Source: Burkholderiales bacterium
GTDB lineage: Bacteria > Pseudomonadota > Gammaproteobacteria > Burkholderiales > SG8-39
Direction: 5' to 3'
Assembly: GCA_050246035.1 (NCBI GenBank)
Contig: JBFWWT010000002.1
Coordinates: forward strand, 38,980-102,979
DNA length: 64,000 bases
The notes under the pieces were generated by a model, which searched no databases, was not told the origin of the DNA, and worked only from the letters and a program-made list of their open reading frames with translations. Shown here piece after piece: positions 1 through 64,000 of this stretch; position 1 is the first letter of the stretch; every line of letters begins with the position of its first letter. Made by a program: the position numbers and the translations under genes.

Positions 1-762
1 CGCGAGGAGCTGGCGGCCGAGCTCGGCCGCCGCGAGGGGAACCGGCGCTTCGCCGAGTCCGCCGAGGCCTTCAGCAACATGGTGTACGAGCAGCCCGACA
101 GCCTGAAGCCGGCGGCAGAGCGCTTCGGGCTGAAGCTGCAAACGAGCGACTGGCTGATGCGCACGCCCGCCGCTTCCGCGGGCGTGCTCGGCAATGCCAA
201 GCTCCTCGGCGCGCTCTTCAGCGACGACGCGCTCCAGCACCGCCGCAACACCGACGCCATCGAAGTGGCGCCCGGCGTCCTGGTGTCCGCGCGCGTGATC
301 GAGCACCAGCCGGAGACCCAGCGCAAGCTCGAGGAGGTGCGCGCCGAGATCGGGCGCATGCTGCGCGCGCGCGAGGCCGCGCGCCTCGCGCAGGAGTCGG
401 GCACCGCGAAGCTTGCCGAGCTGCGCAAGGGCGGCGAGGCGGGCCTGCAATGGGGCGCCGCGAAGATCGTCTCGCGGCGCAGCGCGCAGGGTATCCCCGC
501 CGGGGCGCTTCGCCGGATCATGAGCGCGGATGCGCGCAAGCTGCCGGCCTACGCCGGCGCCGAGCGCGGCGCGCAAGGCTACATGCTCTATCGCGTGACG
601 AAGGTCCTGGAGCCGGAGGCGCGCCCCGACGAGGAGCGCTCGGCCGAGCGGCAGCGCATCGCCCAGGCCGCGGGCGCGCGGCAGCTCGAGGCGTACGTGG
701 CGAGCCTGCGCGAGCGCGCGGACGTCGAGATCCGCGCCGCCAACCTGGAAAAGAACCCGTAG
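1..762 (+). CDS. ppiD: Periplasmic chaperone/peptidyl-prolyl isomerase PpiD, C-terminal part (5' end outside the window)
   Basis: Frame 1 is open from base 1 (REELAAELGRREGNRRFAESAEAFSNMVYEQPDSLKPAAERFGLKLQTS...). This matches the conserved C-terminal chaperone region of PpiD. Stop at 760-762. Confidence 0.8.
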   Translation, partial: REELAAELGRREGNRRFAESAEAFSNMVYEQPDSLKPAAERFGLKLQTSDWLMRTPAASAGVLGNAKLLGALFSDDALQHRRNTDAIEVAPGVLVSARVIEHQPETQRKLEEVRAEIGRMLRAREAARLAQESGTAKLAELRKGGEAGLQWGAAKIVSRRSAQGIPAGALRRIMSADARKLPAYAGAERGAQGYMLYRVTKVLEPEARPDEERSAERQRIAQAAGARQLEAYVASLRERADVEIRAANLEKNP

Positions 763-827
763 CCGCGCAGGTTAGAATCCGCCGCGGGTCGAGGGAGGCG
801 CATGCGGCAGGCGAGCCATGGCGGGGC

Positions 828-1646
828 ATGAAGCGGACGCTGGCGATCGTTCTGTCGCTCGCCGCGGCGCCGGCCGTCGCCGCCGACCTGCCGCTGTGGG
901 AGGCGGGCGCGGGGGTCGCGGTGCTCGCGCTGCCGGACTACCGGGGGGCGGACGAGGGGCGCGGCTACGTCCTGCCGCTGCCGTACTTCGTCTATCGGGG
1001 CGAGTTCCTCAAGGCCGACCGGCATGGCGTCCGCGGGCTCCTTTTCGACAGCGAGCGCGCGGAGCTCGACGTGAGTTTCTTCGCCTCGCTGCCGGTGAAC
1101 AGCTCGGACAACGCTGCGCGGGCGGGCATGCCGGACCTCGAGCCCTCGGTCGAGGCGGGACCGCTGCTCAAGCTGCGGCTCTGGGAGAGCACGGGCGGGG
1201 TGCGCCTCGATCTGCGCGCGCCGCTACGCGCGGCGTTCACCGTGGAGTCGTCGCCGCGCGCCATCGGCTGGGTGGCCACGCCGCACCTCAATCTCGACCT
1301 GCCCGGGCGCGGGGCGCTCGCCGGCTGGAGCTTCGGCCTGCTTGCCGGCCCGGTGTACGGCGACCGGCGGCAGCACGCGTACTACTACAGCGTGGCGCCG
1401 CAGTTCGCCACGGCCGCACGCCCGGCCTTCGCCGCGCGCGGGGGCTATGGCGGCTTCCAGTTCCTCGCCTCCGCGAGCCGGCGCTTCGCGCGCACCTGGG
1501 TGGGTGCCTTCGTGCGCGCCGACACCCTGCGCGGCGCCGTGTTCGACGCGAGCCCGCTCGTGAAGCGCGACAGCTACTTTGCCGCGGGAATCGGGATTTC
1601 CTGGGTGTTCGACGTCTCCAGCCGGCGCGTGGAGGCCGAGGAGTGA
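828..1646 (+). CDS. MipA/OmpV family outer-membrane protein
   Basis: Start chosen at MKRTLAIVLSLAAAPAVAADLPLWEAG (signal peptide) inside ORF 450..1646. Beta-barrel-like sequence (YRGEFLKADRHGVRG, GGYGGFQF, ends ...GISWVF) typical of the MipA family. Confidence 0.8.
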   Translation: MKRTLAIVLSLAAAPAVAADLPLWEAGAGVAVLALPDYRGADEGRGYVLPLPYFVYRGEFLKADRHGVRGLLFDSERAELDVSFFASLPVNSSDNAARAGMPDLEPSVEAGPLLKLRLWESTGGVRLDLRAPLRAAFTVESSPRAIGWVATPHLNLDLPGRGALAGWSFGLLAGPVYGDRRQHAYYYSVAPQFATAARPAFAARGGYGGFQFLASASRRFARTWVGAFVRADTLRGAVFDASPLVKRDSYFAAGIGISWVFDVSSRRVEAEE

Positions 1647-1653
1647 GCCCGCC

Positions 1654-2442
1654 ATGATCAACCGCGGCCTGCGCGCTCTGTGGGCCCACGCCGCCCTGTG
1701 GTACGGCCTCGCGCTCCTTGGCATCGGCGGGATCGCCTGGAGCCTGGTTGCCCTTCCGCTGTCGGTGCTGCTGCCGCGCGGCGCCGGGCGGCGCCTGGGC
1801 CGTGGCATGATCGCGGGCGGCTTCCGCTTCTATCTGCGGGCCCTCGAGGCGGTCGGCGCCTGCCGTTTCGACCTGCGGGCGCTCGACGCATTGCGCGGGG
1901 CCGGGCCGCTCGTTCTCGCGCCCAACCATCCTTCGCTCATCGACGCGGTGCTGCTCCTTTCGCGCCTCGATAACGCCGCCTGCGTCCTGAAGGCGCCGCT
2001 GCGCCACAGCATCGTGTTCGGCGGCGGCGCACGCCTCGCGGGCTACATTTGCAACGATGCGCCCATGGAAATGGTGCGCGCCTCGGTGGCGGAGCTGCGC
2101 GGCGGCGGGCAGCTGCTGCTGTTCCCGGAAGGCACGCGCACCACGCGCGCGCCGGTGAACGCGTTTCGCGGCGCGATCTCGCTCATCGCGCGCCAGGCGC
2201 GGGTCCCCGTGCAGACAGTGTTCATCGAGACCGACAGCGCCTTCCTCGGCAAGGGCTGGCCGCTCCTGCGCCGCCCCGAGCTGCCGCTGCGCTACCGCGT
2301 GCGCCTCGGCCGGCGCTTCGACCCGCCGGGCGACCTGCACGCGTTCATGCGCGAGCTCGAGCAATACTGCGCGCGCGAGCTCACCGCGCGCGCGGAGCCG
2401 GACCTCGCCCTGCCGGCCGTCGTGGAGTCGCGGCCGGCGTGA
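1654..2442 (+). CDS. Lysophospholipid (PlsC-type) acyltransferase, membrane-anchored
   Basis: Start at MINRGLRAL within ORF 1579..2442. Has the HX4D acyltransferase motif (NHPSLID) and the FPEGTR motif. N-terminal TM segment. Lies 8 nt after the mipA-like stop. Confidence 0.8.
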   Translation: MINRGLRALWAHAALWYGLALLGIGGIAWSLVALPLSVLLPRGAGRRLGRGMIAGGFRFYLRALEAVGACRFDLRALDALRGAGPLVLAPNHPSLIDAVLLLSRLDNAACVLKAPLRHSIVFGGGARLAGYICNDAPMEMVRASVAELRGGGQLLLFPEGTRTTRAPVNAFRGAISLIARQARVPVQTVFIETDSAFLGKGWPLLRRPELPLRYRVRLGRRFDPPGDLHAFMRELEQYCARELTARAEPDLALPAVVESRPA

Positions 2443-3212
2443 ACGCGGGCGCGGCCTCGCGCTCGCACCTGGTCGTCGTGCCGAGCTACAACCCCGGTGC
2501 GCAGGTCTACGACACCGTGCGCGCGGCGCGCGCGCGCTGGTCGCCCGTCTGGGTGGTGGTGGACGGCAGCACCGACGGCACGCGCGAGGGCCTGGAGCGC
2601 TTGGCGAGCGGCGACCCCGGTCTGCGCGTGCTCGCGCTGCCCGAGAACGGGGGCAAGGGCGCGGCGGTGCTGCATGCGCTCGAGCGCGCCGCGGCGGAAG
2701 GGTTCAGCCACGCGCTCGTCATGGACGCCGATGGACAGCACCCGCCGGACTCGATCCCCGAGTTCATGGCCGCCTCGAGGCGCGCGCCCGAGGCGATGGT
2801 CCTCGGCGTGCCGCGATTCGACGCTAGCGCGCCGCCGCTTCGCGTGCGCGGACGGCGCGTCTCCAACTGGTGGGCGAACCTCGAGACGCTCGGCGTCGGC
2901 ATCCGCGACTCGCTGTTCGGCTTTCGCGTCTACCCCATCGAGCCGCTGCTCGCCGTGATGCGCGCGAGCCGCTGGATGCGCCGCTTCGACTTCGACCCCG
3001 AGGCCGCCGTGCGCCTCGCCTGGCGCGGCGTGCCGCCGCTCAACCTCGACGCGCCGGTGCGCTACCTCAGGCCCGAGGAGGGCGGGGTGTCGCACTTTCG
3101 CTACGGGCGCGACAACGCGCTCCTCACCTGGATGCACTTTCGCCTGATGCTGGGCTTCCTTGCGCGGCTTCCGCTGCTTCTCGCGCGGCGTCTCAGACCA
3201 TCCCGCCGTTGA
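2439..3212 (+). CDS. Family 2 glycosyltransferase
   Basis: GTG start at 2439 forms a GTGA overlap with the upstream stop. GT2 signatures: LVVVPSYNP, VVVDGSTDGT, MDADGQH (DxD). C-terminal TM helix. Confidence 0.8.
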   Translation: MNAGAASRSHLVVVPSYNPGAQVYDTVRAARARWSPVWVVVDGSTDGTREGLERLASGDPGLRVLALPENGGKGAAVLHALERAAAEGFSHALVMDADGQHPPDSIPEFMAASRRAPEAMVLGVPRFDASAPPLRVRGRRVSNWWANLETLGVGIRDSLFGFRVYPIEPLLAVMRASRWMRRFDFDPEAAVRLAWRGVPPLNLDAPVRYLRPEEGGVSHFRYGRDNALLTWMHFRLMLGFLARLPLLLARRLRPSRR

Positions 3213-3915
3213 TCGACACGGTCTGCCCGGTGATGTAGCCGGCGCGCTCGGAGGCGAGGAACGCGACCAGCGCGGCGACCTCCTCCGGCGTGCCGGCGCG
3301 CCCGAGCGGCACGAGCTCGCGCAGGCGCGCCTCGGGAAAGCCCTCGCTCATCGGCGTGGCGATGAGGCCCGGCGCCACCGCGTTCACCGTGATGCCGCGC
3401 TTGCCGAGCTCGAGGGCGAGGGCGCGCGTCGCCGAGACCAGCGCCCCCTTCGCCGCGGCGTAGTTCACCTGCCCGCGGTTGCCGGCGATGGCGCTCACCG
3501 AGGCCATGTTGACGATGCGCCCCCAGCGCGTGCGGATCATGGGCATGACGAGCGGCTGCGTCACATTGAAGAAGCCCTCGAGCGAAACGTCGAGGACGCG
3601 GCGCCACTGCGCGGGGCTCATGCCGGGGAACGGCGCATCGTCGTGGATTCCGGCGTTGTTCACCAGGACCTGCACCGGCCCGCGCTCGAGGAGCGCCTCC
3701 AGCGCAGCGAGCGAGGCGGCCGCGTCCGCGACATCGAAGGCGATCGCCTCGGCGCTGCCGCCGGCTGCGGCGATTTCGCCCGCGAGCGACTGCGCGCCCT
3801 CGACGTTGCGGTGCGCGTGCACGATCACGTGGCAGCCGTCCGCGGCGAGGCGCCGGCAGATCGCGGCGCCGATCCCGCCGCTCCCGCCCGTGACGAGGGC
3901 GCGTCGCGCGCTCAT
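3193..3915 (-). CDS. 3-oxoacyl-ACP reductase (SDR, FabG-like ketoreductase of the cluster)
   Basis: Start at MSARRALVTGGSGGIG (TGxxxGxG). NNAG and YAAAK (YxxxK) motifs present. Its 3' end overlaps the convergent GT2 gene by 20 nt. Confidence 0.9.
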   Translation of the reverse strand: MSARRALVTGGSGGIGAAICRRLAADGCHVIVHAHRNVEGAQSLAGEIAAAGGSAEAIAFDVADAAASLAALEALLERGPVQVLVNNAGIHDDAPFPGMSPAQWRRVLDVSLEGFFNVTQPLVMPMIRTRWGRIVNMASVSAIAGNRGQVNYAAAKGALVSATRALALELGKRGITVNAVAPGLIATPMSEGFPEARLRELVPLGRAGTPEEVAALVAFLASERAGYITGQTVSINGGMV

Positions 3916-4349
3916 GCGCGCCCGGCGTCGAGCACCACGGCCGCGCGCCCGCTCACGAGCTCGCGCGCGTCCGCCGCGACGCTGAAGGCATAGAGGATGT
4001 GGTCGTCCTCGCCGCTCAGGCGCTCCGCCGTGATCGTAAGCGGCGCCTCGATGTCGTCGAGCCGCGCCGCGTGCAGGGTCACGCCGCGCACGCTCGCCAG
4101 CACGCCGCGCCCGAGCGGCGCGCCGTCCGCGGCGAGCAGCGCGCCGTGCACCGCCATGGCCTGCGCGCCGTACTCGATGCCGCAGGCGGCGGGAAGGCTC
4201 GCCCCCACGCGCATCGGGTTCGCCGGGTCGCGATGGCTGCTCGCGCGGCAGACGATGCGCCGCGCGTCCCATTCGAGCACGTCGTCCAGCAGGCACATGG
4301 CGCCGCGGTGCGGGATGTGCGCCTCGATCCAGTCGCGCCCGATCTTCAT
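3912..4349 (-). CDS. Hotdog-fold 3-hydroxyacyl-ACP dehydratase-like protein
   Basis: 145 aa (MKIGRDWIEAHIPHRGAMCLLD...), resembling the larger dehydratase of aryl-polyene-type clusters. ATGA overlaps with both neighbours. Confidence 0.7.
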   Translation of the reverse strand: MKIGRDWIEAHIPHRGAMCLLDDVLEWDARRIVCRASSHRDPANPMRVGASLPAACGIEYGAQAMAVHGALLAADGAPLGRGVLASVRGVTLHAARLDDIEAPLTITAERLSGEDDHILYAFSVAADARELVSGRAAVVLDAGRA

Positions 4350-5119
4350 GGCGCGGCCGTCACGGCGAGGCTCAGCCCGTCGAGGTACTCCAGGATCGCG
4401 GTGCCCGACTCGCGGCGCGCGAGGAGGGCGAGCAGGGGCAGGCAGCGCGCGGTGGGGATCGCCGCCCGCATCGCCTCGAGCGGGGGATCTGCCAGGGGCC
4501 GGGGCGGTTCGGCGGACAGCGCCACGGCGAGGTTCCCGAGGCTGTGCACGCCGCGCGAAGGGGCGAGCACGAGGCCGGCGCCGAAGGCGTCAGGGACCGG
4601 GCGCTTCGCGCGCAGCGGCTCGGGATAGGTCGCGTCGTAGGCGATGAGCAGCACCGGCTCGCGCCGCTCGCGCACCAGCGCGCAGGCTTCCAGCAGCCCC
4701 GCGGCGAAGCTGCCGTCGTAGGCGCACAGGCTGGTCGACGGATGCATGTCGCGCGTGGCGATGCTCCAGTAGCCCGCGGGCGCGTTGTGCACGGAGTTGT
4801 GGAAGCGCGTCGGCGAGATCAGCCGGTCCTCGCCCGCGAGCTGCTCGCAGATCGCGTGGCAGTTGTCGCCGTCGGCGGTGGAGGAGGCGAAAACCGTCGC
4901 GATGCCGCCCGCCGGTGGCGCGCCCACGGCGAGCGCGACGCGCACCGCCTGGCCGCTGCGGCGGCGCTCGTTCGCCGGCAGCAGCGCGGGCGGCGGTACC
5001 TGCGTCGGCGCGGGCTCGTAGGGCCGCTCGCCCGCGAGGACGGCGCGCGCCGTCTCCCAGTCCGGCAGCCCCGGCCCGAGCAGCGCGACCGACTCGAGGC
5101 TCGCTTCGAGCCGGCTCAT
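4346..5119 (-). CDS. Short beta-ketoacyl synthase-like protein (chain-length-factor-like KS partner)
   Basis: Start at MSRLEASLESVALLGPG within ORF 4346..5827. 257 aa, KS-related but much shorter than a catalytic KS. ATGA-coupled to the KS gene upstream. Confidence 0.65.
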   Translation of the reverse strand: MSRLEASLESVALLGPGLPDWETARAVLAGERPYEPAPTQVPPPALLPANERRRSGQAVRVALAVGAPPAGGIATVFASSTADGDNCHAICEQLAGEDRLISPTRFHNSVHNAPAGYWSIATRDMHPSTSLCAYDGSFAAGLLEACALVRERREPVLLIAYDATYPEPLRAKRPVPDAFGAGLVLAPSRGVHSLGNLAVALSAEPPRPLADPPLEAMRAAIPTARCLPLLALLARRESGTAILEYLDGLSLAVTAAP

Positions 5120-6291
5120 GCGCGCCCCAGCACGAGGCTGCAGTTGGTGCCGCCGAAGCCGAAGGAATTTGAGAGCGTGCGGCGCAGCGGCGCGTCGCGG
5201 CTGGCGCGCTCGTAGCGCGCGTGCAGGGCGGGATCGAGCTCGCGCGTCCCTGCGCCGCCGGGGATGAAGCCGTGGCGCAGCGCGAGCGCGCAGATCGCCG
5301 CCTCCAGCGCGCCGGCCGCGCCCAGCGTGTGGCCGGTGGCGCCCTTGGTCGAGCTGCACGGCAGTTCCCGGCCGAGGAGCTCGGTCACCGCGAGGTCCTC
5401 GGCGGCGTCGTTGCTCGGCGTCGCCGTGCCATGCAGGTTCACGTAATCGAGGTCCGCCGGCTCGAGCTGCGCCGCCGCGAGCGCCGCCTGCATGGCGAGG
5501 CGCGCGCCGAGCCCCTGCGGGTGCGGCGCGGACATGTGGTGCGCGTCGCTGGATTCGCCGACGCCAAGAAGCGCCACGTCGGCCTCCCGGCGCTCGAGGA
5601 GCGCGAAGGCCGCTGCTTCGCCGAGCGACAGGCCGTTGCGCGCCTTGTCGTAGGGCCGGCAGGCATCGGGCGAGAGCAGCTCGAGCGAGTGGAAGCCGTA
5701 CAGCGTCGTCAGGCACAGGCTGTCCACGCCGCCCACCACCGCCGCGTCGATCAGGCCGGCGCCGATCATGCGCGCGGCGGTGCCGAACACCTTGGCGCTC
5801 GAGGAGCAGGCCGTGGACACGGTCCACGCCGGTCCCGCGAGCGCGAGGCGCGCGCGCACGTAGCCCGAGACCGCGTATGTGTTGTGCGTGCGCGCGTAAT
5901 CGAAGTCCGCGGGCAGCGCGCCCGTGGCAGGATCGCGACGCCGGTAGGCGAGCTCGGTCTGCAGGATGCCCGAGGTGCTCGTGCCGAGGAATACGCCGAT
6001 GCGCGCGGCGCCGAGGCGCTCGCGCGCGCCGAGCACCGCCTCGAGGAAGCCGTCCTGCGCGAGGCCGAGCTCGGCGAGCCGGTTGTTGCGGCAGTCCCAG
6101 GCGACGAGCGTCGCCGGCAGGCGCGCCTCGTCCACGCCCTGCACCTCCCCGATGCAGGTGTCGAGCGCCGCCGTCTCGAATTGCCGCCGCGCCAGGCCGC
6201 TCGCGCCGTCGCGCAGCGCCGCGCGCGTCGCGTCGAGCCCGCGGCCGAGGCAGCTCGTGGCGGTGAAGTGGGTGAGGAACAGGGGCGGCAT
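5116..6291 (-). CDS. Beta-ketoacyl-ACP synthase (FabB/FabF-type)
   Basis: 391 aa. Active-site context TVSTACSSS, with His motifs NLHGTATP and ATGHTLGAAG. Ends ...FGFGGTNCSLVLGRA. Confidence 0.9.
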   Translation of the reverse strand: MPPLFLTHFTATSCLGRGLDATRAALRDGASGLARRQFETAALDTCIGEVQGVDEARLPATLVAWDCRNNRLAELGLAQDGFLEAVLGARERLGAARIGVFLGTSTSGILQTELAYRRRDPATGALPADFDYARTHNTYAVSGYVRARLALAGPAWTVSTACSSSAKVFGTAARMIGAGLIDAAVVGGVDSLCLTTLYGFHSLELLSPDACRPYDKARNGLSLGEAAAFALLERREADVALLGVGESSDAHHMSAPHPQGLGARLAMQAALAAAQLEPADLDYVNLHGTATPSNDAAEDLAVTELLGRELPCSSTKGATGHTLGAAGALEAAICALALRHGFIPGGAGTRELDPALHARYERASRDAPLRRTLSNSFGFGGTNCSLVLGRA

Positions 6292-6295
6292 GGAA

Positions 6296-6973
6296 TCAGG
6301 CGGCGGCCGGCGCGCGGGCGACGAGCAGCACGTTGGCGAACGGGGTGCCGCGGCTCATGGGCTCGGCGCGCACGGCGAACCCGAGCGTCTCCAGCGCCGC
6401 GCGCCATTGTGCCACGCTGCGGCAATGGAACCGGGTCGCGCCGTGACCGCGCACGAAGGCCACCGTCCAGTCCACCCAGTTCGAGAGACGAAAGGCCAGG
6501 CCCGCGTCCGCGTCGCCCACGCGCAGCAGCAGCACGCCGCCCGGCGCGAGCGCCGCGCGCACGCGGCGCAAGATCTCGTCCTGGTCCGCGAGCGGCAGGT
6601 AGTGGAGCACGTCGAGGATCACGACCGCGTCGGACGCGCCGAAGTCCACGCTGCGGATATCGCCCTGCGCGACGCCGCAATCGGGGCCCAGCGCGCGATG
6701 CGCACGCTCGACGTCGCGCGCCATCAGCTCGATGCCGCGATAGGCGGCGAGGCGCGGGGCGCCGGCCGCGCGCAGCAGCGCGGCGAGCAGGCCCTGGCCG
6801 CAGCCCAGGTCGAGCACCCGCGCGCCCTCAGGGACGAGCCGGGCCTCGAGCAGGTGGCGAAACGCCGGGTCGCCGCCCAGCTTGCCGCGCGCGAAGTGCC
6901 AGGCGAAGCGCCCGGCGGCGCGGTACGGCTCGCTCGCCGCCTCGACGAGGCGCCGGTAGGCGGCTGCCTCCAT
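6296..6973 (-). CDS. Class I SAM-dependent methyltransferase
   Basis: Start at MEAAAYRRLVEAAS within ORF 6296..7675. SAM-binding motif VLDLGCGQG. The start overlaps the upstream stop by 1 nt (TGATG). Confidence 0.8.
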   Translation of the reverse strand: MEAAAYRRLVEAASEPYRAAGRFAWHFARGKLGGDPAFRHLLEARLVPEGARVLDLGCGQGLLAALLRAAGAPRLAAYRGIELMARDVERAHRALGPDCGVAQGDIRSVDFGASDAVVILDVLHYLPLADQDEILRRVRAALAPGGVLLLRVGDADAGLAFRLSNWVDWTVAFVRGHGATRFHCRSVAQWRAALETLGFAVRAEPMSRGTPFANVLLVARAPAAA

Positions 6974-7791
6974 CAGCCGAGCGCGGCGCGCAGCGTGACC
7001 GGCTGCAGGCCCGCGCCGGACAGGCGCTGGAGCAGTGCCGGCAGCACCTCCAGCGCGACGGGCGTGCCGGCCGGCGTGCGCGCGGCGTGGCCGTCGTGCA
7101 GCAGCAGGATGTCGCCCGCGGCGAGGTTGCGGGTGAGGCTGTCGAGCACGCCGCGCGCATCGGTGCGCACGGTGTCGTACCCGCGGCGCGTCCAGCTGAC
7201 GAGCTGCAGGCCGAGCCGGGCGAGCGCGGGCTCGAGGAACGGGTTGCGCAATCCCGCGGGCGCGCGGAAGAAGCGCGGCCGCGTGCCGGCGAGGGCGGCG
7301 AGCGTCTCCTGCGCGGCGCCGATCTCCTCGTGGAAGCGCCGCGGGCCGAGTAACGCGAAGTCGTGGCGGTGGCGCCGGGTATGGTTCTCGACCGCGTGCC
7401 CGGCGGCGACGATGTCGCGTACCAGCTGCGGCTGGCGCGCGGCGCGCTCGCCGATGCAGAAGAAGGTCGCGCGCGCGCCTTGGCGCGCGAGCACCTCGAG
7501 CACGCGCGGCGTGACCTCGGGATCGGGCCCGTCGTCGAGCGTGATCGCGACGCGGCCCGCGGCGGCCGCCGCCGGCGGCAGGCGCGTCCAGTTCGGGCCG
7601 AGCAGGCGGCTGCGCGGCAGCAGGCCGCCGGCGGTGATCGCCGCCTGATTCGCGGCGATGGCCCCGAGCGCCCACGGCCAGTACTCGGGTTGCACCGCCG
7701 CGCCCGCGAGCGCGGCGGCGTGCAGCGCCGCGGAGCCGCGCAGGAAGGCGTTCGGGTGCCAGCGGGGAGGCATGCGGGGATTATCCTGCAT
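6973..7791 (-). CDS. Polysaccharide deacetylase (NodB-homology) family protein
   Basis: Start at MQDNPRMPPRW (an alternative ATG at 7773 is possible). NodB motifs ITLDDGPDP, HAVENHTRRH and LLLHD. Confidence 0.8.
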   Translation of the reverse strand: MQDNPRMPPRWHPNAFLRGSAALHAAALAGAAVQPEYWPWALGAIAANQAAITAGGLLPRSRLLGPNWTRLPPAAAAAGRVAITLDDGPDPEVTPRVLEVLARQGARATFFCIGERAARQPQLVRDIVAAGHAVENHTRRHRHDFALLGPRRFHEEIGAAQETLAALAGTRPRFFRAPAGLRNPFLEPALARLGLQLVSWTRRGYDTVRTDARGVLDSLTRNLAAGDILLLHDGHAARTPAGTPVALEVLPALLQRLSGAGLQPVTLRAALG

Positions 7792-10135
7792 CGGCGCGAG
7801 GCGCCGAGAGCAGCGCTGCGAAGGCAAGGGCCAGTGCCGTGCCGAGCGCCACGGTGAGGCCGATCGCGCGCAGCACCGGCACCGCGGCGCTCGCGAGCAC
7901 GCCGAAGCCGAGCACCGTGGTCGCGTTGGCGAGCGCGAGCGAGGCGAGCACCCGGTGTCCCTCGTCGCCGCCGGCAGCCGCGCGCTCGAAGAACAGCGCG
8001 TAGTTCGAGCCCACCGCCACGACGAGGAGGAATCCGACGAGATGCAGCAGCGTGAACGGCTGGCCCGCGAGCGCGAGCAGCGCGGCGGTGACGAGCACCG
8101 ACGCGCCGAGGGGCGCGGCGACGCGCCCGACGCGCGCCGCCGAGCGCAGCGCGAGCATGAGCACCGCGAGCACCGCCGCCACGCCGACCGCGGCGAGCGC
8201 GATCGCCTCGCGCAGGTAGCCGGCGTAGAGCGCGTCGGCCTCCGCCTTGAGGTCGAGGAACTGCGCCCCGCTGCCGAGCAGCGCTTCGCGCACGCGAGCC
8301 GCGTCGATCCGGTGCGCCGCGGGGCCGGCGGCGGGCGCGCGCAGCGGCACGAGCGCCTGCCAGCCCGCTTCCTGGCGCAGCAGGAGCGCGTCGAGCGCCA
8401 TGCCGAGCGCGGTGCCCTCCAGGTCCTCGCGCGAGAGGCGCGCACCCGCCTTCACCTTCGCCACGTCGGCGACGAAGGGCTCCAGGCGCGTTGCGCGCAA
8501 CGGCAAGCCGCGCAGCGCGGCCGGCAGGCGCGCGCGCAGCTCGCGCGGCTCGGGCAGGCTCGCGGCGCGCGCTTCCTGCGTGCGCCGGCTCGGCAGATAG
8601 CGCGCCGGGCTCTCGAAGCCCGCGATCACCCCTTGCGCGAGAAGCGGGCGCAGCGCGGCCTCCACGCGCTCGGCCGCGCGCAGCGCTTCCTCCTCGCTGG
8701 GCGCCTGCACGGCCACGAGGTAGCGCGCATCGGGCGCGCCGAGGTCGGCGCGCAGCTCGCCGTCGAGCGCCTGCGCCTCCGCGCTTACCGTGTTGAGCGC
8801 AGACAGGCTCGACGCCCAGAGCGTGTCGCGCTGGGCGAGCAGCATCACGGCGGACGCGACGCACAGGGCCGCGACGAGCGCGCGCCAGCGCCGCGCGCGG
8901 AGCACGATCCGCCCCAGGCGCTCGCCGAGCGGCGCGAGGTCGCGCACGCGAAAGGCCGCCGGCAGCAGCGCGGGCAGGGCGAAGCGGGTGGCGAGCGCCG
9001 CGGCGGCGAGGCCGCACAGCGAGTACAGCCCGAGCTGGGCGAGCCCGGGGAATCCCGAGGCGAGCAGCGCGGCGAAGCCGATGAGCGAGGTGAGCACGCC
9101 GAGGCGGATCGTGGGCCAGAAGCGCGCCACCCAGGCCTCGCGCGCGCCCGGCGCGGCGCCGGCCTGCACGAAAAGGTAGATGCCGTAGTCCACCGCCTCG
9201 CCGATGAGCGTCGCGCCGAAGCCGAGCGTGATGCCGTGCACGACGTCGAAGCCCACGGCGACGGCGGCCACGCCCACCAGCGCGCCCGTGGCCACGGGCG
9301 CGAGGCCGAGGGCGAGCGCCGCGGCCGAGCGGTAGGCGACGAGGAGCAGCGTGGCGACGAGCAGAACGCCCAGCAGGGCGACGCGCGTCACCTCGCGCTT
9401 GATCAGCGCACGCGACTCGACGGCGAATACGCCGCCGCCCGTGACGTGCAGGCGCGCAACGTCGATCCCGGCGCGATCACGCGCCGCGGCGAACGCCTCG
9501 TGCACCGCGCGCAGCGCCGCCTCCTGGGCGTCGGTATCGGCGCCCGAGGCGGCGGTGCGCGCGAGGAGCAGGGCGCGCGCGCCGTCGCGCGAGGCCCAGA
9601 CGCCCTCGCGCAGGAGCGGCGCGCCGCCCTCGGCGAGCCGCGCGGTGGCGAGCGCAGCGAACTCGCCGGTGGGATCCCGGGAGAGGGTGCTTTGCGCGAG
9701 CGCGCCGGCCGAGGACGCGACCAGCGCCAGCGTATCGCCGATCGCCTCGCGCAAGCCCGGGCGCGTGAAGCGCTCGGGCGCCATCGCGGGGCTGAGCAGG
9801 TAGCGGTGCTCGAAGAGCAGCGCCTGCTCGCGCCGGGTGTCCGCGGCCGCGCCGTTCGCGACGTAGGCGAAGCGCGGGTCGGCGCGCAGGCGCGCCGCCA
9901 TGTCGCGCGCAAGGGCCGCGCGCGCGGCGGCGTCGTCTCCCTCTACGGCGACGAGCATCACGCGGCCCAGAGCCCCCTCGCGCAGCTGGTCGACGAGCAG
10001 CTGCTGCGTCGCGGTGGGGGCGCGCGGCAGAAAGGCGGAGAGGTCCGCCGTGTAGCGCGCGTTCGCGGCGAGCAGCGCCGCCACGGCGAGCGCGCCGAGC
10101 CAGCCGGCGAGGGCCGCGAGGCGGCGGGGCGTCAT
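7781..10135 (-). CDS. MMPL/RND-superfamily membrane exporter
   Basis: 784 aa with two blocks of multiple TM helices separated by large soluble loops. N-terminus MTPRRLAALAGWLGALAVAALL. Matches the exporter found in aryl-polyene-type clusters. Confidence 0.85.
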   Translation of the reverse strand: MTPRRLAALAGWLGALAVAALLAANARYTADLSAFLPRAPTATQQLLVDQLREGALGRVMLVAVEGDDAAARAALARDMAARLRADPRFAYVANGAAADTRREQALLFEHRYLLSPAMAPERFTRPGLREAIGDTLALVASSAGALAQSTLSRDPTGEFAALATARLAEGGAPLLREGVWASRDGARALLLARTAASGADTDAQEAALRAVHEAFAAARDRAGIDVARLHVTGGGVFAVESRALIKREVTRVALLGVLLVATLLLVAYRSAAALALGLAPVATGALVGVAAVAVGFDVVHGITLGFGATLIGEAVDYGIYLFVQAGAAPGAREAWVARFWPTIRLGVLTSLIGFAALLASGFPGLAQLGLYSLCGLAAAALATRFALPALLPAAFRVRDLAPLGERLGRIVLRARRWRALVAALCVASAVMLLAQRDTLWASSLSALNTVSAEAQALDGELRADLGAPDARYLVAVQAPSEEEALRAAERVEAALRPLLAQGVIAGFESPARYLPSRRTQEARAASLPEPRELRARLPAALRGLPLRATRLEPFVADVAKVKAGARLSREDLEGTALGMALDALLLRQEAGWQALVPLRAPAAGPAAHRIDAARVREALLGSGAQFLDLKAEADALYAGYLREAIALAAVGVAAVLAVLMLALRSAARVGRVAAPLGASVLVTAALLALAGQPFTLLHLVGFLLVVAVGSNYALFFERAAAGGDEGHRVLASLALANATTVLGFGVLASAAVPVLRAIGLTVALGTALALAFAALLSAPRADAG

Positions 10136-10713
10136 CGGCCCCCGAGGCGCTGCACGCTCATGAGCGTGCGATCGCCGCTCGCGTAGCGGATCTCGATCAC
10201 GGAGACGTCGGCGCGGCGCCCGGCGATGCGCACGCTCTCGACGAGCGAAGCCATCCCGGCCTCGCGCGGCGTGAGCGTGAGCGCCCAGGAGGAGGCGGCG
10301 CCTTCCAGGTGCAGCCTGTAGGCCCGCTCGAGCCCCGCCTGGTCGCCCGCGAGCGTGCCGCGGATGCTCTGCACGAAAGCGGCCGCCTCGGGATAGCTGC
10401 GCAGATCGAGGCGCAGGCGCTCATCGCCGCGCTCCAGCGTCAGCGTATCGCCCTCCAGGCGCAGCAGCTCCGGCTTCGGGCGCAGCGTTCGCTTCTCGAG
10501 GCGATCGGGCGCCTCGTAGCGCAGCTCGCCCGAGCTGACGAGCGGCCGTTCGAGCACCTGCACGGTCTTCTTCTCCACGAAGCTCGCGCGTGACTCGCGC
10601 TGCGCGGCGAAGCCCGCGAGCAGCCGCTCGAGCGTCCAGGGCTCGGCGCCGAAGGCCGCGAGCGCCCAGGCAAGGGCCAGGGCGGCGCTAACGCGTCTCG
10701 TCCCAGAAATCAT
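10132..10713 (-). CDS. LolA-like outer-membrane lipoprotein-carrier family protein
   Basis: Start at MISGTRRVSAALALAWALAAFG (signal peptide). About 190 aa. ATGA overlap with the MMPL gene. Family assignment rests on sequence resemblance and context. Confidence 0.65.
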   Translation of the reverse strand: MISGTRRVSAALALAWALAAFGAEPWTLERLLAGFAAQRESRASFVEKKTVQVLERPLVSSGELRYEAPDRLEKRTLRPKPELLRLEGDTLTLERGDERLRLDLRSYPEAAAFVQSIRGTLAGDQAGLERAYRLHLEGAASSWALTLTPREAGMASLVESVRIAGRRADVSVIEIRYASGDRTLMSVQRLGGR

Positions 10714-11572
10714 AGAAGTTGAACCAGTTGTAGGGCGCGGCACGGCAGTGCCGCTCCAGGCAGGCGACATACGCCTCGAGCGCCGACTCGGGCGAGGCGC
10801 CCGGGGCCGAGAAATCGGCGAGCGGCTCGAAGTGCAGGGCGTAGCGATTGCCGCCGAGATGGAGCCCCGCCATGAACAGCACCCGGCAGCGAAGCATCGC
10901 CGCCATGCGAAAGGGCCCGAGCGGGAACCGGGCTGGCGCGCCGAGGAAGCGCACCGTGCGCACCTCCTCGTCCTCGCGCAGCGCGCGGTCGCCGAGCACG
11001 CCCGCGATGCCGCCCTGCGCAAGCAGGTCGCGCACGCGCAGCATCGAGTCCAGCCGTCCGAGCGCGATCACGTCCTGGCGCGCGGCCGGGCTGATCGCCT
11101 CGAGGGCCTCGTTCACCATGCGCGCATTCTCCTCGTACATCACCATCGCCACGCGCAGGCCGGTGGCGCGCCGGCCGGGGGCGCGCAGGGCCTCGAAGCT
11201 CCCGAGGTGCGCGCCCACGAGGAGCGCGCCCCGGCCGCGCGCAAGCTCGGCCTGCAGCGCAGGCGCGCCGTGCAGCTCGAGCGAGAAGAGATCGAAGCGC
11301 TCATTGAGCAGGTATACCCGGTCGAGCACGGTGGCGGCGAAGGTGTAGAAGTGCCGGTAGAGATCGGCGAGCCCCGGCTGTCGTTCGAGCGTGCGGGTGA
11401 GATAGGCGCGCGAAGCGCGCCGCGCCCGCGGCCCGAAGGCGAGGAAGTAGGCGGTTATCGGGTGCAGCACGAGGCGCGCGACCCGCCGGCCGAGGCCGAG
11501 CGCGATCGCGCGCATGAGCCGAAGCGCGAGCCGATGGCTGCGCTCGGGGGCGCGCCGCCATGGCGCGGTCAC
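10688..11572 (-). CDS. LpxL/HtrB-family (lipid A-type) acyltransferase
   Basis: GTG start at 11572 gives a GTGA overlap with the upstream stop. N-terminus VTAPWRRAPERSHRLALRLMRAIALGLGRR...YF...RASRAYL fits this family. An alternative ATG exists at 11515. Confidence 0.7.
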   Translation of the reverse strand: MTAPWRRAPERSHRLALRLMRAIALGLGRRVARLVLHPITAYFLAFGPRARRASRAYLTRTLERQPGLADLYRHFYTFAATVLDRVYLLNERFDLFSLELHGAPALQAELARGRGALLVGAHLGSFEALRAPGRRATGLRVAMVMYEENARMVNEALEAISPAARQDVIALGRLDSMLRVRDLLAQGGIAGVLGDRALREDEEVRTVRFLGAPARFPLGPFRMAAMLRCRVLFMAGLHLGGNRYALHFEPLADFSAPGASPESALEAYVACLERHCRAAPYNWFNFYDFWDETR

Positions 11573-11838
11573 GCCGGGCCGAGCATGGCGCTCGCCACCA
11601 CGCGTCCTGCAACGCGCAGCTCGAGCCGCGTCGCGCCGATGCGCTCGACCTCGACCTCGGCATCCGGCGGCACCGGGTGCAGGAACTTCGCCGAGGCGAT
11701 CACCGTGCCCGAGCGGCCGAGGCCGAGCGCCTCGAGCGCGGCGGCGAGCAGCAGCGCGCCCGGCACGAGCGGCATCCCGGGGAAATGACCGGCGAAGACC
11801 GGGTGGCCGGCGGGAAAGCGCAGGCGCGCCGCGCTCAT
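11569..11838 (-). CDS. Small FabZ/FabA-like hotdog dehydratase (89 aa)
   Basis: MSAARLRFPAGHPVFAGHFPGMPLVPG carries the HxxxxPxxPG dehydratase active-site motif. ATGA and GTGA overlaps with its neighbours. Confidence 0.65.
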   Translation of the reverse strand: MSAARLRFPAGHPVFAGHFPGMPLVPGALLLAAALEALGLGRSGTVIASAKFLHPVPPDAEVEVERIGATRLELRVAGRVVASAMLGPA

Positions 11839-13175
11839 GCGCCCCCCCGCACGCCGTGCGCGTGCGCGAGGGCCCGCAGCGCCTCGTGCGGCAGCTTGCC
11901 CGTGGACGCGCGCGGCAGCCGCTCCAGCAGCACGAGCGGACGCGGCAGAAAGGCCGGGTCGATGCGCTGGCGCAGCTCGGCGAGCAGCTGCTCGCGCGTG
12001 AGCCCCGGCGCGACCACGAAGGCGGCGAGCCGCGCGATGCCGCCCGCCGCACCGCCCTGCGGCGCGTAGAACACGCCGTCGGCCACGCCGGCGATCGAGC
12101 GCAGCTGGGCGTCGAGGTGCGCGAGCGACGAGCGCTTGCCCGCCACGTTCACCATGTCGGCGAGGCGCCCGCGCAGCAGGAAGCGCTCGCGCGAGAGCGG
12201 CTCCAGCACGTCGGCGAGCGCCGTCGGCTGCTCGATGTGGCCGCCGCTCGCCCAGGCGGCCTCGCCGCGGAGCTCCACGGCGATGCCGGGGAGCGTGCGC
12301 CACGCCGGGCCCTGCGCGGTGCGCCGGGTGGCCATCTGCCCGGTCTCGGTGCAGCCGTAGATCTCGAGGAGCGGCGCGCCGAAGCGCGCCTCGGCTTGCT
12401 CCGCGAGCGGCGCATCGAGCGGCGCCGTCGCGCACAGCAGCAGGTCCGCGGCGGGCGGCGCCGGCGCGTCCTCGAGCAGGGCGCGCAGGTGAAACGGCGT
12501 GGTCACGAGCACGCGGGGGCGCGGCAGGCGCGCGAGCGCTGCGCAGATGTCCGCCGGATAGAAAGGCCGCTCGGCGACGAGCGCGCCGCCGCCCTGCAGC
12601 GCCGCGAGCACCGTGGACTCGAAGCCGTACATGTGCTGCGGCGGGACGGTGCCGAGAATCGCCGCCCGCGCGGGCGCGAGGTCCCAGCGCTCGAGGGCGC
12701 CGCGCACGTTGCGCGCGAGCGTGCCCCAGTGCTTGGCGTTGGGCACCGGCCTGCCGGTGGAGCCCGAGGTGAACACGATCGCGCACAGGCGCTCGGCGTC
12801 GATCGGCGGCACATCGAAGGCCGCGGGCGGAGCGGCGAGATCGCCCGGCACCTCGGTGCGCGGCAGCTCGATGGACGCGGTGCGCTCGTCGGCGAGCAGG
12901 TAGACGTCGCCGGCCAGCTCGCGCAGCCGCCGCACCGTCTGCGCGGTGTGGTCCGGGGGCAGCATCGTCACCTGCCCGCGCAGCAGCGCAGCGGCGAGCC
13001 CGACCGCGAAGCGATAGCGGTCGGCGCAGGCGTTGAGCACGTGGCGCGCCTCCGGCAGGCGCGCGGCGAGCCGGCGCGCATCGGCGAGGAACTGCGCCGC
13101 GGAGAGCGCCTGGCCTGCGCGCCAGGCCAAGGGCGAGTCCGCCGAAACGCCGGCGATGAGCGGTACCGCCGCCAT
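11835..13175 (-). CDS. AMP-dependent synthetase/ligase (adenylating starter-activating enzyme)
   Basis: Start at MAAVPLIAG. Adenylation motifs FTSGSTGRPV, YGCTETG and STGKL are present. Confidence 0.85.
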   Translation of the reverse strand: MAAVPLIAGVSADSPLAWRAGQALSAAQFLADARRLAARLPEARHVLNACADRYRFAVGLAAALLRGQVTMLPPDHTAQTVRRLRELAGDVYLLADERTASIELPRTEVPGDLAAPPAAFDVPPIDAERLCAIVFTSGSTGRPVPNAKHWGTLARNVRGALERWDLAPARAAILGTVPPQHMYGFESTVLAALQGGGALVAERPFYPADICAALARLPRPRVLVTTPFHLRALLEDAPAPPAADLLLCATAPLDAPLAEQAEARFGAPLLEIYGCTETGQMATRRTAQGPAWRTLPGIAVELRGEAAWASGGHIEQPTALADVLEPLSRERFLLRGRLADMVNVAGKRSSLAHLDAQLRSIAGVADGVFYAPQGGAAGGIARLAAFVVAPGLTREQLLAELRQRIDPAFLPRPLVLLERLPRASTGKLPHEALRALAHAHGVRGGA

Positions 13176-13183
13176 GCCGCGCC

Positions 13184-13714
13184 CTAGCGCGCGCCGGGCG
13201 AGTGGCTCGCGCCGCGCTCCCAGTAGGCGCGCACGCTGCGCAGCACGCCGCCGTGGCACAGCTCCGGCCGCGTGCGCAGGCGCACGGCGAACTCGGCGAC
13301 GAACATGGCGCCGACCAGGGGCAGCGAGAGCACGTTGGCGAACAGCGACCAGAGCTCGAGCGGCGCGAGGAAGTACAGCAGCGTCGAGGCCGCGGCCATC
13401 GCCGCGCAGAACGCGGCCCAGGCGAGGGTGGCGCCGCGCGTGTAGGCGAGGCCCGGCGCATCGAGCGCCTCGCCGGCGAGGCGCGCGAATCGCGTCACCA
13501 GCGGCTCGCGCCCGCCGCGCAGGCTCGCGCCGAACCACGCGGCGAGCGCGACGAACATGGCGAGATGCTGCAGGTAGTAGAACCAGGGCACGTACGGCGC
13601 GAGGCGTCCCAGCGAGGCGCCGCCTTCGGCGGTCGTCAGCCAGTGCGCGAATACCGCATAGGCGAGGCCGAGCGCGAGGAGCAGCACGAGCCAGCCGGTG
13701 CGCCCGAGCCTCAC
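13184..13714 (-). CDS. Integral membrane protein of unknown function
   Basis: GTG start forms a GTGA overlap with the ACP stop. Several hydrophobic helices (WLVLLLALGLAYAVF, HLAMFVALAAWF, LAWAAFCAAMAAASTLLYF, LPLVGAMFVAEF). High GC3. Confidence 0.55.
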   Translation of the reverse strand: MRLGRTGWLVLLLALGLAYAVFAHWLTTAEGGASLGRLAPYVPWFYYLQHLAMFVALAAWFGASLRGGREPLVTRFARLAGEALDAPGLAYTRGATLAWAAFCAAMAAASTLLYFLAPLELWSLFANVLSLPLVGAMFVAEFAVRLRTRPELCHGGVLRSVRAYWERGASHSPGAR

Positions 13715-14010
13715 TTCGTGCGATTCTGCGCGATGAAGCGGGCGAGGTTGGAGAGCGAGGCGAAGATCACCGCGTTGTCCTCGTGATCCGAGCGCAGCCG
13801 CACGCCGTAGCGGCGCGAGACGACGAGCGCCAGCTCCAGGATGTCGATCGAGTCCAGGCCCAGGCCCTCGCCGTACAGGGGCGCCGCCGGGTCGATCTCG
13901 GCGGCCTTCGCGTCCAGGTTGAGCTCGGTTACCGCGAGCTCCGCGAGCTCCTCGACGAGGCCGGGATCGGCGGCGGGCGCGAGCTCGGCGTTGAAAGGGA
14001 CGCTGGCCAT
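13711..14010 (-). CDS. Acyl carrier protein
   Basis: 99 aa with the phosphopantetheine attachment motif LGLDSIDILEL. Confidence 0.8.
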   Translation of the reverse strand: MASVPFNAELAPAADPGLVEELAELAVTELNLDAKAAEIDPAAPLYGEGLGLDSIDILELALVVSRRYGVRLRSDHEDNAVIFASLSNLARFIAQNRTK

Positions 14011-14042
14011 GGGCGGCAGTGTAGCGGGTGGCCCGGCCGCGT

Positions 14043-15296
14043 TCAATCCGACACGGCGCGCAGGGCGAGCACCGCGTTGGCGCCGCCGAAGGCGAACGAA
14101 TTGGAGAGCGCGACCCGCGGCCGCGCGCCGCGCCGAGCCGCGCCGAGCACGTGATCGAGGCCGCGGCAGGCCTCGTCGAGGCCGGCTTCCTCGCCCAGCG
14201 TCGGTGGCAGGTCGCCGCTCGCCAGCGAGAGCACCGTCGCCACGGCCTCGATCGCCCCGGCGGCGCCGAGCGGATGCCCGTGGGCGGACTTGGTCGCGCT
14301 GACCGCGACGCGCGCGGCATCGCCTCCCAGCGCGGCGACCAGCGCGGCCACTTCCACCGCGTCGCCCTCGCGCGTGCCGGTGGCGTGCGCGTTCACGTAA
14401 TCCACGTCGGCGGGCGCGAGGCCTGCGTCGGCGAGCGCAGCGCGCAGCGCGCGTGCCTGTCCTTCGGCGTCCGGGCGCACGAGGTTCGTGCGGTCGCAGG
14501 ACTCGCCATAGCCCGCGATCTCCGCGTAGACGCGCGCGCCGCGCGCCTCGGCTCGCGCGCGGTCCTCCAGCACCAGGGCGGCCGCCCCCTCGGCGAGCAC
14601 GAGCCCCGCGCGCGCGGCCATGAAGGGCCGGCACGCGCCGCTCGCCGACGCGTCATTGCCCGGCGCGAGCACCTGCAGCGCCAGCCATGCCCGGATCACG
14701 CCGTAGCCGAGCGGCGCCTCCGAGCCGCCGGCGATCATCACGGGCGCGGCGCCCGCGCGCACGCGGCGGAATGCCTCGCCGATCGCCGCCGCGGCCGAGG
14801 CGCAGGCCACCGAGTAGGTCAGGCAGGATCCGCCCAGGCCGAGGCCGATCGCGAGGTGCCCGGCGCACGCGTTGTTCATCGCCTGAACCACCGTCATCGG
14901 CGCGAGGCGGTCGCGGCCGGCCGCGTAGACGTCGCGGTAGCCGCGCTCGTAGGTCAGGGCGCCGCCCATGCCGGTGCCCCAGGCCACGCCCCAGTCGCCG
15001 CGGTCCTCGCCCGCCTTCTCGGCAAGGCCCGCGTCGCGCCAGGCCTCGAGCGCGGCCGCCACGCCGAGATGGCTGTAGCGGTCCATGGCGAGCGCTCGCG
15101 GCTTGCCGAGCGCGGAGGCGGCGTCGAAATCGGCGCACACGCCCGCGGGCACCGCGAGCGGCCGCGGCGCGCCTTCGGGCGAGTACGAGCGGATGCCGGA
15201 GCGCCCGGCGAGCAGCGCCTCGAACGAGGCCGCCGCCGTCGCGCCCACCGGGCTCACCATGCCGACCCCGGTGACCGCGACGCGACGCGGCTTCAT
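14043..15296 (-). CDS. Beta-ketoacyl-ACP synthase II-like (FabF-type)
   Basis: Start at MKPRRVAVTGVGMVSPVG. Active-site Cys in YSVACASAAAA, with His motifs NAHATGT and SAHGHPLGAAG. Confidence 0.9.
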   Translation of the reverse strand: MKPRRVAVTGVGMVSPVGATAAASFEALLAGRSGIRSYSPEGAPRPLAVPAGVCADFDAASALGKPRALAMDRYSHLGVAAALEAWRDAGLAEKAGEDRGDWGVAWGTGMGGALTYERGYRDVYAAGRDRLAPMTVVQAMNNACAGHLAIGLGLGGSCLTYSVACASAAAAIGEAFRRVRAGAAPVMIAGGSEAPLGYGVIRAWLALQVLAPGNDASASGACRPFMAARAGLVLAEGAAALVLEDRARAEARGARVYAEIAGYGESCDRTNLVRPDAEGQARALRAALADAGLAPADVDYVNAHATGTREGDAVEVAALVAALGGDAARVAVSATKSAHGHPLGAAGAIEAVATVLSLASGDLPPTLGEEAGLDEACRGLDHVLGAARRGARPRVALSNSFAFGGANAVLALRAVSD

Positions 15297-15532
15297 GGCC
15301 CCGTCGCGACGCGCTCGACGAGCGCCGCCAGCTCGCCGCAACTGCGCGGCGGCGGCGTGTCCTCCGCCAGCTTCACGCCGAACTTCTCCTCGATCTCGAA
15401 CATGAGCTCGAGCAGCGTGAGCGAGTCCACGCCGAGCCCGGCGAGCTCGGCGTCGGGCGGCGCGGCCTGCAGGTCGATGCCGAGCCGCTCCTGGATGAAC
15501 CGGAAGCCCGGCCCGGCTTCCCGGTGGCCCAT
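15293..15532 (-). CDS. Acyl carrier protein
   Basis: 79 aa with the motif LGVDSLTLLEL. ATGA overlap with the downstream KS gene. Confidence 0.75.
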   Translation of the reverse strand: MGHREAGPGFRFIQERLGIDLQAAPPDAELAGLGVDSLTLLELMFEIEEKFGVKLAEDTPPPRSCGELAALVERVATGP

Positions 15533-15539
15533 GCCCGGC

Positions 15540-16502
15540 CTACTTGCCGGCCGCCTTGCCGATCTTCAGCACGGCGGCGCGCAGGCGGTTGGCATCCTCG
15601 GTCCAGAAGTCCTTGAACTCCGGCGCATCGAGGTAGTTGATCGGCGTGCGCACCTTGGCCATGGCGCCCTTGAACTGCGGGTCGGCCACGGCGGCGCGCA
15701 CCGCGGCGCGCAGCTTGTGCTGCGCCTCCGCCGGCGTCCCCGCGGGCGCGACGACGCCCGCCCAGATGTAGAACTCGACGTCCTTGTAGCCGAGCTCCTT
15801 GAAGGTCGGCAGCTCGGGCATCAGATCGAGGCGCTTGGCGCCCCAGCCGGCGAGCGCGCGCATCTTGCCCGCCTGGATCTGGCCGACCGCGGCCGCGGGT
15901 CCCGAGGCAAGCGCCTGCACTTCGCCCGAGAGCAGCGCCCGCACGGCCGGCCCGCCGCCCTGGTAGGGCACGTGGAAGAGCTGGATGCCGGCCGAGCCCG
16001 CGAACATCTCCATGGCGACGTGCAGCGTGCCGAACACGCCCGAGGACGAGAAATTGATCTTGCCGGGGTTCGCCTTTGCCGCGGCCACGAAATCGTCCAC
16101 GGTCTTGTAGGGGCTCGAGGCGCTCACCACGAGCACCGTGGGGTCCGCGGTGACCAGCGCGATCGGCACGAAGTCGGAGATCTGGTACGGCGCCTGCTTG
16201 CCCTGCAGCGGATCGGACACCGGAAAGATGGAGATCGAGGAAAGCGCCATCAGGATCGTGTAGCCGTCGGGGTCCGCCTTGGCCGCGGCCGTCATGCCGA
16301 CCGCGCCGCCGGCCCCGGGGCGATTGAGCACGACCACGGGCTGGCCGAGCGTCTTTTCCATCGACACCGCGAGCGGGCGGCCGACGATGTCGGCCACGCC
16401 GCCCGGCGGGAACGGCACGATCATCGTGATGGGCTTGGTCGGGTACTGCGCGTGCGCGCCAAAGGCGAGCGCGGCGCCGACAACGGCGAGCAGCTTCTTC
16501 AT
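15540..16502 (-). CDS. Bug/TctC-family (tripartite tricarboxylate transporter) periplasmic substrate-binding protein
   Basis: Start at [35 protein letters not shown], a hallmark Bug N-terminus. It is the C-terminal part of the 1217-aa ORF 15540..19193. Confidence 0.9.
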
Positions 16503-17299
16503 GATTCGGATCCTCCCCCTGGTATGCCTGCAACCACGTTGCGAAAACCTCCGTCCACGTACATTACCTCGCCCGTGACGCCGGCGGCGAGTTCCGAGAG
16601 CAGGAAGGCGGCGGCATTGCCGACGTCCTCGGTGGTGACGTTGCGCCGCAGCGGCGCGTGCGCCTCGACGAACTTGAGGATCTTGCCGAACCCCGAGATG
16701 CCCGAGGCGGCGAGCGTCTTGATGGGCCCGGCCGAGATGCCGTTCACGCGGATGCCGCGCGGCCCGAGGTCCGCGGCGAGGTAGCGCACGGAGGCCTCCA
16801 GGCTCGCCTTGGCGAGGCCCATCGTGTTGTAGTTCGGCACCACGCGCTCGGCGCCGAGATAGGTCAGGGTGACGAGCGCGCCCCGGCGGCCCTGCATCAT
16901 CGGCAGCGCCGCCTTGGCGAGCGCCGGGAAGCTGTACGCGGAGACCTCGTGCGCGACGCGGAATGCCTCGCGCGACAGGCCCTCCAGGAACTCGCCCGCG
17001 ATCGCCTCGCGCGGCGCAAAGGCGATGGCGTGCACGAGCCCGTCGAGCCCGTCCCAGCGCCGGCCCAGCTCGGCGAACAGCGCCGCGATCTGCGCGTCCT
17101 CGGCCACGTCGCAGGGCAGCGCGATGTCCGAGCCGAGCTCGCGCGCCATGTCCGTCACGCGATCCCGGAAGCGCTCGTTCTGGTAGGTGAACGCGAGCTC
17201 GGCGCCCTCCCGGCGCGCGGCCTGCGCCACGCCGTAGGCGATCGAGCGGTTGCTGAGCAGCCCGGTGACGAGGATGCGCTTGCCTGCGAGGATCGGCAT
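16499..17299 (-). CDS. fabI: Enoyl-ACP reductase FabI
   Basis: [27 protein letters not shown]... is collinear with E. coli FabI ([13 protein letters not shown]..., [23 protein letters not shown]). The stop overlaps the Bug start (ATGA). Confidence 0.9.
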
Positions 17300-17311
17300 G
17301 ATGCGGCCGAT

Positions 17312-17317
17312 TATACT
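17312..17317 (+). promoter_or_regulatory. Possible -10 hexamer (TATACT), 7 nt upstream of the ATG of the binding-protein gene
   Basis: The fabI/SBP divergent gap is only 25 nt and has no Shine-Dalgarno sequence. TATACT at 17312-17317 is followed by 7 nt and then A17325 of the ATG. This is a pattern match only. Confidence 0.2.
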
Positions 17318-17324
17318 TGCGCGC

Positions 17325-19400
17325 ATGCGCTCGCTCCTCGTCGTGCTGGCGTTCCTCGCGGCGGGCTGCGCCGAGGTGTGGAACGATCCGTATCCGGCGG
17401 CCGACCGGGGCGCGAGCATTCTCTACACGGCGTTCACCGAGCGCCCCAAGCACCTCGATCCGGTGCAGTCCTACACCGAGGACGAGGCGCGCTTCACGCA
17501 GCAGGTCTACGAGCCGCCGCTGCAGTATCACTACCTCAAGCGGCCCTACGAGCTCGTGCCGCTTACCGCGCTCGAGGTGCCGCAGGCGCGCGAAATCCAG
17601 GGCGGTCGCTACACGGTGTACACGATCCGCATCCGCAAGGGCATCCGCTACCAGCCGCACGCGGCGTTCGTGCCGGAGAACCTCGACCTGCCGCGCGAGC
17701 GCGTCGAGCGCCTGCGCACGCCCTACCAGCTGCCGCTCGGCACGCGCGAGCTCACCGCGGACGACTACATCTACCAGATCAAGCGCCTGGCGAGCCCGCG
17801 CCTGCACTCGCCGATCCTCGGCCTGATGCAGCAGTACATCGTCGGACTGGAGGCGTTCGCCGAGCGGCTGCGGCGCTTCGACACGCGCAAGCAGGACTGG
17901 CTCGACCTGCGCAAGCACCCGCTGGAGGGCGTGCAGAAGGTGGACGACCACACCTTCCGCGTGACGCTCAAGGGAAGCTACCCCCAGTTCGTGTACTGGC
18001 TGGCGATGCCGTTTTTCGCGCCGGTGCCCTGGGAGGCCGAGCGCTTCTTCCACCAGCCGGGCATGGCGGAGAAGAACTTCACGCTCGACTGGTGGCCGGT
18101 GGGAACGGGCGCCTACATGCTCACCGAGAACGACCCGAACGCGCGCATGGTGCTCGAGCGCAATCCGAATTTCCGCGGCGAGCCCTACCCGTCGGAAGGA
18201 GAGCCGGGCGATGCCGAGGCGGGGCTGCTCGCGGATGCCGGCAGGACGATGCCTTTCGTCGAGCGCGTGGTGTTCACGCGGGAGAAGGAGAGCATCCCCT
18301 ACTGGAACAAGTTCCTGCAGGGCTACTACGACTCTTCGGGCATCCCGAGCGACACCTTCGACCAGGCGGTGCGCGTGGCCGTGGGCGGCGAGGTGGCGCT
18401 CACCCCCGAGATGGCCGCGAAGGGCATCCGGCTTCGCACCTCGCCCGACATCACCATTCTCTACCTCGGCGTGAACTGGCTGGACGAGGTGCTCGGCGGG
18501 CACTCGGAGCGCGCGCGGAAGCTCCGCCACGCGATCGCCATCGCCGTGGACTGGGAGGAGTTCATCTCCATCTTCCTGAACGGGCGCGGCCGCGTGGCGC
18601 ACGATCCGCTCGCGCCGGGCATCTTCGGCCAGAGGACCGGGCGCGAGGGCATCAATCCCGTGACCCACGTCTGGGAGAACGGGCGCGCGCAGCGCCGATC
18701 CGTGGAGGAGGCGAGGAAGCTCCTCGCCGAGGCGGGCTACCCGAACGGGCGCGACGCGAAGACCGGCGAGCCGCTCGTGCTCTACCTGGACACCGTGGGC
18801 CGCGGCCCCGGCGACAAGCCCCGCTTCGACTGGTGGCGCCGCCAGTTCGCGAAGATCTCGGTGCAGCTCGAGATCCGCGACACCGACTGGAACCGATTCC
18901 AGGAGAAGATCCGCAAGGGCAGCCAGCAGCTCTACATCCTGGGCTGGAACGCCGACTACCCGGACCCGGAGAACCTGATGTTCCTCCTGCACGGGCCGCA
19001 GTCGCGCGCGAAGACCCAGGGCGAGAACACCTCGAACTACGCGAACGCGGAGTTCGACCGCCTGTTCGAGCGCATGAAGCACATGCCCAACACGGCCGAG
19101 CGCCAGGCGATCATCGACCGCATGGTGGAGGTATACCGGCGCGACGCGCCGTGGGTCGGGGGCTTTCATCCCGTGTCCTACGGGCTGTCGCACGCCTGGA
19201 TGAAGAACGGCAAGCCGAACAACATGGCGCGCAACAACCTGAAGTACCTGCGCGTGGACGTCGAGCTGCGCGAGAAGCTGCGGCGGGAGTGGAACCAGCC
19301 TATCGTCTGGCCCGCGCTCCTGCTGCTCGCGGTCCTCGTCGGCGGGTCGATCCCGGCCTTCGCCAGCTATCGCCGGCGCGAGCGGATGGCGGCGCGATGA
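17325..19400 (+). CDS. ABC transporter substrate-binding lipoprotein, family 5 (YejA-like peptide binding protein)
   Basis: Start at [15 protein letters not shown] (lipobox). About 690 aa, family-5 SBP-like. First gene of a YejABEF-ordered operon. Confidence 0.85.
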
Positions 19401-20374
19401 TCGCCTACATCATCCGCCGGACGCTGTACGCGATACCGATCCTGATCGGGATCAACCTCGTCACCTTCGCGCTGTTCTTCCTGGTGAATACGCCCGACGA
19501 CATGGCGCGCATGCAGCTCGGGGTGAAGCGCGTCACGCCCGAGGCGATCGAGAAGTGGAAGGCCGAGCGCGGCTACGACAAGCCGCTATTCTGGAACGGC
19601 GCCGCCGACGGCGCGAAAAAGGCGACCGACACCATCTTCTTCGAGAAGTCCGTCAGGCTCTTCGCTTTCGACTTCGGGCGCGCCGAGGACAACCGCGACA
19701 TCGCGAACGAGATCCGCACGCGCATGGGCCCGAGCCTCGCGCTCGCCATCCCCGTGTTCCTCGTCGGGCTCGCCGTGAACGTCACCTTCGCGCTCGGCAT
19801 GGCGTTCTTCCGCGCCACCTACCTCGACTTCTGGGGCGTGATCCTGTGCGTGGCGATGATGTCCATCTCCTCGCTCTTCTACATCATCGGCGGCCAGTAC
19901 CTGATCTCCAAGCTCTGGCATCTCGTGCCGATCTCGGGCTACGCGGGCGGCGCGGACGCGGCGAAGTTCCTGATCCTGCCCGTGCTGATCGGCGTGATCG
20001 GCGGCATCGGGGCGGGCAGCCGCTGGTACCGCACCCTGTTCCTGGAGGAGATGGGCAAGGACTACGTGCGCACCGCGCGCGCGAAGGGTCTCGCCGAGGC
20101 GACGGTCATGTTCCGCCACGTTCTGAAGAACGCGATGATCCCGATCCTCACGGGCGTTGTGGTGGTGATCCCGCTGCTCTTCATGGGCAGCCTGATCACC
20201 GAGTCGTTCTTCGGCATCCCGGGGCTGGGGAGCTACACCATCGACGCGATCCAGGCCCAGGACTTCGCCGTCGTGCGCGCCATGGTGTTCATCGGCTCGG
20301 TGCTCTACATCGTGGGGCTGCTCCTCACCGACATTTCCTACACGCTGGTCGATCCGCGCGTGAGGCTGAGCTGA
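19397..20374 (+). CDS. ABC transporter permease (YejB/DppB-like)
   Basis: Start at [24 protein letters not shown]. Typical peptide-permease N-terminus and EAA-loop region. ATGA overlap with the SBP gene. Confidence 0.85.
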   Translation: MIAYIIRRTLYAIPILIGINLVTFALFFLVNTPDDMARMQLGVKRVTPEAIEKWKAERGYDKPLFWNGAADGAKKATDTIFFEKSVRLFAFDFGRAEDNRDIANEIRTRMGPSLALAIPVFLVGLAVNVTFALGMAFFRATYLDFWGVILCVAMMSISSLFYIIGGQYLISKLWHLVPISGYAGGADAAKFLILPVLIGVIGGIGAGSRWYRTLFLEEMGKDYVRTARAKGLAEATVMFRHVLKNAMIPILTGVVVVIPLLFMGSLITESFFGIPGLGSYTIDAIQAQDFAVVRAMVFIGSVLYIVGLLLTDISYTLVDPRVRLS

Positions 20375-21726
20375 TGCCGGTCGTCCTGCCCACCGACGCG
20401 CTCATCTGGCTGCTGGTGGCCGCGGTGGCGGCGTTCGCGGGGTACAGCAGCCGGCGCCCGCACCTCGCCGCGCCCTGGGCGCGGGTGTTTCGCAGCCGCG
20501 CTGCGGTCGCCTCCGCGGTGGTGCTCGCGTTCTTCGTGCTCGTCGGGCTGCTCGATTCGCTGCACTACCGTCCGGCGCTGCCGTCGAAGGACCCGGCCAC
20601 GCCGGTCGCCTACTCGGTGGAGGTGCGCTCGGCGCTCGACGCGCTGCTCGCGCCGCTGCGCACGCGCATCGAGAAGACCTACTCGGCGCCGCTCGCGACG
20701 CGGCTGTTCCAGAAGGAGACCGTGGAGCGGTCCGACGGCACCACGGCGCGCGAGTTCCCGCGCCTCGCGCACGGCGGCGCGCACCTCGAGGACGAGGCGG
20801 ACTGGGCGGGGGACGTCGCGTGGCGCGCGCTCGCCGGGCTCGCGCTCGCCGCGGCCCTGTGGTGGCTCGCGGTGCTCGCAGGGCGGCGCACGCTCGCGCG
20901 GCGCTGGCCCGAGGTGCCCTGGAGCGCCGCCGCCGCCGCCATCGGCGGCATCCTCGTCGTCGCCGGCCCCGCAGTCGCGCTGGCCACCGGCTACCACGTG
21001 CTCGGCACCAACCAGGTGGGCAGCGACGTGCTCTACCAGGCGCTGAAGAGCATTCGCACGAGCCTCGTCATCGGCACGCTCACCACGCTCGTGCTGCTGC
21101 CGCTCGGCATCGTCGCGGGCATCGCGGCGGGCTACTTCAAGGGCTGGGTGGACGATCTCATCCAGTACCTCTACACGACGCTCAACTCGATTCCGGGCGT
21201 GCTGCTCATCGCCGCCTCCGTCCTCATGGTGCAGGTGTACGTGGACACGCATCCCGACCTCTTTCCGACCTCGGCGCAGCGCGCGGATTTCCGGCTGCTC
21301 GCCCTGTGCGCGATCCTCGGCGCCGTGGGCTGGACGGGGCTCGCGCGCCTGCTGCGCGGCGAGGCGCTCAAGCTCGCCGAGCTCGAGTACATCCAGGCCG
21401 CGCATGCGTTCGGCGTGTCGCACGCGAGGATCATCGGGCGGCACCTCCTGCCCAACGTCGCGCACATCGTGATCATCACCCTGGTGCTCGATTTCTCGGG
21501 CCTCGTGCTGGCGGAGGCCGTCCTCTCCTATGTGGGTGTCGGCGTCGACCCGTCCACGACGAGCTTCGGCACCATGATCAACGCCGCGCGCCTGGAGATG
21601 GCGCGCGAGCCGATGGTGTGGTGGTCGCTCGCCGCGGCGTTCTTCTTCATGTTCGCGCTGGTGCTGGCGGCGAACCTCTTCGCCGACGCGGTGCGTGACG
21701 GCTTCGACCCGCGGGTGCGCGTATGA
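20374..21726 (+). CDS. ABC transporter permease (YejE/DppC-like, long N-terminal extension)
   Basis: Start at MPVVLPTDALIWLLV, where the ATG shares its A with the upstream TGA. The C-terminal half is a typical DppC-type permease. Confidence 0.85.
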   Translation: MPVVLPTDALIWLLVAAVAAFAGYSSRRPHLAAPWARVFRSRAAVASAVVLAFFVLVGLLDSLHYRPALPSKDPATPVAYSVEVRSALDALLAPLRTRIEKTYSAPLATRLFQKETVERSDGTTAREFPRLAHGGAHLEDEADWAGDVAWRALAGLALAAALWWLAVLAGRRTLARRWPEVPWSAAAAAIGGILVVAGPAVALATGYHVLGTNQVGSDVLYQALKSIRTSLVIGTLTTLVLLPLGIVAGIAAGYFKGWVDDLIQYLYTTLNSIPGVLLIAASVLMVQVYVDTHPDLFPTSAQRADFRLLALCAILGAVGWTGLARLLRGEALKLAELEYIQAAHAFGVSHARIIGRHLLPNVAHIVIITLVLDFSGLVLAEAVLSYVGVGVDPSTTSFGTMINAARLEMAREPMVWWSLAAAFFFMFALVLAANLFADAVRDGFDPRVRV

Positions 21727-23537
21727 GCTCGGCGCTCGACGTCAGGGACCTGCGCACCGTGCTCGACACGCCCGAGGGTGTCCTGCGCGCCGTGGACGGC
21801 GTCGACCTCGAGATCCGTCCGGGCGAGTGCTTCGCGCTGGTGGGGGAGTCCGGCTGCGGCAAGTCCATGACCGCGCTCTCGGTGCTGCGCCTGCTGCCCG
21901 ATGCGGGCCGCATCGCCGGCGGCAGCGTACGCCTGGGCGAGGCGGACCTGCTCGCGCTCCCCGAGGCGGCGATGCGCGCCGTGCGCGGCCGGCGCGTGGC
22001 GATGATCTTCCAGGAGCCGGCCACCGCGCTCAACCCGGTGCTCACCGTGGGCCGCCAGGTGGCCGAGGTGATCGAGCGGCACACGGACCTGCGCGGCCGG
22101 GCGGTCCGCGAGCGCGTCCTCGAGCTGCTGCGGGCCGTGGGCATCCCGGAAGCCGAGCGGCGCATCGACGAGTACGCGTTCCAGCTTTCGGGCGGCCTGC
22201 GCCAGCGCGCCATGATCGCCGCCGCGCTGGCGGTGGACCCCGAGGTGCTGATCGCCGACGAGCCGACCACGGCGCTCGACGTCACCATCCAGGCGCAGAT
22301 CCTCGATCTGCTGGCGAAGCTGCAGCGCGAGCGCGGCATGGGGTTGCTGCTCATCACGCACGACCTGGGCATCGTCGCGAAGATGGCCGACCGGGTGGCG
22401 GTCATGTATGCGGGCGAGATCGTGGAGGTGGCGCCGCGCGAGGCGTTCGTCCGCGCCCCGCAGCATCCGTATTCGCAGAAGCTCTTCGCGGCTCTGCCGA
22501 GCGCCACGCAGCGCGCGGGGCCGCTCGCGCAGATTCCGGGCCAGGTTCCGCCGCTCACGGTGACGTTCGCCGGATGCCGCTTCGCCGAGCGCTGCGAGCG
22601 CGTCTTCGAGCGCTGCCGGCGGGACGTGCCGGCGCTCATCGCCCTGGAAGACAGTCACCGCGTGCGCTGCCATCTGCGCGAGACCGAGCGCGCCGCGCCG
22701 CGTGCCGCGGCGCGCGGGGCGCCCGTGGCGCGCGCGCCGGCGGTAGCCCGCACGCTGCTCGAGGTGAAGGATCTCAAGGTGCATTTCCCGATCCGGCGCG
22801 GCCTCCTGCGCCGCCCGGTGGGCCACGTGAAGGCCGTGGACGGCGTTTCGCTCGAGGTGGGCGAGGGGCGCACGCTCGCCCTGGTGGGCGAGTCGGGCTC
22901 CGGGAAGACCACCGTCGGCAAGAGCATCCTGCAGCTCATCCCGCCGAGCGCGGGCAGCGTGCGCTACGCGGGCGAGGAGCTCACGGGCCTTTCGCGCGCC
23001 GCGCTCAAGCGCCACCGCGCCGCGATGCAGATCGTGTTCCAGGACCCCTACGCCTCGCTCAACCCGCGCATGCGCGTCGCCGACATCCTGCTGGAGGGGA
23101 TGAGGAGCCTCGGCGTCGGCGCGGACGAGGCCGATCGCGGCCGGCGCATCGACGGCCTGCTCGATCAGGTCGGATTGCCGGCGGGCGCGAAGAGCCGCTA
23201 CCCGCACGAGTTCTCGGGCGGGCAGCGCCAGCGGATCGCCATCGCGCGCGCGCTCGCCGTGGAGCCCAGGCTCATCGTGTGCGACGAGCCGACGAGCGCC
23301 CTCGACGTCTCCGTGCAGGCGCAGATCCTCAACCTGCTGCGCGGGCTGCAGGAGCGGCTCGGCATCGCCTACCTCTTCATCACGCACAACCTCGCGGTGG
23401 TCGAGTACCTCGCGCACGAGGTCGCGGTGATGAGCGCGGGGCGCATCGTGGAGCAGGGGCCGGCGGGGGAAGTGCTGGGCGCGCCGCGTCACCCCTACAC
23501 GCGGCAGCTGCTCGCGGCGGTGCCGCGGGTGGACTAG
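21723..23537 (+). CDS. ABC transporter ATP-binding protein with two fused ATPase domains (YejF-like)
   Basis: 604 aa. Two Walker A motifs (GESGCGKS, GESGSGKTT) and two signature motifs (LSGGLRQR, FSGGQRQR). Confidence 0.9.
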   Translation: MSSALDVRDLRTVLDTPEGVLRAVDGVDLEIRPGECFALVGESGCGKSMTALSVLRLLPDAGRIAGGSVRLGEADLLALPEAAMRAVRGRRVAMIFQEPATALNPVLTVGRQVAEVIERHTDLRGRAVRERVLELLRAVGIPEAERRIDEYAFQLSGGLRQRAMIAAALAVDPEVLIADEPTTALDVTIQAQILDLLAKLQRERGMGLLLITHDLGIVAKMADRVAVMYAGEIVEVAPREAFVRAPQHPYSQKLFAALPSATQRAGPLAQIPGQVPPLTVTFAGCRFAERCERVFERCRRDVPALIALEDSHRVRCHLRETERAAPRAAARGAPVARAPAVARTLLEVKDLKVHFPIRRGLLRRPVGHVKAVDGVSLEVGEGRTLALVGESGSGKTTVGKSILQLIPPSAGSVRYAGEELTGLSRAALKRHRAAMQIVFQDPYASLNPRMRVADILLEGMRSLGVGADEADRGRRIDGLLDQVGLPAGAKSRYPHEFSGGQRQRIAIARALAVEPRLIVCDEPTSALDVSVQAQILNLLRGLQERLGIAYLFITHNLAVVEYLAHEVAVMSAGRIVEQGPAGEVLGAPRHPYTRQLLAAVPRVD

Positions 23538-24985
23538 AAGATGGTGAGGCGCTGGCCCGGCCGGATGTGCGTGCGGATCCGGTTCCAGCGCTGCAGGTCC
23601 TTCACCGACACGCCGTAGCGGCGCGAGATGCTCCACGGCGTCTCGCCGCGGCGCACGACGTGCACGCGCCCGCCGGCCGGGAACGGCGGCGCGTACATCA
23701 GCGGCAGGCTCGCGAGCGCTTCGGCGCCGTCCTCGATGGGCACGACGAGGACCTTGGGCATCTTCCGGGACAGCGGGTGGATGCCGTTCACCTTCTTCAG
23801 CTGCTCGAGCGTCAAGCCGTGCTTCCTGGCGATGGCCGCGAGGGAGTCGCCGCGCTTCGGCTGGTAGGTCTTCCAGGACACGAGCGCGTCGTCCTCGAGC
23901 TGGCGCAGGTTGTCGCGGAACACCTCCACCCGGTCTGCGGGCAGGATGATGCGCGGCGCCACGTCGGAGCGGATCACCGGCCGGCTGAAGCCGGGGTTGA
24001 GCGCGATGAACTCCTCGACCGGCATCTCGGCGAGATCGGCGGCGAGCTTCACGTCGATGTCGCGCGTTTTCTCCACGGCGACGAAGTACGGCTCGTTCGG
24101 GATCGGCGCGAGCGCGATGCCGTAGGCGGAGGGATTGGCGATCAGGTTCTTCAGCGCCTGCAGCTTGGGCACGTAGCCGCGCGTCTCGCGCGGCATGCGC
24201 AGCGACATCAGGTCGGTCGGCTTGCCCGCCTTGCGGTTCTTCGCGATGGCGCGCGCGACGTTGTTCTCGCCCCAGTTGTAGGAGGCGAGCGCGAGGTGCC
24301 AGTCGCCGTGCATCTCGTAGAGGTCCTGCAGGTAGTCGAGCGCCGCGTTCGTCGAGGCGACCACGTCGCGCCGGCCGTCGTACCACCAGTTCTGCGTCAG
24401 CTCGTAGCGCTTGCCGGTGCCGGGAATGAACTGCCACAGCCCCGCCGCATGCGCGCGCGAGTAGGCCATCGGATTGAACGCGCTCTCGAACATCGGCACC
24501 AGGGCGAGCTCGGTGGGCAGGTGGCGCTTCTCGAGCTCCTCGACGATGTGGAACAGATAGCGCCGGCTGCGCTCGAAGACGCGCTGCAGGTACTCCTGGT
24601 TGGCGACGTACCAGCGCGTGCGCTCCTCGACGAGCGGCGAGCGCAGGTCGGGCATGGCGAAGCCGCGGCGCAGGCGCTGCCACAGATCGTCCATGGGCGC
24701 GGTGCGATCGAGCGTGGCCACCGGCTGGGGCACCTCCAGCGCCTCGCGCGCGCCCTCGAAGGGCGGCAGGCGCGTGGCGTCGAGCAGCTTCACGACGGGC
24801 AGCGGCGCGGGCGTGGCGGGCTCGGTCGCCGGCGGGATCGTCACGGCGAGGGGCGCGGCGGCCGCGGGCGCGGGCGCCGCGAGCGGCGGTTCGACTGCGG
24901 GCTCCTGCGACAGCGATGCGCAACCCGCGGCGAGCAGCGACACGGCTGCGAAAGCACTTGCAAAAACCGGCCTAAGTCCCTGCAT
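23534..24985 (-). CDS. mltD: Membrane-bound lytic murein transglycosylase D-like lipoprotein with LysM repeats
   Basis: Lipobox LLAAGC, an SLT domain (ESAFNPMAYSRAHAAGLWQFIPGTG) and C-terminal LysM repeats. Sits in the conserved position next to gloB. Confidence 0.85.
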   Translation of the reverse strand: MQGLRPVFASAFAAVSLLAAGCASLSQEPAVEPPLAAPAPAAAAPLAVTIPPATEPATPAPLPVVKLLDATRLPPFEGAREALEVPQPVATLDRTAPMDDLWQRLRRGFAMPDLRSPLVEERTRWYVANQEYLQRVFERSRRYLFHIVEELEKRHLPTELALVPMFESAFNPMAYSRAHAAGLWQFIPGTGKRYELTQNWWYDGRRDVVASTNAALDYLQDLYEMHGDWHLALASYNWGENNVARAIAKNRKAGKPTDLMSLRMPRETRGYVPKLQALKNLIANPSAYGIALAPIPNEPYFVAVEKTRDIDVKLAADLAEMPVEEFIALNPGFSRPVIRSDVAPRIILPADRVEVFRDNLRQLEDDALVSWKTYQPKRGDSLAAIARKHGLTLEQLKKVNGIHPLSRKMPKVLVVPIEDGAEALASLPLMYAPPFPAGGRVHVVRRGETPWSISRRYGVSVKDLQRWNRIRTHIRPGQRLTIF

Positions 24986-25004
24986 GGGCGCCGATACTAC
25001 CGGC

Positions 25005-25769
25005 TCAGCCGCGGTTTTTCCACTCCCGGATGGCGGCGAAGACCCGAACGGGGTCCGAAATGCGCGCGCCGAGGTACTTGTTGGCAGACTCGACCACCGC
25101 CGGCTCGGCCCAGCGCAGGAACGGATTGGTGGCGCGCTCCTCCGCGAGCGTCGAGGGCAGGGTGGGCTTGCCCGCCTCGCGCAGCTTGCGGTCGCGCTCG
25201 AGCCGCGCGGCGAGCGCGCGATTGGCGGGCTCGACCTGCTGCGCGAACGCGATGTTGGCGAGCGTGTACTCGTGCCCGCAATAGACCTTCGTGTCGTCCG
25301 GCAGCGCGGCGAGCTTCGCGAGCGAGGCCATCATCTGCTCGGGCGTGCCCTCGAACAGGCGCCCGCAGCCGCAGGCGAAGAGCGTGTCGCCGCAGAACAG
25401 GCTGCCTGCGCCATAATAGGCCACATGCGCTCGCGTATGCCCGGGGATGTCGAGCACCGAGAGCGCGAGGCCGAGCGCCGGGATCTCCACGGTGTCGCCC
25501 TCGGCGACCGGGTGCGTGAGCGTGGCGATCGGCTCGCCCTTCGGCCCGTACACCGGCACGCGGTGCTCGCGCAGCAGCTCCGGGATGCCGCCGACGTGAT
25601 CGGGATGGTGGTGCGTGGCGAGGACGGCGCACAGCGCGAGCTTCTCGCGCGCGAGGTACTCGAGCACCGGGCGCGCCTCGCCCGGGTCCACGACCGCGGC
25701 GTCGCGCCCCTTGCGCAGCGTCCAGATGTAGTTGTCCTTGAAAGCCGGTAGCGGGACGATTTCGAGCAT
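25005..25769 (-). CDS. gloB: Hydroxyacylglutathione hydrolase (glyoxalase II)
   Basis: Start at [16 protein letters not shown]. Metallo-beta-lactamase motif THHHPDH. C-terminal glyoxalase II region. Confidence 0.9.
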   Translation of the reverse strand: MLEIVPLPAFKDNYIWTLRKGRDAAVVDPGEARPVLEYLAREKLALCAVLATHHHPDHVGGIPELLREHRVPVYGPKGEPIATLTHPVAEGDTVEIPALGLALSVLDIPGHTRAHVAYYGAGSLFCGDTLFACGCGRLFEGTPEQMMASLAKLAALPDDTKVYCGHEYTLANIAFAQQVEPANRALAARLERDRKLREAGKPTLPSTLAEERATNPFLRWAEPAVVESANKYLGARISDPVRVFAAIREWKNRG

Positions 25770-26550
25770 GGATCGACAGTCCTTCGTATCCGAGGCCGCG
25801 GCCAAGTATAACGGCGAGCGCGCCTCGTTCTCCGAGTGGTGCGGCACGCCGCTCGGGCGCTACGTGCTCGACTGGGAGCTCGGCCAGTACGCGAGCGCCG
25901 TCGAGGACGTGTTCGGCTTCCGTGCCGTGCAGGTGGGGCTGCCCGAGCTCGATTTCCTGCGCGAGAACCGCATTCCGTACCGCTTCACGGTGGCGCTCGA
26001 GCCGGGCGCGGCGCTCGCCGCGGACCCGTTGCAGCTGCCGCTCGCCTCGCAGAGCATGGATCTCGTCGTGCTGCCGCACGCGCTGGAGTCGCACCTCGAC
26101 GCGCACAGCGTGCTGCGCGAGGCCGAGCGCGTGCTGCGGCCGGAGGGGCAGGTGGTGATCTCGGGCTTCAACAACGCCTCGCTCTGGGGCCTGCGGCGCT
26201 GGTTCTCCGGTCGCCGCGCGGGCTCGCCCTGGGACGCGCGCTTCATCGGGCTGCTGCGCCTGAAGGACTGGCTGCAGTTGCTGTCCTTCGACCTGAACGG
26301 CGGTCGCTTCGGCTGCTACGCGCCGCCGTTCGAGCGCGCGCGCTGGCGGGAGCGCTTCGCCTTCATGGAGCACGCGGGCGCGCGCTGGTGGCCGATCCTC
26401 GGCGGGGTGTACGTCGTGCGCGCGGTGAAGCGCGTGCACGGCATGCGGCTCATCACCCCGGCGTGGCGCCGGGAGCGCGCGCGGCGGCGCGCGGTGGCGG
26501 CGATGCCGCAGAAGAACGGCCACGTGGCGCAGCGGCGGCATGACGACTGA
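25768..26550 (+). CDS. Class I methyltransferase-fold protein (YafS-like, conserved gloB/rnhA neighbour)
   Basis: Start at MDRQSFVSE (a TTG at 25732 is an alternative). Collinear with E. coli YafS-type proteins (W..L..G......FGF..VQ.G, VISGFN). Confidence 0.7.
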
Positions 26551-26983
26551 GGTGGTGACCGCCTATGCCGACGGCGCCTGCAAGGGCAATCCCGGGCCCG
26601 GCGGCTGGGGGGTGCTCCTCGTGCAGGGCGGGCGCGAGCGCGAGCTCCACGGCGGGGAGCCTTCGACCACGAACAACCGCATGGAGCTCACCGCGGTGAT
26701 CCGCGCGCTCGAGGCGGCGCAGGCCGGCGCCAAGGTAGTCGTGTACACGGACTCCCAGTACGTGCAGAAGGGCATCACGCAGTGGATCCACGACTGGAAG
26801 CGCCGCGGCTGGCGCACCGCGGAGAAAAAGCCCGTCAAGAACCAGGACCTGTGGACGCGCCTGGACGCGCTCGCGCACGAGCGCCTGATCGAGTGGCACT
26901 GGGTGCGCGGCCACGCGGGGCACGACGGCAACGAGCGCGCCGACGCGCTCGCCAACAAGGGGGTGGACAGTGTCCGCCGCTAG
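26540..26983 (+). CDS. rnhA: Ribonuclease HI
   Basis: 147 aa. Motifs [28 protein letters not shown] and [15 protein letters not shown]. Confidence 0.95.
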
Positions 26984-27668
26984 GCTCGTGGTGCTCGACA
27001 CCGAGACGACCGGCCTCGACGCGAAAGCCGGCGACCGCGTGATCGAGATCGGCTGCGTCGAGCTGCTCGGCCGGAGGCCGAGCGACAACCACTTTCACCG
27101 CTACGTCAACCCGGAGCGCGCCATCGACGAGGGCGCGCTCAAGGTGCACGGCCTGACCGGCGAGTTCCTCGCCGACAAGCCGCGCTTCGCCGAGGTTGCC
27201 GCCGGGTTCCTCGACTACGTGCGCGGCGCCGAGCTCGTCATCCACAACGCGGGCTTCGACGTCGAGTTCCTCGACGCCGAGCTCGGTCGCGCGGGCCTGG
27301 GCCGGCTGCGGGACCACGTCGCCGGCATCGTGGATTCGCTCGCGCTCGCGCGCGAGCTGCACCCGGGGCGGCGCAACTCGCTCGACGCGCTGTGCGAGCG
27401 TTACGCCGTGCAGAACGCGCACCGCACCCTGCACGGCGCGCTGCTCGACGCACGGCTGCTCGCCGAGGTGTACCTCGCGATGACGCGCGGCCAGGACAGC
27501 CTGGCGATGGATCTGGAGTCCCCGGCCGAGCAGGCCGCGGCCACCGCGGCCGTCGACGCCTCGAAGCTCGTCGTGCGCCGCGCGAGTCCCGAGGAGCTCG
27601 CGGCGCACGAAGCCTACCTCGACGGCATGGCGAAGGAGGCGGGGGGGAAGGTGGTTTGGCGCAGGTAA
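26970..27668 (+). CDS. dnaQ: DNA polymerase III epsilon subunit (3'-5' proofreading exonuclease)
   Basis: GTG start. Exo motifs [21 protein letters not shown] and [14 protein letters not shown]. Confidence 0.9.
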
Positions 27669-27725
27669 TTGGGGACGGACCCCAATTAGCCTGCTGCATC
27701 GCTAATTGGGGTCCGTCCCCAATTA
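27666..27725. repeat. Double palindrome: two 23-nt hairpin units in inverted orientation separated by 14 nt
   Basis: TAATTGGGGACGGACCCCAATTA (27666-27688), then GCCTGCTGCATCGC, then TAATTGGGGTCCGTCCCCAATTA (27703-27725). The second unit is the exact reverse complement of the first. Each unit has a 9-bp stem and a 5-nt loop. Confidence 0.9.
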
Positions 27726-27729
27726 CCAG

Positions 27730-28824
<1,095 letters not shown>

Positions 28825-29160
28825 CTACATCCCCGCCTTCTTCGCGTGCTCGCGCATCTGCAGCCCGTGCACGAGCGAGGCGCCGCCGCGAATGGCGACC
28901 GCGACGTGCACGGCCTCGGTCATCTGCTCGAGGTCCGCGCCTTTCTCCTGGCAGTCGTGGCTGTAGGCGTCGATGCAGTAGGGGCATTGCACGGCGTGCG
29001 AGACGGCGAGCGCGATGAGGCTCTTTTCGCGCGCGGTGAGGGCGCCGTCGGCGAACACGGCGCCGTAGTAGTCGAAGAACTTCTTCCCCAGCTCCGGGCT
29101 CGACTCCGAGATCTTGCCGAAGTCGGCCAGGTGCTGCGGCTTGTAGTAGGCGTTGTCCAT
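28825..29160 (-). CDS. AhpD/carboxymuconolactone-decarboxylase-like 'peroxidase-like' partner of ArsS
   Basis: 111 aa with a CxxC motif in VQCPYCIDAY. Its stop abuts the ArsS start with no gap. This pairing is typical of the ArsS family context. Confidence 0.8.
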   Translation of the reverse strand: MDNAYYKPQHLADFGKISESSPELGKKFFDYYGAVFADGALTAREKSLIALAVSHAVQCPYCIDAYSHDCQEKGADLEQMTEAVHVAVAIRGGASLVHGLQMREHAKKAGM

Positions 29161-29214
29161 GACGGGTCCTCGGGCTTGGTCGCGGATGCGGGCGCGCAGC
29201 TTACAGCGGCGCGG

Positions 29215-29451
29215 CTAGAAGTAGCGCAGCACCAGGTAGGCGATGGCCGCGATGCAGGCGAGGATCCCGGGGACCGCGATCCAAGTGACCTGCTTCTGGC
29301 GCGCGAGCGCCGTGCGCTGCAGCGCGATCGATTCCTCCACCTGCGCGCGCGAGCGGGCGAGCAGCTCCTCGGCGAGCGCGCGCTGCGCGTGCAGCGTGTC
29401 GCGGATCTCGCGCAGGAGCTCGAGCTGCTCGCGCTGCGGTTCGTCGGCCAC
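29215..29451 (-). CDS. Hypothetical small protein: coiled-coil N-terminus plus C-terminal TM anchor (78 aa)
   Basis: GTG start. High GC3. Heptad-like REQLELLREIRDTLHAQRALAEELLARSRAQVEESIALQ, then the TM segment WIAVPGILACIAAIAYLVL. Begins 3 nt after the upstream stop. Confidence 0.5.
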   Translation of the reverse strand: MADEPQREQLELLREIRDTLHAQRALAEELLARSRAQVEESIALQRTALARQKQVTWIAVPGILACIAAIAYLVLRYF

Positions 29452-29454
29452 GGG

Positions 29455-29793
29455 CTAGCGGGCGAACACGGTGTAGAGCGCCGCGGCGAGCGCGACGACC
29501 GACACGCCGGTGGCGGCCAGGCACAGGAGGTAGGCGCGGCGCAGCCGCTGCTCGGCGAGCGCCGCGGCCTGGTGCAGCGCCGTCACCGTCTCCTGCAACT
29601 GGGCCGCGAGGGCCTTGAGGCTCTCCGCGTTCTGCGTGGCGGCGTTCTGCAGCTCGGCGATCTGCTGCTGCACGAGCTGCGCCTGGTTGGCGGCCTCGGC
29701 GCTCTTCTTGGTGAACACCGGCGCGGCGACGGTGATGATCGTGCCGACGTGGGGGAGGACGGCTTTCAGGGCGGGGACGAGCCAGGCGGGCAT
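29455..29793 (-). CDS. Hypothetical small membrane protein: TM, Q/A-rich coiled coil, TM (112 aa)
   Basis: High GC3. N-terminal hydrophobic LVPALKAVLPHVGTIITVAAPVF, central QLVQQQIAELQNAATQNAESLKALAAQLQETV, C-terminal TM LLCLAATGVSVVALAAALYTVF. Confidence 0.5.
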   Translation of the reverse strand: MPAWLVPALKAVLPHVGTIITVAAPVFTKKSAEAANQAQLVQQQIAELQNAATQNAESLKALAAQLQETVTALHQAAALAEQRLRRAYLLCLAATGVSVVALAAALYTVFAR

Positions 29794-29884
29794 GGGGTCT
29801 AGTCTGACAGATCGCCGGAGGCGAAACGAGTTCCCGTCGAGCTGCGGATCACGCGGCCCGGCTGCCGAGATAGCTGTCCATGCG

Positions 29885-30673
29885 TCAGGTCCCCCTCGTG
29901 GCGCCGCCGTCGATGGCGATGGTGGTGCCGGAAATGTACGTGTTGCGCTCGGAGGCGAGGAAGGCGATGAGCGGCGCGATCTCCTCCGGCCGCGCGAAAC
30001 GACCGATAGGGATATCGCGCAGGTATTCCTGCCGGGCTTCGTCTTCTGAGATGCCCATCATCTGCGCCTTCGCCTTCACCATGTAGTCCAGGCGCCGGGT
30101 TTCCATGGGGCAGGGGCTCACGCCGTTGGCGAGGATGCCGTCCTTCACGTACTCGTCGGCGAGCGCCTTGGTGAAGTTGACGAGGCCCGCGTTGGCGACG
30201 CCCGCGGGCATCGCCTGCGATTCGGGCTGGCGCGCGCGATGGCCGATGAGATTGACGATTCGGCCCCAGCGTTGGCGTTGCATGTGCGGCAGCGCCTCGC
30301 GGCAGCAGCGGATGACGCCGTAGAGCTTGAGCTCGAGGCTTTCGCGCCAGGCGTCCTCCGGAAGCGTCAGGAAATCGCCGGACTTCGCCGCGCCGATACT
30401 GTTCACCAGGATGTCGAGGCGGCCGAAGCGCGCGACCGCTTCCTCGACCATGCTGCGGACATCCTCCGGCTTCGTGCAATCTGCGCGCACGGCGAGCACC
30501 TCAGCGCGCGTGCGCTCGCCGATCTCCCTTGTCGCTTCCGCGAGCGCCGCCTCGCCGCGTGCCGCGATCGCCACGCGGCAGCCTTCGGCGGCGAACTCGA
30601 GCGCCGCCGCCTTGCCGATGCCCATGCTGCCGCCGGTGACGAGCGCGCACTTGCCTTTCAGGCCGAGATCCAT
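29885..30673 (-). CDS. SDR-family oxidoreductase
   Basis: 262 aa. Cofactor motif TGGSMGIGKA and an NSIG motif. Typical classical SDR length. Confidence 0.85.
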   Translation of the reverse strand: MDLGLKGKCALVTGGSMGIGKAAALEFAAEGCRVAIAARGEAALAEATREIGERTRAEVLAVRADCTKPEDVRSMVEEAVARFGRLDILVNSIGAAKSGDFLTLPEDAWRESLELKLYGVIRCCREALPHMQRQRWGRIVNLIGHRARQPESQAMPAGVANAGLVNFTKALADEYVKDGILANGVSPCPMETRRLDYMVKAKAQMMGISEDEARQEYLRDIPIGRFARPEEIAPLIAFLASERNTYISGTTIAIDGGATRGT

Positions 30674-30726
30674 GCGCGCATCCTAGCGCGAGCCGTGCCG
30701 CACGCACCCGGGCAGGCCGATGGTGC

Positions 30727-31215
30727 TCACTGCAGGAGCGCCGGATTGCGGCGCCAGACCTCGAAGGTGAGCGCCGAGGCGTAGGTGACCCACGCGAGGT
30801 AGGGCAGCAGCAGGACGGCGGCCGTGCGGCTGACTCGCCAGAACGCGATGACGGTGGCAACGATCAGTGCCCAGAGCAGCAGCACTTCGGCGAACGCCAG
30901 CGCGCCCTGTCGCCAGGCGAAGAAGAGCCAGCTCCACAACGCATTGGCGGCGAGCTGCACCAGAAACAGTCCCAGCGCGATTCGCGCCCCGGCGAAGCCC
31001 TTGGACCGCCACACGAGCCAGGCAGCCACGGTCATCAGGGCGTAGAGCGTCGTCCACGCCGGCGCGAAGAGCCAGCCGGGCGGCGCCCATCCAGGGCGCT
31101 CAAGCGCTGCATAGAATGCGCTTGCGCTCGCCGAACCCAACGCGCCCACGGCGGCCGCGGCAAAGATCACCGCGAGCCAGGCGGCGAGACCGAGCACCTG
31201 GCGTCCTGTCGTCAT
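30727..31215 (-). CDS. tspO: TspO/MBR family tryptophan-rich sensory protein
   Basis: Start at MTTGRQVLGLAAWLAV. Five TM helices and Trp-rich motifs (GWAPPGWLFAPAWTTLY, ANALWSWLFF). Confidence 0.85.
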   Translation of the reverse strand: MTTGRQVLGLAAWLAVIFAAAAVGALGSASASAFYAALERPGWAPPGWLFAPAWTTLYALMTVAAWLVWRSKGFAGARIALGLFLVQLAANALWSWLFFAWRQGALAFAEVLLLWALIVATVIAFWRVSRTAAVLLLPYLAWVTYASALTFEVWRRNPALLQ

Positions 31216-31219
31216 GCCG

Positions 31220-31975
31220 CTAACCGGGCCGGAATTCTCCGTCCCGCACCTCGCGCGCAAAGGTCTCGGCGGCTTCGTGGATGGCGCGGCCCAGGTGCGC
31301 GTACTGTCGGGAGAACGGCGGCCATTTCTCGCCGAGCCCGATGGCATCGTTGATCACCTGCACCTGGCCGTCGCAGGCGGGTCCCGCGCCGATGCCGATG
31401 GTCGGAATGGCCACCGCCCCCGTGATGCGCGCGCCCAGTGCGTCGGGAATATGCTCGAGCACCAGCATGAAGGCGCCGGCCTCCGCGATGCCGATCGCGT
31501 GCTGCGCCACGCGCTCGGCGTCCTGCGCGTCGCGTCCCACCTGCCGGAAGCTGGTCGCGGTCTGCGGCGTGAGCCCGGTGTGCCCGCAGACGTCCACGCC
31601 GTTCGCCACCAGGTGGCGAATGACGTCGTACTTCGGGCCTTCGAGCTTCACGCTGTCGGCTCCCGCTTCGAGCAGCAGCCGCGCGGCGCGCAGCGCGTCC
31701 GGCGGCGCCTCGTCCGTGCCGTAGGGCAGGTCCCCCACGATGTGCGTATCCGGCGCGCCGCGCCGCACGGCGCCGATGTGGTAGCGCATGTGCTCCACCG
31801 TGACGTGGCGCGTGCTGTCGAAGCCCATCTCCGCCATCCCCACCGAGTCGCCCACGAGGATGATCGGGATGCCCGCCTTCTCCAGGCAGCGCGCGACGGG
31901 CGTCGTGTACGCGGTGAGCATGGGAATGCGTGCCTTCGATTTCAGCGCCCGGAACGCGGCGGCGTCGAGCTTCAT
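31220..31975 (-). CDS. panB: 3-methyl-2-oxobutanoate hydroxymethyltransferase
   Basis: 251 aa. Motifs MLTAYT, ILVGDSVGM and KLEGP match PanB. Confidence 0.9.
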   Translation of the reverse strand: MKLDAAAFRALKSKARIPMLTAYTTPVARCLEKAGIPIILVGDSVGMAEMGFDSTRHVTVEHMRYHIGAVRRGAPDTHIVGDLPYGTDEAPPDALRAARLLLEAGADSVKLEGPKYDVIRHLVANGVDVCGHTGLTPQTATSFRQVGRDAQDAERVAQHAIGIAEAGAFMLVLEHIPDALGARITGAVAIPTIGIGAGPACDGQVQVINDAIGLGEKWPPFSRQYAHLGRAIHEAAETFAREVRDGEFRPG

Positions 31976-32113
31976 GGGGCTGAAGGGCGGAAGATTGCTT
32001 GACGGCTCAAGTTGTCCTCGGGGCTCGTGGATGCTCCAGCAGGCTAGTGTACTCGCGCCGCACGGCGAAACGGTTCACGACAGCCGAACCCCGGCGCTAT
32101 ACTTTCCGCCATC

Positions 32114-33754
32114 ATGTCGCAGCCCAATCCCTTCGAGCGCGACCTCGACCGCAATCCCGCCAACTACGCGCCGCTCACGCCCATCCAGTTCCTCGAGCGC
32201 GCGGCCTACGTCTACCCGCAGCGACTCTCGGTGATCCACGGCGCGCGGCGCTTCACCTGGAAGGAGACCTACGCGCGCTGCCGGCGCCTCGCCTCGGCAT
32301 TGAGCCGGCGCGGCATCGGCAAGGGCGACACGGTGTCGGCGATGCTCGCCAACACCCCCGAGATGTACGAGTGCCACTTCGGCGTGCCGATGACGGGCGG
32401 CGTGCTGAACACGCTGAACACGCGGCTGGACGCCGACGCCATCGCGTTCATGCTGAACCACGGCGAAGCGAAGGTGCTGATCACCGACAAGGAGTTCTCG
32501 CCGACGATCGAGGCGGCCCTGAAGAAGATCGGACGCAGGATCACCGTGATCGACGCGGAGGACCCGGAGTACTCCGGCGGCAAGCGCCTGGGCGAGAAGG
32601 ACTACGAGGCGCTGCTCGCCGAGGGCGACCCCGAGTTCGAGTGGCGCTGGCCCGACGACGAATGGCAGGCGATCGCGCTCAACTACACCTCCGGCACGAC
32701 TGGCGACCCCAAGGGCGTCGTGTACAGCCACCGCGGCGCCTACATCAACGGTATCTGCAACATCGTCACCTGGGGCATGCCGCACCACGCGGTGTACCTG
32801 TGGACGCTGCCGATGTTCCACTGCAACGGCTGGTGCTTTCCCTGGACGATGGCGGCGAACGCGGGCACGAACGTGTGCCTGAGGAAGGTGGAAGCCGCGA
32901 AGATCTTCGAGCTGATCAAGTCGCACAGGGTGACGCACTACTGCGGCGCGCCGATCGTGCACTCGACGCTCATCAACGCGCCCGCGGCGATGAAGCAGGG
33001 CATCGCGCACAAGGTTTCCGGCATGGTCGCGGCCGCCGCGCCGCCCGCGGCGATGATCGAGGGCATGGAGAAGATGGGCTTCGACATCACGCACGTCTAC
33101 GGCCTGACCGAGGTCTACGGCCCGGCGACCGTGTGCGCGAAGCACGAGGAGTGGCAGGACCTCGACATCGCGGAGCGCACGCGCCTCAACGGCCGCCAGG
33201 GCGTGCGCTACCTGATGGAGGAGGGGCTGACGGTGATGGACCCCGAGACCATGCAGCCCGTGCCCGCCGACGGCGAGACGATGGGCGAGATCATGTTCCG
33301 CGGCAACATCACCATGAAGGGGTACCTGAAGAATCCGCAGGCCACGCAGAAGGCCTTCGCCGGCGGCTGGTTCCACTCGGGCGACCTCGCGGTGATGCAC
33401 CCCGACGGCTACGTGAAGATCAAGGACCGCTCGAAGGACATCATCATCTCGGGCGGCGAGAACATCTCCTCCATCGAGGTCGAGGACGTGCTCTACCGCC
33501 ACCCGGCGGTGCTGGCCGCCGCCGTGGTCGCCAAGCCCGACGAGAAGTGGGGCGAGACGCCGTGCGCCTTCGTCGAGCTCAAGCCCGACGCGCAGGTGAC
33601 CGAGATCGAGCTGATCGAGTTTTGCCGCGGCCAGATGGCGAAGTTCAAGGCGCCGCGCGCGGTGGTGTTCGGCGAGCTGCCGAAGACCTCTACCGGCAAG
33701 ATCCAGAAGTTCGTATTGCGCGAGAAGGCGAAGTCGGCCTCCGCCATCGAATGA
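32114..33754 (+). CDS. AMP-forming acyl-CoA synthetase (short/medium-chain type)
   Basis: 546 aa. Motifs YTSGTTGDPKGV, YGLTE, SGDLA and STGKIQK. Confidence 0.9.
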   Translation: MSQPNPFERDLDRNPANYAPLTPIQFLERAAYVYPQRLSVIHGARRFTWKETYARCRRLASALSRRGIGKGDTVSAMLANTPEMYECHFGVPMTGGVLNTLNTRLDADAIAFMLNHGEAKVLITDKEFSPTIEAALKKIGRRITVIDAEDPEYSGGKRLGEKDYEALLAEGDPEFEWRWPDDEWQAIALNYTSGTTGDPKGVVYSHRGAYINGICNIVTWGMPHHAVYLWTLPMFHCNGWCFPWTMAANAGTNVCLRKVEAAKIFELIKSHRVTHYCGAPIVHSTLINAPAAMKQGIAHKVSGMVAAAAPPAAMIEGMEKMGFDITHVYGLTEVYGPATVCAKHEEWQDLDIAERTRLNGRQGVRYLMEEGLTVMDPETMQPVPADGETMGEIMFRGNITMKGYLKNPQATQKAFAGGWFHSGDLAVMHPDGYVKIKDRSKDIIISGGENISSIEVEDVLYRHPAVLAAAVVAKPDEKWGETPCAFVELKPDAQVTEIELIEFCRGQMAKFKAPRAVVFGELPKTSTGKIQKFVLREKAKSASAIE

Positions 33755-33764
33755 GGAGAAACCC

Positions 33765-34556
33765 ATGAGCGCCGTACCCCAGTCCGAGCAGCCGCCGCTG
33801 CGGCGCGAGGATCGCGACGGCATCGCGACCCTCACGCTCAACCGTCCGCAGCAGATGAACCTGCTGACGGGCGAGATGCTCTCCGCGCTGCAGTCCGCCT
33901 TCGACGCGATCGCCAAGGACGCCTCGGTGCGCGTCGTCGTCCTCGCCGCGAACGGCAAGGGCTTCTGCGCGGGGCACGACCTGAAGGAGATCAGGGCGCT
34001 GAAGGAGCTGCCGAAGATCGAGGCGCTGTTCAAGCAGTGCAGCCGCATGATGACCACCATCCCGAAGCTGCCGCAGCCGGTGATCGCCAAGGTGCAGGGC
34101 GCGGCCGCTGCCGCGGGCTGCCAGCTCGTCGCGCAGTGCGACCTCGCGATTGCGGTGGATACCGCGAAGTTCGTGACCTCGGGGGTTACCTGGGGCTTCT
34201 TCTGCTCGACGCCCGGTGTGGCGGTCGGGCGCAACCTGCAGCGCAAGCACGCGCTGGAGATGCTGCTCGTGGGCGACCCGATCGGCGCGCAGCAGGCGAT
34301 GCAGTGGGGCCTCGTCAACAAGGTAGTACCAGCCGACGAGCTCGACGCGGCGACGCAGGACCTCGCCGCCAAACTCGCCGCCAAGCCTCCCGCCACGCTG
34401 GCCGCGGGCAAGCGCGGCTACTACCAGCAGATGGACCTCGGGCTGGAGAAGGCCTACGAGCTCGCGGGCCGCATCATCGCCGAGTCGTTCGTGCACGAGG
34501 AGGGGCGCGCCGGCATGGACGCGTTCATCGACAAGCGCCCCCCGCCGAAGCACTAG
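33765..34556 (+). CDS. Enoyl-CoA hydratase/isomerase (crotonase) family protein
   Basis: 263 aa. Crotonase fold signatures (FCAGHDLKE, AKVQGAAAAAGCQL). Confidence 0.9.
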   Translation: MSAVPQSEQPPLRREDRDGIATLTLNRPQQMNLLTGEMLSALQSAFDAIAKDASVRVVVLAANGKGFCAGHDLKEIRALKELPKIEALFKQCSRMMTTIPKLPQPVIAKVQGAAAAAGCQLVAQCDLAIAVDTAKFVTSGVTWGFFCSTPGVAVGRNLQRKHALEMLLVGDPIGAQQAMQWGLVNKVVPADELDAATQDLAAKLAAKPPATLAAGKRGYYQQMDLGLEKAYELAGRIIAESFVHEEGRAGMDAFIDKRPPPKH

Positions 34557-34557
34557 G

Positions 34558-35004
34558 ATGGGCCGCTACTACGACGACTTCGCGGTCGGCGACACCTACA
34601 AGCATTGGCCGGGCCGCACGGTCACCGCGGCCGACAACACCTGGTTCACGCTGCTCACGATGAACCAGCACCCGATCCACTTCGACGAGGAGTACGCGAA
34701 GGGCACGGAGTTCGGCAAGCCGCTGGTCAACTCGACGCTCACGCTCGCCATCGTGGTGGGCATGAGCGTGCAGGACGTGAGCCAGAACGCCATCGCCAAC
34801 CTCGGCTGGACCGACATCGCCATGCCCGCGCCCGTCTTCAACGGCGACACGCTCTACGCCGAGTCCACGGTGCTCGACAAGCGCGAATCGAAGTCCCGGC
34901 CCGGGCAGGGCATCGTCACGGTCGCCACGCGCGCCTGGAAGCAGGACGGCGCGACGGTCATGACCTTCAAGCGATCCATCCTCGTCCCGAAGAAGAAGTC
35001 ATGA
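34558..35004 (+). CDS. MaoC-like (R)-specific hydratase/dehydratase (hotdog fold)
   Basis: 148 aa. Contains MNQHPIHFDEEYA, the hydratase-2 motif context. Confidence 0.85.
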   Translation: MGRYYDDFAVGDTYKHWPGRTVTAADNTWFTLLTMNQHPIHFDEEYAKGTEFGKPLVNSTLTLAIVVGMSVQDVSQNAIANLGWTDIAMPAPVFNGDTLYAESTVLDKRESKSRPGQGIVTVATRAWKQDGATVMTFKRSILVPKKKS

Positions 35005-36140
35005 GCGAAGACAGCCAGATCCTCGATGCGATCTCGAAGTGGCTCGAGCGCGACGTGCGCCCGAAGGCGCGCGAGCTGGAGAAGAAGGACGAGTACCCGG
35101 AGAAAATGGTCGAGCAGATGACGGAACTGGGCCTGTTCGGCGCCACCATCCCCGAGCAGTACGGCGGCCTCGGGCTTTCGGCCTCGACCTACGCGAAGAT
35201 CGTCGCGCGCATCTCCGAAGTCTGGATGTCGCTCACCGGCATCTTCAACTCGCACCTCATCATGGCGGCGGCCGTGGCGCGCTACGGCACCGAGGAGCAG
35301 AAGCAGCGCTTCCTGCCGAAGTTCGCCTCGGGCGAGATCCGCGGCGGGCTCGCGCTGACCGAGCCCGACTGCGGCACCGACCTGCAGGCGATCCGCACGA
35401 AGGCGGTGAAGGACGGCAAGGACTACGTCATCAACGGCACCAAGACCTGGATCTCGAACGGCATCAAGGGCTCGTGCTTCGCGCTGCTCGTCAAGACGGA
35501 CCCCAACGCCAGTCCGCGCCACAAGGGCATGACGATGTTCCTCGCCGAGAAGGGCAAGGGCTTTCGCGTGTCGAAGAAGCTGGAAAAGCTCGGCTACAAG
35601 GGTATCGACTCCGCCGAGCTCATCTTCGAGGACTACCGCGTGCCGGCGGCGAACCTGATCGGCGGTGCGGAAGGCAAGGGCTTCCACCACGCCATCGGCG
35701 GCCTGGAGCTCGGGCGCATCAACGTCGCCGCGCGCGGCGTGGGCGTGGCCACCGCCGCGCTGAAGGACTCGGTGGCCTACGCCCAGGTGCGCAAGACCTT
35801 CGGCAAGCCGATCGCCGAGCACCAGGCGATCCAGCTCAAGCTCGGCGAGATGGCGACGCGCTGCGAGGCCGCGCGCCTGCTGGTGGAGAACGCGGCGCGC
35901 GCCTACGACGCGGGCGAGCGCTGCGACATGGAGGCCGGCATGGCGAAGTACTTCGCCTCGGAAGCGGCGCTGGAGAATTCCATCGAGGCGGTGCGCATCC
36001 ACGGCGGCTACGGCTACTCCACCGAGTTCGACGTCGAGCGCTACTACCGCGACGCGCCGCTCATGTGCATCGGCGAGGGCACGAACGAGATGCAGCGCAT
36101 CATCATCGCCAAGCAGCTCATCGCGCGGAATCCCGCCTGA
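35001..36140 (+). CDS. Acyl-CoA dehydrogenase
   Basis: Start at MSEDSQILDAI (ATGA overlap). Typical ACAD architecture ending ...YYRDAPLMCIGEGTNEMQRIIIAKQL. Confidence 0.9.
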   Translation: MSEDSQILDAISKWLERDVRPKARELEKKDEYPEKMVEQMTELGLFGATIPEQYGGLGLSASTYAKIVARISEVWMSLTGIFNSHLIMAAAVARYGTEEQKQRFLPKFASGEIRGGLALTEPDCGTDLQAIRTKAVKDGKDYVINGTKTWISNGIKGSCFALLVKTDPNASPRHKGMTMFLAEKGKGFRVSKKLEKLGYKGIDSAELIFEDYRVPAANLIGGAEGKGFHHAIGGLELGRINVAARGVGVATAALKDSVAYAQVRKTFGKPIAEHQAIQLKLGEMATRCEAARLLVENAARAYDAGERCDMEAGMAKYFASEAALENSIEAVRIHGGYGYSTEFDVERYYRDAPLMCIGEGTNEMQRIIIAKQLIARNPA

Positions 36141-37315
36141 TGCTGCCCCTGGCGGGGGTGCGCATCATCGCGGTGGAGGTGTACGGCGCCGGTCCCTTCG
36201 GCACCACGCACCTCGCCGACCTCGGCGCCGAGGTGATCAAGATCGAGCCGCGCGAGGGCGGCGACGTCTCGCGCTCCGTCGGCCCGTATTTTCTGGGCGA
36301 GGACGACAGCGTCTTCTTCCAGTCGCTCAACCGCAACAAGAAGTCGCTGACCCTCGATCTCAAGCACCCGAAGGGCAGGGAGGTGCTGGAAAAGCTCGCC
36401 GCCACGGCCGACGGCCTGCTCTCCAACCTGCGCGGCGACCAGCCCGAGAAGCTGCGCATCCGCCACGCCGACCTCGCGCACGCCAATGCGAAGCTCGTCT
36501 GCGCGCACCTCTCGGCCTACGGGCGCGACGGCTCGAGGAAGTCCTGGCCGGGCTACGACTACCTGATGCAGGGCGAGGCGGGCTTCCTCGGCCTCTCCGG
36601 CGAGCCCGACGGGCCTCCCGCGCGCATGGGCCTGTCGATCGTCGATTACTCGACCGGCACGACCTGCGCGCTCGGCCTGCTCGCCGGGATCCTGGAAGCG
36701 CGCCGCACGGGCAAGGGGCGCGATCTCGACGTGTCCCTGTACGACGTCGCCATGCATCTCCTGAACTACCCGGCGGCGTGGTACCTGAACAACGGCCTCG
36801 TCACCGAGCGCGTCGCACGCTCGGCGCATCCCTTCATCGCGCCTTCGCAGCTCTACCGCACGCAGGACGGCTGGATCTTCGTGATGGCGCAGACGCAGGG
36901 CTTCTGGGAGAAGCTCGCCGACGCCCTGGGCCGCGGCGAGTTGAAGGCAAAGTACCCGAGTTTCGAAGCGCGCCGCGCGCATCGCGACGAGCTGACGAAG
37001 ATCCTCGATGGAGAGTTCGCGAAGCGCAGTACGGAAGACTGGCTCAAGCAGCTGCGAGGCACGGTGCCCTGCAGCCCGGTGTACGACCTGCCAAAGGCGC
37101 TGGAGAACCCTTACTTCCTCGAGCGCGGCGGCGTGCAGGTGTTCGACCACCCGGACAAGCCCGGCTTCAAGCTCGTGGCGAGCCCGTTCCGGCTGAATGA
37201 GCCGCTGCCGGCGCAGCCGGCGCCGAAGCTCGGCGAGCACAGCGAGGCGCTGCTGAGGGACCTGGGCTACGCCGACGCCGAGATCGCGAGCCTGAAAGCG
37301 CAAGGAGCCGTGTGA
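36140..37315 (+). CDS. Family III CoA-transferase (CaiB/BaiF family), copy 1
   Basis: Start at MLPLAGVRIIAVEVYGAGPFGT, where the ATG shares its A with the upstream TGA. Typical family III N-terminus and length. Confidence 0.85.
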   Translation: MLPLAGVRIIAVEVYGAGPFGTTHLADLGAEVIKIEPREGGDVSRSVGPYFLGEDDSVFFQSLNRNKKSLTLDLKHPKGREVLEKLAATADGLLSNLRGDQPEKLRIRHADLAHANAKLVCAHLSAYGRDGSRKSWPGYDYLMQGEAGFLGLSGEPDGPPARMGLSIVDYSTGTTCALGLLAGILEARRTGKGRDLDVSLYDVAMHLLNYPAAWYLNNGLVTERVARSAHPFIAPSQLYRTQDGWIFVMAQTQGFWEKLADALGRGELKAKYPSFEARRAHRDELTKILDGEFAKRSTEDWLKQLRGTVPCSPVYDLPKALENPYFLERGGVQVFDHPDKPGFKLVASPFRLNEPLPAQPAPKLGEHSEALLRDLGYADAEIASLKAQGAV

Positions 37316-38484
37316 TGAAGCTCGAGGGCATCCGCGTCATCGACCTCACGCGCTTCCTCCCCGGGCCGCTCGCCACGCAGATGATGGCCGACCAGGGCGC
37401 CGAGGTGGTGAAGGTCGAGTCGATCGAGGAGGGCGAGCCGACGCGAGAGATCGGCGCGAAGCGCGACGGCTTGAGCGTCTACTTCGCCAACACCCAGCGC
37501 GGCAAGCAGAGCCTCGCGCTGAACCTGAAGGACCCGCGGGGCGTCGAGATCCTCATGCGCCTCGCGCAGACGTCAGACGTGCTGATCGAGTCCTTCCGTC
37601 CCGGCGTCGTGGATCGCCTGGGCATCGGCTACGCGCAGGTGGCGAAGCGGGCGCCGAAGATCGTCTACGCCTCGATCGCCGCCTTCGGGCAGACGGGTCC
37701 CTATCGCGACCTCGCGACGCACGATCTCGGCACCGAGGCGCTGACCGGCGTGCTGTCGCTCAACGTCGGCGGCGACGGCAAACCCGCGATGCCGGCGCTC
37801 GCCAACGCCGACATGCTGGTCGCCACGATGACGCTCGCCGGCGTGGCGATGGCGCTCTTGCGCCGCAAGGACACCGGCCAGGGCGACTATCTGGACATGG
37901 CGATGGCGGACGCGCTGCTCGCCTGCCTCGCCAACAACATGGGCGTCGCCATGACCGAGCGGCGCCAGCTCGACCCGAGGTCGGAGCGCACGCTGGGCGG
38001 CAACGCGCTCTACAACATCTACGAGACGAAGGACGGCGACTTCGTCGTGCTCGGCGGCCAGGAGCTCAAGTTCGCGAAGAACCTGCTCGAGCCGTTGGGG
38101 CGCGCCGACCTCGTGGAGCTGTGCAAGCTGCCGCCGGGCCCGGGCCAGGATCCGGTGCGCGCGTTCCTGAAGGACAGCTTCCGCACGAAGACCAAGGCCG
38201 AGTGGGTCGAATGGTTCAAGGGGCGCGACATCGCTTTCGCGCCGACGAAGACACTGCCCGAGGTGCTGGAGGACGAGCATTTCAAGGCGCGCCGCATGGT
38301 GCTGAAGGATCACCGCGGCTGGGACCACCTCGGCATCCCGATCGCGTATCGCGAGGAGCCCGGGCGCGTGAGCTTCGACGCGCCCGCGCACGGCGAGCAC
38401 TCCGCCGAGATCCTGCGCAGGCTCGGCTACGCGGACGCGGAGATCGCTCGCCTGGCGTCCGCGGGCGTCATCAGGTCCCCTTGA
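37312..38484 (+). CDS. Family III CoA-transferase / alpha-methylacyl-CoA racemase-like, copy 2
   Basis: MMKLEGIRVIDLTRFLPGPLATQMMADQGAEVVKVE is the canonical family III N-terminus. ATGA overlap with copy 1. Confidence 0.85.
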   Translation: MMKLEGIRVIDLTRFLPGPLATQMMADQGAEVVKVESIEEGEPTREIGAKRDGLSVYFANTQRGKQSLALNLKDPRGVEILMRLAQTSDVLIESFRPGVVDRLGIGYAQVAKRAPKIVYASIAAFGQTGPYRDLATHDLGTEALTGVLSLNVGGDGKPAMPALANADMLVATMTLAGVAMALLRRKDTGQGDYLDMAMADALLACLANNMGVAMTERRQLDPRSERTLGGNALYNIYETKDGDFVVLGGQELKFAKNLLEPLGRADLVELCKLPPGPGQDPVRAFLKDSFRTKTKAEWVEWFKGRDIAFAPTKTLPEVLEDEHFKARRMVLKDHRGWDHLGIPIAYREEPGRVSFDAPAHGEHSAEILRRLGYADAEIARLASAGVIRSP

Positions 38485-39362
38485 AGCGCACGCTCGTCGT
38501 CCTCAACCCGGTCGCGGGCAGGGGGCGGGTGCGCCGCGAGTGGCCGCGCATGGCGGCGCGACTGCGCGAAGCGGGCGTTGAATTCGAGATGACCGAGACG
38601 AGCGCGCCGGGCGAAGCCGAGCGCATCGCGGCGGGCGCGGACAATTACGAAGTCGTGGTCGCCGCGGGCGGCGACGGCACCGTGCACGAGGTGGCGAACG
38701 GCCTGCTGCGCGCAGGCGCCGGGGTCGCGCTCGGGGTGCTGCCCCTGGGCAGCGGCGACGACTTCGCCAAGATGCTGCCGCCGGGCGAGGCGGTGGCGCG
38801 CATCGCGCGCGGCACGGCGCGACCTATGGATGCGGGGCGCATCCGCAGCGAGAGCGGCGAGCGCTACTTCGCGAACGGCATGGACATCGGCTTCGGCGCG
38901 CACGCGGCGCGCAACGTGCGCCGGGTGCCGCGGCCCTTTACCGGCTTCGGCGCCTATCTTGGCGCGCTTGCCATGACGCTCGTGCGCTATCCCAAGCTCG
39001 ACGTGAGCCTGCAGCTGGACGAGGGCGAGGCCTTCGCGCACACGACCACGATGACGGCTGTGATGAACGGGCGCGCCTTCGGCGGCTCCTTCCACGTCTG
39101 CCCGGGCGCCTGCGCCGACGACGGACTGCTCGATCTGCTGATCGCCGACGGCGTCGGGCGGCTGGAGATCCTGGGCCTGGTGCCGAAGATCCTGCGCGGT
39201 GCGCACGCGGGCCATCCCCGGCTGCAGTTGCGTCAGGCGAAGCGCGTGCTCATCGAGTCGGACGCGCCGCTGTTGGTGGAGGCTGACGGCGAGATCGCCT
39301 TCGAGGACGCGCAGCGCCTGGAGATCGAGGTGCTGCCGGGGGCGCTGAGGGTGCTCGCGTGA
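38481..39362 (+). CDS. Diacylglycerol/lipid kinase family protein (YegS/BmrU-like)
   Basis: TTG start in a TTGA overlap with the upstream stop. Motifs LVVLNPVAGRG, AAGGDGTVHEV and LGVLPLGSGDDFA. Confidence 0.8.
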   Translation: MKRTLVVLNPVAGRGRVRREWPRMAARLREAGVEFEMTETSAPGEAERIAAGADNYEVVVAAGGDGTVHEVANGLLRAGAGVALGVLPLGSGDDFAKMLPPGEAVARIARGTARPMDAGRIRSESGERYFANGMDIGFGAHAARNVRRVPRPFTGFGAYLGALAMTLVRYPKLDVSLQLDEGEAFAHTTTMTAVMNGRAFGGSFHVCPGACADDGLLDLLIADGVGRLEILGLVPKILRGAHAGHPRLQLRQAKRVLIESDAPLLVEADGEIAFEDAQRLEIEVLPGALRVLA

Positions 39363-39682
39363 TTTCCCGCATGCTAGTATCCGCCCGCGTGAATCGCCCC
39401 TGGGTCGTGCGCACCGTCGCCTTGCTGCTGGTCCTCGTGGGCCTGCAGGCGGGCGCGTTCCGGGATCTGCCGACCCATGACGAGCGCTACTACGGCGCGG
39501 AGGACTACGGCGTCGCCGTGGCGCCCGAGTCGGCCAAGCCTCACGCGCTGCCGCCTGCAGAGCCCGCCGCGCAGTTGCCGCACGCGCCCTACCGGGCGTT
39601 CGCCATGCCGCCGGCGCTCGTTGGCGCGGCGGCCGCCCACGCGTTCCATCTTCCCGACCCCACCGGCCCCCCGCGGGCCTGA
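39359..39682 (+). CDS. Hypothetical membrane-anchored/secreted protein (107 aa)
   Basis: GTGA overlap with the kinase stop. One hydrophobic segment (VVRTVALLLVLVGLQAG) followed by a Pro/Ala-rich tail. No family recognised, so this is a weak call. Confidence 0.35.
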   Translation: MISRMLVSARVNRPWVVRTVALLLVLVGLQAGAFRDLPTHDERYYGAEDYGVAVAPESAKPHALPPAEPAAQLPHAPYRAFAMPPALVGAAAAHAFHLPDPTGPPRA

Positions 39683-39758
39683 TCCCGACTTCTAGCCGCT
39701 CGTTCCGGATCATCGCGATGCGGCGCGCCACGCGCGCCCGTCGCACAGGGAGTGGAAT

Positions 39759-40367
39759 ATGCAACGCCTGCAGTCCCGGCTGCACCGCTTGGTGCTGGCC
39801 ATCGACCAGCTCAGCAAGACGGTGGGCCACGCCTTCGCGTGGTGCATCGCCGTCCTCATGTTCGGCACCTGCTTCGAGGTTCTGGTCCGCTATGTCCTGA
39901 ACGACCCCACGAGCTGGGCGTTCGACATGAGCTACCTCATGTACGCCGGCGTGTTCTACATGGCCGGCGCCTACGCGCTGTCGCGCGCCGCCCACGTGCG
40001 GGCCGACATGTTCTACCGGTTATGGCGCCCTCGCACGCAGGCCGCCGTGGAGCTCGCGCTGTACCTCGTGTTCTTCTTTCCCGGCGTGCTCGCCCTGGTG
40101 ATCGCCGGCTGGGGCTACGGCGCGGAGGCGGTGCGCATTGGCGAGGTGAGCGTGAACAGTCCCGCCGGCGTGCCGATCTGGCCGCTGAAGATGATGATCC
40201 CGGTGGGCGCCGGGCTGCTCGCGCTGCAGGGCCTGGCCGAGGTGCTGCGCTGCCTGCTGTGCCTGCGCGAGGGCCGCTGGCCGCCGCGCCTGCACGACGT
40301 CGAGGAGCTGGAGAACCAGATCCTGAAGAAGGCCGCCGCGGGACGCGACGGCGAGGAGGCCGCATGA
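39759..40367 (+). CDS. TRAP transporter small permease subunit (DctQ-like)
   Basis: 202 aa with four hydrophobic helices. GGGAG-type RBS upstream. ATGA-coupled to the DctM gene. Confidence 0.8.
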   Translation: MQRLQSRLHRLVLAIDQLSKTVGHAFAWCIAVLMFGTCFEVLVRYVLNDPTSWAFDMSYLMYAGVFYMAGAYALSRAAHVRADMFYRLWRPRTQAAVELALYLVFFFPGVLALVIAGWGYGAEAVRIGEVSVNSPAGVPIWPLKMMIPVGAGLLALQGLAEVLRCLLCLREGRWPPRLHDVEELENQILKKAAAGRDGEEAA

Positions 40368-41707
40368 GCGATCCGATTATCGCGCTCGTCATGCTGGGCA
40401 TCCTGGTCGGCACGATCATGATCGGATTTCCGGTCGCCTTCACGCTGATGGCGCTCGGCGTCGGCTTCGGCTACTACGCCTACTGGCAGCCCGAGCAGGC
40501 TTTCTTCGACAACCGGGTGTTCTACCTGCTCACGCAGAACACCTTCACCGTGATGAACAACGACGCGCTCGTGTCCATTCCGCTCTTCCTGCTCATGGGG
40601 TACATGGTGGAGCGCGCCAACATTCTCGACAACCTGTTCGGCAGCCTTCAGGTCGCGTTGCGGCGGGTACCGGGTTCGCTCGCGGTGGCAACGCTCGCCA
40701 CCTGCGCGCTGTTCGCCACCGCCACCGGCATCGTCGGCGCAGTGGTGACGCTGATGGGTCTGCTCGCCTTCCCGCAGATGCTGAAGGCGGGTTACGACGT
40801 GCGCGTGGCCGCCGGCGTCGTGTGCGCGGGCGGATGCCTCGGCATCCTCATTCCGCCCTCGATCATGCTCATCGTCTACGGGGCGCAGGCGGGCATCTCG
40901 GTGGTCAAGCTCTACTCCGCCGCCCTGCTGCCGGGGTTCCTGCTGGCGGGCCTGTACATCGTGTACGTGATCGGCCTTGCGGTGCTGAAGCCGGCGACGG
41001 CGCCTGCGCTGCCCCGCGAGAGGAGCGAAGTGGGCTACGGCGCGCTTCTTGCCATGCTCGCGCGCTCGTTCCTGCCGCTCGCCCTGCTCATCCTGTCGGT
41101 GCTCGGCGCGATCATGTTCGGGCTGGCGACGCCCACCGAAGCGGCCGCGGTGGGCGCTTTCGGCGCCGTAGTGCTGGCGGCCGCCTACCGCTCGCTCACC
41201 TGGCAGGGCGTGCGCGAAGCGGTGTTCCTCACCGCGCGCACCTCCGCGATGGTGTGCTGGCTGTTCGTCGGCTCCGCCACCTTCGCCTCGATCTTCGCCT
41301 ACCTGGGCGGGGAAGGGCTGATCAAGCAGGCAGTCCTCGGCATGGATCTCAGCCCGGTCGCCTTCCTGCTGCTGTCTCAGGTGATCATCTTCCTGCTCGG
41401 CTGGCCGCTGGAATGGACCGAGATCATCATCATTTTCGTGCCCATCTTCCTGCCCATGCTCGGGCATTTCCAGATCGACCCGCTGCTCTTCGGCGTGCTG
41501 GTGGCGCTCAACCTGCAGACCGCGTTCCTCTCGCCACCCATGGCGATGGCCGCGTACTACCTGAAGGGCGTCGCGCCGCGGCAGGTCCTCCTGACCCAGA
41601 TCTTCGGCGGCTGTCTGCCGTTCCTCGCCATCGTCATCGTCTGCATGGTGGTCGTCTACCTGTTCCCGCAGGTCGTGCTGTGGCTGCCTCAAGCGCTCTA
41701 CGGATAA
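40364..41707 (+). CDS. TRAP transporter large permease subunit (DctM-like)
   Basis: Start at MSDPIIALVMLGILVGTIMIGFPVAF. About 447 aa, a polytopic protein with a typical DctM sequence. Confidence 0.9.
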   Translation: MSDPIIALVMLGILVGTIMIGFPVAFTLMALGVGFGYYAYWQPEQAFFDNRVFYLLTQNTFTVMNNDALVSIPLFLLMGYMVERANILDNLFGSLQVALRRVPGSLAVATLATCALFATATGIVGAVVTLMGLLAFPQMLKAGYDVRVAAGVVCAGGCLGILIPPSIMLIVYGAQAGISVVKLYSAALLPGFLLAGLYIVYVIGLAVLKPATAPALPRERSEVGYGALLAMLARSFLPLALLILSVLGAIMFGLATPTEAAAVGAFGAVVLAAAYRSLTWQGVREAVFLTARTSAMVCWLFVGSATFASIFAYLGGEGLIKQAVLGMDLSPVAFLLLSQVIIFLLGWPLEWTEIIIIFVPIFLPMLGHFQIDPLLFGVLVALNLQTAFLSPPMAMAAYYLKGVAPRQVLLTQIFGGCLPFLAIVIVCMVVVYLFPQVVLWLPQALYG

Positions 41708-41731
41708 CCCTCGAAAAGGAACCCTCAGATC

Positions 41732-42721
41732 ATGGAAAGCCTCGGTACCGCCGTCGTCGTCTTCCTCGTCAGTGCCGCCTGCGTGGTGACCGCCGGCATC
41801 GGCCTCGCTCGCTACGGCGACGACCTCGCCGAAAGCACCGGCTGGGGAAAGCTCTGGGTCGGCACGCTGCTCGTCGGCATTGCGACCTCCCTGCCCGAGG
41901 TCACGGTGAATATCTCGGCGGTATGGCTGGAGAAGAGCCCAGGGCTCGCGCTCGGCAACGTCTTCGGCGCGGACATGATGAACGTGTTCGTGCTCGGCTG
42001 CGTGGCGCTCGCTTTCGGCGTGGGCAATCTCTTCGGCGGGCAGGGGCGCGACACCGAGCTCCTCATTCTGCTCGGGCTGCTGCTGGTGGCGCTCGCGCTC
42101 GCCTTCGGCGTGATCGGCGACGTGAAGCTGGGCCCGACGAGCCTGGGCACGCTGCTCATCCTCGCCGCGTACCTCGTGGGCATGCGCAGGGTCTACAAGG
42201 CAGGGCAGACGCACATGCACCTCGAGGATGTGCCCGCGCCCACCGGGAGCGCGCGCAAGGCCTGGATCGGCTTCCTCGTGTCGGTGGCGGTGGTCATCTT
42301 CGCCGGGCGCTACCTCGCTTCCAGCGCGGACGCGATAGCCGAGGCCTCGGGCATCAGCGCGAGCTTCATCGGCGTGCTGCTCGTGTCGATCGTGACCACG
42401 CTGCCGGAAGGCTCGGTGACCGTGGCGGCCACGCTGCGCCGCTCCTACGGCATCGCCATGGGTAACGTCTTCGGCAGCAACGCGTTCAACGTCACCATCC
42501 TGTTCTTCTCCGACCTGTTCAGCCCTGTGCCGTTGCTGACCCAGATGCAGGCGGCGCACTATGCGGCGGCGCTCGGGGCGCTCGCCCTGATGGCGCTGGG
42601 ATACCTCGTGTGGAAGGGAGTGCAGCGGCCCGCGCTGGGCTGGGCGCGCGCGCTGGCGCCGGCGATCCCGGCGGTCTACCTGGGCGCGCTCTACGCGGTC
42701 TACTCGCTCGCGCACGCCTGA
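41732..42721 (+). CDS. Sodium/calcium exchanger (CaCA) family membrane protein
   Basis: 329 aa. Two alpha-repeat motifs: GTLLVGIATSLPE...GNVFGADMMN and LLVSIVTTLPE...GNVFGSNAFN. Confidence 0.8.
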   Translation: MESLGTAVVVFLVSAACVVTAGIGLARYGDDLAESTGWGKLWVGTLLVGIATSLPEVTVNISAVWLEKSPGLALGNVFGADMMNVFVLGCVALAFGVGNLFGGQGRDTELLILLGLLLVALALAFGVIGDVKLGPTSLGTLLILAAYLVGMRRVYKAGQTHMHLEDVPAPTGSARKAWIGFLVSVAVVIFAGRYLASSADAIAEASGISASFIGVLLVSIVTTLPEGSVTVAATLRRSYGIAMGNVFGSNAFNVTILFFSDLFSPVPLLTQMQAAHYAAALGALALMALGYLVWKGVQRPALGWARALAPAIPAVYLGALYAVYSLAHA

Positions 42722-42785
42722 GCGCCTTCGTCACCGCCGGGCGGCGGCACGGCCCTCGGGCCTTGATAAGATTGCGCCCTCGCCC

Positions 42786-43541
42786 ATGGCAGACGACATC
42801 ATCCTCGAGACGCGCGGCCTGACGAAGGAGTTCAAGGGCTTCGTCGCCGTGAACAACGTGGACCTGCGCGTGCGCCGCGGCACGATCCACGCGCTCATCG
42901 GCCCGAACGGCGCGGGCAAGACGACCTGCTTCAACCTGCTCACGCACTTTCTCACCCCGACGCGCGGCCGGATCCTCTACAACGGCCGCGACATCACCGG
43001 CTCCCGACCGGCCGCGATCGCGCGCACGGGGCTGGTGCGCTCGTTCCAGATCTCGGCCGTGTTCCCGCACCTGACGGTGCTGGAGAACGTGCGCATCGCG
43101 CTGCAGCGCAAGCGCGGCGGCTCCTTCGACTTCTGGCGCACCGAGCGCGTGCTGGATAACCTGAACGCCCGCGCGCTCGAGTTGATCGAGGCGGTCGGCC
43201 TGGGCGAGTTCGCCGGCGTGACCGCCGTCGAGCTGCCGTACGGCCGCAAGCGCGCGCTCGAGATCGCGACCACGCTCGCGCTCGACCCGGAGATGATGCT
43301 GCTCGATGAGCCGACCGCCGGCATGACGCACGAGGACGTCGAGCGCATTTCCGCGCTGGTGCGCAAGGTGGCCGCCAACCGCACGGTGCTCATGGTCGAG
43401 CACAACCTCTCGGTCGTCGCGAGCCTGTCCGACACCATCACCGTATTGCAGCGCGGGGAGATCCTCGCCGAGGGCGACTACGCGGCGGTCTCGAAGAACC
43501 CGCAGGTGATCGAGGCCTACATGGGATCCGGGCATGGCTGA
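42786..43541 (+). CDS. Branched-chain amino acid-type ABC transporter ATP-binding protein (LivG-like)
   Basis: Walker A GPNGAGKTT. LivG-type length and C-terminus (VIEAYMG). Confidence 0.9.
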   Translation: MADDIILETRGLTKEFKGFVAVNNVDLRVRRGTIHALIGPNGAGKTTCFNLLTHFLTPTRGRILYNGRDITGSRPAAIARTGLVRSFQISAVFPHLTVLENVRIALQRKRGGSFDFWRTERVLDNLNARALELIEAVGLGEFAGVTAVELPYGRKRALEIATTLALDPEMMLLDEPTAGMTHEDVERISALVRKVAANRTVLMVEHNLSVVASLSDTITVLQRGEILAEGDYAAVSKNPQVIEAYMGSGHG

Positions 43542-44241
43542 GGCGCCGCTGCTGCGCGTGGACGGGCTGCACGCCTGGTACGGCGAGTCGCACATCCTGC
43601 ACGGCGTAGCGCTGGAAGTCCGGAGCGGGGAGGTGGTGACCCTGCTCGGGCGCAACGGGGCGGGCAAGACCACGACGCTCAAGTCGGTCATGGGCATGGT
43701 CGGCCGGCGCGAGGGCGCGATCGAGTTCGAGGGCCGGCCGATCGGCGCGCTGCCCTCGCACGCGGTGGCCCGCCGCGGCATCGCCTTCTGCCCGGAGGAG
43801 CGCGGCATCTTCGCGAGCCTCGACGTCCGCGAGAACCTGCTGCTGCCGCCGCGGGTGCGCGAGGGCGGCATGAGCGAGGCGCAGATCTTCGAGCTGTTCC
43901 CCAACCTGCGCGAGCGCCAGTCGAGCCAGGGTACGAAGCTCTCCGGCGGCGAGCAGCAGATGCTCGCCATCGGGCGCATCCTGCGCACGGGCGCGCGGCT
44001 CCTGCTGCTCGACGAGCCCACGGAGGGCCTCGCCCCGGTGATCGTGCAGCACATCGGGCGCACGCTCGCGCGCCTCAAGCAGGAGGGCTACACCATCCTG
44101 CTCGTGGAGCAGAACTTCCGCTTCGCGCAGACGGTGGCCGACCGCCATTACGTCATGGAGCACGGGCGCGTGGTGGACATGATTCCGAACTCCGGGCTCG
44201 AGGCCGCGATGCCGCGGCTGCACGGGTACCTGGGCGTATGA
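43534..44241 (+). CDS. Branched-chain amino acid-type ABC transporter ATP-binding protein (LivF-like)
   Basis: Walker A GRNGAGKTT and signature LSGGEQQML. Confidence 0.9.
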   Translation: MAEAPLLRVDGLHAWYGESHILHGVALEVRSGEVVTLLGRNGAGKTTTLKSVMGMVGRREGAIEFEGRPIGALPSHAVARRGIAFCPEERGIFASLDVRENLLLPPRVREGGMSEAQIFELFPNLRERQSSQGTKLSGGEQQMLAIGRILRTGARLLLLDEPTEGLAPVIVQHIGRTLARLKQEGYTILLVEQNFRFAQTVADRHYVMEHGRVVDMIPNSGLEAAMPRLHGYLGV

Positions 44242-44269
44242 ACGCAACCCATTTTTCACAGGAGGCAAC

Positions 44270-45478
44270 ATGAAGCTGAAGCAAACGCTCGTCGCGGCGG
44301 CCGCCGCCGCGCTGGCCGGCACCGCGCAGGCCCAGATTTCCGGCGGCGTGATCAAGATCGGAGTCATGAACGACATGTCCGGCCTGTACGCGGACCTCAC
44401 CGGGCCCGGCTCGGTGGTGGCCGCGCGCCTGGCGGTCGAGGACTTCGGCGCCGCGAAGAAGGGCATGAAGGTGGAGATCGTCTCCGCCGACCACCAGAAC
44501 AAGCCCGACGTGGGCTCGACGATCGCGCGCACCTGGTACGACACCGACGGCGTGGACGTGATCGTCGACGTGCCGACCTCGTCGGTGGCGCTCGCGGTGA
44601 ACCAGGTCACGCGCGAGAAGGGCAAGGCGTTCCTCGTGTCCGGCGCGGCGACCTCCGACCTCACCGGCAAGGCCTGCTCGCCGAACACCATCCACTGGAC
44701 CTACGACACCTGGATGCTCGCCAACGGCACCGGCAGCGCGATCGTGAAGACGGGCGGCGATACCTGGTTCTTCCTCACCGCCGACTACGCCTTCGGCCAT
44801 GCGCTGGAGCGGGACACCGAGGCGGTCGTCGTCAAAAACGGCGGCAAGGTGCTCGGCAAGGTGCGCACGCCCTTCCCGGGGAGCGACTTCTCGTCGTTCC
44901 TGCTGCAGGCGCAGGCGTCCAAGGCGAAGATCATCGGCCTGGCGAACGCCGGCGGCGACACCATCAACTCCATCAAGCAGGCGTCCGAGTTCGGCATCGT
45001 GCGCGGCGGCCAGAACCTCGCCGGGCTGCTGGTGTTCCTCACCGACATCAAGGCGCTCGGCCTGCAGACCGCGCAGGGCCTGATCTTCACCGAGACCTTC
45101 TACTGGGACCAGAACGACGCCACGCGCGCGTTCGCCAAGCGCTTCTCGGCGCAGGCGCCGCGCAACAACTACCCGACCATGATCCACGCGGGCGTGTACT
45201 CGGCGGTGCTGCACTACCTCAAGGCCATCGAGGCGGCGAAGACCGACGACGGCACGAAGGTGATCGCGCAGATGAAGGCGATGCCGACCGACGATCCGCT
45301 GTTCGGCAAGGGCAGCATCCGCGCCGACGGCCGCAAGCTGCACGACGCGCTGCTCGTCGAGGTGAAGAAGCCGAGCGAGTCCAGGGGCCCGTGGGATCTC
45401 TACAAGATCCGCGCCACGATCCCGGCCTCGCAGGCGTTCCGTCCGATCGCCGAGGGCGGCTGCCCGCTGGTGAAGTAA
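44270..45478 (+). CDS. ABC transporter periplasmic substrate-binding protein (LivK/type I PBP family)
   Basis: Signal peptide MKLKQTLVAAAAAALAGTAQA, AGGAGG RBS upstream, IKIGVMNDMSG start of the mature domain. Confidence 0.9.
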   Translation: MKLKQTLVAAAAAALAGTAQAQISGGVIKIGVMNDMSGLYADLTGPGSVVAARLAVEDFGAAKKGMKVEIVSADHQNKPDVGSTIARTWYDTDGVDVIVDVPTSSVALAVNQVTREKGKAFLVSGAATSDLTGKACSPNTIHWTYDTWMLANGTGSAIVKTGGDTWFFLTADYAFGHALERDTEAVVVKNGGKVLGKVRTPFPGSDFSSFLLQAQASKAKIIGLANAGGDTINSIKQASEFGIVRGGQNLAGLLVFLTDIKALGLQTAQGLIFTETFYWDQNDATRAFAKRFSAQAPRNNYPTMIHAGVYSAVLHYLKAIEAAKTDDGTKVIAQMKAMPTDDPLFGKGSIRADGRKLHDALLVEVKKPSESRGPWDLYKIRATIPASQAFRPIAEGGCPLVK

Positions 45479-45493
45479 GCGGGGGCGGGGAGC

Positions 45494-46381
45494 ATGACCG
45501 AGATCTTCGGCGTCCCGACGCAAGCGCTGTTCGGGCAGCTGCTGATCGGCCTGATCAACGGGTCGTTCTACGCGCTGCTCTCGCTCGGGCTCGCCGTGAT
45601 CTTCGGTCTGCTCAACATCATCAACTTCACGCATGGCGCCCAGTACATGATGGGCGCCTTCGTCGCCTACGTCCTGCTGAACCGCTTCGGCGTGGGCTAC
45701 TGGTGGGCGTTGCTGGTGGCGCCGATCGTGGTCGGCGCCACCGGCATCGTGATCGAGCGCACCATGCTCGCGCGCCTGTACAAGCTCGACCACCTGTACG
45801 GGCTGCTGCTCACCTTCGGCCTGGCGCTCGTCATCCAGGGCCTGTTCCGCCACGAGTACGGCTCGGCGGGGCTGCCCTACCAGATGCCGTCCCAGCTGCA
45901 GGGCGGCCAGAACCTGGGCTTCATGTTTCTGCCTAACTACCGCGCCTGGGTGATCGTCGCCTCGCTCGTCGTCTGCCTGGGCACCTGGTTCGTGATCGAG
46001 CGCACCAAGCTCGGCGCCACGCTGCGCGCGGCCACCGAGAACCCGGCGCTCGTGCAGGCGTTCGGCATCAACGTGCCGCGCATGATCACGCTCACCTACG
46101 GCTTCGGCGTGGCGCTCGCCGCGCTCGCCGGCGTGATGGCGGCGCCCATCTACCAGGTCAGCCCGCAGATGGGGGCGGACCTGATCATCGTCGTGTTCGC
46201 GGTCGTGGTGATCGGCGGCATGGGCTCGATCATGGGCGCCATCGTCACCGGCTTCGCCCTCGGCCTGATCGAGGGCCTCACCAAGGTGTTCTACCCCGAG
46301 GCGTCGAACACGGTGATCTTCATCATCATGGCGATCGTGCTCATGTTCCGGCCCGCGGGGCTGTTCGGGACGGTCCGATGA
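45494..46381 (+). CDS. Branched-chain amino acid-type ABC permease (LivH-like)
   Basis: 295 aa. Motifs INGSFYALLSLGL and INFTHG. Confidence 0.9.
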   Translation: MTEIFGVPTQALFGQLLIGLINGSFYALLSLGLAVIFGLLNIINFTHGAQYMMGAFVAYVLLNRFGVGYWWALLVAPIVVGATGIVIERTMLARLYKLDHLYGLLLTFGLALVIQGLFRHEYGSAGLPYQMPSQLQGGQNLGFMFLPNYRAWVIVASLVVCLGTWFVIERTKLGATLRAATENPALVQAFGINVPRMITLTYGFGVALAALAGVMAAPIYQVSPQMGADLIIVVFAVVVIGGMGSIMGAIVTGFALGLIEGLTKVFYPEASNTVIFIIMAIVLMFRPAGLFGTVR

Positions 46382-47298
46382 GCGCGCAGCGCGTCGCCTT
46401 CGGCCTCATGGTCGCCTTCTTCCTGCTGGCGCCGGCGGTGATCTACCCGGTGTTCCTGATGAAGGTGATGTGCTTCGCGCTCTTTGCCTGCGCTTTCAAC
46501 CTGCTCATCGGCTACGGCGGGCTGCTGTCCTTCGGCCACGCCATGTTCTTCGGCTTCGCGGGCTACGTCTCGGCGCACGCGGCCAAGGTCTGGGGCTTCA
46601 ACCCCGAGTTCGCCATCCTCGCCGCCGTGGCGGCGGCGGCGGTGCTCGGCGCGGCGGCCGGGCTCATCGCCATCCGCCGCCAGGGCATCTACTTCGCGAT
46701 GATCACGCTCGCCCTCGCGCAGATGGTGTTCTTCTTCTGCCTGCAGGCGCCGTTTACCGGCGGCGAGGACGGCATCCAGGCGGTGCCGCGCGGCGTGCTG
46801 TTCGGCCTGTTCGACCTGCGCGAGGTCGCCAACATGTACGGCCTGGTGTTCGCGGTCTTCCTCGGCGGCTTCCTCCTCATCGCCCGCGTGATCCACTCGC
46901 CCTTCGGCCAGGTGCTGAAGGCGATCCGCGAGAACGAGCCGCGCGCCGTGTCCCTCGGCTACGACACCGACCGCTACAAGCTGCTCGCATTCGTGCTCTC
47001 GGCGGCGCTCGCCGGGCTCGCGGGCGGCACCAAGGCGATCGTCTTCCAGCTCGCTTCGCTCACCGATGTGCACTGGACCATGTCGGGCGAGGTGGTGCTG
47101 ATGACGCTGGTCGGCGGCCTGGGCACGGTGTTCGGCCCCGTGGTCGGGGCGCTCGTCATCGTGGCGATGGCCAACTATCTCGCGCAGCTCGGCGCCTGGG
47201 TGACGGTGGTGCAAGGGATCATCTTCGTCGTCTGCGTGCTCACCTTCCGCCGCGGCATCGTCGGCGAGCTGGGGCACTGGCTGAAGAAGCCGCTCTGA
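46378..47298 (+). CDS. Branched-chain amino acid-type ABC permease (LivM-like)
   Basis: 306 aa. Contains GYGGLLSFGHAMFFG. ATGA overlap with the LivH-like gene. Confidence 0.9.
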   Translation: MSAQRVAFGLMVAFFLLAPAVIYPVFLMKVMCFALFACAFNLLIGYGGLLSFGHAMFFGFAGYVSAHAAKVWGFNPEFAILAAVAAAAVLGAAAGLIAIRRQGIYFAMITLALAQMVFFFCLQAPFTGGEDGIQAVPRGVLFGLFDLREVANMYGLVFAVFLGGFLLIARVIHSPFGQVLKAIRENEPRAVSLGYDTDRYKLLAFVLSAALAGLAGGTKAIVFQLASLTDVHWTMSGEVVLMTLVGGLGTVFGPVVGALVIVAMANYLAQLGAWVTVVQGIIFVVCVLTFRRGIVGELGHWLKKPL

Positions 47299-47384
47299 CC
47301 GGGCGGCCGCGCGGCGCGCTGGCGCGAGCGGCGCCCTTTGGCTATGATGCCCGCGGGGTCTTTCGACCCACAGGGAGAACGGAA

Positions 47385-48362
47385 ATGCATCCGATGATGA
47401 GACTGGCGTCGGCCGCGGCAGGCCTGGCGACGGTGGCGCTCGTCCACGCCCAGGGCGCGGACGAGCTGTGGCAGATGACCACGCGCATGGAGATGGAGGG
47501 CATGCAGATGCCCGCCCTGTCGCAGCAGGTGTGCATGAAGAAAGGCGAGACGCAGGCCGAGGGCCTCGGCCAGCAGGATCCGAACTGCAAGGTCACCGAG
47601 CAGCGTCGCACCGGCAACAAGTTCACCTGGAAGGTGGTGTGCACGGGCGAGCGCGCGATGACCGGCACGGGCGAGATGACGCGCAACCGCGACACGCTCG
47701 AAGGCCGCATGCAGATGAAGAGCAAGGACGGCGACATGAAGATCGCCTACGCCGGGAAGCTCGCCGGCACCTGCAACGCGCAGACGCACGAGGACCCGCA
47801 GCAGGCGGCGCTCAAGCGGCAGATGGCGTCCATGCAGGCGCAGAGCAACGCCGAGATCGCGCGGGTGTGCCAGGAGGGCGTGGAGAAGTTCGGCACCGAC
47901 CTGTTCGAGCGGCAGGGCATGCCCTGCGTCGATCGCAAGGGCGCGTACTGCGCGCACGTGAAGAAGACCGGCCAGTCCATGGGCACGCCCGCGGCCTACC
48001 GGGCGGCGATGCAGAAGCAAGGGATGGGCGGGGGTGGATGGGAGCGCGCAGCGCGATTCTGCAGCGTGCCGACGGCGCCGATCGCGGCCGCGGCCTGCAA
48101 GGGCGGGGTCAGCGGGCGCGACTGGGCGTTCGTCGCCGACTACTGCCCGGCGGAGACGAAGAAGCTGGCCGGCGAGCACTGCGCGGGCCGCGACTATACG
48201 AGCGCCATGAGCTCCGAGTACAAGCCGATCTGCGCCAAGTACGCGGGCGCCTTCGCGCAGCCGCAGCGCGCCGCCGCCCAACCGGCCGCGCCCGCCGCGC
48301 CGAGCGCCGCCGACGCGGTGAAGGAAGGCACGCGCGCGCTGAGGAACCTGTTCGGGCGCTAG
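47385..48362 (+). CDS. Secreted protein with a DUF3617-like N-terminal domain and a Cys-rich C-terminal extension
   Basis: AGGGAGA RBS, signal peptide MHPMMRLASAAAGLATVALVHA. The pattern LWQMT...MP...VCM...C.V...G..FTWKVVC.G...G.G resembles DUF3617. About 190 further residues carry paired Cys. Confidence 0.6.
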   Translation: MHPMMRLASAAAGLATVALVHAQGADELWQMTTRMEMEGMQMPALSQQVCMKKGETQAEGLGQQDPNCKVTEQRRTGNKFTWKVVCTGERAMTGTGEMTRNRDTLEGRMQMKSKDGDMKIAYAGKLAGTCNAQTHEDPQQAALKRQMASMQAQSNAEIARVCQEGVEKFGTDLFERQGMPCVDRKGAYCAHVKKTGQSMGTPAAYRAAMQKQGMGGGGWERAARFCSVPTAPIAAAACKGGVSGRDWAFVADYCPAETKKLAGEHCAGRDYTSAMSSEYKPICAKYAGAFAQPQRAAAQPAAPAAPSAADAVKEGTRALRNLFGR

Positions 48363-48367
48363 GCGAG

Positions 48368-49144
48368 GTGCTCGCGCGCGTCGCGCTCGCGGCGCTGCTC
48401 GCATGCGCGTCTGCGGTGCGCGCCGGGGACCCGTTCCCCGGGGTCGCCGCGGCCTACCTGGTGATCGTGGACGGCGCGGTGCGCTGGGAGCACCGCGCCG
48501 ACGCGCCGCGCGCGCCGGCGAGCCTCAGCAAGCTCATGGCGGCGCTGCTGGTCGAGGAGGAGGGCGGCCTGGATGAGTGGGTGACCGTGAGCGCGCGCGC
48601 CGCGCGGGCGCGCGGCGCGCGGCTCGGCCTGCACGCGGGCGACCGGGTCGCGGCGCAGGGCCTGCTCGCGGCGATGCTGGTGGGCTCGGCCAACGACGCC
48701 TGTTACGCGCTCGCGGAGCGAAAGGGCGGCATCGGCGCGTTCGTCGCGCGCATGAACGCGCGCGCCGCCGCGCTCGAGCTGCGCGCCACGCGCTTCGCGG
48801 ACCCTTGCGGCTTCGACGCGCAGGGCCAGCACAGCACGGCGCGCGACCTGGCGCGCCTCGCCCATGCCTTCATGCAGCGGCCGCAGCTTGCGGCGCTCGC
48901 CGCGCGGCGCGAGGTCGAGGTCGCGGACGCGGCCGGGCGCCGGCTGCGCGTGAAGAGCAGCAACGTGCTGCTGGAGCATCTCCCGGGAGCCATCGGCGTG
49001 AAGACCGGCGAGACACGCCGCGCCGGGCGCAACCTGATCGCGCTCGCGGTGCGCGACGGCCGGCGCGTGCTGCTCGTGATGCTGGGCGCGCGCGACCGGT
49101 GGTGGGACGCTCATGCCATCCTGGAACGGGCGCTGGCGCGCTAG
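48368..49144 (+). CDS. D-alanyl-D-alanine carboxypeptidase/endopeptidase (low-MW PBP, S11-like)
   Basis: GTG start and a signal peptide. Motifs SxxK (ASLSKLM), SxN (GSANDA) and KTG (GVKTGET). Confidence 0.8.
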   Translation: MLARVALAALLACASAVRAGDPFPGVAAAYLVIVDGAVRWEHRADAPRAPASLSKLMAALLVEEEGGLDEWVTVSARAARARGARLGLHAGDRVAAQGLLAAMLVGSANDACYALAERKGGIGAFVARMNARAAALELRATRFADPCGFDAQGQHSTARDLARLAHAFMQRPQLAALAARREVEVADAAGRRLRVKSSNVLLEHLPGAIGVKTGETRRAGRNLIALAVRDGRRVLLVMLGARDRWWDAHAILERALAR

Positions 49145-50450
49145 CGCGCTCGCCGCCGTGGCGCTGGCGGCCTACGCGGGCGCCTTCGCCGGTCGCTTTC
49201 AGTTCGACGACTTCAACGTCATCGTCCACCAGGAGGCGGTGCACTCGCTCGGCGCGTGGTGGGACTCGATGCCGGGAATCCGGCCGCTGCTCAAGCTCTC
49301 CTACGCGCTGTCCTGGATCGCGGGCGGCGGCGGCGAGACCGCGTTCCACCTCGTCAACGTCGCGCTGCACATGGGCAACGGGCTCCTCGTCTGGGCGATC
49401 CTGCGCGCGCTCTTCGAGCGCATGGGCGTCGGCGGCGACGGCTTTGCCGCGTTCGCCGGGGCGCTCCTCTTCGTGCTGCACCCGGCGCACACCGAGGCGG
49501 TGACCTACCTCTCCGGCCGCTCGGTGTCGCTGATGGCGCTGTGCTACCTCGGCGCGGTGCTCGCGCACCTGCGCGAGTCGCCGCGCTGGGTCTCGCTGCT
49601 GCTCTTCGCGCTCGCGCTCGGGGTGAAGGAGGTGGCGGTGACGCTGCCCGCGGCGCTCGTGCTGTGCGAGGTGCTCGACCTGCGCCGCCCGTTCCGCTGG
49701 CGAGAGGCGCTCGCGCGCACCTGGCCCCATTGGGCCTTGCTGCTCGCAGGGATCGCCCTCATGGCCGCGCTACCGCGTTACCGCGAGATGCTGGCGACGA
49801 GCCTCGCGCTGCGCGCGCCGCCCGAGCAGCTCGGACTGCAGCTCGGCGCGCTCGCGCGCCACGTGGGCGTCCTGATCCTCGCCGTGCCGCCGAACATCGA
49901 TCCTCAGGTGCCGTCGCTGCCCGCCGGCACGGCCTTTGCGGTGCTCGCCGCCGCCGGTGTCGGCCTTGCGCTGATACGCGCGCAGCCGTGGGTCGCGCTC
50001 GCGCTGCTGTGGTTCCTGCTGCACCTCGCGCCGACCAACTCGTTCCTGCCGCGGCTCGACGCGGCGAACGACCGCCAGCTTTACCTCGCCTCGATCGGGC
50101 CGCTCGCGCTCGCGGGCTTCGCCCTGTCGCTCCTGCCGCGCGGGCGGCTCCCTGGCACGGGCCTGCTGGCGCTCGCGCTTGCCGCCGGCACGGTCCTGCG
50201 CAACCAGGACTACCGCTCGGAGGTCGCGCTGTGGAGCGACACGGTGCGCCACTCGCCGGAGCGCGCGCGCGCCTGGAACAACCTGGGCTATGCGCTGCAG
50301 CTCGAGGGGAAGGGGCAGCAGGCCTGCGCCGCCTACGCGCGGGCGCTGGCGCTCGATGCGGAGCAGGTGCGCGCGCGCGTGAACGCGGTCGAGCTCAGAT
50401 GTAGCCCGGCCCCTCGATCGGCGGGTGCTGCGCCAGGAACGCCTCGTTGA
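49113..50450 (+). CDS. Polytopic membrane protein with a C-terminal TPR repeat (PMT/ArnT-like glycosyltransferase-fold candidate)
   Basis: 445 aa. N-terminal FDDFNVI motif, about 9 hydrophobic helices, C-terminal TPR-like AWNNLGYALQLEGKGQQACAAYARALALD. Confidence 0.65.
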   Translation: MPSWNGRWRASALAAVALAAYAGAFAGRFQFDDFNVIVHQEAVHSLGAWWDSMPGIRPLLKLSYALSWIAGGGGETAFHLVNVALHMGNGLLVWAILRALFERMGVGGDGFAAFAGALLFVLHPAHTEAVTYLSGRSVSLMALCYLGAVLAHLRESPRWVSLLLFALALGVKEVAVTLPAALVLCEVLDLRRPFRWREALARTWPHWALLLAGIALMAALPRYREMLATSLALRAPPEQLGLQLGALARHVGVLILAVPPNIDPQVPSLPAGTAFAVLAAAGVGLALIRAQPWVALALLWFLLHLAPTNSFLPRLDAANDRQLYLASIGPLALAGFALSLLPRGRLPGTGLLALALAAGTVLRNQDYRSEVALWSDTVRHSPERARAWNNLGYALQLEGKGQQACAAYARALALDAEQVRARVNAVELRCSPAPRSAGAAPGTPR

Positions 50451-51546
50451 CCTCCACCCCGAGCCCCGGCTTGTCCGCGGGCCAGACGTGGCCGTCCTTG
50501 TCCACCTGCCCGGGGTTCGGCACCAGCTCATCGCGGAACAGGTTCGACTTCGACACGTCGCCCTCGAAATAGCCGCCGTTGTCGATCGCGCAGAGGAAGT
50601 GGATGGTGGCGGCGTGGTTCAGGCCCGTCATCGAGCTGTGCGGGTGGATCGGCAGCTTCCACGCCGAGGCGATCGCGGCGATGCGCAGCGCCTCGGTGAT
50701 GCCGCCGGTCTTCGACAGGTCCGGCTGCAGGATGGAGATCGCGCCGTCCTCGATCACGCGGTTGAACTCGTATCGCGTGTAGTGGTTCTCGCCCGCGGCG
50801 AGCGGCGTGCGGCCGAAAGTCCTGGCGAGCGCGTAGCTGCGATGGTCGTGCGCGGGGAAGGGCTCCTCCAGCCAGCCGACGTTCAGCTCGTCCATGCCCG
50901 GCATCACGCGGCGCACGTCCTCCACGCGGTAGCCGATGTTCGCGTCGGTGAGGATGACGAGATCGTCGCCGCAGGCCTTGCGCACGGCGGCGATGCGCTC
51001 GAGGTCGCGTTTCACGGAATCGCCGACGCGCAGCTTCACCGCCTGGTAGCCCGCCTCCAGGCTCTTCCTCAGCTCCTCGAGCAGCTGCGCGGGCGGCTGG
51101 TAGCCGAGCGACACGCCGCCGGCGTAGGCGGGAACGCCTTTCCGGGCCCCGCCCAGCAGCTTGTAGAGCGGCACGCCGAGCGCCTTGCCGCGGATGTCCC
51201 ACAGCGCCATGTCGATGCCGCTCATCGCGAGGCAGGCGCCCGCGCCCATGCCGTGGCTCGCGAGCTGCTTGTCGTAGATGCGCTTCCAGACGCCGACGAC
51301 GTCGGAGGCGTCCATGCCGACGATCAGCGTCTTCAGCGTGGTCTCGATGAGCTTCGCGACCGCCGTGTGCGCTCGCCCGTGGTGCGACTCGCCCCAGCCG
51401 ACCAGGCCGCCCGCAGTAGTCACCTTGACCACCACCGCGTCGCGCTTGATCGCGGTGCCGATGCCGAGCGAGACGCGGTGCGCGGGGGGGACGGGGAAGG
51501 AGGTCGGAAACGCCTTGATCTCAGCGATCTTCAGGTCGGCGGACAT
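50395..51546 (-). CDS. Mandelate racemase/muconate-lactonizing enzyme (enolase superfamily) protein
   Basis: 383 aa. Capping and barrel domain pattern (GWGESHH, ALWDIRGKALGVPLYKLLGG, DANIGY, LEEPF). Confidence 0.9.
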   Translation of the reverse strand: MSADLKIAEIKAFPTSFPVPPAHRVSLGIGTAIKRDAVVVKVTTAGGLVGWGESHHGRAHTAVAKLIETTLKTLIVGMDASDVVGVWKRIYDKQLASHGMGAGACLAMSGIDMALWDIRGKALGVPLYKLLGGARKGVPAYAGGVSLGYQPPAQLLEELRKSLEAGYQAVKLRVGDSVKRDLERIAAVRKACGDDLVILTDANIGYRVEDVRRVMPGMDELNVGWLEEPFPAHDHRSYALARTFGRTPLAAGENHYTRYEFNRVIEDGAISILQPDLSKTGGITEALRIAAIASAWKLPIHPHSSMTGLNHAATIHFLCAIDNGGYFEGDVSKSNLFRDELVPNPGQVDKDGHVWPADKPGLGVEVNEAFLAQHPPIEGPGYI

Positions 51547-52495
51547 CCCAGGCCTCCGGGTTGACGAGCGTCTCGGGCTTCTCGCCCGCCAGCATGCCCA
51601 GCGTCAGCTCGGCCGCGCGCACGCTCGAGCGCGCGCGCGACTCGTGCGTGCTGCCCGCGAGATGCGGCGTGAGGATGACGTTGTTCAGCGCGAAAAGCGG
51701 GTGCCCGGCCTGGATGCGGTAATGCTCGTAGACGTCGAGCATGGCGCCGGCGATGCGCCGCTCGTGCAGCGCGTCGATGAGCGCCGCCTCGTCCACGACC
51801 GGCCCGCGGCCGACGTTGATCAGCCAGGCCGTGCGCTTCATGGCCGCGAGCCGCGGGGCGCCGAAGAGGTGGTGCGTATCCGCGTTGAGGGGGCAGGCGA
51901 GCACCACGAAGTCGGACTGCGCGACGAGGTGGTCGAGGTCCGCGGGCTCGGCCTCGGGCGGCAGGCGCTCGAGCCGCCGCTGGTGGCCGAGCACGCGCAT
52001 GCCGAAGCCGTGCCGGCAGATGGCCGCGACCCGCCGGCCGATCTCGCCGACGCCTACGATACCCGCGGTCATGCCGGCGATCTCGTGCGCGGGCATGGCG
52101 AGCGCGCGCGCTTCGTCCCAGGGCCTGTCGCGCATGGCCGAGGTGATGGCCATCACGTTGCGCGCGAGCATGAGCATCGCCATCGCGCAGTACTCGGCGA
52201 CCGACTGCGCGTTCTCGCCCGGGAGATTGGCGACCGGCACGCCGCGCGCGGTGGCTTCGGCGAGCGGCACGAGGTCGATACCGGTGCCGTGGATGGTGAC
52301 GGCGCGCAGCCCCGGGGCCGCCGCGAAGATGTCGTCGGGAAGCTTGGAGCGGATGATGACGGCGTCGGCCTCGGCCGCGAGCCGCTTCACCGTGCCCGCG
52401 TTGCCGTCCGGCGCCCGCACGACCTCGGCGCCGCGGCTGCGCAGCAGCTCTTCGCCCGAGGCGTCGATCGGGTCGGTGAGAAGCACGCGCGTCAT
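51521..52495 (-). CDS. D-2-hydroxyacid dehydrogenase family protein (NAD-binding)
   Basis: 324 aa. GxGxxG motif in GIVGVGEIGRRV. Also INVGRGPVVDE and TPHLAGST. Confidence 0.9.
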   Translation of the reverse strand: MTRVLLTDPIDASGEELLRSRGAEVVRAPDGNAGTVKRLAAEADAVIIRSKLPDDIFAAAPGLRAVTIHGTGIDLVPLAEATARGVPVANLPGENAQSVAEYCAMAMLMLARNVMAITSAMRDRPWDEARALAMPAHEIAGMTAGIVGVGEIGRRVAAICRHGFGMRVLGHQRRLERLPPEAEPADLDHLVAQSDFVVLACPLNADTHHLFGAPRLAAMKRTAWLINVGRGPVVDEAALIDALHERRIAGAMLDVYEHYRIQAGHPLFALNNVILTPHLAGSTHESRARSSVRAAELTLGMLAGEKPETLVNPEAWDVRRPEDR

Positions 52496-54081
52496 GCGAG
52501 CAGCGCGTCGGCGAAGGCGTCGTCCGCCGGGGCGAGCGGATCGCGCGGCTCGAGCCGGTGCCGGCGCACGAGCCGCGCGAGCAGGGCGCGGCGCGGCAGC
52601 GTCCTGCCTTCACGCTCGAGGATCGCGGCGGCGCAGGCGTAGTAGAGGGCGGTGGCGGCCTGGCGCGCGTGGGCTTCGTCGGCCGAGCGCGCGAACTCCG
52701 CCGCCTTGCCGAGGTCGAGCTCGATCGCCTCGAGCGCCCTTTCCTTGCGGATGGCGCGCAGGACGTCCAGCGCGACGATGTTCGAGGTGCCCTCCCAGAT
52801 CGAGCCGAGGTGCGCATCGCGCAGCAGGCGGGCGTCGGACCACTCCTCGGTGTAGCCGACGCCGCCGCGCACCTCCATCGCGTCGCCGGTCACCCGGCGC
52901 GCGTCGCGACAGGCGCGGAACTTCAGGAGCGGCGTGAGCAGCCGCACGCGCCGGCGCGCCTCGTCGTCGCCCGCGTCGGCCTTGGCGAGCTCCACGGCGG
53001 TGTAGAGCATCACCGAGCGCGCGGCCTCCGCGGGCACCGCGAGCTTGAGGAGCTGCCGGCGCATGAGCGGGAACTCGACGAGCCGCTTGCCGAAGGCGAC
53101 GCGCCGGTGCGCTACGAACAGCGCTTCCGTCAACGCGCGCCGCATCATGCCGGCGGCGCGCATGCCGTTCGACAGTCGCGACATGTTGATCATGTCGGCC
53201 ATCTGCACGAAGCCGCGCTGCGGGTCGCCCACGAGATACGCGAGCGCGCCTTCCAGCCGGATCTCGCCGCTCGGCATGTCGCGCGTGCCCAGCTTGTCCT
53301 TCAGGCGAACGATGCGGTAGCTGTTCAGCGCACCGTCGGGCAGCACGCGCGGCAGCAGGAAGAGCGACAGCCCTTTCGTGCCCGCGGGCGCGTCGTCGGG
53401 GCGTGCGAGCACGAGGGCGAGCGCGGCGTCGGCGTTCGAGCAGAACCACTTGTCGCCGTAGAGCCGCCAGGCGCCGTCCTCCTGCACCGCGCGCGTGGCG
53501 GTCGCGCCGACGTCCGAGCCCGCGCCCTGCTCGGTCATGAACATCGCGCCTTGCGCGAGCGCGTCGAGGTCCTGCTCGGTCAGGCCCGGCAGGTAGCGCG
53601 CGACGAGCTCCGGGTCGCCGAACTTCCTGAGCGTTCTCGCGAGCGCGTCGGTCATCGAGAGCGGGCAGCAGACGCCGAACTCGGCCTGCACGTACAGGTA
53701 GGTGAGAGCGTACTTGGCGACCGCCGGCAGGGGCTCGGCCCAGCCGAGCACGCCGCCGCGATGCGACATCGCCGCGAGCCCGTACTCGGAGAACGCGACT
53801 TCCTCCAGGCGCCGGTAGGACGGATGCTTTTCGATCCACTGCCGGTCCTCTCCGGTGCGCGCGCGATGGTGCAGCGCCGGCGGGTTGCGGTCGGCGGTCG
53901 CGGCGAGCCGGTCGAGCTCGCCGCCGGCGAGCGCGCCGAGCCGCTCGAAGTGCGGCAGCAGGTGATCGAGCAGCGGCGCCTCCATGTACAGGCGCAGCAG
54001 GTCGGCGAAGTCCGGGTCCGCGAGGAACAGGTTCGTGCCGCGGCTGTCGGGCAGCGCGGCGGCGGCCATGGAAGCGTTCAT
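52492..54081 (-). CDS. AidB-like acyl-CoA dehydrogenase family protein
   Basis: Start at MNASMAAAALPDSRGTNLF (an alternative ATG at 54069 is possible). Long ACAD with an N-terminal extension (FMTEQGAGSD, GDKWFCSN), as in AidB-type enzymes. Confidence 0.85.
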   Translation of the reverse strand: MNASMAAAALPDSRGTNLFLADPDFADLLRLYMEAPLLDHLLPHFERLGALAGGELDRLAATADRNPPALHHRARTGEDRQWIEKHPSYRRLEEVAFSEYGLAAMSHRGGVLGWAEPLPAVAKYALTYLYVQAEFGVCCPLSMTDALARTLRKFGDPELVARYLPGLTEQDLDALAQGAMFMTEQGAGSDVGATATRAVQEDGAWRLYGDKWFCSNADAALALVLARPDDAPAGTKGLSLFLLPRVLPDGALNSYRIVRLKDKLGTRDMPSGEIRLEGALAYLVGDPQRGFVQMADMINMSRLSNGMRAAGMMRRALTEALFVAHRRVAFGKRLVEFPLMRRQLLKLAVPAEAARSVMLYTAVELAKADAGDDEARRRVRLLTPLLKFRACRDARRVTGDAMEVRGGVGYTEEWSDARLLRDAHLGSIWEGTSNIVALDVLRAIRKERALEAIELDLGKAAEFARSADEAHARQAATALYYACAAAILEREGRTLPRRALLARLVRRHRLEPRDPLAPADDAFADALLA

Positions 54082-54153
54082 GAGCACTGCCGGATATTGT
54101 CGCCTCTTTTGCCGGCCTTGACCCGGAGGGCGGGCCCTCGGCAAGATGCGCTC

Positions 54154-54417
54154 ATGCGCATCGCCGCCTGCTGTTTCGCAGCTCTTGCCACCACCGCCCT
54201 CGCGCCCGCCAAGGCAGCCGACGACGCGAAGCTCTTCGAGGCGCGCTGCGGGAAGTGCCACACCGTGGAGAAGCTCGCGCCGGGGCTCGCGAAGCGCGCG
54301 GCCGCGGCGCGCGAGCGCCACCTGGAGCGGTTCCTGCAGCGGCATTACGCGCCCGACGCGGCGGAGCGCAAGCGCCTCGCCGCCTGGCTGGGCGCGCAGG
54401 CCGACGCGAAGCGCTAG
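54154..54417 (+). CDS. Small secreted protein with a single CXXCH heme c-binding motif (87 aa)
   Basis: Signal peptide MRIAACCFAALATTALAPAKA, then FEARCGKCHT. Possible promoter upstream (TTGACC 54118-54123, about 18 nt, CAAGAT 54142-54147). It occupies the end of a longer spurious ORF (52558..54417). Confidence 0.55.
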   Translation: MRIAACCFAALATTALAPAKAADDAKLFEARCGKCHTVEKLAPGLAKRAAAARERHLERFLQRHYAPDAAERKRLAAWLGAQADAKR

Positions 54418-54421
54418 CGGC

Positions 54422-55738
54422 TCAGTCGTATTCGAAGCGCTCGAACACGATCTGCCGGGAAGGCATGCCCGCCTCGCGCAGGTGCCGCGCGCAGGCGAGC
54501 ATCATCGGCGTCGGCCCGCAGAGGAACGCGAGGCACCGGGCCGGATCGCCGCGGATCGCACCGCGCAGCGCCTCGGCGGTGAGCGCGCCCACGCTTCCCG
54601 CCCAGCCCGCGGAGGGCTCGTCCACGAAGAAGCTCGCGCGCAGGTCGAGCGCCGCCGCCATGGCGCGGATCTCGTCGGCGTGCACGAGCTGGCGCTCGTC
54701 GCGCGCGCCGTAGACCAGGCTCACGGGGCGCGGGTCGCGCCGCGCGTGGAGGTGGCGCAGCAGGCCCATCACCGGTGCGATGCCGATGCCGCCCGCGATG
54801 AGCGCGATGGTCTCGCCCTGCCGGCCGCGCAGGGAGAAGTTGCCGTGCGGCGCATCGAGATACGCGCGCGCCCCGGGGGCAAGTTCATCGAGCGCGCCGC
54901 TGAAATCGCCGCGCGCCTTGATGAGCAGGCGCACCTGCGGCGCGGACTCGGGCGCCGAGCTGAGGGAGAACGGGTGGTCGAGAAATGTGAGCGGCGGCTG
55001 CCCGAGGAGCACCCAGGCGAACTGGCCCGCGTCGTAGCGCAGTGCCCGGCCCGACGCCGGCTCGAGCACGATCTCGCGGATGCCGCGGCCGATCTCCTCG
55101 TTCGACACGACGCGGTGCGCGCCGCGCATCAGCACGAAGGGCTTGACCAGCCACAGGTAGGCCCAGAGGGCGAGCGCGAAGGCGGCGAGCGCCCACCAGT
55201 AGCGCGACAGCCAGGGCGCGCCGCTGTAGAACCCGGTCGCGAGCGCGTGGTGCGCGCCGCCGATGGCCACGAGCAGCGCGGCGAGCGAGTGGCTGGCGCG
55301 CCACCACTCGTATTTGAGACCGAGCCGATTGCGCAGCACCGCGAAGCCGACCAGCGCGAGCAGCAGCACCCAGGCGAGGACGCCCGAGAGCAGGTGCGGC
55401 GCGCTGAACAGGCGCGCGGCGCGCGCCGGCAGCTCGCGCCAGCCATCGGGATCGAGCGGCAGGAGAAAGAGCAGGGGGTGCAGCAGCACGAGCACCGTCA
55501 GCGCGCGCGCGGCGAGCTGGTGAAAGCGCATCGTGTGGTCGATGCCGGCGCGCCCCGAGAGCCACTCGTAGCGCCCGGACGAGATGAACTGCAGCAGGAG
55601 CATCGCGAGCGCGACGAGCCCGGTGGCCGCCGCGAGCTCGCGCACCAGACCGCTGCCGCTCAGGCCCTCCAGCGCGCCGATGACCAGCGGCAGGAGCGCG
55701 AGGATCGCGTAAGCCGCGATCAGGGCGGGAAGCGGCAT
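54422..55738 (-). CDS. Ferric-reductase-like transmembrane domain fused to an FAD/NAD(P)-binding oxidoreductase domain (bacterial NOX/FRE-like)
   Basis: 438 aa. Six TM helices with conserved His residues, an FAD motif HPFSLSS, NAD motifs GGIGIAPV and LCGP. Confidence 0.8.
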   Translation of the reverse strand: MPLPALIAAYAILALLPLVIGALEGLSGSGLVRELAAATGLVALAMLLLQFISSGRYEWLSGRAGIDHTMRFHQLAARALTVLVLLHPLLFLLPLDPDGWRELPARAARLFSAPHLLSGVLAWVLLLALVGFAVLRNRLGLKYEWWRASHSLAALLVAIGGAHHALATGFYSGAPWLSRYWWALAAFALALWAYLWLVKPFVLMRGAHRVVSNEEIGRGIREIVLEPASGRALRYDAGQFAWVLLGQPPLTFLDHPFSLSSAPESAPQVRLLIKARGDFSGALDELAPGARAYLDAPHGNFSLRGRQGETIALIAGGIGIAPVMGLLRHLHARRDPRPVSLVYGARDERQLVHADEIRAMAAALDLRASFFVDEPSAGWAGSVGALTAEALRGAIRGDPARCLAFLCGPTPMMLACARHLREAGMPSRQIVFERFEYD

Positions 55739-56518
55739 CTACTCCCGGAACGACGGATCGCGCCGGTCGAGCATCCTGAGCAGCGCGGGCCACTCGAGCT
55801 CGGTGATCTTGCGCCGCTTGCCCGGCGCGTAGCGCTCGTTGGTCACGCGGACGACGTCCGGCGACGGGTGGTTGAGCTCGGCGTTGCAGGCCATCGCCAT
55901 CACCTGCGCCTGGCAGGCGCGCTCCAGCCAATGCAGCACGACGAAGGCCTCGCACACGGTGCGACCGGCCGTGAGCAGGCCGTGGTTGCGCAGGATCATC
56001 GCGGCGGCCGAGCCGAGATCCTTCACCAGGCGCCGCTGCTCGTCGAGGTCGATCGCCGGGCCTTCGTAGTCGTGATAGGCGATCTCGCCGAAGAACATGG
56101 CGTTCTGCGTGAGCGGCAGCAGCCCGCACTTCAGGGCCGACACGGCCATGCCGGCGGGCGAGTGCGTGTGGATCACGCAGCCCACGTCCTCGCGGCCGCG
56201 GTGGATGGCGCTGTGGATGACGAAGCCCGCCTGGTTGATGCCGTAGCCGGTTCCCGAATCGAGCACCACGTTGCCGTCGAAGTCGATCTTGACGAGGCTC
56301 GAGGCGGTGACTTCCTCGTAGGCGTAGCCGTAGGCATTGATGAGGAAATGGCCTTCCTCGCCCGGCACGCGCGCGGTGGCGTGATTGTAGACGAGGTCGT
56401 TCATGCCGAAGTGCGCGATCAGGCGGTAGCAGGCGGCGAGATCGACGCGCGCCTGCCATTCCTCCGCGCTCACCTGGCTGCGCAGCGACGGGATGCTCAC
56501 GTGCGAGAGATCGGTCAT
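55739..56518 (-). CDS. Class II aldolase/adducin-domain protein
   Basis: Start at MTDLSHVSIPSL. Metal-binding His context CVIHTHSPAG. About 259 aa. The stop abuts the next start with no gap. Confidence 0.85.
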   Translation of the reverse strand: MTDLSHVSIPSLRSQVSAEEWQARVDLAACYRLIAHFGMNDLVYNHATARVPGEEGHFLINAYGYAYEEVTASSLVKIDFDGNVVLDSGTGYGINQAGFVIHSAIHRGREDVGCVIHTHSPAGMAVSALKCGLLPLTQNAMFFGEIAYHDYEGPAIDLDEQRRLVKDLGSAAAMILRNHGLLTAGRTVCEAFVVLHWLERACQAQVMAMACNAELNHPSPDVVRVTNERYAPGKRRKITELEWPALLRMLDRRDPSFRE

Positions 56519-57669
56519 AGCGTGTCCTTCGTTCCGAGTAGCGCGGTGATCTGGCTGGAAAGTACGCCTCCGTTGCCGTGCGCGAGGGCGACCGCGGCGT
56601 CCTTCACCTGGCGCGCCCCGCATTCGCCCCGCAATTGTCGCACCGCTTCGACGACGAGGAAGATGCCGTACATGCCCGGATGCACGCAGGAGAGCCCCCC
56701 GCCGTTCGTGTTCACGGGCAGGCCGCCGCCCGGCGCGATGCGCCCGCCGGCGACGAAGCCGCCGCCTTCGCCCTTCTCGCAGAAGCCGAGGTCCTCGAGA
56801 AAGAGCAGCGTGTTGATGGTGAAGGCGTCGTAGAGCTCCAGCACGTCCACGTCGGCGGGGCCGAGGCCGGCCATCTCGTAGGCGCGCCGGCCGGATTCGG
56901 TCGCCGCGGTCACGGTGAGGTCGGGCATCGAGGAGATCTGCCGGTGCCAGTGTGCTGCGCCCGCGCCGAGGAGGTAGACGGGCGCCTTGCGGAATTCCTG
57001 CGCGCGCTCGGCGCGCGTCAGCACGTAGGCGCCGCCGCCGTCGGTGACCAGGCAGCAGTCGCGCACGGTGAGGGGGTCGCTCACCATGCGCGAGCCGAGC
57101 ACCTCGTCCACCGTGAGCGGCTCGCGCGCGAAGGCCTCGGGGTTGAGGCTCGCCCACTGGCGCGCGGCCACCGCGATCGCCGCGAGCTGCTCGCGCTTCG
57201 TGCCGTACTGGTGCATGTGGCGCGCGGCGGCGAGCGCGTAGGAGGTGGGGGGATTGAACGGCTTGTAAGGATGCTCGAAAGGCTGCGGGTCGAGCGCCAT
57301 CTTGTAGCGGCCGGCCTCCGCCCGGCCCACGCCCGTCCTCTGGTTCGAGCCGTAGGCGACGAGCACCGTGTCGCACAAGCCCGCGTTCAGCGCGAGCGCG
57401 GCGGGAATCAGATGGCCCACGAAGGAGGAGCCGCCCACCATCGTGGACTCGGTGAACTTCGGCTGCAGCCCCAGGTGCTCGGCGAGCGCCAGCCCCGACA
57501 TGAAGATGTTGGTGCTGGCGACGACCACGCCGTCGACGTCGCGCAGGCTCAGGCCGGCATCGGCGAGCGCGTTCTTCGCCGCGGCCGCCGCGATCTCCAT
57601 CTCGCTCCAGCCCGGTGCCTCGCCGCAGCCGGCGAGCCCCACGCCCGCGATCGCGACCGAGCCCCTCAT
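56515..57669 (-). CDS. Thiolase-fold protein of the SCP-x/lipid-transfer type (DUF35 partner)
   Basis: Start at MRGSVAIAGVGLAG. C-terminus ...NTNGGGLSCVHPGMYG typical of this thiolase subgroup. ATGA overlaps on both sides. Confidence 0.85.
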   Translation of the reverse strand: MRGSVAIAGVGLAGCGEAPGWSEMEIAAAAAKNALADAGLSLRDVDGVVVASTNIFMSGLALAEHLGLQPKFTESTMVGGSSFVGHLIPAALALNAGLCDTVLVAYGSNQRTGVGRAEAGRYKMALDPQPFEHPYKPFNPPTSYALAAARHMHQYGTKREQLAAIAVAARQWASLNPEAFAREPLTVDEVLGSRMVSDPLTVRDCCLVTDGGGAYVLTRAERAQEFRKAPVYLLGAGAAHWHRQISSMPDLTVTAATESGRRAYEMAGLGPADVDVLELYDAFTINTLLFLEDLGFCEKGEGGGFVAGGRIAPGGGLPVNTNGGGLSCVHPGMYGIFLVVEAVRQLRGECGARQVKDAAVALAHGNGGVLSSQITALLGTKDTL

Positions 57670-58025
57670 GCGGGCACGAACTCCACGAGGCCGTCGGCGA
57701 TGCGGGCCTTCACCGACATGCCGATGTGTACCTCCGCGGGCGGGATGCCGACAACGCGGCTCATCATGCGCACGCCCTCGTCGAGGTCCACGAGGCAGAC
57801 GTTGTAGTCGCCGCCGTCGGCGGGCTTGCGGCGCACGACCGTAGTCGAGTACACCGCGCCGCGGCCGCTCGGCGCGACCCAGTCGAGGCGGTCCGCGCCG
57901 CAGTGGGGGCAGAGGACGCGCGGGTAGAAGACGTGCCTGGCGCAGGCAGCGCACTTCTGGATCTCGAAGCGCCCTTCCTTGAGCGCATCCAGATAGCGCT
58001 TCTCAGGCCCGCAGGGTGGCGACAT
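57666..58025 (-). CDS. DUF35 family Zn-ribbon/OB-fold protein
   Basis: 119 aa. Zn ribbon CAACARHVFYPRVLCPHCG followed by an OB-fold region. Confidence 0.8.
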   Translation of the reverse strand: MSPPCGPEKRYLDALKEGRFEIQKCAACARHVFYPRVLCPHCGADRLDWVAPSGRGAVYSTTVVRRKPADGGDYNVCLVDLDEGVRMMSRVVGIPPAEVHIGMSVKARIADGLVEFVPA

Positions 58026-58224
58026 GCTGTCCTTCGGCGACCTGCTCGCCTTCGGCGACGTGCAGCGATTCGAGCGTGCCGTCGGCGGGGGCGGGCACCG
58101 GGATTTCCATCTTCATGCACTCGACGAGGAGCAGCGTATCCTCGGCGGCCACGCGGCTGCCGGCCTGCGCCTCGATGCGCACCACCTTGCCCGCCACCTC
58201 GCAGCGCACGTGAAACGTCGGCAT
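58003..58224 (-). CDS. Free-standing biotinyl/lipoyl carrier domain protein (73 aa)
   Basis: Start at MPTFHVRCEVAGKV. Biotinylation-type motif ECMKMEIPV. Overlaps the DUF35 start by 23 nt. Confidence 0.75.
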   Translation of the reverse strand: MPTFHVRCEVAGKVVRIEAQAGSRVAAEDTLLLVECMKMEIPVPAPADGTLESLHVAEGEQVAEGQHVATLRA

Positions 58225-58276
58225 GCGCGGGCGATTATGGCAGGACAGGCGTGCAACAATCGAGCCCGAACTCGAA

Positions 58277-59164
58277 ATGATCTCCACACCCGTCCCGGCG
58301 GTGCGCGGCATGCTGTGGATGGCGGCCTCGGGGCTGCTGTTCATCTTCCTCAATACGATCATGAAGCGCCTGTCCCACGATCTCGACCCCTGGCTCGTGG
58401 GCTTCCTGCGCTACGCGCTCGGCGCCCTGGTCATGGTCGGGACGTCGCTGCCCGGCGGGCTCGCGGCGCTCTGGCCGAAGGCGCCCGGGCTGCAGCTCGT
58501 GCGCGGCCTTTTCCATACCGGGGGCATGATGCTGTGGTTCGCCGCGCTGCCCTTCGTCACGCTCGCCGAGCTGACCGCGATCGGCTTCTCCGGGCCGATC
58601 TTCATCTGCATCGGCGCGGTGCTGTTCCTCAGCGAGCGCATGACGGGCGCGCGCTGGACGGCCGTGCTGGTGGGATTCGCCGGCGTGCTGCTCGTGGTGA
58701 AGCCGGGACAGGCCGAGGGCTTTGCGGGAATCTCCCACGGCATGCTCCTCATGCTCGCCTCGGCGCCCGTGTTCGCGGGCTCGTACCTCGTCGCCAAGGC
58801 GCTCACGCGCTACGACCGCTCGGACGTCGTGGTGCTGTGGCAGCACGCGTGGGTGTCGATCCTGCTCGCGCCGTTCGCGCTCGCCTTCTGGAGCCCGCCG
58901 AGCGCCGTGCAGTGGGCGTTCCTCGTCGCCTGCGGCTTCCTCGGCGCGGGCGGTCACTACTGCATGGTGCGCGCGTTCCGCATCGCCGACATCTCGGCGA
59001 CGCAGTCCGTGAAGTTCCTCGAGCTGGTCTGGGCGGCGATCCTCGGCTGGATCGTCTTCGGCACGGCGCCGGCGGGGGCGACGGTGGCGGGCGGGATCGT
59101 GATCTTCGCTTCGACGCTGCTGCTCGCGCGGCACGAGTCGCGCTCGGCGGCGCGCGCCGCATGA
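58277..59164 (+). CDS. EamA/DMT-family transporter
   Basis: Start chosen at MISTPVPAVRGMLWMAASG. An upstream ATG at 58223 would overlap the divergent biotinyl-protein start. Ten hydrophobic helices. Confidence 0.8.
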   Translation: MISTPVPAVRGMLWMAASGLLFIFLNTIMKRLSHDLDPWLVGFLRYALGALVMVGTSLPGGLAALWPKAPGLQLVRGLFHTGGMMLWFAALPFVTLAELTAIGFSGPIFICIGAVLFLSERMTGARWTAVLVGFAGVLLVVKPGQAEGFAGISHGMLLMLASAPVFAGSYLVAKALTRYDRSDVVVLWQHAWVSILLAPFALAFWSPPSAVQWAFLVACGFLGAGGHYCMVRAFRIADISATQSVKFLELVWAAILGWIVFGTAPAGATVAGGIVIFASTLLLARHESRSAARAA

Positions 59165-60735
59165 ACGGGCTCGTCGCCTCGCCGCACCGCCTCGCCTCCG
59201 CCGCCGGCGCCGACGTGCTGCGCGCGGGCGGCTCGGCGGTGGATGCGGCGATCGCCACGAGCGCGGCGCTCTGCGTGCTCTATCCGCACATGACCAGCAT
59301 CGGCGGCGACGCTTTCTGGCTGATCCACGAGGGCGCGAGCGGCGCCGTGCGCTACCTCGGAGGCGGCGGGCAGGCGGCCGCGAGCGCAACGCCGGAGTGG
59401 TTCCGTGCGCGCGGCCATGCCGAGATTCCGCTGAAAGGGATCCTGCCCGCGACGCTCACGGTTCCCGGGGCGGTGGCGAGCTGGGCGGAGGCGCATGCGC
59501 GCTACGGCCGCCTGCCGCTCGCGCGCTGCCTCGAGCAGGCGATCGGCTACGCGCGCGAGGGCGCGCCGGTCAGCGCGCGCGTCGCGCGTTTCATCGAGGG
59601 CGCGAAAGCCGAGCTGGCCGACTGCCCCGAGGCCGCGGCGATCTTCCTGCAGGGCGGGGCCACGCTCGTCAACCCGGGGCTCGCGCGGTCGCTGGAGCGC
59701 ATCGCGCAGGACGGCCGCGCCGGCTTCTACCAAGGCGAGACGGCGAGGGCGTTGACGCGCTACGCCGAGGCGAACGGCGGCTTTTTTCGCATGGACGACC
59801 TGGCGGCGCAGCGCGCGCAATGGGGCGAGCCGCTCGTCGGCACCTATCGCGGCGTGACGATCTACCAGACGCCGCCGCCGACCCAGGGTTTCACCGTGCT
59901 GCAGATGCTCAACCTCGTGGAGCCGTTCGAGCTGCACCGACTGCCGCTGCTCGGTCCGGATCGCGCGCACCTGCTGGTGCAGGCGAAGCAGATCGCCTAC
60001 CACGACCGCGACCGCTATCTCGCCGACCCGCGCTTCGCCGAGGTGCCGGTCGAGCGACTGATCTCCAAGGCCTATGCCGACGAGCGGCGCAAGCTGATCG
60101 ATCCGCAACGCGCGCTCGCGTGGGACGAGGTGCCTTCGTACGGCTCCCTGGCGGGCGACACCGTGTACGTCTCGGCGATCGACGGGGACGGCAATGCCGC
60201 GTCGCTGATCCAGAGCCTGTACGGGGTCTTCGGCTCGGGCGTGGTCGCGGGCGAGACGGGCATCCTGCTGCAGAACCGCGGCGCCTACTTCAACCTCGAC
60301 CCCGCACATCCGAATGTGCTGCAGCCGGGCAAGATCCCGCTGCACACGCTGATCGCCTCGTTGGGAAAGCGCGACGGCAGGCTCTGGAGCGTCTTCGGCT
60401 GCATGGGCGCCGACGGCCAGCCGCAGATCCACCTGCAGGCCTACACCGCGATGATCGACCACGGGCTCGACATCCGGCAGGCGGTGGAGATGCCGCGCTT
60501 CCTCTCGGGCCGCTTCGCGCTCGGCGAGGCGCGCGACACGCTGCACATCGAAGCGCGCTTCCCGCGCGCCACGATCGACGAGCTCGAGCGTCGCGGGCAT
60601 CTCCTTGACCGCTGGGGCGACTGGAACGAGTTCGCCGGGCACGCCCACGGCATCGTCGTCGATCCGAAGACCGGCGAGCCGGCGGGCGGCGCCGACCCGC
60701 GCAGCGACGGCGCGGCTATGATCCCGCCGGCATGA
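59161..60735 (+). CDS. Gamma-glutamyltransferase family protein (no signal peptide)
   Basis: Start at MNGLVASPHRLASAAGADVL (ATGA overlap). Autoprocessing and nucleophile context GDTVYVSAID. About 524 aa. Confidence 0.9.
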   Translation: MNGLVASPHRLASAAGADVLRAGGSAVDAAIATSAALCVLYPHMTSIGGDAFWLIHEGASGAVRYLGGGGQAAASATPEWFRARGHAEIPLKGILPATLTVPGAVASWAEAHARYGRLPLARCLEQAIGYAREGAPVSARVARFIEGAKAELADCPEAAAIFLQGGATLVNPGLARSLERIAQDGRAGFYQGETARALTRYAEANGGFFRMDDLAAQRAQWGEPLVGTYRGVTIYQTPPPTQGFTVLQMLNLVEPFELHRLPLLGPDRAHLLVQAKQIAYHDRDRYLADPRFAEVPVERLISKAYADERRKLIDPQRALAWDEVPSYGSLAGDTVYVSAIDGDGNAASLIQSLYGVFGSGVVAGETGILLQNRGAYFNLDPAHPNVLQPGKIPLHTLIASLGKRDGRLWSVFGCMGADGQPQIHLQAYTAMIDHGLDIRQAVEMPRFLSGRFALGEARDTLHIEARFPRATIDELERRGHLLDRWGDWNEFAGHAHGIVVDPKTGEPAGGADPRSDGAAMIPPA

Positions 60736-62279
60736 GCTGGGAAAAGGAGCTGGAGGAGCTCGCGCGGCGCAAGGCGCTCGCCGCGCAGATGGGCGGCGCG
60801 GAGAAGGTCGCGCGCCACAAGGCTCAAGGGCGGCTTACGGTGCGCGAGCGCATCGACGCTTTGGTGGACGCGGGGAGCTTCCACGAGATCGGCAGCATCG
60901 CCGGCAAGGCGAGCTACGACGCCGAAGGGAACATCTCGGGATTCGTTCCCGCCAACCTCGTCATGGGCCGCGCGAGGATCGACGGTCGGCCGGTGGCGGT
61001 GGCGGGCGACGACTTCACGGTGCGCGGCGGCGCGGCCGACGCCGCGATCCGCGGCAAGCTGGTCACCGTCGAGCGCATGGCGCAGGACCTGCGCATCCCG
61101 CTCGTGCGCCTGGTGGATGGCACGGGCGGCGGCGGCTCGGTGAAGTCGATCGAGATCGAGGGCAGGACGCTCCTGCCGAGCATCCCCATGTGGCAGCTGT
61201 GCGTCGACAACCTGTCGCAGGTGCCTGTAGTGGCGCTCGCGCTCGGCTCGGTCGCGGGGCTAGGGGCGGCGCGCGTCGCCGCGAGCCACTACTCCGTGAT
61301 CGTGAAGGACACCGCGCAGATGTTCGTCGCCGGCCCGCCGGTGGTGGCGCGCGTGGGCGAGGTCCTCGACAAGAACGAGCTCGGCGGGAGCGAGATCCAC
61401 ACGAAGAACGGCGCCATAGACGACGAGGCCGCGAGCGAGCAGGAAGCCTTCGCAATGGCGAAGCGTTTCCTGTCCTATCTCCCCGGCTCGGTGCACGAGC
61501 TGCCCGCGCGCACCGAGCCGAAGGACGACCCCAGGCGGCGCGACGAGTGGCTGCTGGGCGCGATCCCGCGCGATTCGCGCAAGGTCTACAAGATGCGGCC
61601 GATCGTCGAGGCGCTCATGGATCAGGGCAGCTTCTTCGAGATCGGCCGGCGCTGGGGCAAGCCGGTGATCACGGGGCTCGCGCGACTGGACGGCTGGCCG
61701 GTCGCGGTGATGGCGAGCGACCCATACCACTACGGCGGCGCGTGGACCGCGGACGCCTGCGACAAGGTGATCCGCCTGGTCGACCTTGCCCAAACCTTCC
61801 ACTTGCCGGTCGTGCATCTCGTGGACGTGCCTGGATTTCTCATCGGCAAGGAAGCCGAGGAGGCGGGCACGATCCGCCACGGGGCGCGCGCCATGCAGGC
61901 CATCTACCAGTGCACGGTGCCGTGGTGCGCGATCCTGGTGCGCAAGGTCTACGGCGTGGCGGGCGCGGCGCACATGAACCCGGCGCGCTATTGCATGCGC
62001 TACGCCTGGCCTTCGGGCGACTGGGGGTCGCTGCCCATCGCGGGCGGGCTGGAAGCGGCCTACAAGGCCGAGCTCGAGGCCGCGCCGGACCCGAAGGCGA
62101 AGCTCGCCGAGATCGAGGCGCGGCTGGAAAAGCTCCGCTCGCCCTTCCGCAGCGCGGAGTCCTACATCGTGGAGGAGATCATCGACCCGCGCGACACGCG
62201 CGCCCTCCTCACCGAGTTCGCGAATCTCGCCGCGCCGCTGCGCACGCCGGGGCCGCCAAGCTTCGGCTACCGGCCATGA
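60732..62279 (+). CDS. Acyl-CoA carboxylase carboxyltransferase subunit (PccB/MmdA-like)
   Basis: 515 aa. N- and C-terminal crotonase-like halves (DDFTVRGGA, FHLPVVHLVDVPGFLIG, EEIIDPRDTR). Its last 444 nt include repeat copy 1. Confidence 0.9.
   Translation: MSWEKELEELARRKALAAQMGGAEKVARHKAQGRLTVRERIDALVDAGSFHEIGSIAGKASYDAEGNISGFVPANLVMGRARIDGRPVAVAGDDFTVRGGAADAAIRGKLVTVERMAQDLRIPLVRLVDGTGGGGSVKSIEIEGRTLLPSIPMWQLCVDNLSQVPVVALALGSVAGLGAARVAASHYSVIVKDTAQMFVAGPPVVARVGEVLDKNELGGSEIHTKNGAIDDEAASEQEAFAMAKRFLSYLPGSVHELPARTEPKDDPRRRDEWLLGAIPRDSRKVYKMRPIVEALMDQGSFFEIGRRWGKPVITGLARLDGWPVAVMASDPYHYGGAWTADACDKVIRLVDLAQTFHLPVVHLVDVPGFLIGKEAEEAGTIRHGARAMQAIYQCTVPWCAILVRKVYGVAGAAHMNPARYCMRYAWPSGDWGSLPIAGGLEAAYKAELEAAPDPKAKLAEIEARLEKLRSPFRSAESYIVEEIIDPRDTRALLTEFANLAAPLRTPGPPSFGYRP
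61836..62255 (+). repeat. Direct repeat copy 1 (420 bp, identical to 63581-64000)
   Basis: Base-by-base comparison of TTTCTCATCGGCAAGGAAGCCGAGG...CGCACGCCGGGGCCG with 63581-64000 found no mismatch. The flanks to the left of each copy are unrelated. Confidence 0.95.
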
Positions 62280-64000
62280 CGCTACGTGCGGCGCTCCAAC
62301 CGCGTTCGATCGCCGTGATCGGCGCTTCCGACAACCCGCACAAGGTGGGCGGCCGGCCGATCCTGTACATGAAGCGCTACGGCTATCGCGGCGCGATCTA
62401 CCCGATCAATCCCGGCCGAGCGGAGGTGCAGGGGCTGAAAGCGTACAAGGCGATCGCTGAGACGCCGGAAGCACCCGACCTCGCGATCATCGCCGTGGCC
62501 GGAGACGAGGCGGTGCGCGCGGTTGACGAATGCGCGGCGCGGGGCGTGCAGGTGGCCGTGGTGATGACTTCGGGCTTCGGCGAGCTGGGCGAGGAGGGCA
62601 GGCGCGCGCAGGCGCGCATGGCCGCCTCGGCGAAAGCCGCCGGCATGCGCCTGGTCGGGCCGAATTGCCAGGGGCTCGCGAACTTTGCCACCGGCGCGGT
62701 GGCGAACTTCTCCACCGTGTTCCACGAGATCGAGGCGCGCGACGGGCCCGTGGCCATCGTGAGCCAGAGCGGCGCCTGCTCGCAGGCGATCTACATCCTC
62801 GCGCGCCAGCGCGGCCTGGACGTGCGCCACGTGCACGCCACCGGCAACGAGGCCGACGTCACGGTGGCCGATCTCGCCGAGGAAATCGTGCAGGAAGAAG
62901 GCGTGCAGCTCGTGCTCCTTTACATGGAGGCGATCCAGCGGCCCGAGGCGCTCGCGCGCGCGGCCGCGATCGCGCGCGAGCGCGAGCTGCCCATCGTCGC
63001 GGTGAAGGCCGGGCGCACGGCGAGCGGCGTGCGCGCGGCTTCCTCGCACACGGGCGCGCTCGCGAGCGAGGACCGCGTGATCGACGCGTTCTTCGAGCAG
63101 CACGCCATCTGGCGCGCGGCCGATCCGCAGGAGCTCGTCGCCGCGGGGCAGCTCTACCTGCAGGGCGGACGGCCGAGAGGGCGGCGCTTCGTCGCCGTGA
63201 GCAACTCGGGCGCGAGCTGCGTGATGGCGGCCGACGCCGCAGAGGAGATGGGCCTCGAGTTGCCCCAGTTCGACGAGGCGACGCAGGCCAAGCTGCGGCA
63301 GGTGCTCCCCGCTTTCGCGACGCCTTCGAACCCGCTCGACGTCACCGGCGCACTGTTGAATGACAGCAGCCTGATCGGCGGCTCGCTCGAGGCGCTGGGC
63401 GCGGCCGATGCCTGCGACCTGCTCATGCTCGCGATCCCCATCGCGGGCGCGGGCTACGACGTGCCGCGCTTCGCGCGCGACGCGGCGGCGTATCGCGAGC
63501 GCCATGGCAAGGCGCTCGCCGTAGCGGCTCCGCAGCCCGAGGTGCGCGAGACGTTCGAGAAGCGCGGGTTGCCCGCCTTTTTTCTCATCGGCAAGGAAGC
63601 CGAGGAGGCGGGCACGATCCGCCACGGGGCGCGCGCCATGCAGGCCATCTACCAGTGCACGGTGCCGTGGTGCGCGATCCTGGTGCGCAAGGTCTACGGC
63701 GTGGCGGGCGCGGCGCACATGAACCCGGCGCGCTATTGCATGCGCTACGCCTGGCCTTCGGGCGACTGGGGGTCGCTGCCCATCGCGGGCGGGCTGGAAG
63801 CGGCCTACAAGGCCGAGCTCGAGGCCGCGCCGGACCCGAAGGCGAAGCTCGCCGAGATCGAGGCGCGGCTGGAAAAGCTCCGCTCGCCCTTCCGCAGCGC
63901 GGAGTCCTACATCGTGGAGGAGATCATCGACCCGCGCGACACGCGCGCCCTCCTCACCGAGTTCGCGAATCTCGCCGCGCCGCTGCGCACGCCGGGGCCG
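62276..64000 (+). CDS. Acetate-CoA ligase (ADP-forming)/CoA-binding family protein, N-terminal ~435 aa, fused in frame to a duplicated carboxyltransferase C-terminus. Open at the window end.
   Basis: ATGA overlap with the upstream stop. MTLRAALQPRSIAVIGASDNPHKVGG...VGPNCQG (CoA-binding and ligase-CoA domains). No stop through 64000. At 63581 the translation switches to FLIGKEAEEAGTIRHGARAMQ..., the same as carboxyltransferase residues. Confidence 0.7.
   Translation, partial: MTLRAALQPRSIAVIGASDNPHKVGGRPILYMKRYGYRGAIYPINPGRAEVQGLKAYKAIAETPEAPDLAIIAVAGDEAVRAVDECAARGVQVAVVMTSGFGELGEEGRRAQARMAASAKAAGMRLVGPNCQGLANFATGAVANFSTVFHEIEARDGPVAIVSQSGACSQAIYILARQRGLDVRHVHATGNEADVTVADLAEEIVQEEGVQLVLLYMEAIQRPEALARAAAIARERELPIVAVKAGRTASGVRAASSHTGALASEDRVIDAFFEQHAIWRAADPQELVAAGQLYLQGGRPRGRRFVAVSNSGASCVMAADAAEEMGLELPQFDEATQAKLRQVLPAFATPSNPLDVTGALLNDSSLIGGSLEALGAADACDLLMLAIPIAGAGYDVPRFARDAAAYRERHGKALAVAAPQPEVRETFEKRGLPAFFLIGKEAEEAGTIRHGARAMQAIYQCTVPWCAILVRKVYGVAGAAHMNPARYCMRYAWPSGDWGSLPIAGGLEAAYKAELEAAPDPKAKLAEIEARLEKLRSPFRSAESYIVEEIIDPRDTRALLTEFANLAAPLRTPGP
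63581..64000 (+). repeat. Direct repeat copy 2 (420 bp, truncated by the window end)
   Basis: Identical to 61836-62255, at an offset of 1745 bp. It is in frame with the ORF that starts at 62276. Confidence 0.95.

Follow-up and report, generated by a model that had tools for sequence, protein, structure and literature searches.

A tightly packed five-gene unit in an uncultured Burkholderiales genus is probably a mosaic of four modules

Within the window, a 64,000-nucleotide stretch of Burkholderiales DNA (assembly GCA_050246035.1, contig JBFWWT010000002.1, positions 38,980 to 102,979), the minus strand carries five packed open reading frames that encode, in order, a 73-aa biotinyl carrier (BCCP), a DUF35 protein, a thiolase-fold protein, a class II aldolase-fold protein and a NOX-like ferric reductase (FRE). 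All five lie where a first-pass annotation had placed them, and Pfam matches agree with the families it had assigned. The gene junctions it described can also be read directly from the sequence: the carrier gene, with its stop TGA at 58003-58005, overlaps by 23 nt the DUF35 gene, whose ATG is at 58025, DUF35 and the thiolase-fold gene share an ATGA at 57666-57669 (GCATGAGG), the thiolase-fold and aldolase-fold genes share another at 56515-56518 (CTATGACC), and at 55738/55739 the aldolase stop abuts the FRE start with a gap of zero (GAGTAGATG). The 23-nt overlap is also found in the related contigs L015, L100, L108 and L109, and as the gene overlaps recur in related contigs they are no accident of this assembly.

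Between the starts of the carrier gene and of a divergent EamA gene lie 52 bp (58225..58276, no strand assigned) that are strongly conserved in an alignment of 18 loci, with the 90% consensus CATTTCGA.TTC.G..CTCGATTGTTGCAC.....T.CTGC.ATAATCG. A CATAAT ends 9 nt ahead of the carrier ATG, and no Shine-Dalgarno sequence was found within the 52 bp. From the sequence it is probable that the five genes are transcribed as a single unit, beginning at this conserved promoter region. Further downstream on the minus strand is a syntenic group recognised by Pfam (50395..54084), made up of genes for an AidB-type acyl-CoA dehydrogenase (52492-54084), a D-2-hydroxyacid dehydrogenase (51521-52495) and an MR/MLE-family dehydratase (50395-51546), which come straight after the aldolase-fold gene in most sister loci, those that lack FRE and its neighbouring cytochrome c gene.

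The locus was compared with about 170 related loci and with 24 genomes of the same genus. The same five-gene order occurs in at least four further metagenomic contigs, all of a narrow clade, so co-occurrence is not confined to the genome in which it was first noticed; order and flanks are retained in L100, L108 and L109, and in L101 and L116 as far as these short contigs extend, with FRE identity of 71-95%. The earlier remark that the combination had not been described agrees with a literature search, in which no description of the five families together was found. It is apparent, though, that individual components are dispensable in close relatives that retain the others, and that the genes form four modules, each gained or lost separately in related genomes: the carrier, DUF35 with the thiolase-fold gene, the aldolase-fold gene, and FRE with cytochrome c.

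The carrier (58003..58224, minus strand; Pfam Biotin_lipoyl 1.4e-15) is free-standing and BCCP-type, with K38 in the motif ECMKMEIP picked out by the first-pass annotation; it scores 68 bits against NCBIfam NF004547, whose cut-off is 75, and (C/S)MKMEIP is invariant in every intact homologue. A PccB/MmdA-type carboxyltransferase (CT) gene (60732..62279, plus strand; Pfam Carboxyl_trans 3.8e-87) is part of an operon, EamA-GGT-CT-(ADP-forming acyl-CoA synthetase), that diverges from the five genes. Of the loci with at least 5 kb of upstream sequence, 11 have carrier and CT, 16 have neither and 2 are discordant. The CT-less locus L020 has a 48-aa carrier remnant from which the MKM segment is missing, and L018 shows a clean deletion of the carrier, with DUF35, thiolase-fold and aldolase-fold genes intact. 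The carrier goes with the CT, not with DUF35 and the thiolase-fold gene, and where the CT is lost the carrier is deleted or its MKM segment gone. This distribution leans towards the 73-aa protein being the functional partner of the divergent CT.

No biotin carboxylase was found in this locus or in any close-clade locus examined, and the only homologues in the organism's own genome lie beside AccB (C6) and in a BC-BCCP fusion (C25). The function could be supplied by AccC in trans, or carrier and CT could be a decarboxylase or transcarboxylase. An extension of the latter idea is that they form a soluble enzyme passing CO2 to the carrier from a CoA ester of the malonyl or methylmalonyl type; the thiolase-fold protein, which lacks the catalytic Cys, or the aldolase-fold protein would use or discharge the carboxyl group, for instance through decarboxylative aldol or Claisen chemistry. 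As well as the lack of a biotin carboxylase, this would fit the best PDB matches, which for the CT are 1X0U (MMCoA decarboxylase alpha) and PCC beta, and for CT and carrier are the alpha/gamma chains of methylmalonyl-CoA decarboxylase and the 12S/1.3S subunits of transcarboxylase; it would also fit five sister loci (L168, L169, L171, L175, L178) in which the aldolase-fold gene comes straight after that of the carrier and the CT is divergent. However, a dedicated biotin carboxylase adjoins the homologous CT and carrier in Bordetella petrii-type clusters, AccC is available in trans, no carboxybiotin decarboxylase of the OAD_beta type is present in the genome, and a class II aldolase fold is not known to act on carboxybiotin. 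TbSLP, a Cys-less relative of the thiolase-fold protein, has weak malonyl-CoA decarboxylase activity, whereas Sal does not decarboxylate malonyl-CoA (PMC12329534). Such a carboxyl-passing scheme is considered unlikely, though more than negligible.

The stand-alone DUF35 protein (57666..58025, minus strand; Pfam zf-ChsH2 5e-14 and OB_ChsH2_C 4.5e-20) has a Cys4 zinc ribbon (C25/C28/C39/C42) and an OB fold. Its closest solved relatives are the DUF35 domains of ChsH2 in the Ltp2 complex (67 bits) and of Shy in the Sal complex (55 bits), whereas the archaeal thiolase/HMGCS DUF35 reaches only 29 bits. In every locus where the contig extends far enough upstream, DUF35 lies immediately upstream of the thiolase-fold gene, the two being an invariant pair (58-96% identity) in many gene contexts, and judged by sequence DUF35 is fairly likely to be partner and scaffold of the thiolase-fold enzyme.

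That enzyme (56515..57669, minus strand; Pfam Thiolase_C_1 2e-72) had been called an SCP-x-type thiolase, which is right for the fold but wrong for the chemistry because the catalytic Cys is absent. It matches NF004811/PRK06158 with 662 bits, and among structures 4U4E with 381 bits, Sal (9MYR) with 199, Ltp2 (6OK1) with 184 and a true thiolase, 7YVY, with 157. All 107 relatives compared share G79, G80, Y280-D-A-F and H330, and in all of them Tyr stands where HDCF, HDAF and NEAF have His or Asn. Gly80 aligns with Gly89 of CtSal, and Tyr280 with a catalytic residue of both aldolases, Tyr302 in Sal and Tyr294 in Ltp2; what the equivalent residues do in catalysis is described in PMC12329534. With Gly at the position of the nucleophile the protein should be unable to thiolyse, and Sal, which has the same Gly, is incapable of thiolysis (PMC12329534). 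The likeness to these aldolases is incomplete: Ala282 stands where Sal has Cys304 and Ltp2 His296, and His330 where the two have Tyr344 and Gln352, so that their second catalytic residue is missing and an aldolase mechanism is by analogy only. By this analogy the protein is most likely a beta-hydroxyacyl-CoA retro-aldolase, in which Tyr280 of YDAF would most likely deprotonate the beta-hydroxyl of a 3-hydroxyacyl-CoA; retro-aldol cleavage would then give a carbonyl compound and acetyl- or propionyl-CoA, with the enolate reprotonated by His330 or Cys328. Genes of MFE-2-type hydratases or FadB-like proteins are often found beside the pair, which speaks for this reading.

It could instead be a working 3-ketoacyl-CoA thiolase whose nucleophile is unconventional, Cys328 or Cys206 for instance, and which closes R-specific beta-oxidation together with an MFE-2-type SDR and a hydratase, making the operon one of ordinary beta-oxidation. 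Both NCBIfam and the source annotation name the protein acetyl-CoA acetyltransferase, the GHP-like loop keeps its canonical His (H330), and C206 and C328 are conserved in the family. Of 60 species loci, 26 have an MFE-2-type SDR within 4 kb of the gene, 16 a MaoC hydratase and 6 a FadB-like protein that includes a 3HCDH domain; the SDR, a dehydrogenase, is the nearest neighbour in about 43% of species-level loci, and in the B. petrii type that position is held by a FadB-like protein containing a 3-hydroxyacyl-CoA dehydrogenase domain. Such dehydrogenases are expected beside a genuine thiolase and count against the aldolase reading. Yet 6 of the 107 relatives have Tyr, Trp or Phe in place of C328, C206 is conserved also in the aldolase Ltp2, and the Gly and Tyr substitutions hold throughout the family, which together with the behaviour of Sal make a working thiolase rather improbable. 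"Thiolase" is thus probably the wrong name for a protein that, by analogy, would cleave C-C bonds as an aldolase.

The aldolase-fold protein (55739..56518, minus strand; Pfam Aldolase_II 3e-50) is adducin-type, with putative metal ligands H117, H119 and H179, a score of 350 bits against NF005451/PRK07044, and 3OCR, itself without assigned function, as closest structure. Its gene is found in 19 of the 24 same-genus genomes, the thiolase-fold gene in 16 and the CT in 13. In sister loci EamA, BCCP or divergent ETF genes lie directly ahead of it, and many have it without DUF35 and thiolase and without the carrier. The gene is the syntenic anchor of the region, and its product is probably an independent, metal-dependent enzyme.

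FRE (54422..55738, minus strand; Pfam Ferric_reduct, FAD_binding_8 and NAD_binding_1) fuses a membrane domain of six hydrophobic segments to an FAD/NAD(P)H module. His73/His87 and His150/His163-164 have the spacing of two bis-His heme sites, the motifs HPFS, GGIGIAP and CGP noted earlier are at residues 255, 316 and 407, and the SpNOX structures 8QT6/8QQ7 are matched with E of about 1e-15. Convergent on it, with stops 4 nt apart, is a gene for an 87-aa secreted monoheme cytochrome c with CGKCH (54154..54417, plus strand), homologues of which (67-100% identity) come after FRE, in the same convergent arrangement, in L100, L102-L109 and L116. Cytochrome c occurs in just those loci that have FRE and is missing from all others, making this periplasmic protein the only constant partner of FRE; no cytoplasmic partner is co-inherited in this way. 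No FRE orthologue was found in any of the 24 same-genus species genomes (best 45%). Of 27 sister loci (informative rows of the thiolase-plus-aldolase tree, on which FRE loci fall at two places), 22 have no FRE downstream of the aldolase, and an unbiased aldolase scan found it after the aldolase in only 1 of 80 loci. FRE and cytochrome c would seem to be a lineage-specific electron-transfer add-on, with electrons perhaps passing from NAD(P)H via FAD and two b hemes to cytochrome c. As FRE, wherever it occurs, directly adjoins or overlaps the stop of the aldolase gene, and its divergence roughly parallels that of its neighbours, it may have belonged to the unit for a long time and been lost repeatedly instead of being added recently, with a possible functional tie to the other genes.

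The first-pass proposal of one membrane-anchored, biotin-dependent complex forming or cleaving C-C bonds, with the reductase as membrane or redox subunit, is very unlikely, as translational coupling at all four junctions, the identical arrangement with the same junctions in three related contigs and in part in two more, and the failure to find the combination described in the literature are outweighed by the dispensability of every component, the rarity of FRE and its sole constant tie to a periplasmic cytochrome, the loss of the carrier with the CT, and the aldolase gene standing alone beside ETF genes. The five genes are instead taken, with a probability of roughly 60%, to be a mosaic of four modules and not one enzyme system.

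The earlier idea of carboxyl-transfer-dependent C-C bond chemistry is plausible for carrier and CT with DUF35 and the thiolase-fold protein, but not beyond these modules. Two architectures join them, the divergent arrangement seen here and a co-directional one, CT-BC-BCCP-FadB-like-DUF35-thiolase-fold-CoA transferase, in Bordetella petrii, Pollutimonas, Noviherbaspirillum and one Pseudomonas MAG. Of 49 species-level loci, only 7 have a CT within 7 kb of DUF35 and the thiolase-fold gene, so the link is a minority pattern. There is a precedent in the removal of the sterol C24 branch via carboxylation, hydration and the Ltp3-Ltp4 aldol-lyase (PMC6678751).

On the mosaic reading, the four modules would have gathered in an acyl-CoA catabolic region of this uncultured genus, at a variable slot flanked on one side by ETF/acyl-CoA dehydrogenase genes and on the other by those for AidB, the 2-hydroxyacid dehydrogenase and the MR/MLE protein. 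The carrier would serve the PccB-type CT, whose operon includes the ADP-forming acyl-CoA synthetase, and DUF35 with the thiolase-fold protein would form a complex resembling ChsH2-Ltp2 or Shy-Sal. Jointly, these first two modules would likely follow the known scheme of branch removal, in which the substrate is activated, carboxylated, hydrated and then cleaved by an aldol lyase.

The five co-oriented ORFs on the minus strand at 54422-58224 are packed together as tightly as the first-pass annotation had described. The ORF listing returned all five, and direct reading of the sequence confirmed the 23-nt overlap at 58003-58025, the ATGA overlaps at 57666-57669 and 56515-56518, and the zero gap at 55738/55739, where TAG is followed directly by ATG; the motifs that had been quoted (ECMKMEIP, HPFS, GGIGIAP and CGP) are all found. 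The genes encode a biotinyl carrier of 73 aa (Pfam Biotin_lipoyl; NCBIfam NF004547, 68 bits), a DUF35 protein of 119 aa (Pfam zf-ChsH2 and OB_ChsH2_C), a thiolase-fold protein of 384 aa (Thiolase_C_1; NF004811/PRK06158, 662 bits), an aldolase-fold protein of 259 aa (Aldolase_II; NF005451/PRK07044, 350 bits) and a NOX-like ferric reductase (FRE) of 438 aa with Ferric_reduct, FAD_binding_8 and NAD_binding_1 domains. The host genome is a 2.85-Mb MAG that is 92% complete and has a GC content of ~72%. Across a 52-bp intergenic region lies a divergent operon encoding EamA, a GGT-family protein, a PccB-type carboxyltransferase (CT) and an ADP-forming acyl-CoA synthetase, whilst 3' of FRE there is a convergent gene for an 87-aa secreted CXXCH protein, followed by those for an AidB-type acyl-CoA dehydrogenase, a D-2-hydroxyacid dehydrogenase and an MR/MLE-family enzyme.

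The 52-bp region between the EamA and carrier genes (58225-58276) is nearly invariant in an alignment of 18 loci and contains a TCGA-N8-TCGA element, which suggests an operator common to both divergent operons. A CATAAT sequence stops 9 nt short of the ATG of the carrier gene, where a Shine-Dalgarno sequence is absent, an arrangement that is compatible with, and suggests, a near-leaderless operon mRNA. Simple consensus scans of 53900-58500 for promoters and terminators gave no match, a result that is uninformative at 72% GC. Within the divergent operon the GGT-family gene that separates EamA from CT (59161-60735, plus strand), which encodes no signal peptide, is optional, being found in the related loci L100, L101, L108, L113, L114 and L121 and missing from L015, L109, L126 and L128. 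In one close relative, L108, a PIN-domain gene has been inserted, along with an ORF of 86 aa upstream of it, between the CT and GGT-family genes (1320-2011); the two are likely a toxin-antitoxin pair, and the insertion underlines the plasticity of the slot. The C-terminal ~140 residues of CT occur a second time where the window ends, within the frame of the ADP-forming synthetase (61836-64000).

Whether these genes travel together was assessed on three sets of loci: contigs encoding close homologs of the thiolase-fold protein and of FRE, taken with pre-computed Pfam calls; the 80 best species-representative genome loci retrieved with the thiolase-fold protein; and the 80 best metagenome loci retrieved with the aldolase-fold protein. 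Gene content was read by tblastn, Pfam and called genes, and four of the proteins were also searched against 24 same-genus and 16 same-order genomes. The five genes do co-occur outside their own genome, with the same order in L100, L108 and L109, which also share the junctions, the flanks and the small cytochrome gene in convergent orientation, and with part of this arrangement in L101 and L116; across these five loci FRE is 71-95% and the thiolase-fold protein 89-96% identical. This pattern is narrow and each of its parts is gained and lost separately. The only invariant pair is DUF35 with the thiolase-fold gene, which is found in every locus whose contig extends upstream of the thiolase-fold gene; in the 80-locus thiolase scan it extends over Alcaligenaceae and Comamonadaceae as far as Rhodobacteraceae and Streptomyces, with identities of 58-96%. 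Since FRE, the carrier and the aldolase-fold gene each vary separately among relatives, the first-pass model of five proteins forming one membrane-linked, possibly carboxyl-transfer-dependent system finds no support, and as only the DUF35 and thiolase-fold pair is invariant whilst the other parts come and go, the operon is a mosaic put together in a slot that varies within a conserved acyl-CoA region.

The same mobility is apparent within the genus, where the aldolase-fold gene is found in 19, the thiolase-fold gene in 16 and CT in 13 of the 24 genomes, with every combination seen. Damaged copies are also found there: a thiolase-fold gene with an internal TGA (G005, contig C360, 1855-2793), a thiolase-fold match limited to residues 1-315 (G018, contig C1, 229409-230353) and a CT match limited to residues 136-515 with a TGA inside (G016, contig C11, 299051-300190), and in these lineages the cluster appears to be decaying. 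The literature was searched for a pairing of DUF35 and a biotin carrier, and for one of a class II aldolase and a carboxyltransferase, with irrelevant matches only.

The closest solved structure to the thiolase-fold protein is 4U4E (381 bits), an unassayed structural-genomics 'thiolase', and the best-scoring solved relatives after it are two steroid side-chain aldolases that work with a DUF35 partner, the bile-acid enzyme Sal of the Shy-Sal complex (9MYR, 199 bits) and the cholesterol enzyme Ltp2 of the ChsH2-Ltp2 complex (6OK1, 184 bits). True thiolases score lower, with 157 bits for 7YVY, 150 for BbsB and 130 for an archaeal thiolase. The DUF35 protein ranks its relatives alike, the same two complexes providing its best matches (ChsH2-DUF35 67 bits, Shy-DUF35 55, archaeal DUF35 29). 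The Cys nucleophile of thiolases, at the N-terminal end of helix N-alpha3, is absent, with Gly80 in a VGGSS motif aligning with Gly89 of CtSal, which has LGGAS; the correspondence was established by residue count along the 9MYR chain as printed, with Tyr302 as the reference, and in an alternative HMMER alignment to 7YVY it is Met77, likewise not Cys, that falls at the nucleophile position. In Sal, Gly89 occupies the position of the thiolase nucleophile and has been given as the reason that the enzyme cannot carry out thiolysis (PMC12329534).

The remainder of the active site is altered as well. The His or Asn of the thiolase HDCF/HDAF/NEAF motif and the acid/base Cys are absent, with Y280-D-A-F found in 107/107 distinct relatives of at least 55% identity where 7YVY and BbsB have HDAF in the same alignment, whilst the His of the thiolase G-H-P loop is kept as the invariant H330 in VHPG, aligned with GHP of the same two enzymes. 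Gly79, Gly80, Tyr280, the D, A and F that follow it, His330 and Tyr334 are invariant among the 107 relatives and Cys328 is kept in 101 of them. In Ltp2 (YDHF), as in Sal (YDCY), the Tyr that opens the motif serves as the catalytic base (PMC12329534). The resemblance to these complexes thus comprises an SCP-x-type fold with Gly for the nucleophilic Cys, a YDxx motif with the base Tyr, and a DUF35 zinc-ribbon/OB partner, which is obligatory in both of them.

The protein is nevertheless not filed as Ltp2 or Sal, because the second catalytic residue of both is missing: the His or Cys at the +2 position of the motif (Ltp2 His296, Sal Cys304) is Ala282 here, and the ancestral thiolase His330 stands at the position of Ltp2 Tyr344 and Sal Gln352. 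Two of the four Ltp2-type features (base Tyr, motif His, acid Tyr344 and DUF35 partner) are present, namely Tyr280 and the DUF35 partner; among the Sal-type features Tyr and Gly are present, but Cys304 is invariantly replaced by Ala282 and the zinc ribbon of DUF35 is a classical Cys4 (C25/C28/C39/C42), not Cys3His. DUF35 is also a stand-alone protein of 119 aa and not, as in the Ltp2 and Sal complexes, a hydratase domain, and no steroid-degradation context surrounds it in this small genome. The protein therefore reads as a putative third active-site variant among the thiolase-fold aldolases, and its most likely activity, judged from the predicted active site, would be that of a 3-hydroxyacyl-CoA retro-aldolase.

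The alternative that it is a real thiolase draws on the company it keeps, as an adjoining dehydrogenase is what would be expected of one, and such neighbours are common: an MFE-2-type SDR in 26/60 loci, a hydratase-2 in 16/60 and a FadB-like ECH/3HCDH protein in 6/60. On residue alignment, however, the Gly/YDAF/His active site is unlike those of both characterised thiolase-fold aldolases and would make thiolysis impossible, so that a real thiolase is unlikely. The retro-aldolase reading also bears on the family to which the protein belongs. It shares with 4U4E and NF004811 the GGSSF and HPGMYG signatures and a Tyr that opens the YDxF motif, although 4U4E itself has YDSF and a Tyr in place of Cys328, and the name 'acetyl-CoA acetyltransferase' carried by NF004811 implies a thiolysis that the active site does not support. 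A large family, extending from Burkholderiales to Rhodobacteraceae and Streptomyces, is thus probably misnamed thiolase or acetyl-CoA acetyltransferase in the databases. Homologs are encoded by strains of Bordetella petrii, Variovorax, Comamonas and Advenella, among others.

The carrier belongs to a different module. It has the lysine of the MKM motif, K38 in ECMKMEIP, the motif is invariant among intact homologs, and a BirA-type ligase encoded in the same genome makes the carrier a putative substrate for biotinylation. It co-occurs with the PccB-type CT (60732-62279) of the divergent operon; of the loci with at least 5 kb upstream, 11 have both, 16 have neither and 2 are discordant. Individual losses follow the same line, as in L020, where CT has gone, a 48-aa carrier remnant is left that lacks exactly the MKM segment (9509-9655), and in L018, where the carrier has been cleanly excised and DUF35 now lies behind the same promoter region (7525-8004), whilst the DUF35, thiolase-fold and aldolase-fold genes of both loci are still intact. 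Because of this co-occurrence and this pattern of loss the carrier is tied to CT; it depends on CT and not on the DUF35/thiolase-fold pair.

CT is PccB/MmdA-like, with 1X0U as its top PDB match, then the beta subunit of PCC, and those of MCC and GCC lower, and the carrier is best matched by the gamma chain of methylmalonyl-CoA decarboxylase and 1.3S of transcarboxylase, with the free carrier BLAP (1Z6H) also detected. A dedicated biotin carboxylase (BC) was found neither in the window nor in close-clade loci, in a genome that is 92% complete. The only BCs that the genome encodes are AccC, next to AccB on contig C6, and a BC-BCCP fusion accompanied by an MccB-like CT on contig C25, and each has 44-45% identity with the dedicated BC found in the Bordetella petrii-type cluster discussed below. 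It may be that BC is borrowed in trans, or that the pair acts as a decarboxylase or transcarboxylase. For the latter, a CT and small carrier that lack BC, and the top PDB matches of both proteins, recall MmdA/MmdC and 12S/1.3S; the pair differs from the biotin-dependent decarboxylases and transcarboxylase in having no 5S-type second carboxyltransferase and no membrane beta subunit, as a search for OAD_beta (PF03977) had no match in the genome, whilst control genomes responded to the same search.

A biotin system is linked to the DUF35/thiolase-fold pair independently in a second architecture, in which CT, BC, a ~70-aa carrier (ESMKMEIP), a FadB-like protein, DUF35, the thiolase-fold protein and a CoA transferase are encoded co-directionally. 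It is found in B. petrii, two Pollutimonas species, Noviherbaspirillum and a Pseudomonas MAG (L032, L039, L040, L043, L073 and L075), on one strand and at ~4.2-12.5 kb in each locus. The gene between the carrier and DUF35 is not that of an ADP-forming synthetase, a candidate which was ruled out, its product being the FadB-like ECH/3HCDH protein. In L032 and L073, the two loci in which it was read, a Bug/TctC-like binding protein heads the cluster.

Alkyl branches that block beta-oxidation are removed by carboxylation, then hydration, then aldol-type cleavage, for example in the Liu/Atu pathway and in the removal of the C24 branch of sterols. The sterol route uses a thiolase-fold aldol-lyase, Ltp3-Ltp4 (PMC6678751). 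By analogy, the second architecture appears to mirror this logic. The locus studied here resembles these systems, and the yng operon of B. subtilis, in the co-location of CT, a free single-domain carrier, an acyl-CoA-activating enzyme and a thiolase-fold lyase; the free 73-aa carrier of the yng operon is BLAP (PDB 1Z6H). In the B. petrii-type relatives the set is larger, with BC, a FadB-like hydratase and a CoA transferase as well. The locus differs from the known systems in that CT is PccB/MmdA-like and not MccB/GccB-like, and in that the operon has neither BC nor a hydratase. The link between a biotin system and the thiolase-fold pair is a minority pattern, with CT within 7 kb of the pair in 7/49 species-level loci (~14%) and the ADP-forming synthetase in 5/49. 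There is roughly one chance in three that the carrier and CT act in one pathway with the DUF35/thiolase-fold pair.

The aldolase-fold protein matches the fold of its family, the Aldolase_II match spanning positions 2-183 of a 183-position profile, and it shares with other adducin-type class II aldolases an HxH...H pattern of putative metal ligands (H117, H119 and H179) with FucA-like spacing. Among solved structures 3OCR, to which no function is assigned, comes closest to it (245 bits), followed by adducin head domains. Characterised adducin-type cousins are decarboxylases or oxygenases (NovR, TqaM) and sugar-phosphate aldolases, and we know of no member of this subfamily (3OCR; NF005451/PRK07044) with an assigned reaction. 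Five more class II aldolase/adducin-type paralogs of 33-53% identity are encoded in the same genome (C2:125803-126396, C3:9382-10107, C13:13161-13877, C5:371-1135 and C39:412-954), an unusual expansion.

The surroundings of the aldolase-fold gene vary, as it lies directly behind EamA in L112, L120, L132, L136 and L138, directly behind the carrier with CT divergent in L168, L169, L171, L175 and L178, and elsewhere directly behind divergent ETF and acyl-CoA dehydrogenase genes, with an SDR of ~300 aa following. In L160, L155, L158 and L172 (~7.8-10.5 kb), from lineages that lack DUF35 and the thiolase-fold gene, genes for an SDR of ~300 aa and then a 590-aa Ser/Thr protein kinase stand between the aldolase-fold gene and that of the AidB-type dehydrogenase. 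In a more ambitious scheme CT and the carrier, lacking BC, would give a carboxyl group to, or take it from, the Cys-less DUF35/thiolase-fold enzyme, and the aldolase-fold protein, whose gene lies directly 3' of the carrier gene in sister lineages, may participate too. This would amount to an undescribed soluble aldol/retro-aldol system for CoA esters that is coupled to biotin-mediated carboxyl transfer, with FRE and the cytochrome c as a trans-membrane redox outlet in this lineage, and we regard it as very unlikely.

FRE has the features of the NOX/FRE superfamily, with six hydrophobic segments, two His pairs in TM3 and TM5 (His73/87 and His150/163-164) that are spaced as for bis-heme binding, an FAD motif (HPFS) and NAD(P)H motifs (GxGxxP and CGP), from which heme and flavin are predicted, and it matches SpNOX-type bacterial NOX structures (PDB 8QT6/8QQ7). 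An ortholog was not found in the 24 same-genus genomes, where the best match (45%) is to a paralog family that is also present on contig C43 of its own genome, and FRE lies after the aldolase in 1/80 loci of the aldolase scan. On a thiolase-plus-aldolase tree four of the FRE loci group in one clade and L109 lies elsewhere, whilst 22/27 informative rows have no FRE; FRE thus stands at two places on the tree and at least two gain or loss events are therefore needed. A recent one-off insertion is ruled out by this and by homologs of 71-89% identity at the same position in diverged relatives.

What does accompany FRE is the 87-aa secreted CGKCH cytochrome c (54154-54417, plus strand), which is convergent with FRE (54422-55738, minus strand), the stops being 4 nt apart; it is present where FRE is present and absent where FRE is absent, the two being inherited together in L100, L102-L109 and L116. 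Such pairing is not supported as a general property of the FRE family, as there is no CXXCH ORF by the paralogs and homologs of 41-45% identity or by the 62% homolog in L110. FRE shares with SpNOX and MsrQ/YedZ a six-TM bis-heme domain to which an FAD/NAD(P)H module is fused, but it differs from them in sitting within an acyl-CoA operon and in always being paired with the 87-aa monoheme cytochrome c, a pairing which suggests that its electron acceptor is a protein and not O2 or MsrP. The cytochrome c is the only constant partner of FRE, and the simplest reading is a trans-membrane route of electron export, in which electrons would leave NAD(P)H, pass over two b hemes and reach the cytochrome c.

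The overlapping junctions of this operon connect modules with separate evolutionary histories, a caution that in compact GC-rich genomes overlaps of start and stop codons are no proof of one functional system. Two smaller leads are the CT and carrier pair that has no BC of its own and the strict pairing of the NOX-like reductase with a small periplasmic cytochrome c. What is of most note in the locus is a putative variant of the thiolase-fold aldolases, widespread and probably misannotated, whose DUF35 partner is a separate protein and which is in some cases coupled to a biotin module for carboxyl transfer. One assay of the enzyme would put thousands of annotations right, and could give a third catalytic solution for the retro-aldol cleavage of CoA esters.

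Follow-up and report, generated by a model that had tools for sequence, protein, structure and literature searches.

At one end of the 64-kb stretch of DNA analyzed here (the window), a segment that begins inside a carboxyltransferase gene appears a second time, joined to the coding sequence of the ligase gene that follows. The question raised by this locus is whether the chromosome carries a tandem duplication which has generated a chimeric gene, or whether a single-copy region has been misassembled. The original prediction left the choice between duplication and artefact open; it is now partly settled, since a second deposited MAG containing the same chimera favours a real junction.

Extent of the Repeated Unit

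Direct comparison within the window showed that positions 61836–62255 and 63581–64000 have the same base at 420 of 420 positions, and a repeat finder returned the same pair with a spacing of 1745. Leftward extension of the repeat stops at once, base 61835 being A and base 63580 being T. The perfect 420-bp direct repeat with an offset of 1745 and its sharp left boundary were therefore correctly described in the original prediction. Chance cannot account for 420 identical bases in a row. The pair was the only long perfect repeat that the finder detected in the 64-kb window, and no RNA genes were found there with Rfam.

The match is cut only by the window end, as had been stated, and its continuation was examined over the next 12 kb of a contig from a Burkholderiales MAG (JBFWSK010000003.1 in GCA_050248415.1; L026 below), which is 100% identical to the window over positions 54021–64000. 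In L026, copy 1 (7816–9560) and copy 2 (9561–11305) are contiguous, with no spacer, and the same at 1745 of 1745 bases. Past copy 2 the sequence reads GCGCGCGAGCG..., then come the 694-aa ligase gene and DctPQM. That 64001–65325 would repeat 62256–63580 and lead into an intact ligase gene had been predicted, and this is exactly what L026 contains. Two abutting direct copies, the hallmark of a tandem duplication, are thus present in L026, the part falling in the window matching at 420/420 positions; this contig has no further tandem arrays worth mentioning.

As assembled, the unit (61836–63580) is present twice, head to tail, with 0 mismatches. A duplicated unit of at least 1745 bp had been proposed: the duplication is supported, but the size is exactly 1745 bp. 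The boundaries are unambiguous, the flanking bases differing at both ends. Copy 1 (61836–63580, + strand) runs from codon 369 (TTT) of the carboxyltransferase gene to codon 435 (TTT) of the ligase gene, and copy 2 (63581–64000, + strand) is cut by the window end and extends in L026 to the equivalent of position 65325.

As regards assembly in general, perfect identity between copies is also expected when an assembler walks one graph edge twice. A perfect tandem repeat of 1.7 kb is longer than the usual short-read insert, and the stated copy number may therefore be the assembler's guess.

Genes at the Locus and the Chimeric ORF

The carboxyltransferase gene (60732–62279, + strand; acyl-CoA carboxylase beta, 515 aa) is intact, matches the Pfam Carboxyl_trans profile (E=3.8e-87), and has its last 444 bp inside copy 1. 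The nearest solved structures are those of methylmalonyl-CoA decarboxylase alpha and propionyl-CoA carboxylase beta, and exact matches to the protein were found at NCBI (MGE3160806.1 and MGE3570022.1). The gene order is carboxyltransferase (515 aa), chimera (582 aa), and intact ligase (694 aa), all three being joined by ATGA stop/start overlaps. The intact ligase (P0122), which lies beyond the window, carries CoA_binding, Succ_CoA_lig, Ligase_CoA_2, and ATP-grasp_5 (Pfam) in one chain, aligns over its full length to PDB 8wzu (E=2.6e-86), and has the domain set that defines the NDP-forming acyl-CoA synthetases (ACD). ATP-grasp_5 corresponds to residues 475–684 of this protein, and the beta subunit 4xyl_B from the PDB aligns only to residues 475–682.

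The chimeric ORF (62276–64000 in the window, + strand) consists of ligase residues 1–435 followed in frame by carboxyltransferase residues 369–515, giving 582 aa in full. Its ATG overlaps the carboxyltransferase stop (ATGA), its own stop falls at the equivalent of 64022–64024, and it was called as a gene at 8256–10004 in L026. Across the junction, the protein reads ...ETFEKRGLPAF and then FLIGKEAEEAGTIRHGA.... CoA_binding and Succ_CoA_lig were recognized by Pfam at residues 9–293 and Carboxyl_trans at residues 436–566, the latter match covering profile positions 341–477 of 493 only. Translation and Pfam domains are thus in agreement with the in-frame ligase::carboxyltransferase ORF originally read from 62276. 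The first three ligase domains are kept, the third (Ligase_CoA_2) being truncated, and the whole ATP-grasp domain, and with it the full ACD domain set, is missing. Nor does the chimera have the N- plus C-terminal domains of the ~500-residue carboxyltransferase fold (PF01039): its tail amounts to about two thirds of the C-terminal domain, which spans residues ~277–494 (PDB fragment 8zv5_B) and is entered midway, at residue 369, and it contains no N-terminal domain. In view of the missing ATP-grasp domain and the only partial carboxyltransferase domain, this domain content suggests that the chimera is probably non-functional, an inert by-product.

Exact matches to the 582-aa chimera were found at NCBI (MGE3160807.1 and MGE3570021.1), where it is named 'CoA-binding protein.' Among the best 120 matches to the chimera, none combines ligase and carboxyltransferase domains. 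That the fusion might be old or conserved was considered and rejected, as it occurs in no diverged relative among those compared. A search with a junction-spanning peptide of 94 aa returned only carboxyltransferase fragments, a weak result given that the real chimera itself sits under a 125-aa cluster representative; one match, P0159, reaches 82% coverage but is unrelated at its N-terminus.

Two antisense ORFs (61260–61973 and 62282–63718, both on the - strand) are not genes. The former starts inside the repeat, and its sense strand is the carboxyltransferase gene with its strong Pfam match; the latter starts inside copy 2, opposite the ligase-derived frame. Their starts are 1745 bp apart and their first ~46 residues are common: as had been suggested, both are a side effect of the repeat, the sequence here having 72% G+C.

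Structure of the Junction

At the new junction (63578–63583, + strand), ...GCCCGCCTTT is directly followed by TTTCTCATCGG..., which creates a run of six T, three per side. The single-copy sequences are ...GCCCGCCTTT followed by GCGCGCGAG... and ...GTGCCTGGA followed by TTTCTCATCG..., and comparison with these shows that the junction is blunt, no shared bases having been consumed. The 12-mers at the two breakpoints are similar (8/12 matches, P about 0.012 per fixed register). A microhomology-mediated origin was ruled out: both TTT triplets are retained at the junction, and therefore no homology was consumed. The join falls on codon boundaries of both genes, which is why the chimeric ORF is in frame. 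A blunt join of this kind would point to illegitimate, RecA-independent joining, for example through end joining or a template switch involving sister chromosomes, and away from unequal homologous exchange.

Single-Copy Alleles and the Second MAG

After removal of one unit, the locus aligns without gaps, at 99.6–99.8% identity, to three single-copy contigs from separate runs: L001 (SRR27911160), L002 (SRR36072188), and L025 (SRR36072185). L001 and L025 track the window to exactly 63580 and then go on into the ligase. As is typical of tandem duplications, there is one new junction and the outer flanks are collinear. Logan contigs of other runs cross both unit boundaries unbroken. All of the ~20 related MAG loci covering both genes have one carboxyltransferase followed by one ligase, and the relatives among the species-representative genomes (identity ≤89%) are all single-copy. 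The ancestral single-copy form expected of a tandem duplication is therefore present in relatives, and the single-copy arrangement that was anticipated in related genomes occurs in near-identical strains as well as in related species. Because there are 0 differences between the copies over 1,745 bp, single-copy alleles exist in strains at 99.6–99.8% identity, and the fusion was found nowhere else, we would say, judging from these comparisons, that the duplication arose very recently and is polymorphic in the population.

The accessions of the chimera are numbered between those of the carboxyltransferase and the intact ligase (MGE3160806/807/808 and MGE3570022/021/020). The ligases of the two chimera-bearing MAGs disagree at residues 426 and 671, and the contigs concerned are of different length (170,349 vs. 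180,324 bp); the MAGs are therefore separate assemblies, from read sets that may be common to both; the second (MGE3160806/807/808) is known from protein identity and accession order only. A single-base difference at position 63551 (+ strand), 30 nt upstream of the junction, gives A (Thr426) in the window and G (Ala426) in L001 and L025, the single-copy contigs that span this site, and the Thr426 allele accompanies the junction in both MAGs. A literature search on the assembly and run accessions yielded nothing.

Origin of the Chimeric Locus

We consider it likely that a 1,745-bp chromosomal segment of this uncultured Burkholderiales bacterium has recently been duplicated head to tail. The segment would begin in the 3' part of the carboxyltransferase gene (codon 369) and end at codon 435 of the next gene, that of an ADP-forming (NDP-forming) acyl-CoA ligase, and the new 582-aa ORF (ligase 1–435 fused to carboxyltransferase 369–515) would have arisen at the join. 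Because of the tandem layout, both parental genes survive, the carboxyltransferase upstream and the complete ligase downstream. As the two native ATGA overlaps are kept, translation might still proceed from the carboxyltransferase through the chimera to the ligase, as in the wild-type operon. The unit contains no complete gene, and there is therefore no obvious dosage benefit to hold an unstable duplication at high frequency; the chimera might be expected to vanish again by recombination between the copies.

It is possible, although rather unlikely, that the junction is real and the assembly misstates its context, the duplication being confined to a sub-population or present in more than two copies, with a graph loop walked once. 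The copies are the same at 1745/1745 positions, as they are when one graph edge serves twice, and near-identical single-copy contigs came from other runs, one of which, L025 (SRR36072185), codes for a ligase identical to the intact one of the second MAG and is unbroken over both unit boundaries. Residue 426 in the second MAG is Thr in the chimera and Ala in the intact ligase, which fits a mixture of duplication-bearing and single-copy strains. However, the wild-type right boundary in L026 also has A at the equivalent of 63551, so that one genome with both boundaries suffices and no mixture is needed, and no measurement made here favours more than two copies. A pure assembly artefact, in which chimeric reads or a mis-join produced the junction in a single-copy genome, is less probable still, and a graph-loop artefact likewise has only a small probability. 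The copies are perfectly identical, as an artefact would predict, and every other contig or relative spanning both genes has the single-copy form. The junction is also absent from JGI metagenome contigs, as judged by an exact 40-mer and the degenerate peptide pattern PAFFLIGKEA, a weak point given that the population may be missing there, and no junction-shaped protein fragments were found in the protein collection, where they may hide under cluster representatives, which makes this point weak as well. Of nine candidate partial proteins ending at the unit boundaries, which would be the signature of a graph break, none is in this collection, an uninformative result since the endpoints were guessed. 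What argues against an artefact is that two MAGs deposited separately, with differing ligases, have the identical 582-aa chimera at the same place, between carboxyltransferase and intact ligase: the junction is not confined to one assembly (even if the read sets are possibly common), a one-off mis-join is therefore unlikely, and random chimeric reads would not recur at the same base. Assemblers generally drop junctions supported by single reads. In addition, there is no second long repeat in the 64-kb window, so that the assembly is not generally duplication-prone.

With a real duplication as the preferred reading, the chimera itself might be a selected, functional new gene, for example a free-standing alpha-subunit-like CoA-binding module modulating the activity or assembly of the neighbouring ligase or carboxylase; this seems very improbable. 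The frame is open, the join lies on a codon boundary, and translational coupling is kept on both sides. Ligase residues 1–435 correspond to almost all of the alpha subunit that stands alone as a separate chain in archaeal enzymes: the alignment with PDB 2csu (457 aa) takes in ligase residues 7–451, and 4xyl_A is a separate alpha subunit of 464 aa. A function would also explain why an otherwise unstable duplication is present, the fusion occurring in two MAGs. An in-frame join is nevertheless obtained by chance in 1/3 of cases, the copies are undiverged, and none of the relatives shares the fusion; moreover, the carboxyltransferase piece begins midway through the C-terminal domain and is unlikely to fold alone, and the alpha-like part lacks its last ~16–30 residues.

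Significance of the Locus

The annotation 'CoA-binding protein' of the 582-aa product designates a join-point chimera, which should not be used to seed protein families or domain-architecture catalogues. The locus illustrates cleanly, in a natural setting, a tandem duplication of parts of genes that is very young and blunt-ended. Both alleles are in public data, and, given reads, the locus could be used to gauge the frequency and lifetime of such variants in environmental populations. The duplication raises no new biological question; if the chimera were functional, it would give a snapshot of new-gene birth via partial-gene tandem duplication in a bacterial operon.

Comparison with Known Systems

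The solved ACD relatives of the ligase are 4-hydroxybutyrate-CoA ligase [ADP-forming] (8wzu), the DMSP lyase DddX (7cm9), and an archaeal alpha/beta ACD (4xyl). In comparison with these enzymes, the chimera looks like an alpha subunit that has been truncated and given a foreign tail, and since the ATP-grasp domain is absent, its domain content predicts that it is unable to activate an acid with ATP on its own. The solved PF01039 relatives of the carboxyltransferase are 1x0u, 6ybq, and 1on3. The upstream gene encodes a full-length member of this family, and the tail of the chimera, which is identical to residues 369–515 of that protein, misses the N-terminal domain and the first third of the C-terminal domain.

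The duplication is of a known, ordinary kind of recent bacterial rearrangement. Spontaneous tandem chromosomal duplications with join-point fusions were reportedly described in the classical work of Anderson and Roth on Salmonella and E. coli, and were later reviewed by Roth, Andersson and colleagues. Like these enteric duplications, the present one has two adjacent direct copies and one join point where a gene's 5' part meets the 3' part of a different gene, with the parental genes intact. The copies of such duplications can recombine, which makes them unstable, and they are polymorphic within populations. Unlike the enteric duplications selected in the laboratory, it comes from an environmental MAG; its unit is only 1.7 kb long and contains no complete gene, and hence offers no dosage benefit, and its junction involves neither microhomology nor a repeated element. 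In the population genomics of eukaryotes, for example in surveys of Drosophila, tandem duplications yield chimeric genes that are mostly young and polymorphic. The present locus is similar in that a partial-gene tandem duplication has produced an in-frame chimera of adjacent genes, and it differs in that the two genes share one bacterial operon in which stop and start codons overlap, so that the chimera would automatically be transcribed and translationally coupled.

Organization of the Repeated Unit and Its Genomic Context

The stretches 61836-62255 and 63581-64000 of the window, which the original prediction took to be identical, match at 420 of 420 positions, and the left edge of the repeat is as sharp as stated there (A at base 61835, T at base 63580). 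A repeat finder run on the 64-kb window gave a spacing of 1745 bp for this pair and detected no further long perfect repeat. Two 46-nt direct repeats (74% identity, 63 bp apart) occur at 32979-33087 and are probably internal to a coding sequence. It was also predicted that the second copy continues past the window end and is followed by an intact ligase gene, and this is indeed the arrangement in L026, a longer version of the locus (JBFWSK010000003.1 of GCA_050248415.1, 65240-87324, reversed), which was reached by looking up P0122, the intact ligase of a metagenome-assembled genome (MAG 2). L026 shows 100% identity with window 54021-64000; the first copy of the 1745-bp unit there corresponds to window 61836-63580, and the second directly abuts it, with 0 mismatches, and is followed by GCGCGCGAGCG..., leading into the intact ligase.

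The plus strand carries a gamma-glutamyltranspeptidase ORF (59161-60735), a 515-aa carboxyltransferase gene (60732-62279; Pfam Carboxyl_trans, E=3.8e-87), and the chimeric ORF, which runs from 62276 to beyond the window end, its start overlapping the carboxyltransferase stop (ATGA). The genes called in L026 are the carboxyltransferase (6712-8259), the chimera (8256-10004), and the intact ligase (10001-12085), followed by DctP, DctQ, DctM, the ETF beta and alpha subunits, and an acyl-CoA dehydrogenase. The antisense ORFs 61260..61973 and 62282..63718 are, as originally proposed, by-products of the repeat in DNA of 72% G+C: their starts are 1745 bp apart and they begin with about 46 residues in common. 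Window ~54000-64000 and L026 1-22085 together place the duplication in a conserved catabolic cluster. Its minus-strand genes encode an AidB-like acyl-CoA dehydrogenase, a ferric-reductase/NAD-binding protein, a class II aldolase, an SCP-x-type thiolase, a DUF35 (ChsH2-like) protein, and a 73-aa biotinyl-domain protein, and its plus-strand genes an EamA transporter, the gamma-glutamyltranspeptidase, the carboxyltransferase, the ADP-forming ligase, the DctPQM TRAP transporter, ETF beta/alpha, and the acyl-CoA dehydrogenase. The genes listed beside the carboxyltransferase in this part of the window and in L026 do not include a biotin carboxylase.

Anatomy of the Junction and Domains of the Chimera

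The wild-type right boundary of the unit reads ...GGGTTGCCCGCCTTT/GCGCGCGAG..., the left boundary ...GACGTGCCTGGA/TTTCTCATCGG..., and the new junction ...GGGTTGCCCGCCTTT/TTTCTCATCGG.... Since the base preceding the unit (A) differs from its last base (T), and its first base (T) from the base following it (G), the breakpoints are unambiguous and no microhomology was consumed. The breakpoint 12-mers GTGCCTGGATTT and TTGCCCGCCTTT, which encode VPGF and LPAF, match at 8/12 positions, as do 1.2% of random 12-mer pairs from the window; both TTT triplets are retained at the junction, and the likeness is probably a coincidence. The fusion is in frame, each break lying between two codons. With the join shifted by 1 or 2 bases, long ORFs remain (481 or 649 codons) and the native stop/start overlap is lost.

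As the original prediction had it, the translation passes from ligase domains into the end of the carboxyltransferase (...ETFEKRGLPAF/FLIGKEAEE...), and Pfam concurs, placing CoA_binding and Succ_CoA_lig at residues 9-293 and the carboxyltransferase piece at 436-566. The intact ligase consists of CoA_binding (residues 10-134), Succ_CoA_lig (157-293), a weak match to Ligase_CoA_2 from residue 306, and ATP-grasp_5 (475-684). Its solved relatives include the ADP-forming acyl-CoA ligases 8wzu (4-hydroxybutyrate-CoA ligase) and 9y43 and the DMSP lyase 7cm9; among free-standing archaeal alpha subunits, 2csu (457 aa) aligns to ligase residues 7-451, 4xyl_A being another separate alpha subunit, and the match to the beta subunit 4xyl_B covers residues 475-682. 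Ending at ligase residue 435, the chimera therefore keeps an alpha-like module without its last ~16-30 residues and without the whole nucleotide-binding half. The tail corresponds to carboxyltransferase residues 369-515, and the C-terminal domain of that fold spans ~277-494 (PDB fragment 8zv5_B), so the tail begins in mid-domain, inside the conserved VDVPGF/LIG...GTIRHGA motif. The chimera is a functional member of neither enzyme family, the defining domains being absent when tested; judging from its sequence, it would have neither enzymatic activity and would probably fold poorly.

The Chimera in Deposited Genomes

The chimeric ORF, used as a protein query, was 100% identical over its first 76% to P0001, a 694-aa NCBI ligase whose cluster holds NCBI accessions from two Burkholderiales MAGs. 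The carboxyltransferase and the intact ligase are MGE3160806.1 and MGE3160808.1 in MAG 1 (contig of 170,349 bp) and MGE3570022.1 and MGE3570020.1 in MAG 2 (180,324 bp), with a single accession number between them in each case. In an exact look-up, the protein predicted under tandem duplication (the window ORF plus PPSFGYRP, 582 aa) matched these two intervening accessions, MGE3160807.1 and MGE3570021.1. Their NCBI name, 'CoA-binding protein', masks the chimeric make-up. The chimera belongs to a 90% cluster with P0139, and because the representative of this cluster is a 125-aa carboxyltransferase fragment, searches of representatives only cannot reveal it.

Single-Copy Allele and Relatives

The exact carboxyltransferase protein is present on independent Logan contigs, and on one of them, L001 (SRR27911160), the gene directly after it encodes a 694-aa ligase that has an ATP-grasp domain. 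The single-copy form sought in related genomes was found: L001 and L025 (SRR36072185), from other sequencing runs, match the window to exactly 63580 and from there run on into the ligase, and L002 (SRR36072188) is collinear with the window to its own end at 62966. Minus one unit, L026 aligns to these three contigs without gaps (99.6-99.8% identity). Over 5.5 kb, the present sequence shows 10 differences from L001, 8 of them within the 1745-bp unit and 0 over the 2.4 kb that precede it; those in the carboxyltransferase part of the unit, three in number, are all silent, and the differences from L002 and L025 are spread more evenly. Near the join, a single difference within the unit sets the duplication haplotype apart, at base 63551 (L026 9531 and 11276), which is A (Thr426) in the window vs G (Ala426) in L001 and L025, the single-copy contigs covering the site. 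The A allele goes with the junction in both MAGs, and the intact ligase of MAG 1 has the G allele. The distance from this base to the junction downstream is exactly 30 nt, i.e., k-1 for a k=31 graph. The difference may be a strain SNP linked to the junction, may have arisen by mutation as the duplication formed, or may stem from the assembly graph.

The ligase is encoded at 22 loci of species-representative genomes, from Betaproteobacteria/Burkholderiales MAGs (63-89% identity) and one Chloroflexia outlier, and every such locus spanning both genes carries a single carboxyltransferase and a single ligase. Among the 120 best protein matches to the chimera, none has a carboxyltransferase domain. 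In these comparisons, the fusion is restricted to this strain lineage. Contigs of other Burkholderiales MAGs (74-89% identity) terminate in the ligase gene within ~20 codons of breakpoint codon 435: L020 at about residue 426, L021 at the second base of codon 435, one base before the position equivalent to the breakpoint, and L022 at about residue 447, as do the partial proteins P0024, P0046, and P0080. A hypervariable linker just downstream (residues ~457-480) may break short-read assemblies, and recurrent structural variation in the breakpoint region is conceivable.

Origin and Significance of the Junction

The junction is very probably present in real DNA. The fact that the same chimera occurs between the same genes in MAG 1 and MAG 2, whose contigs and intact ligases differ (the latter at residues 426 and 671) and whose read sets are possibly not independent, favors this reading, since the identical base would not be hit twice by a random mis-join. 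In MAG 1, residue 426 is Thr in the chimera and Ala in the intact ligase, so that the two copies, or two haplotypes, differ, which would be unexpected from an assembler repeating one stretch. A pure assembly artefact is quite improbable, and it is unlikely, if somewhat less so, that the assembly is wrong about the copy number or about the share of cells with the duplication. Caution comes from the fact that traversal of a graph loop would also yield the perfect copy identity seen in L026, that a 1.7-kb perfect repeat exceeds the typical short-read insert, that L025 encodes the exact MAG 1 ligase and runs unbroken and single-copy through both unit boundaries, and that the Logan contig L028 (SRR27751816), 100% identical to the window, crosses the left boundary unbroken and stops 70 nt inside the unit. 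Low-power searches of JGI metagenome contigs and of the protein collection did not find the junction elsewhere. Taken as a whole, a recent, real tandem duplication of a 1745-bp unit is the likely explanation.

Blunt or near-blunt join-points are a sign of RecA-independent illegitimate joining between sister chromosomes, and by analogy with bacterial duplications generally, the blunt join may have arisen in this way. Perfect direct repeats of 1.7 kb lend themselves well to RecA-dependent loss; the duplication would last only if it were neutral in the short term, hitchhiking, or selected. A dosage benefit is excluded because the unit duplicates no complete gene. Being in frame, the join would leave the intact ligase and the TRAP transporter genes downstream of it translationally coupled, and the junction may be tolerated for this reason. 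The practical use of the locus lies in cautioning annotators and in offering a structural polymorphism that is natural and datable. Tandem duplication with gene fusion at the join-point is a well-known type of event, of which the present locus is a new instance.
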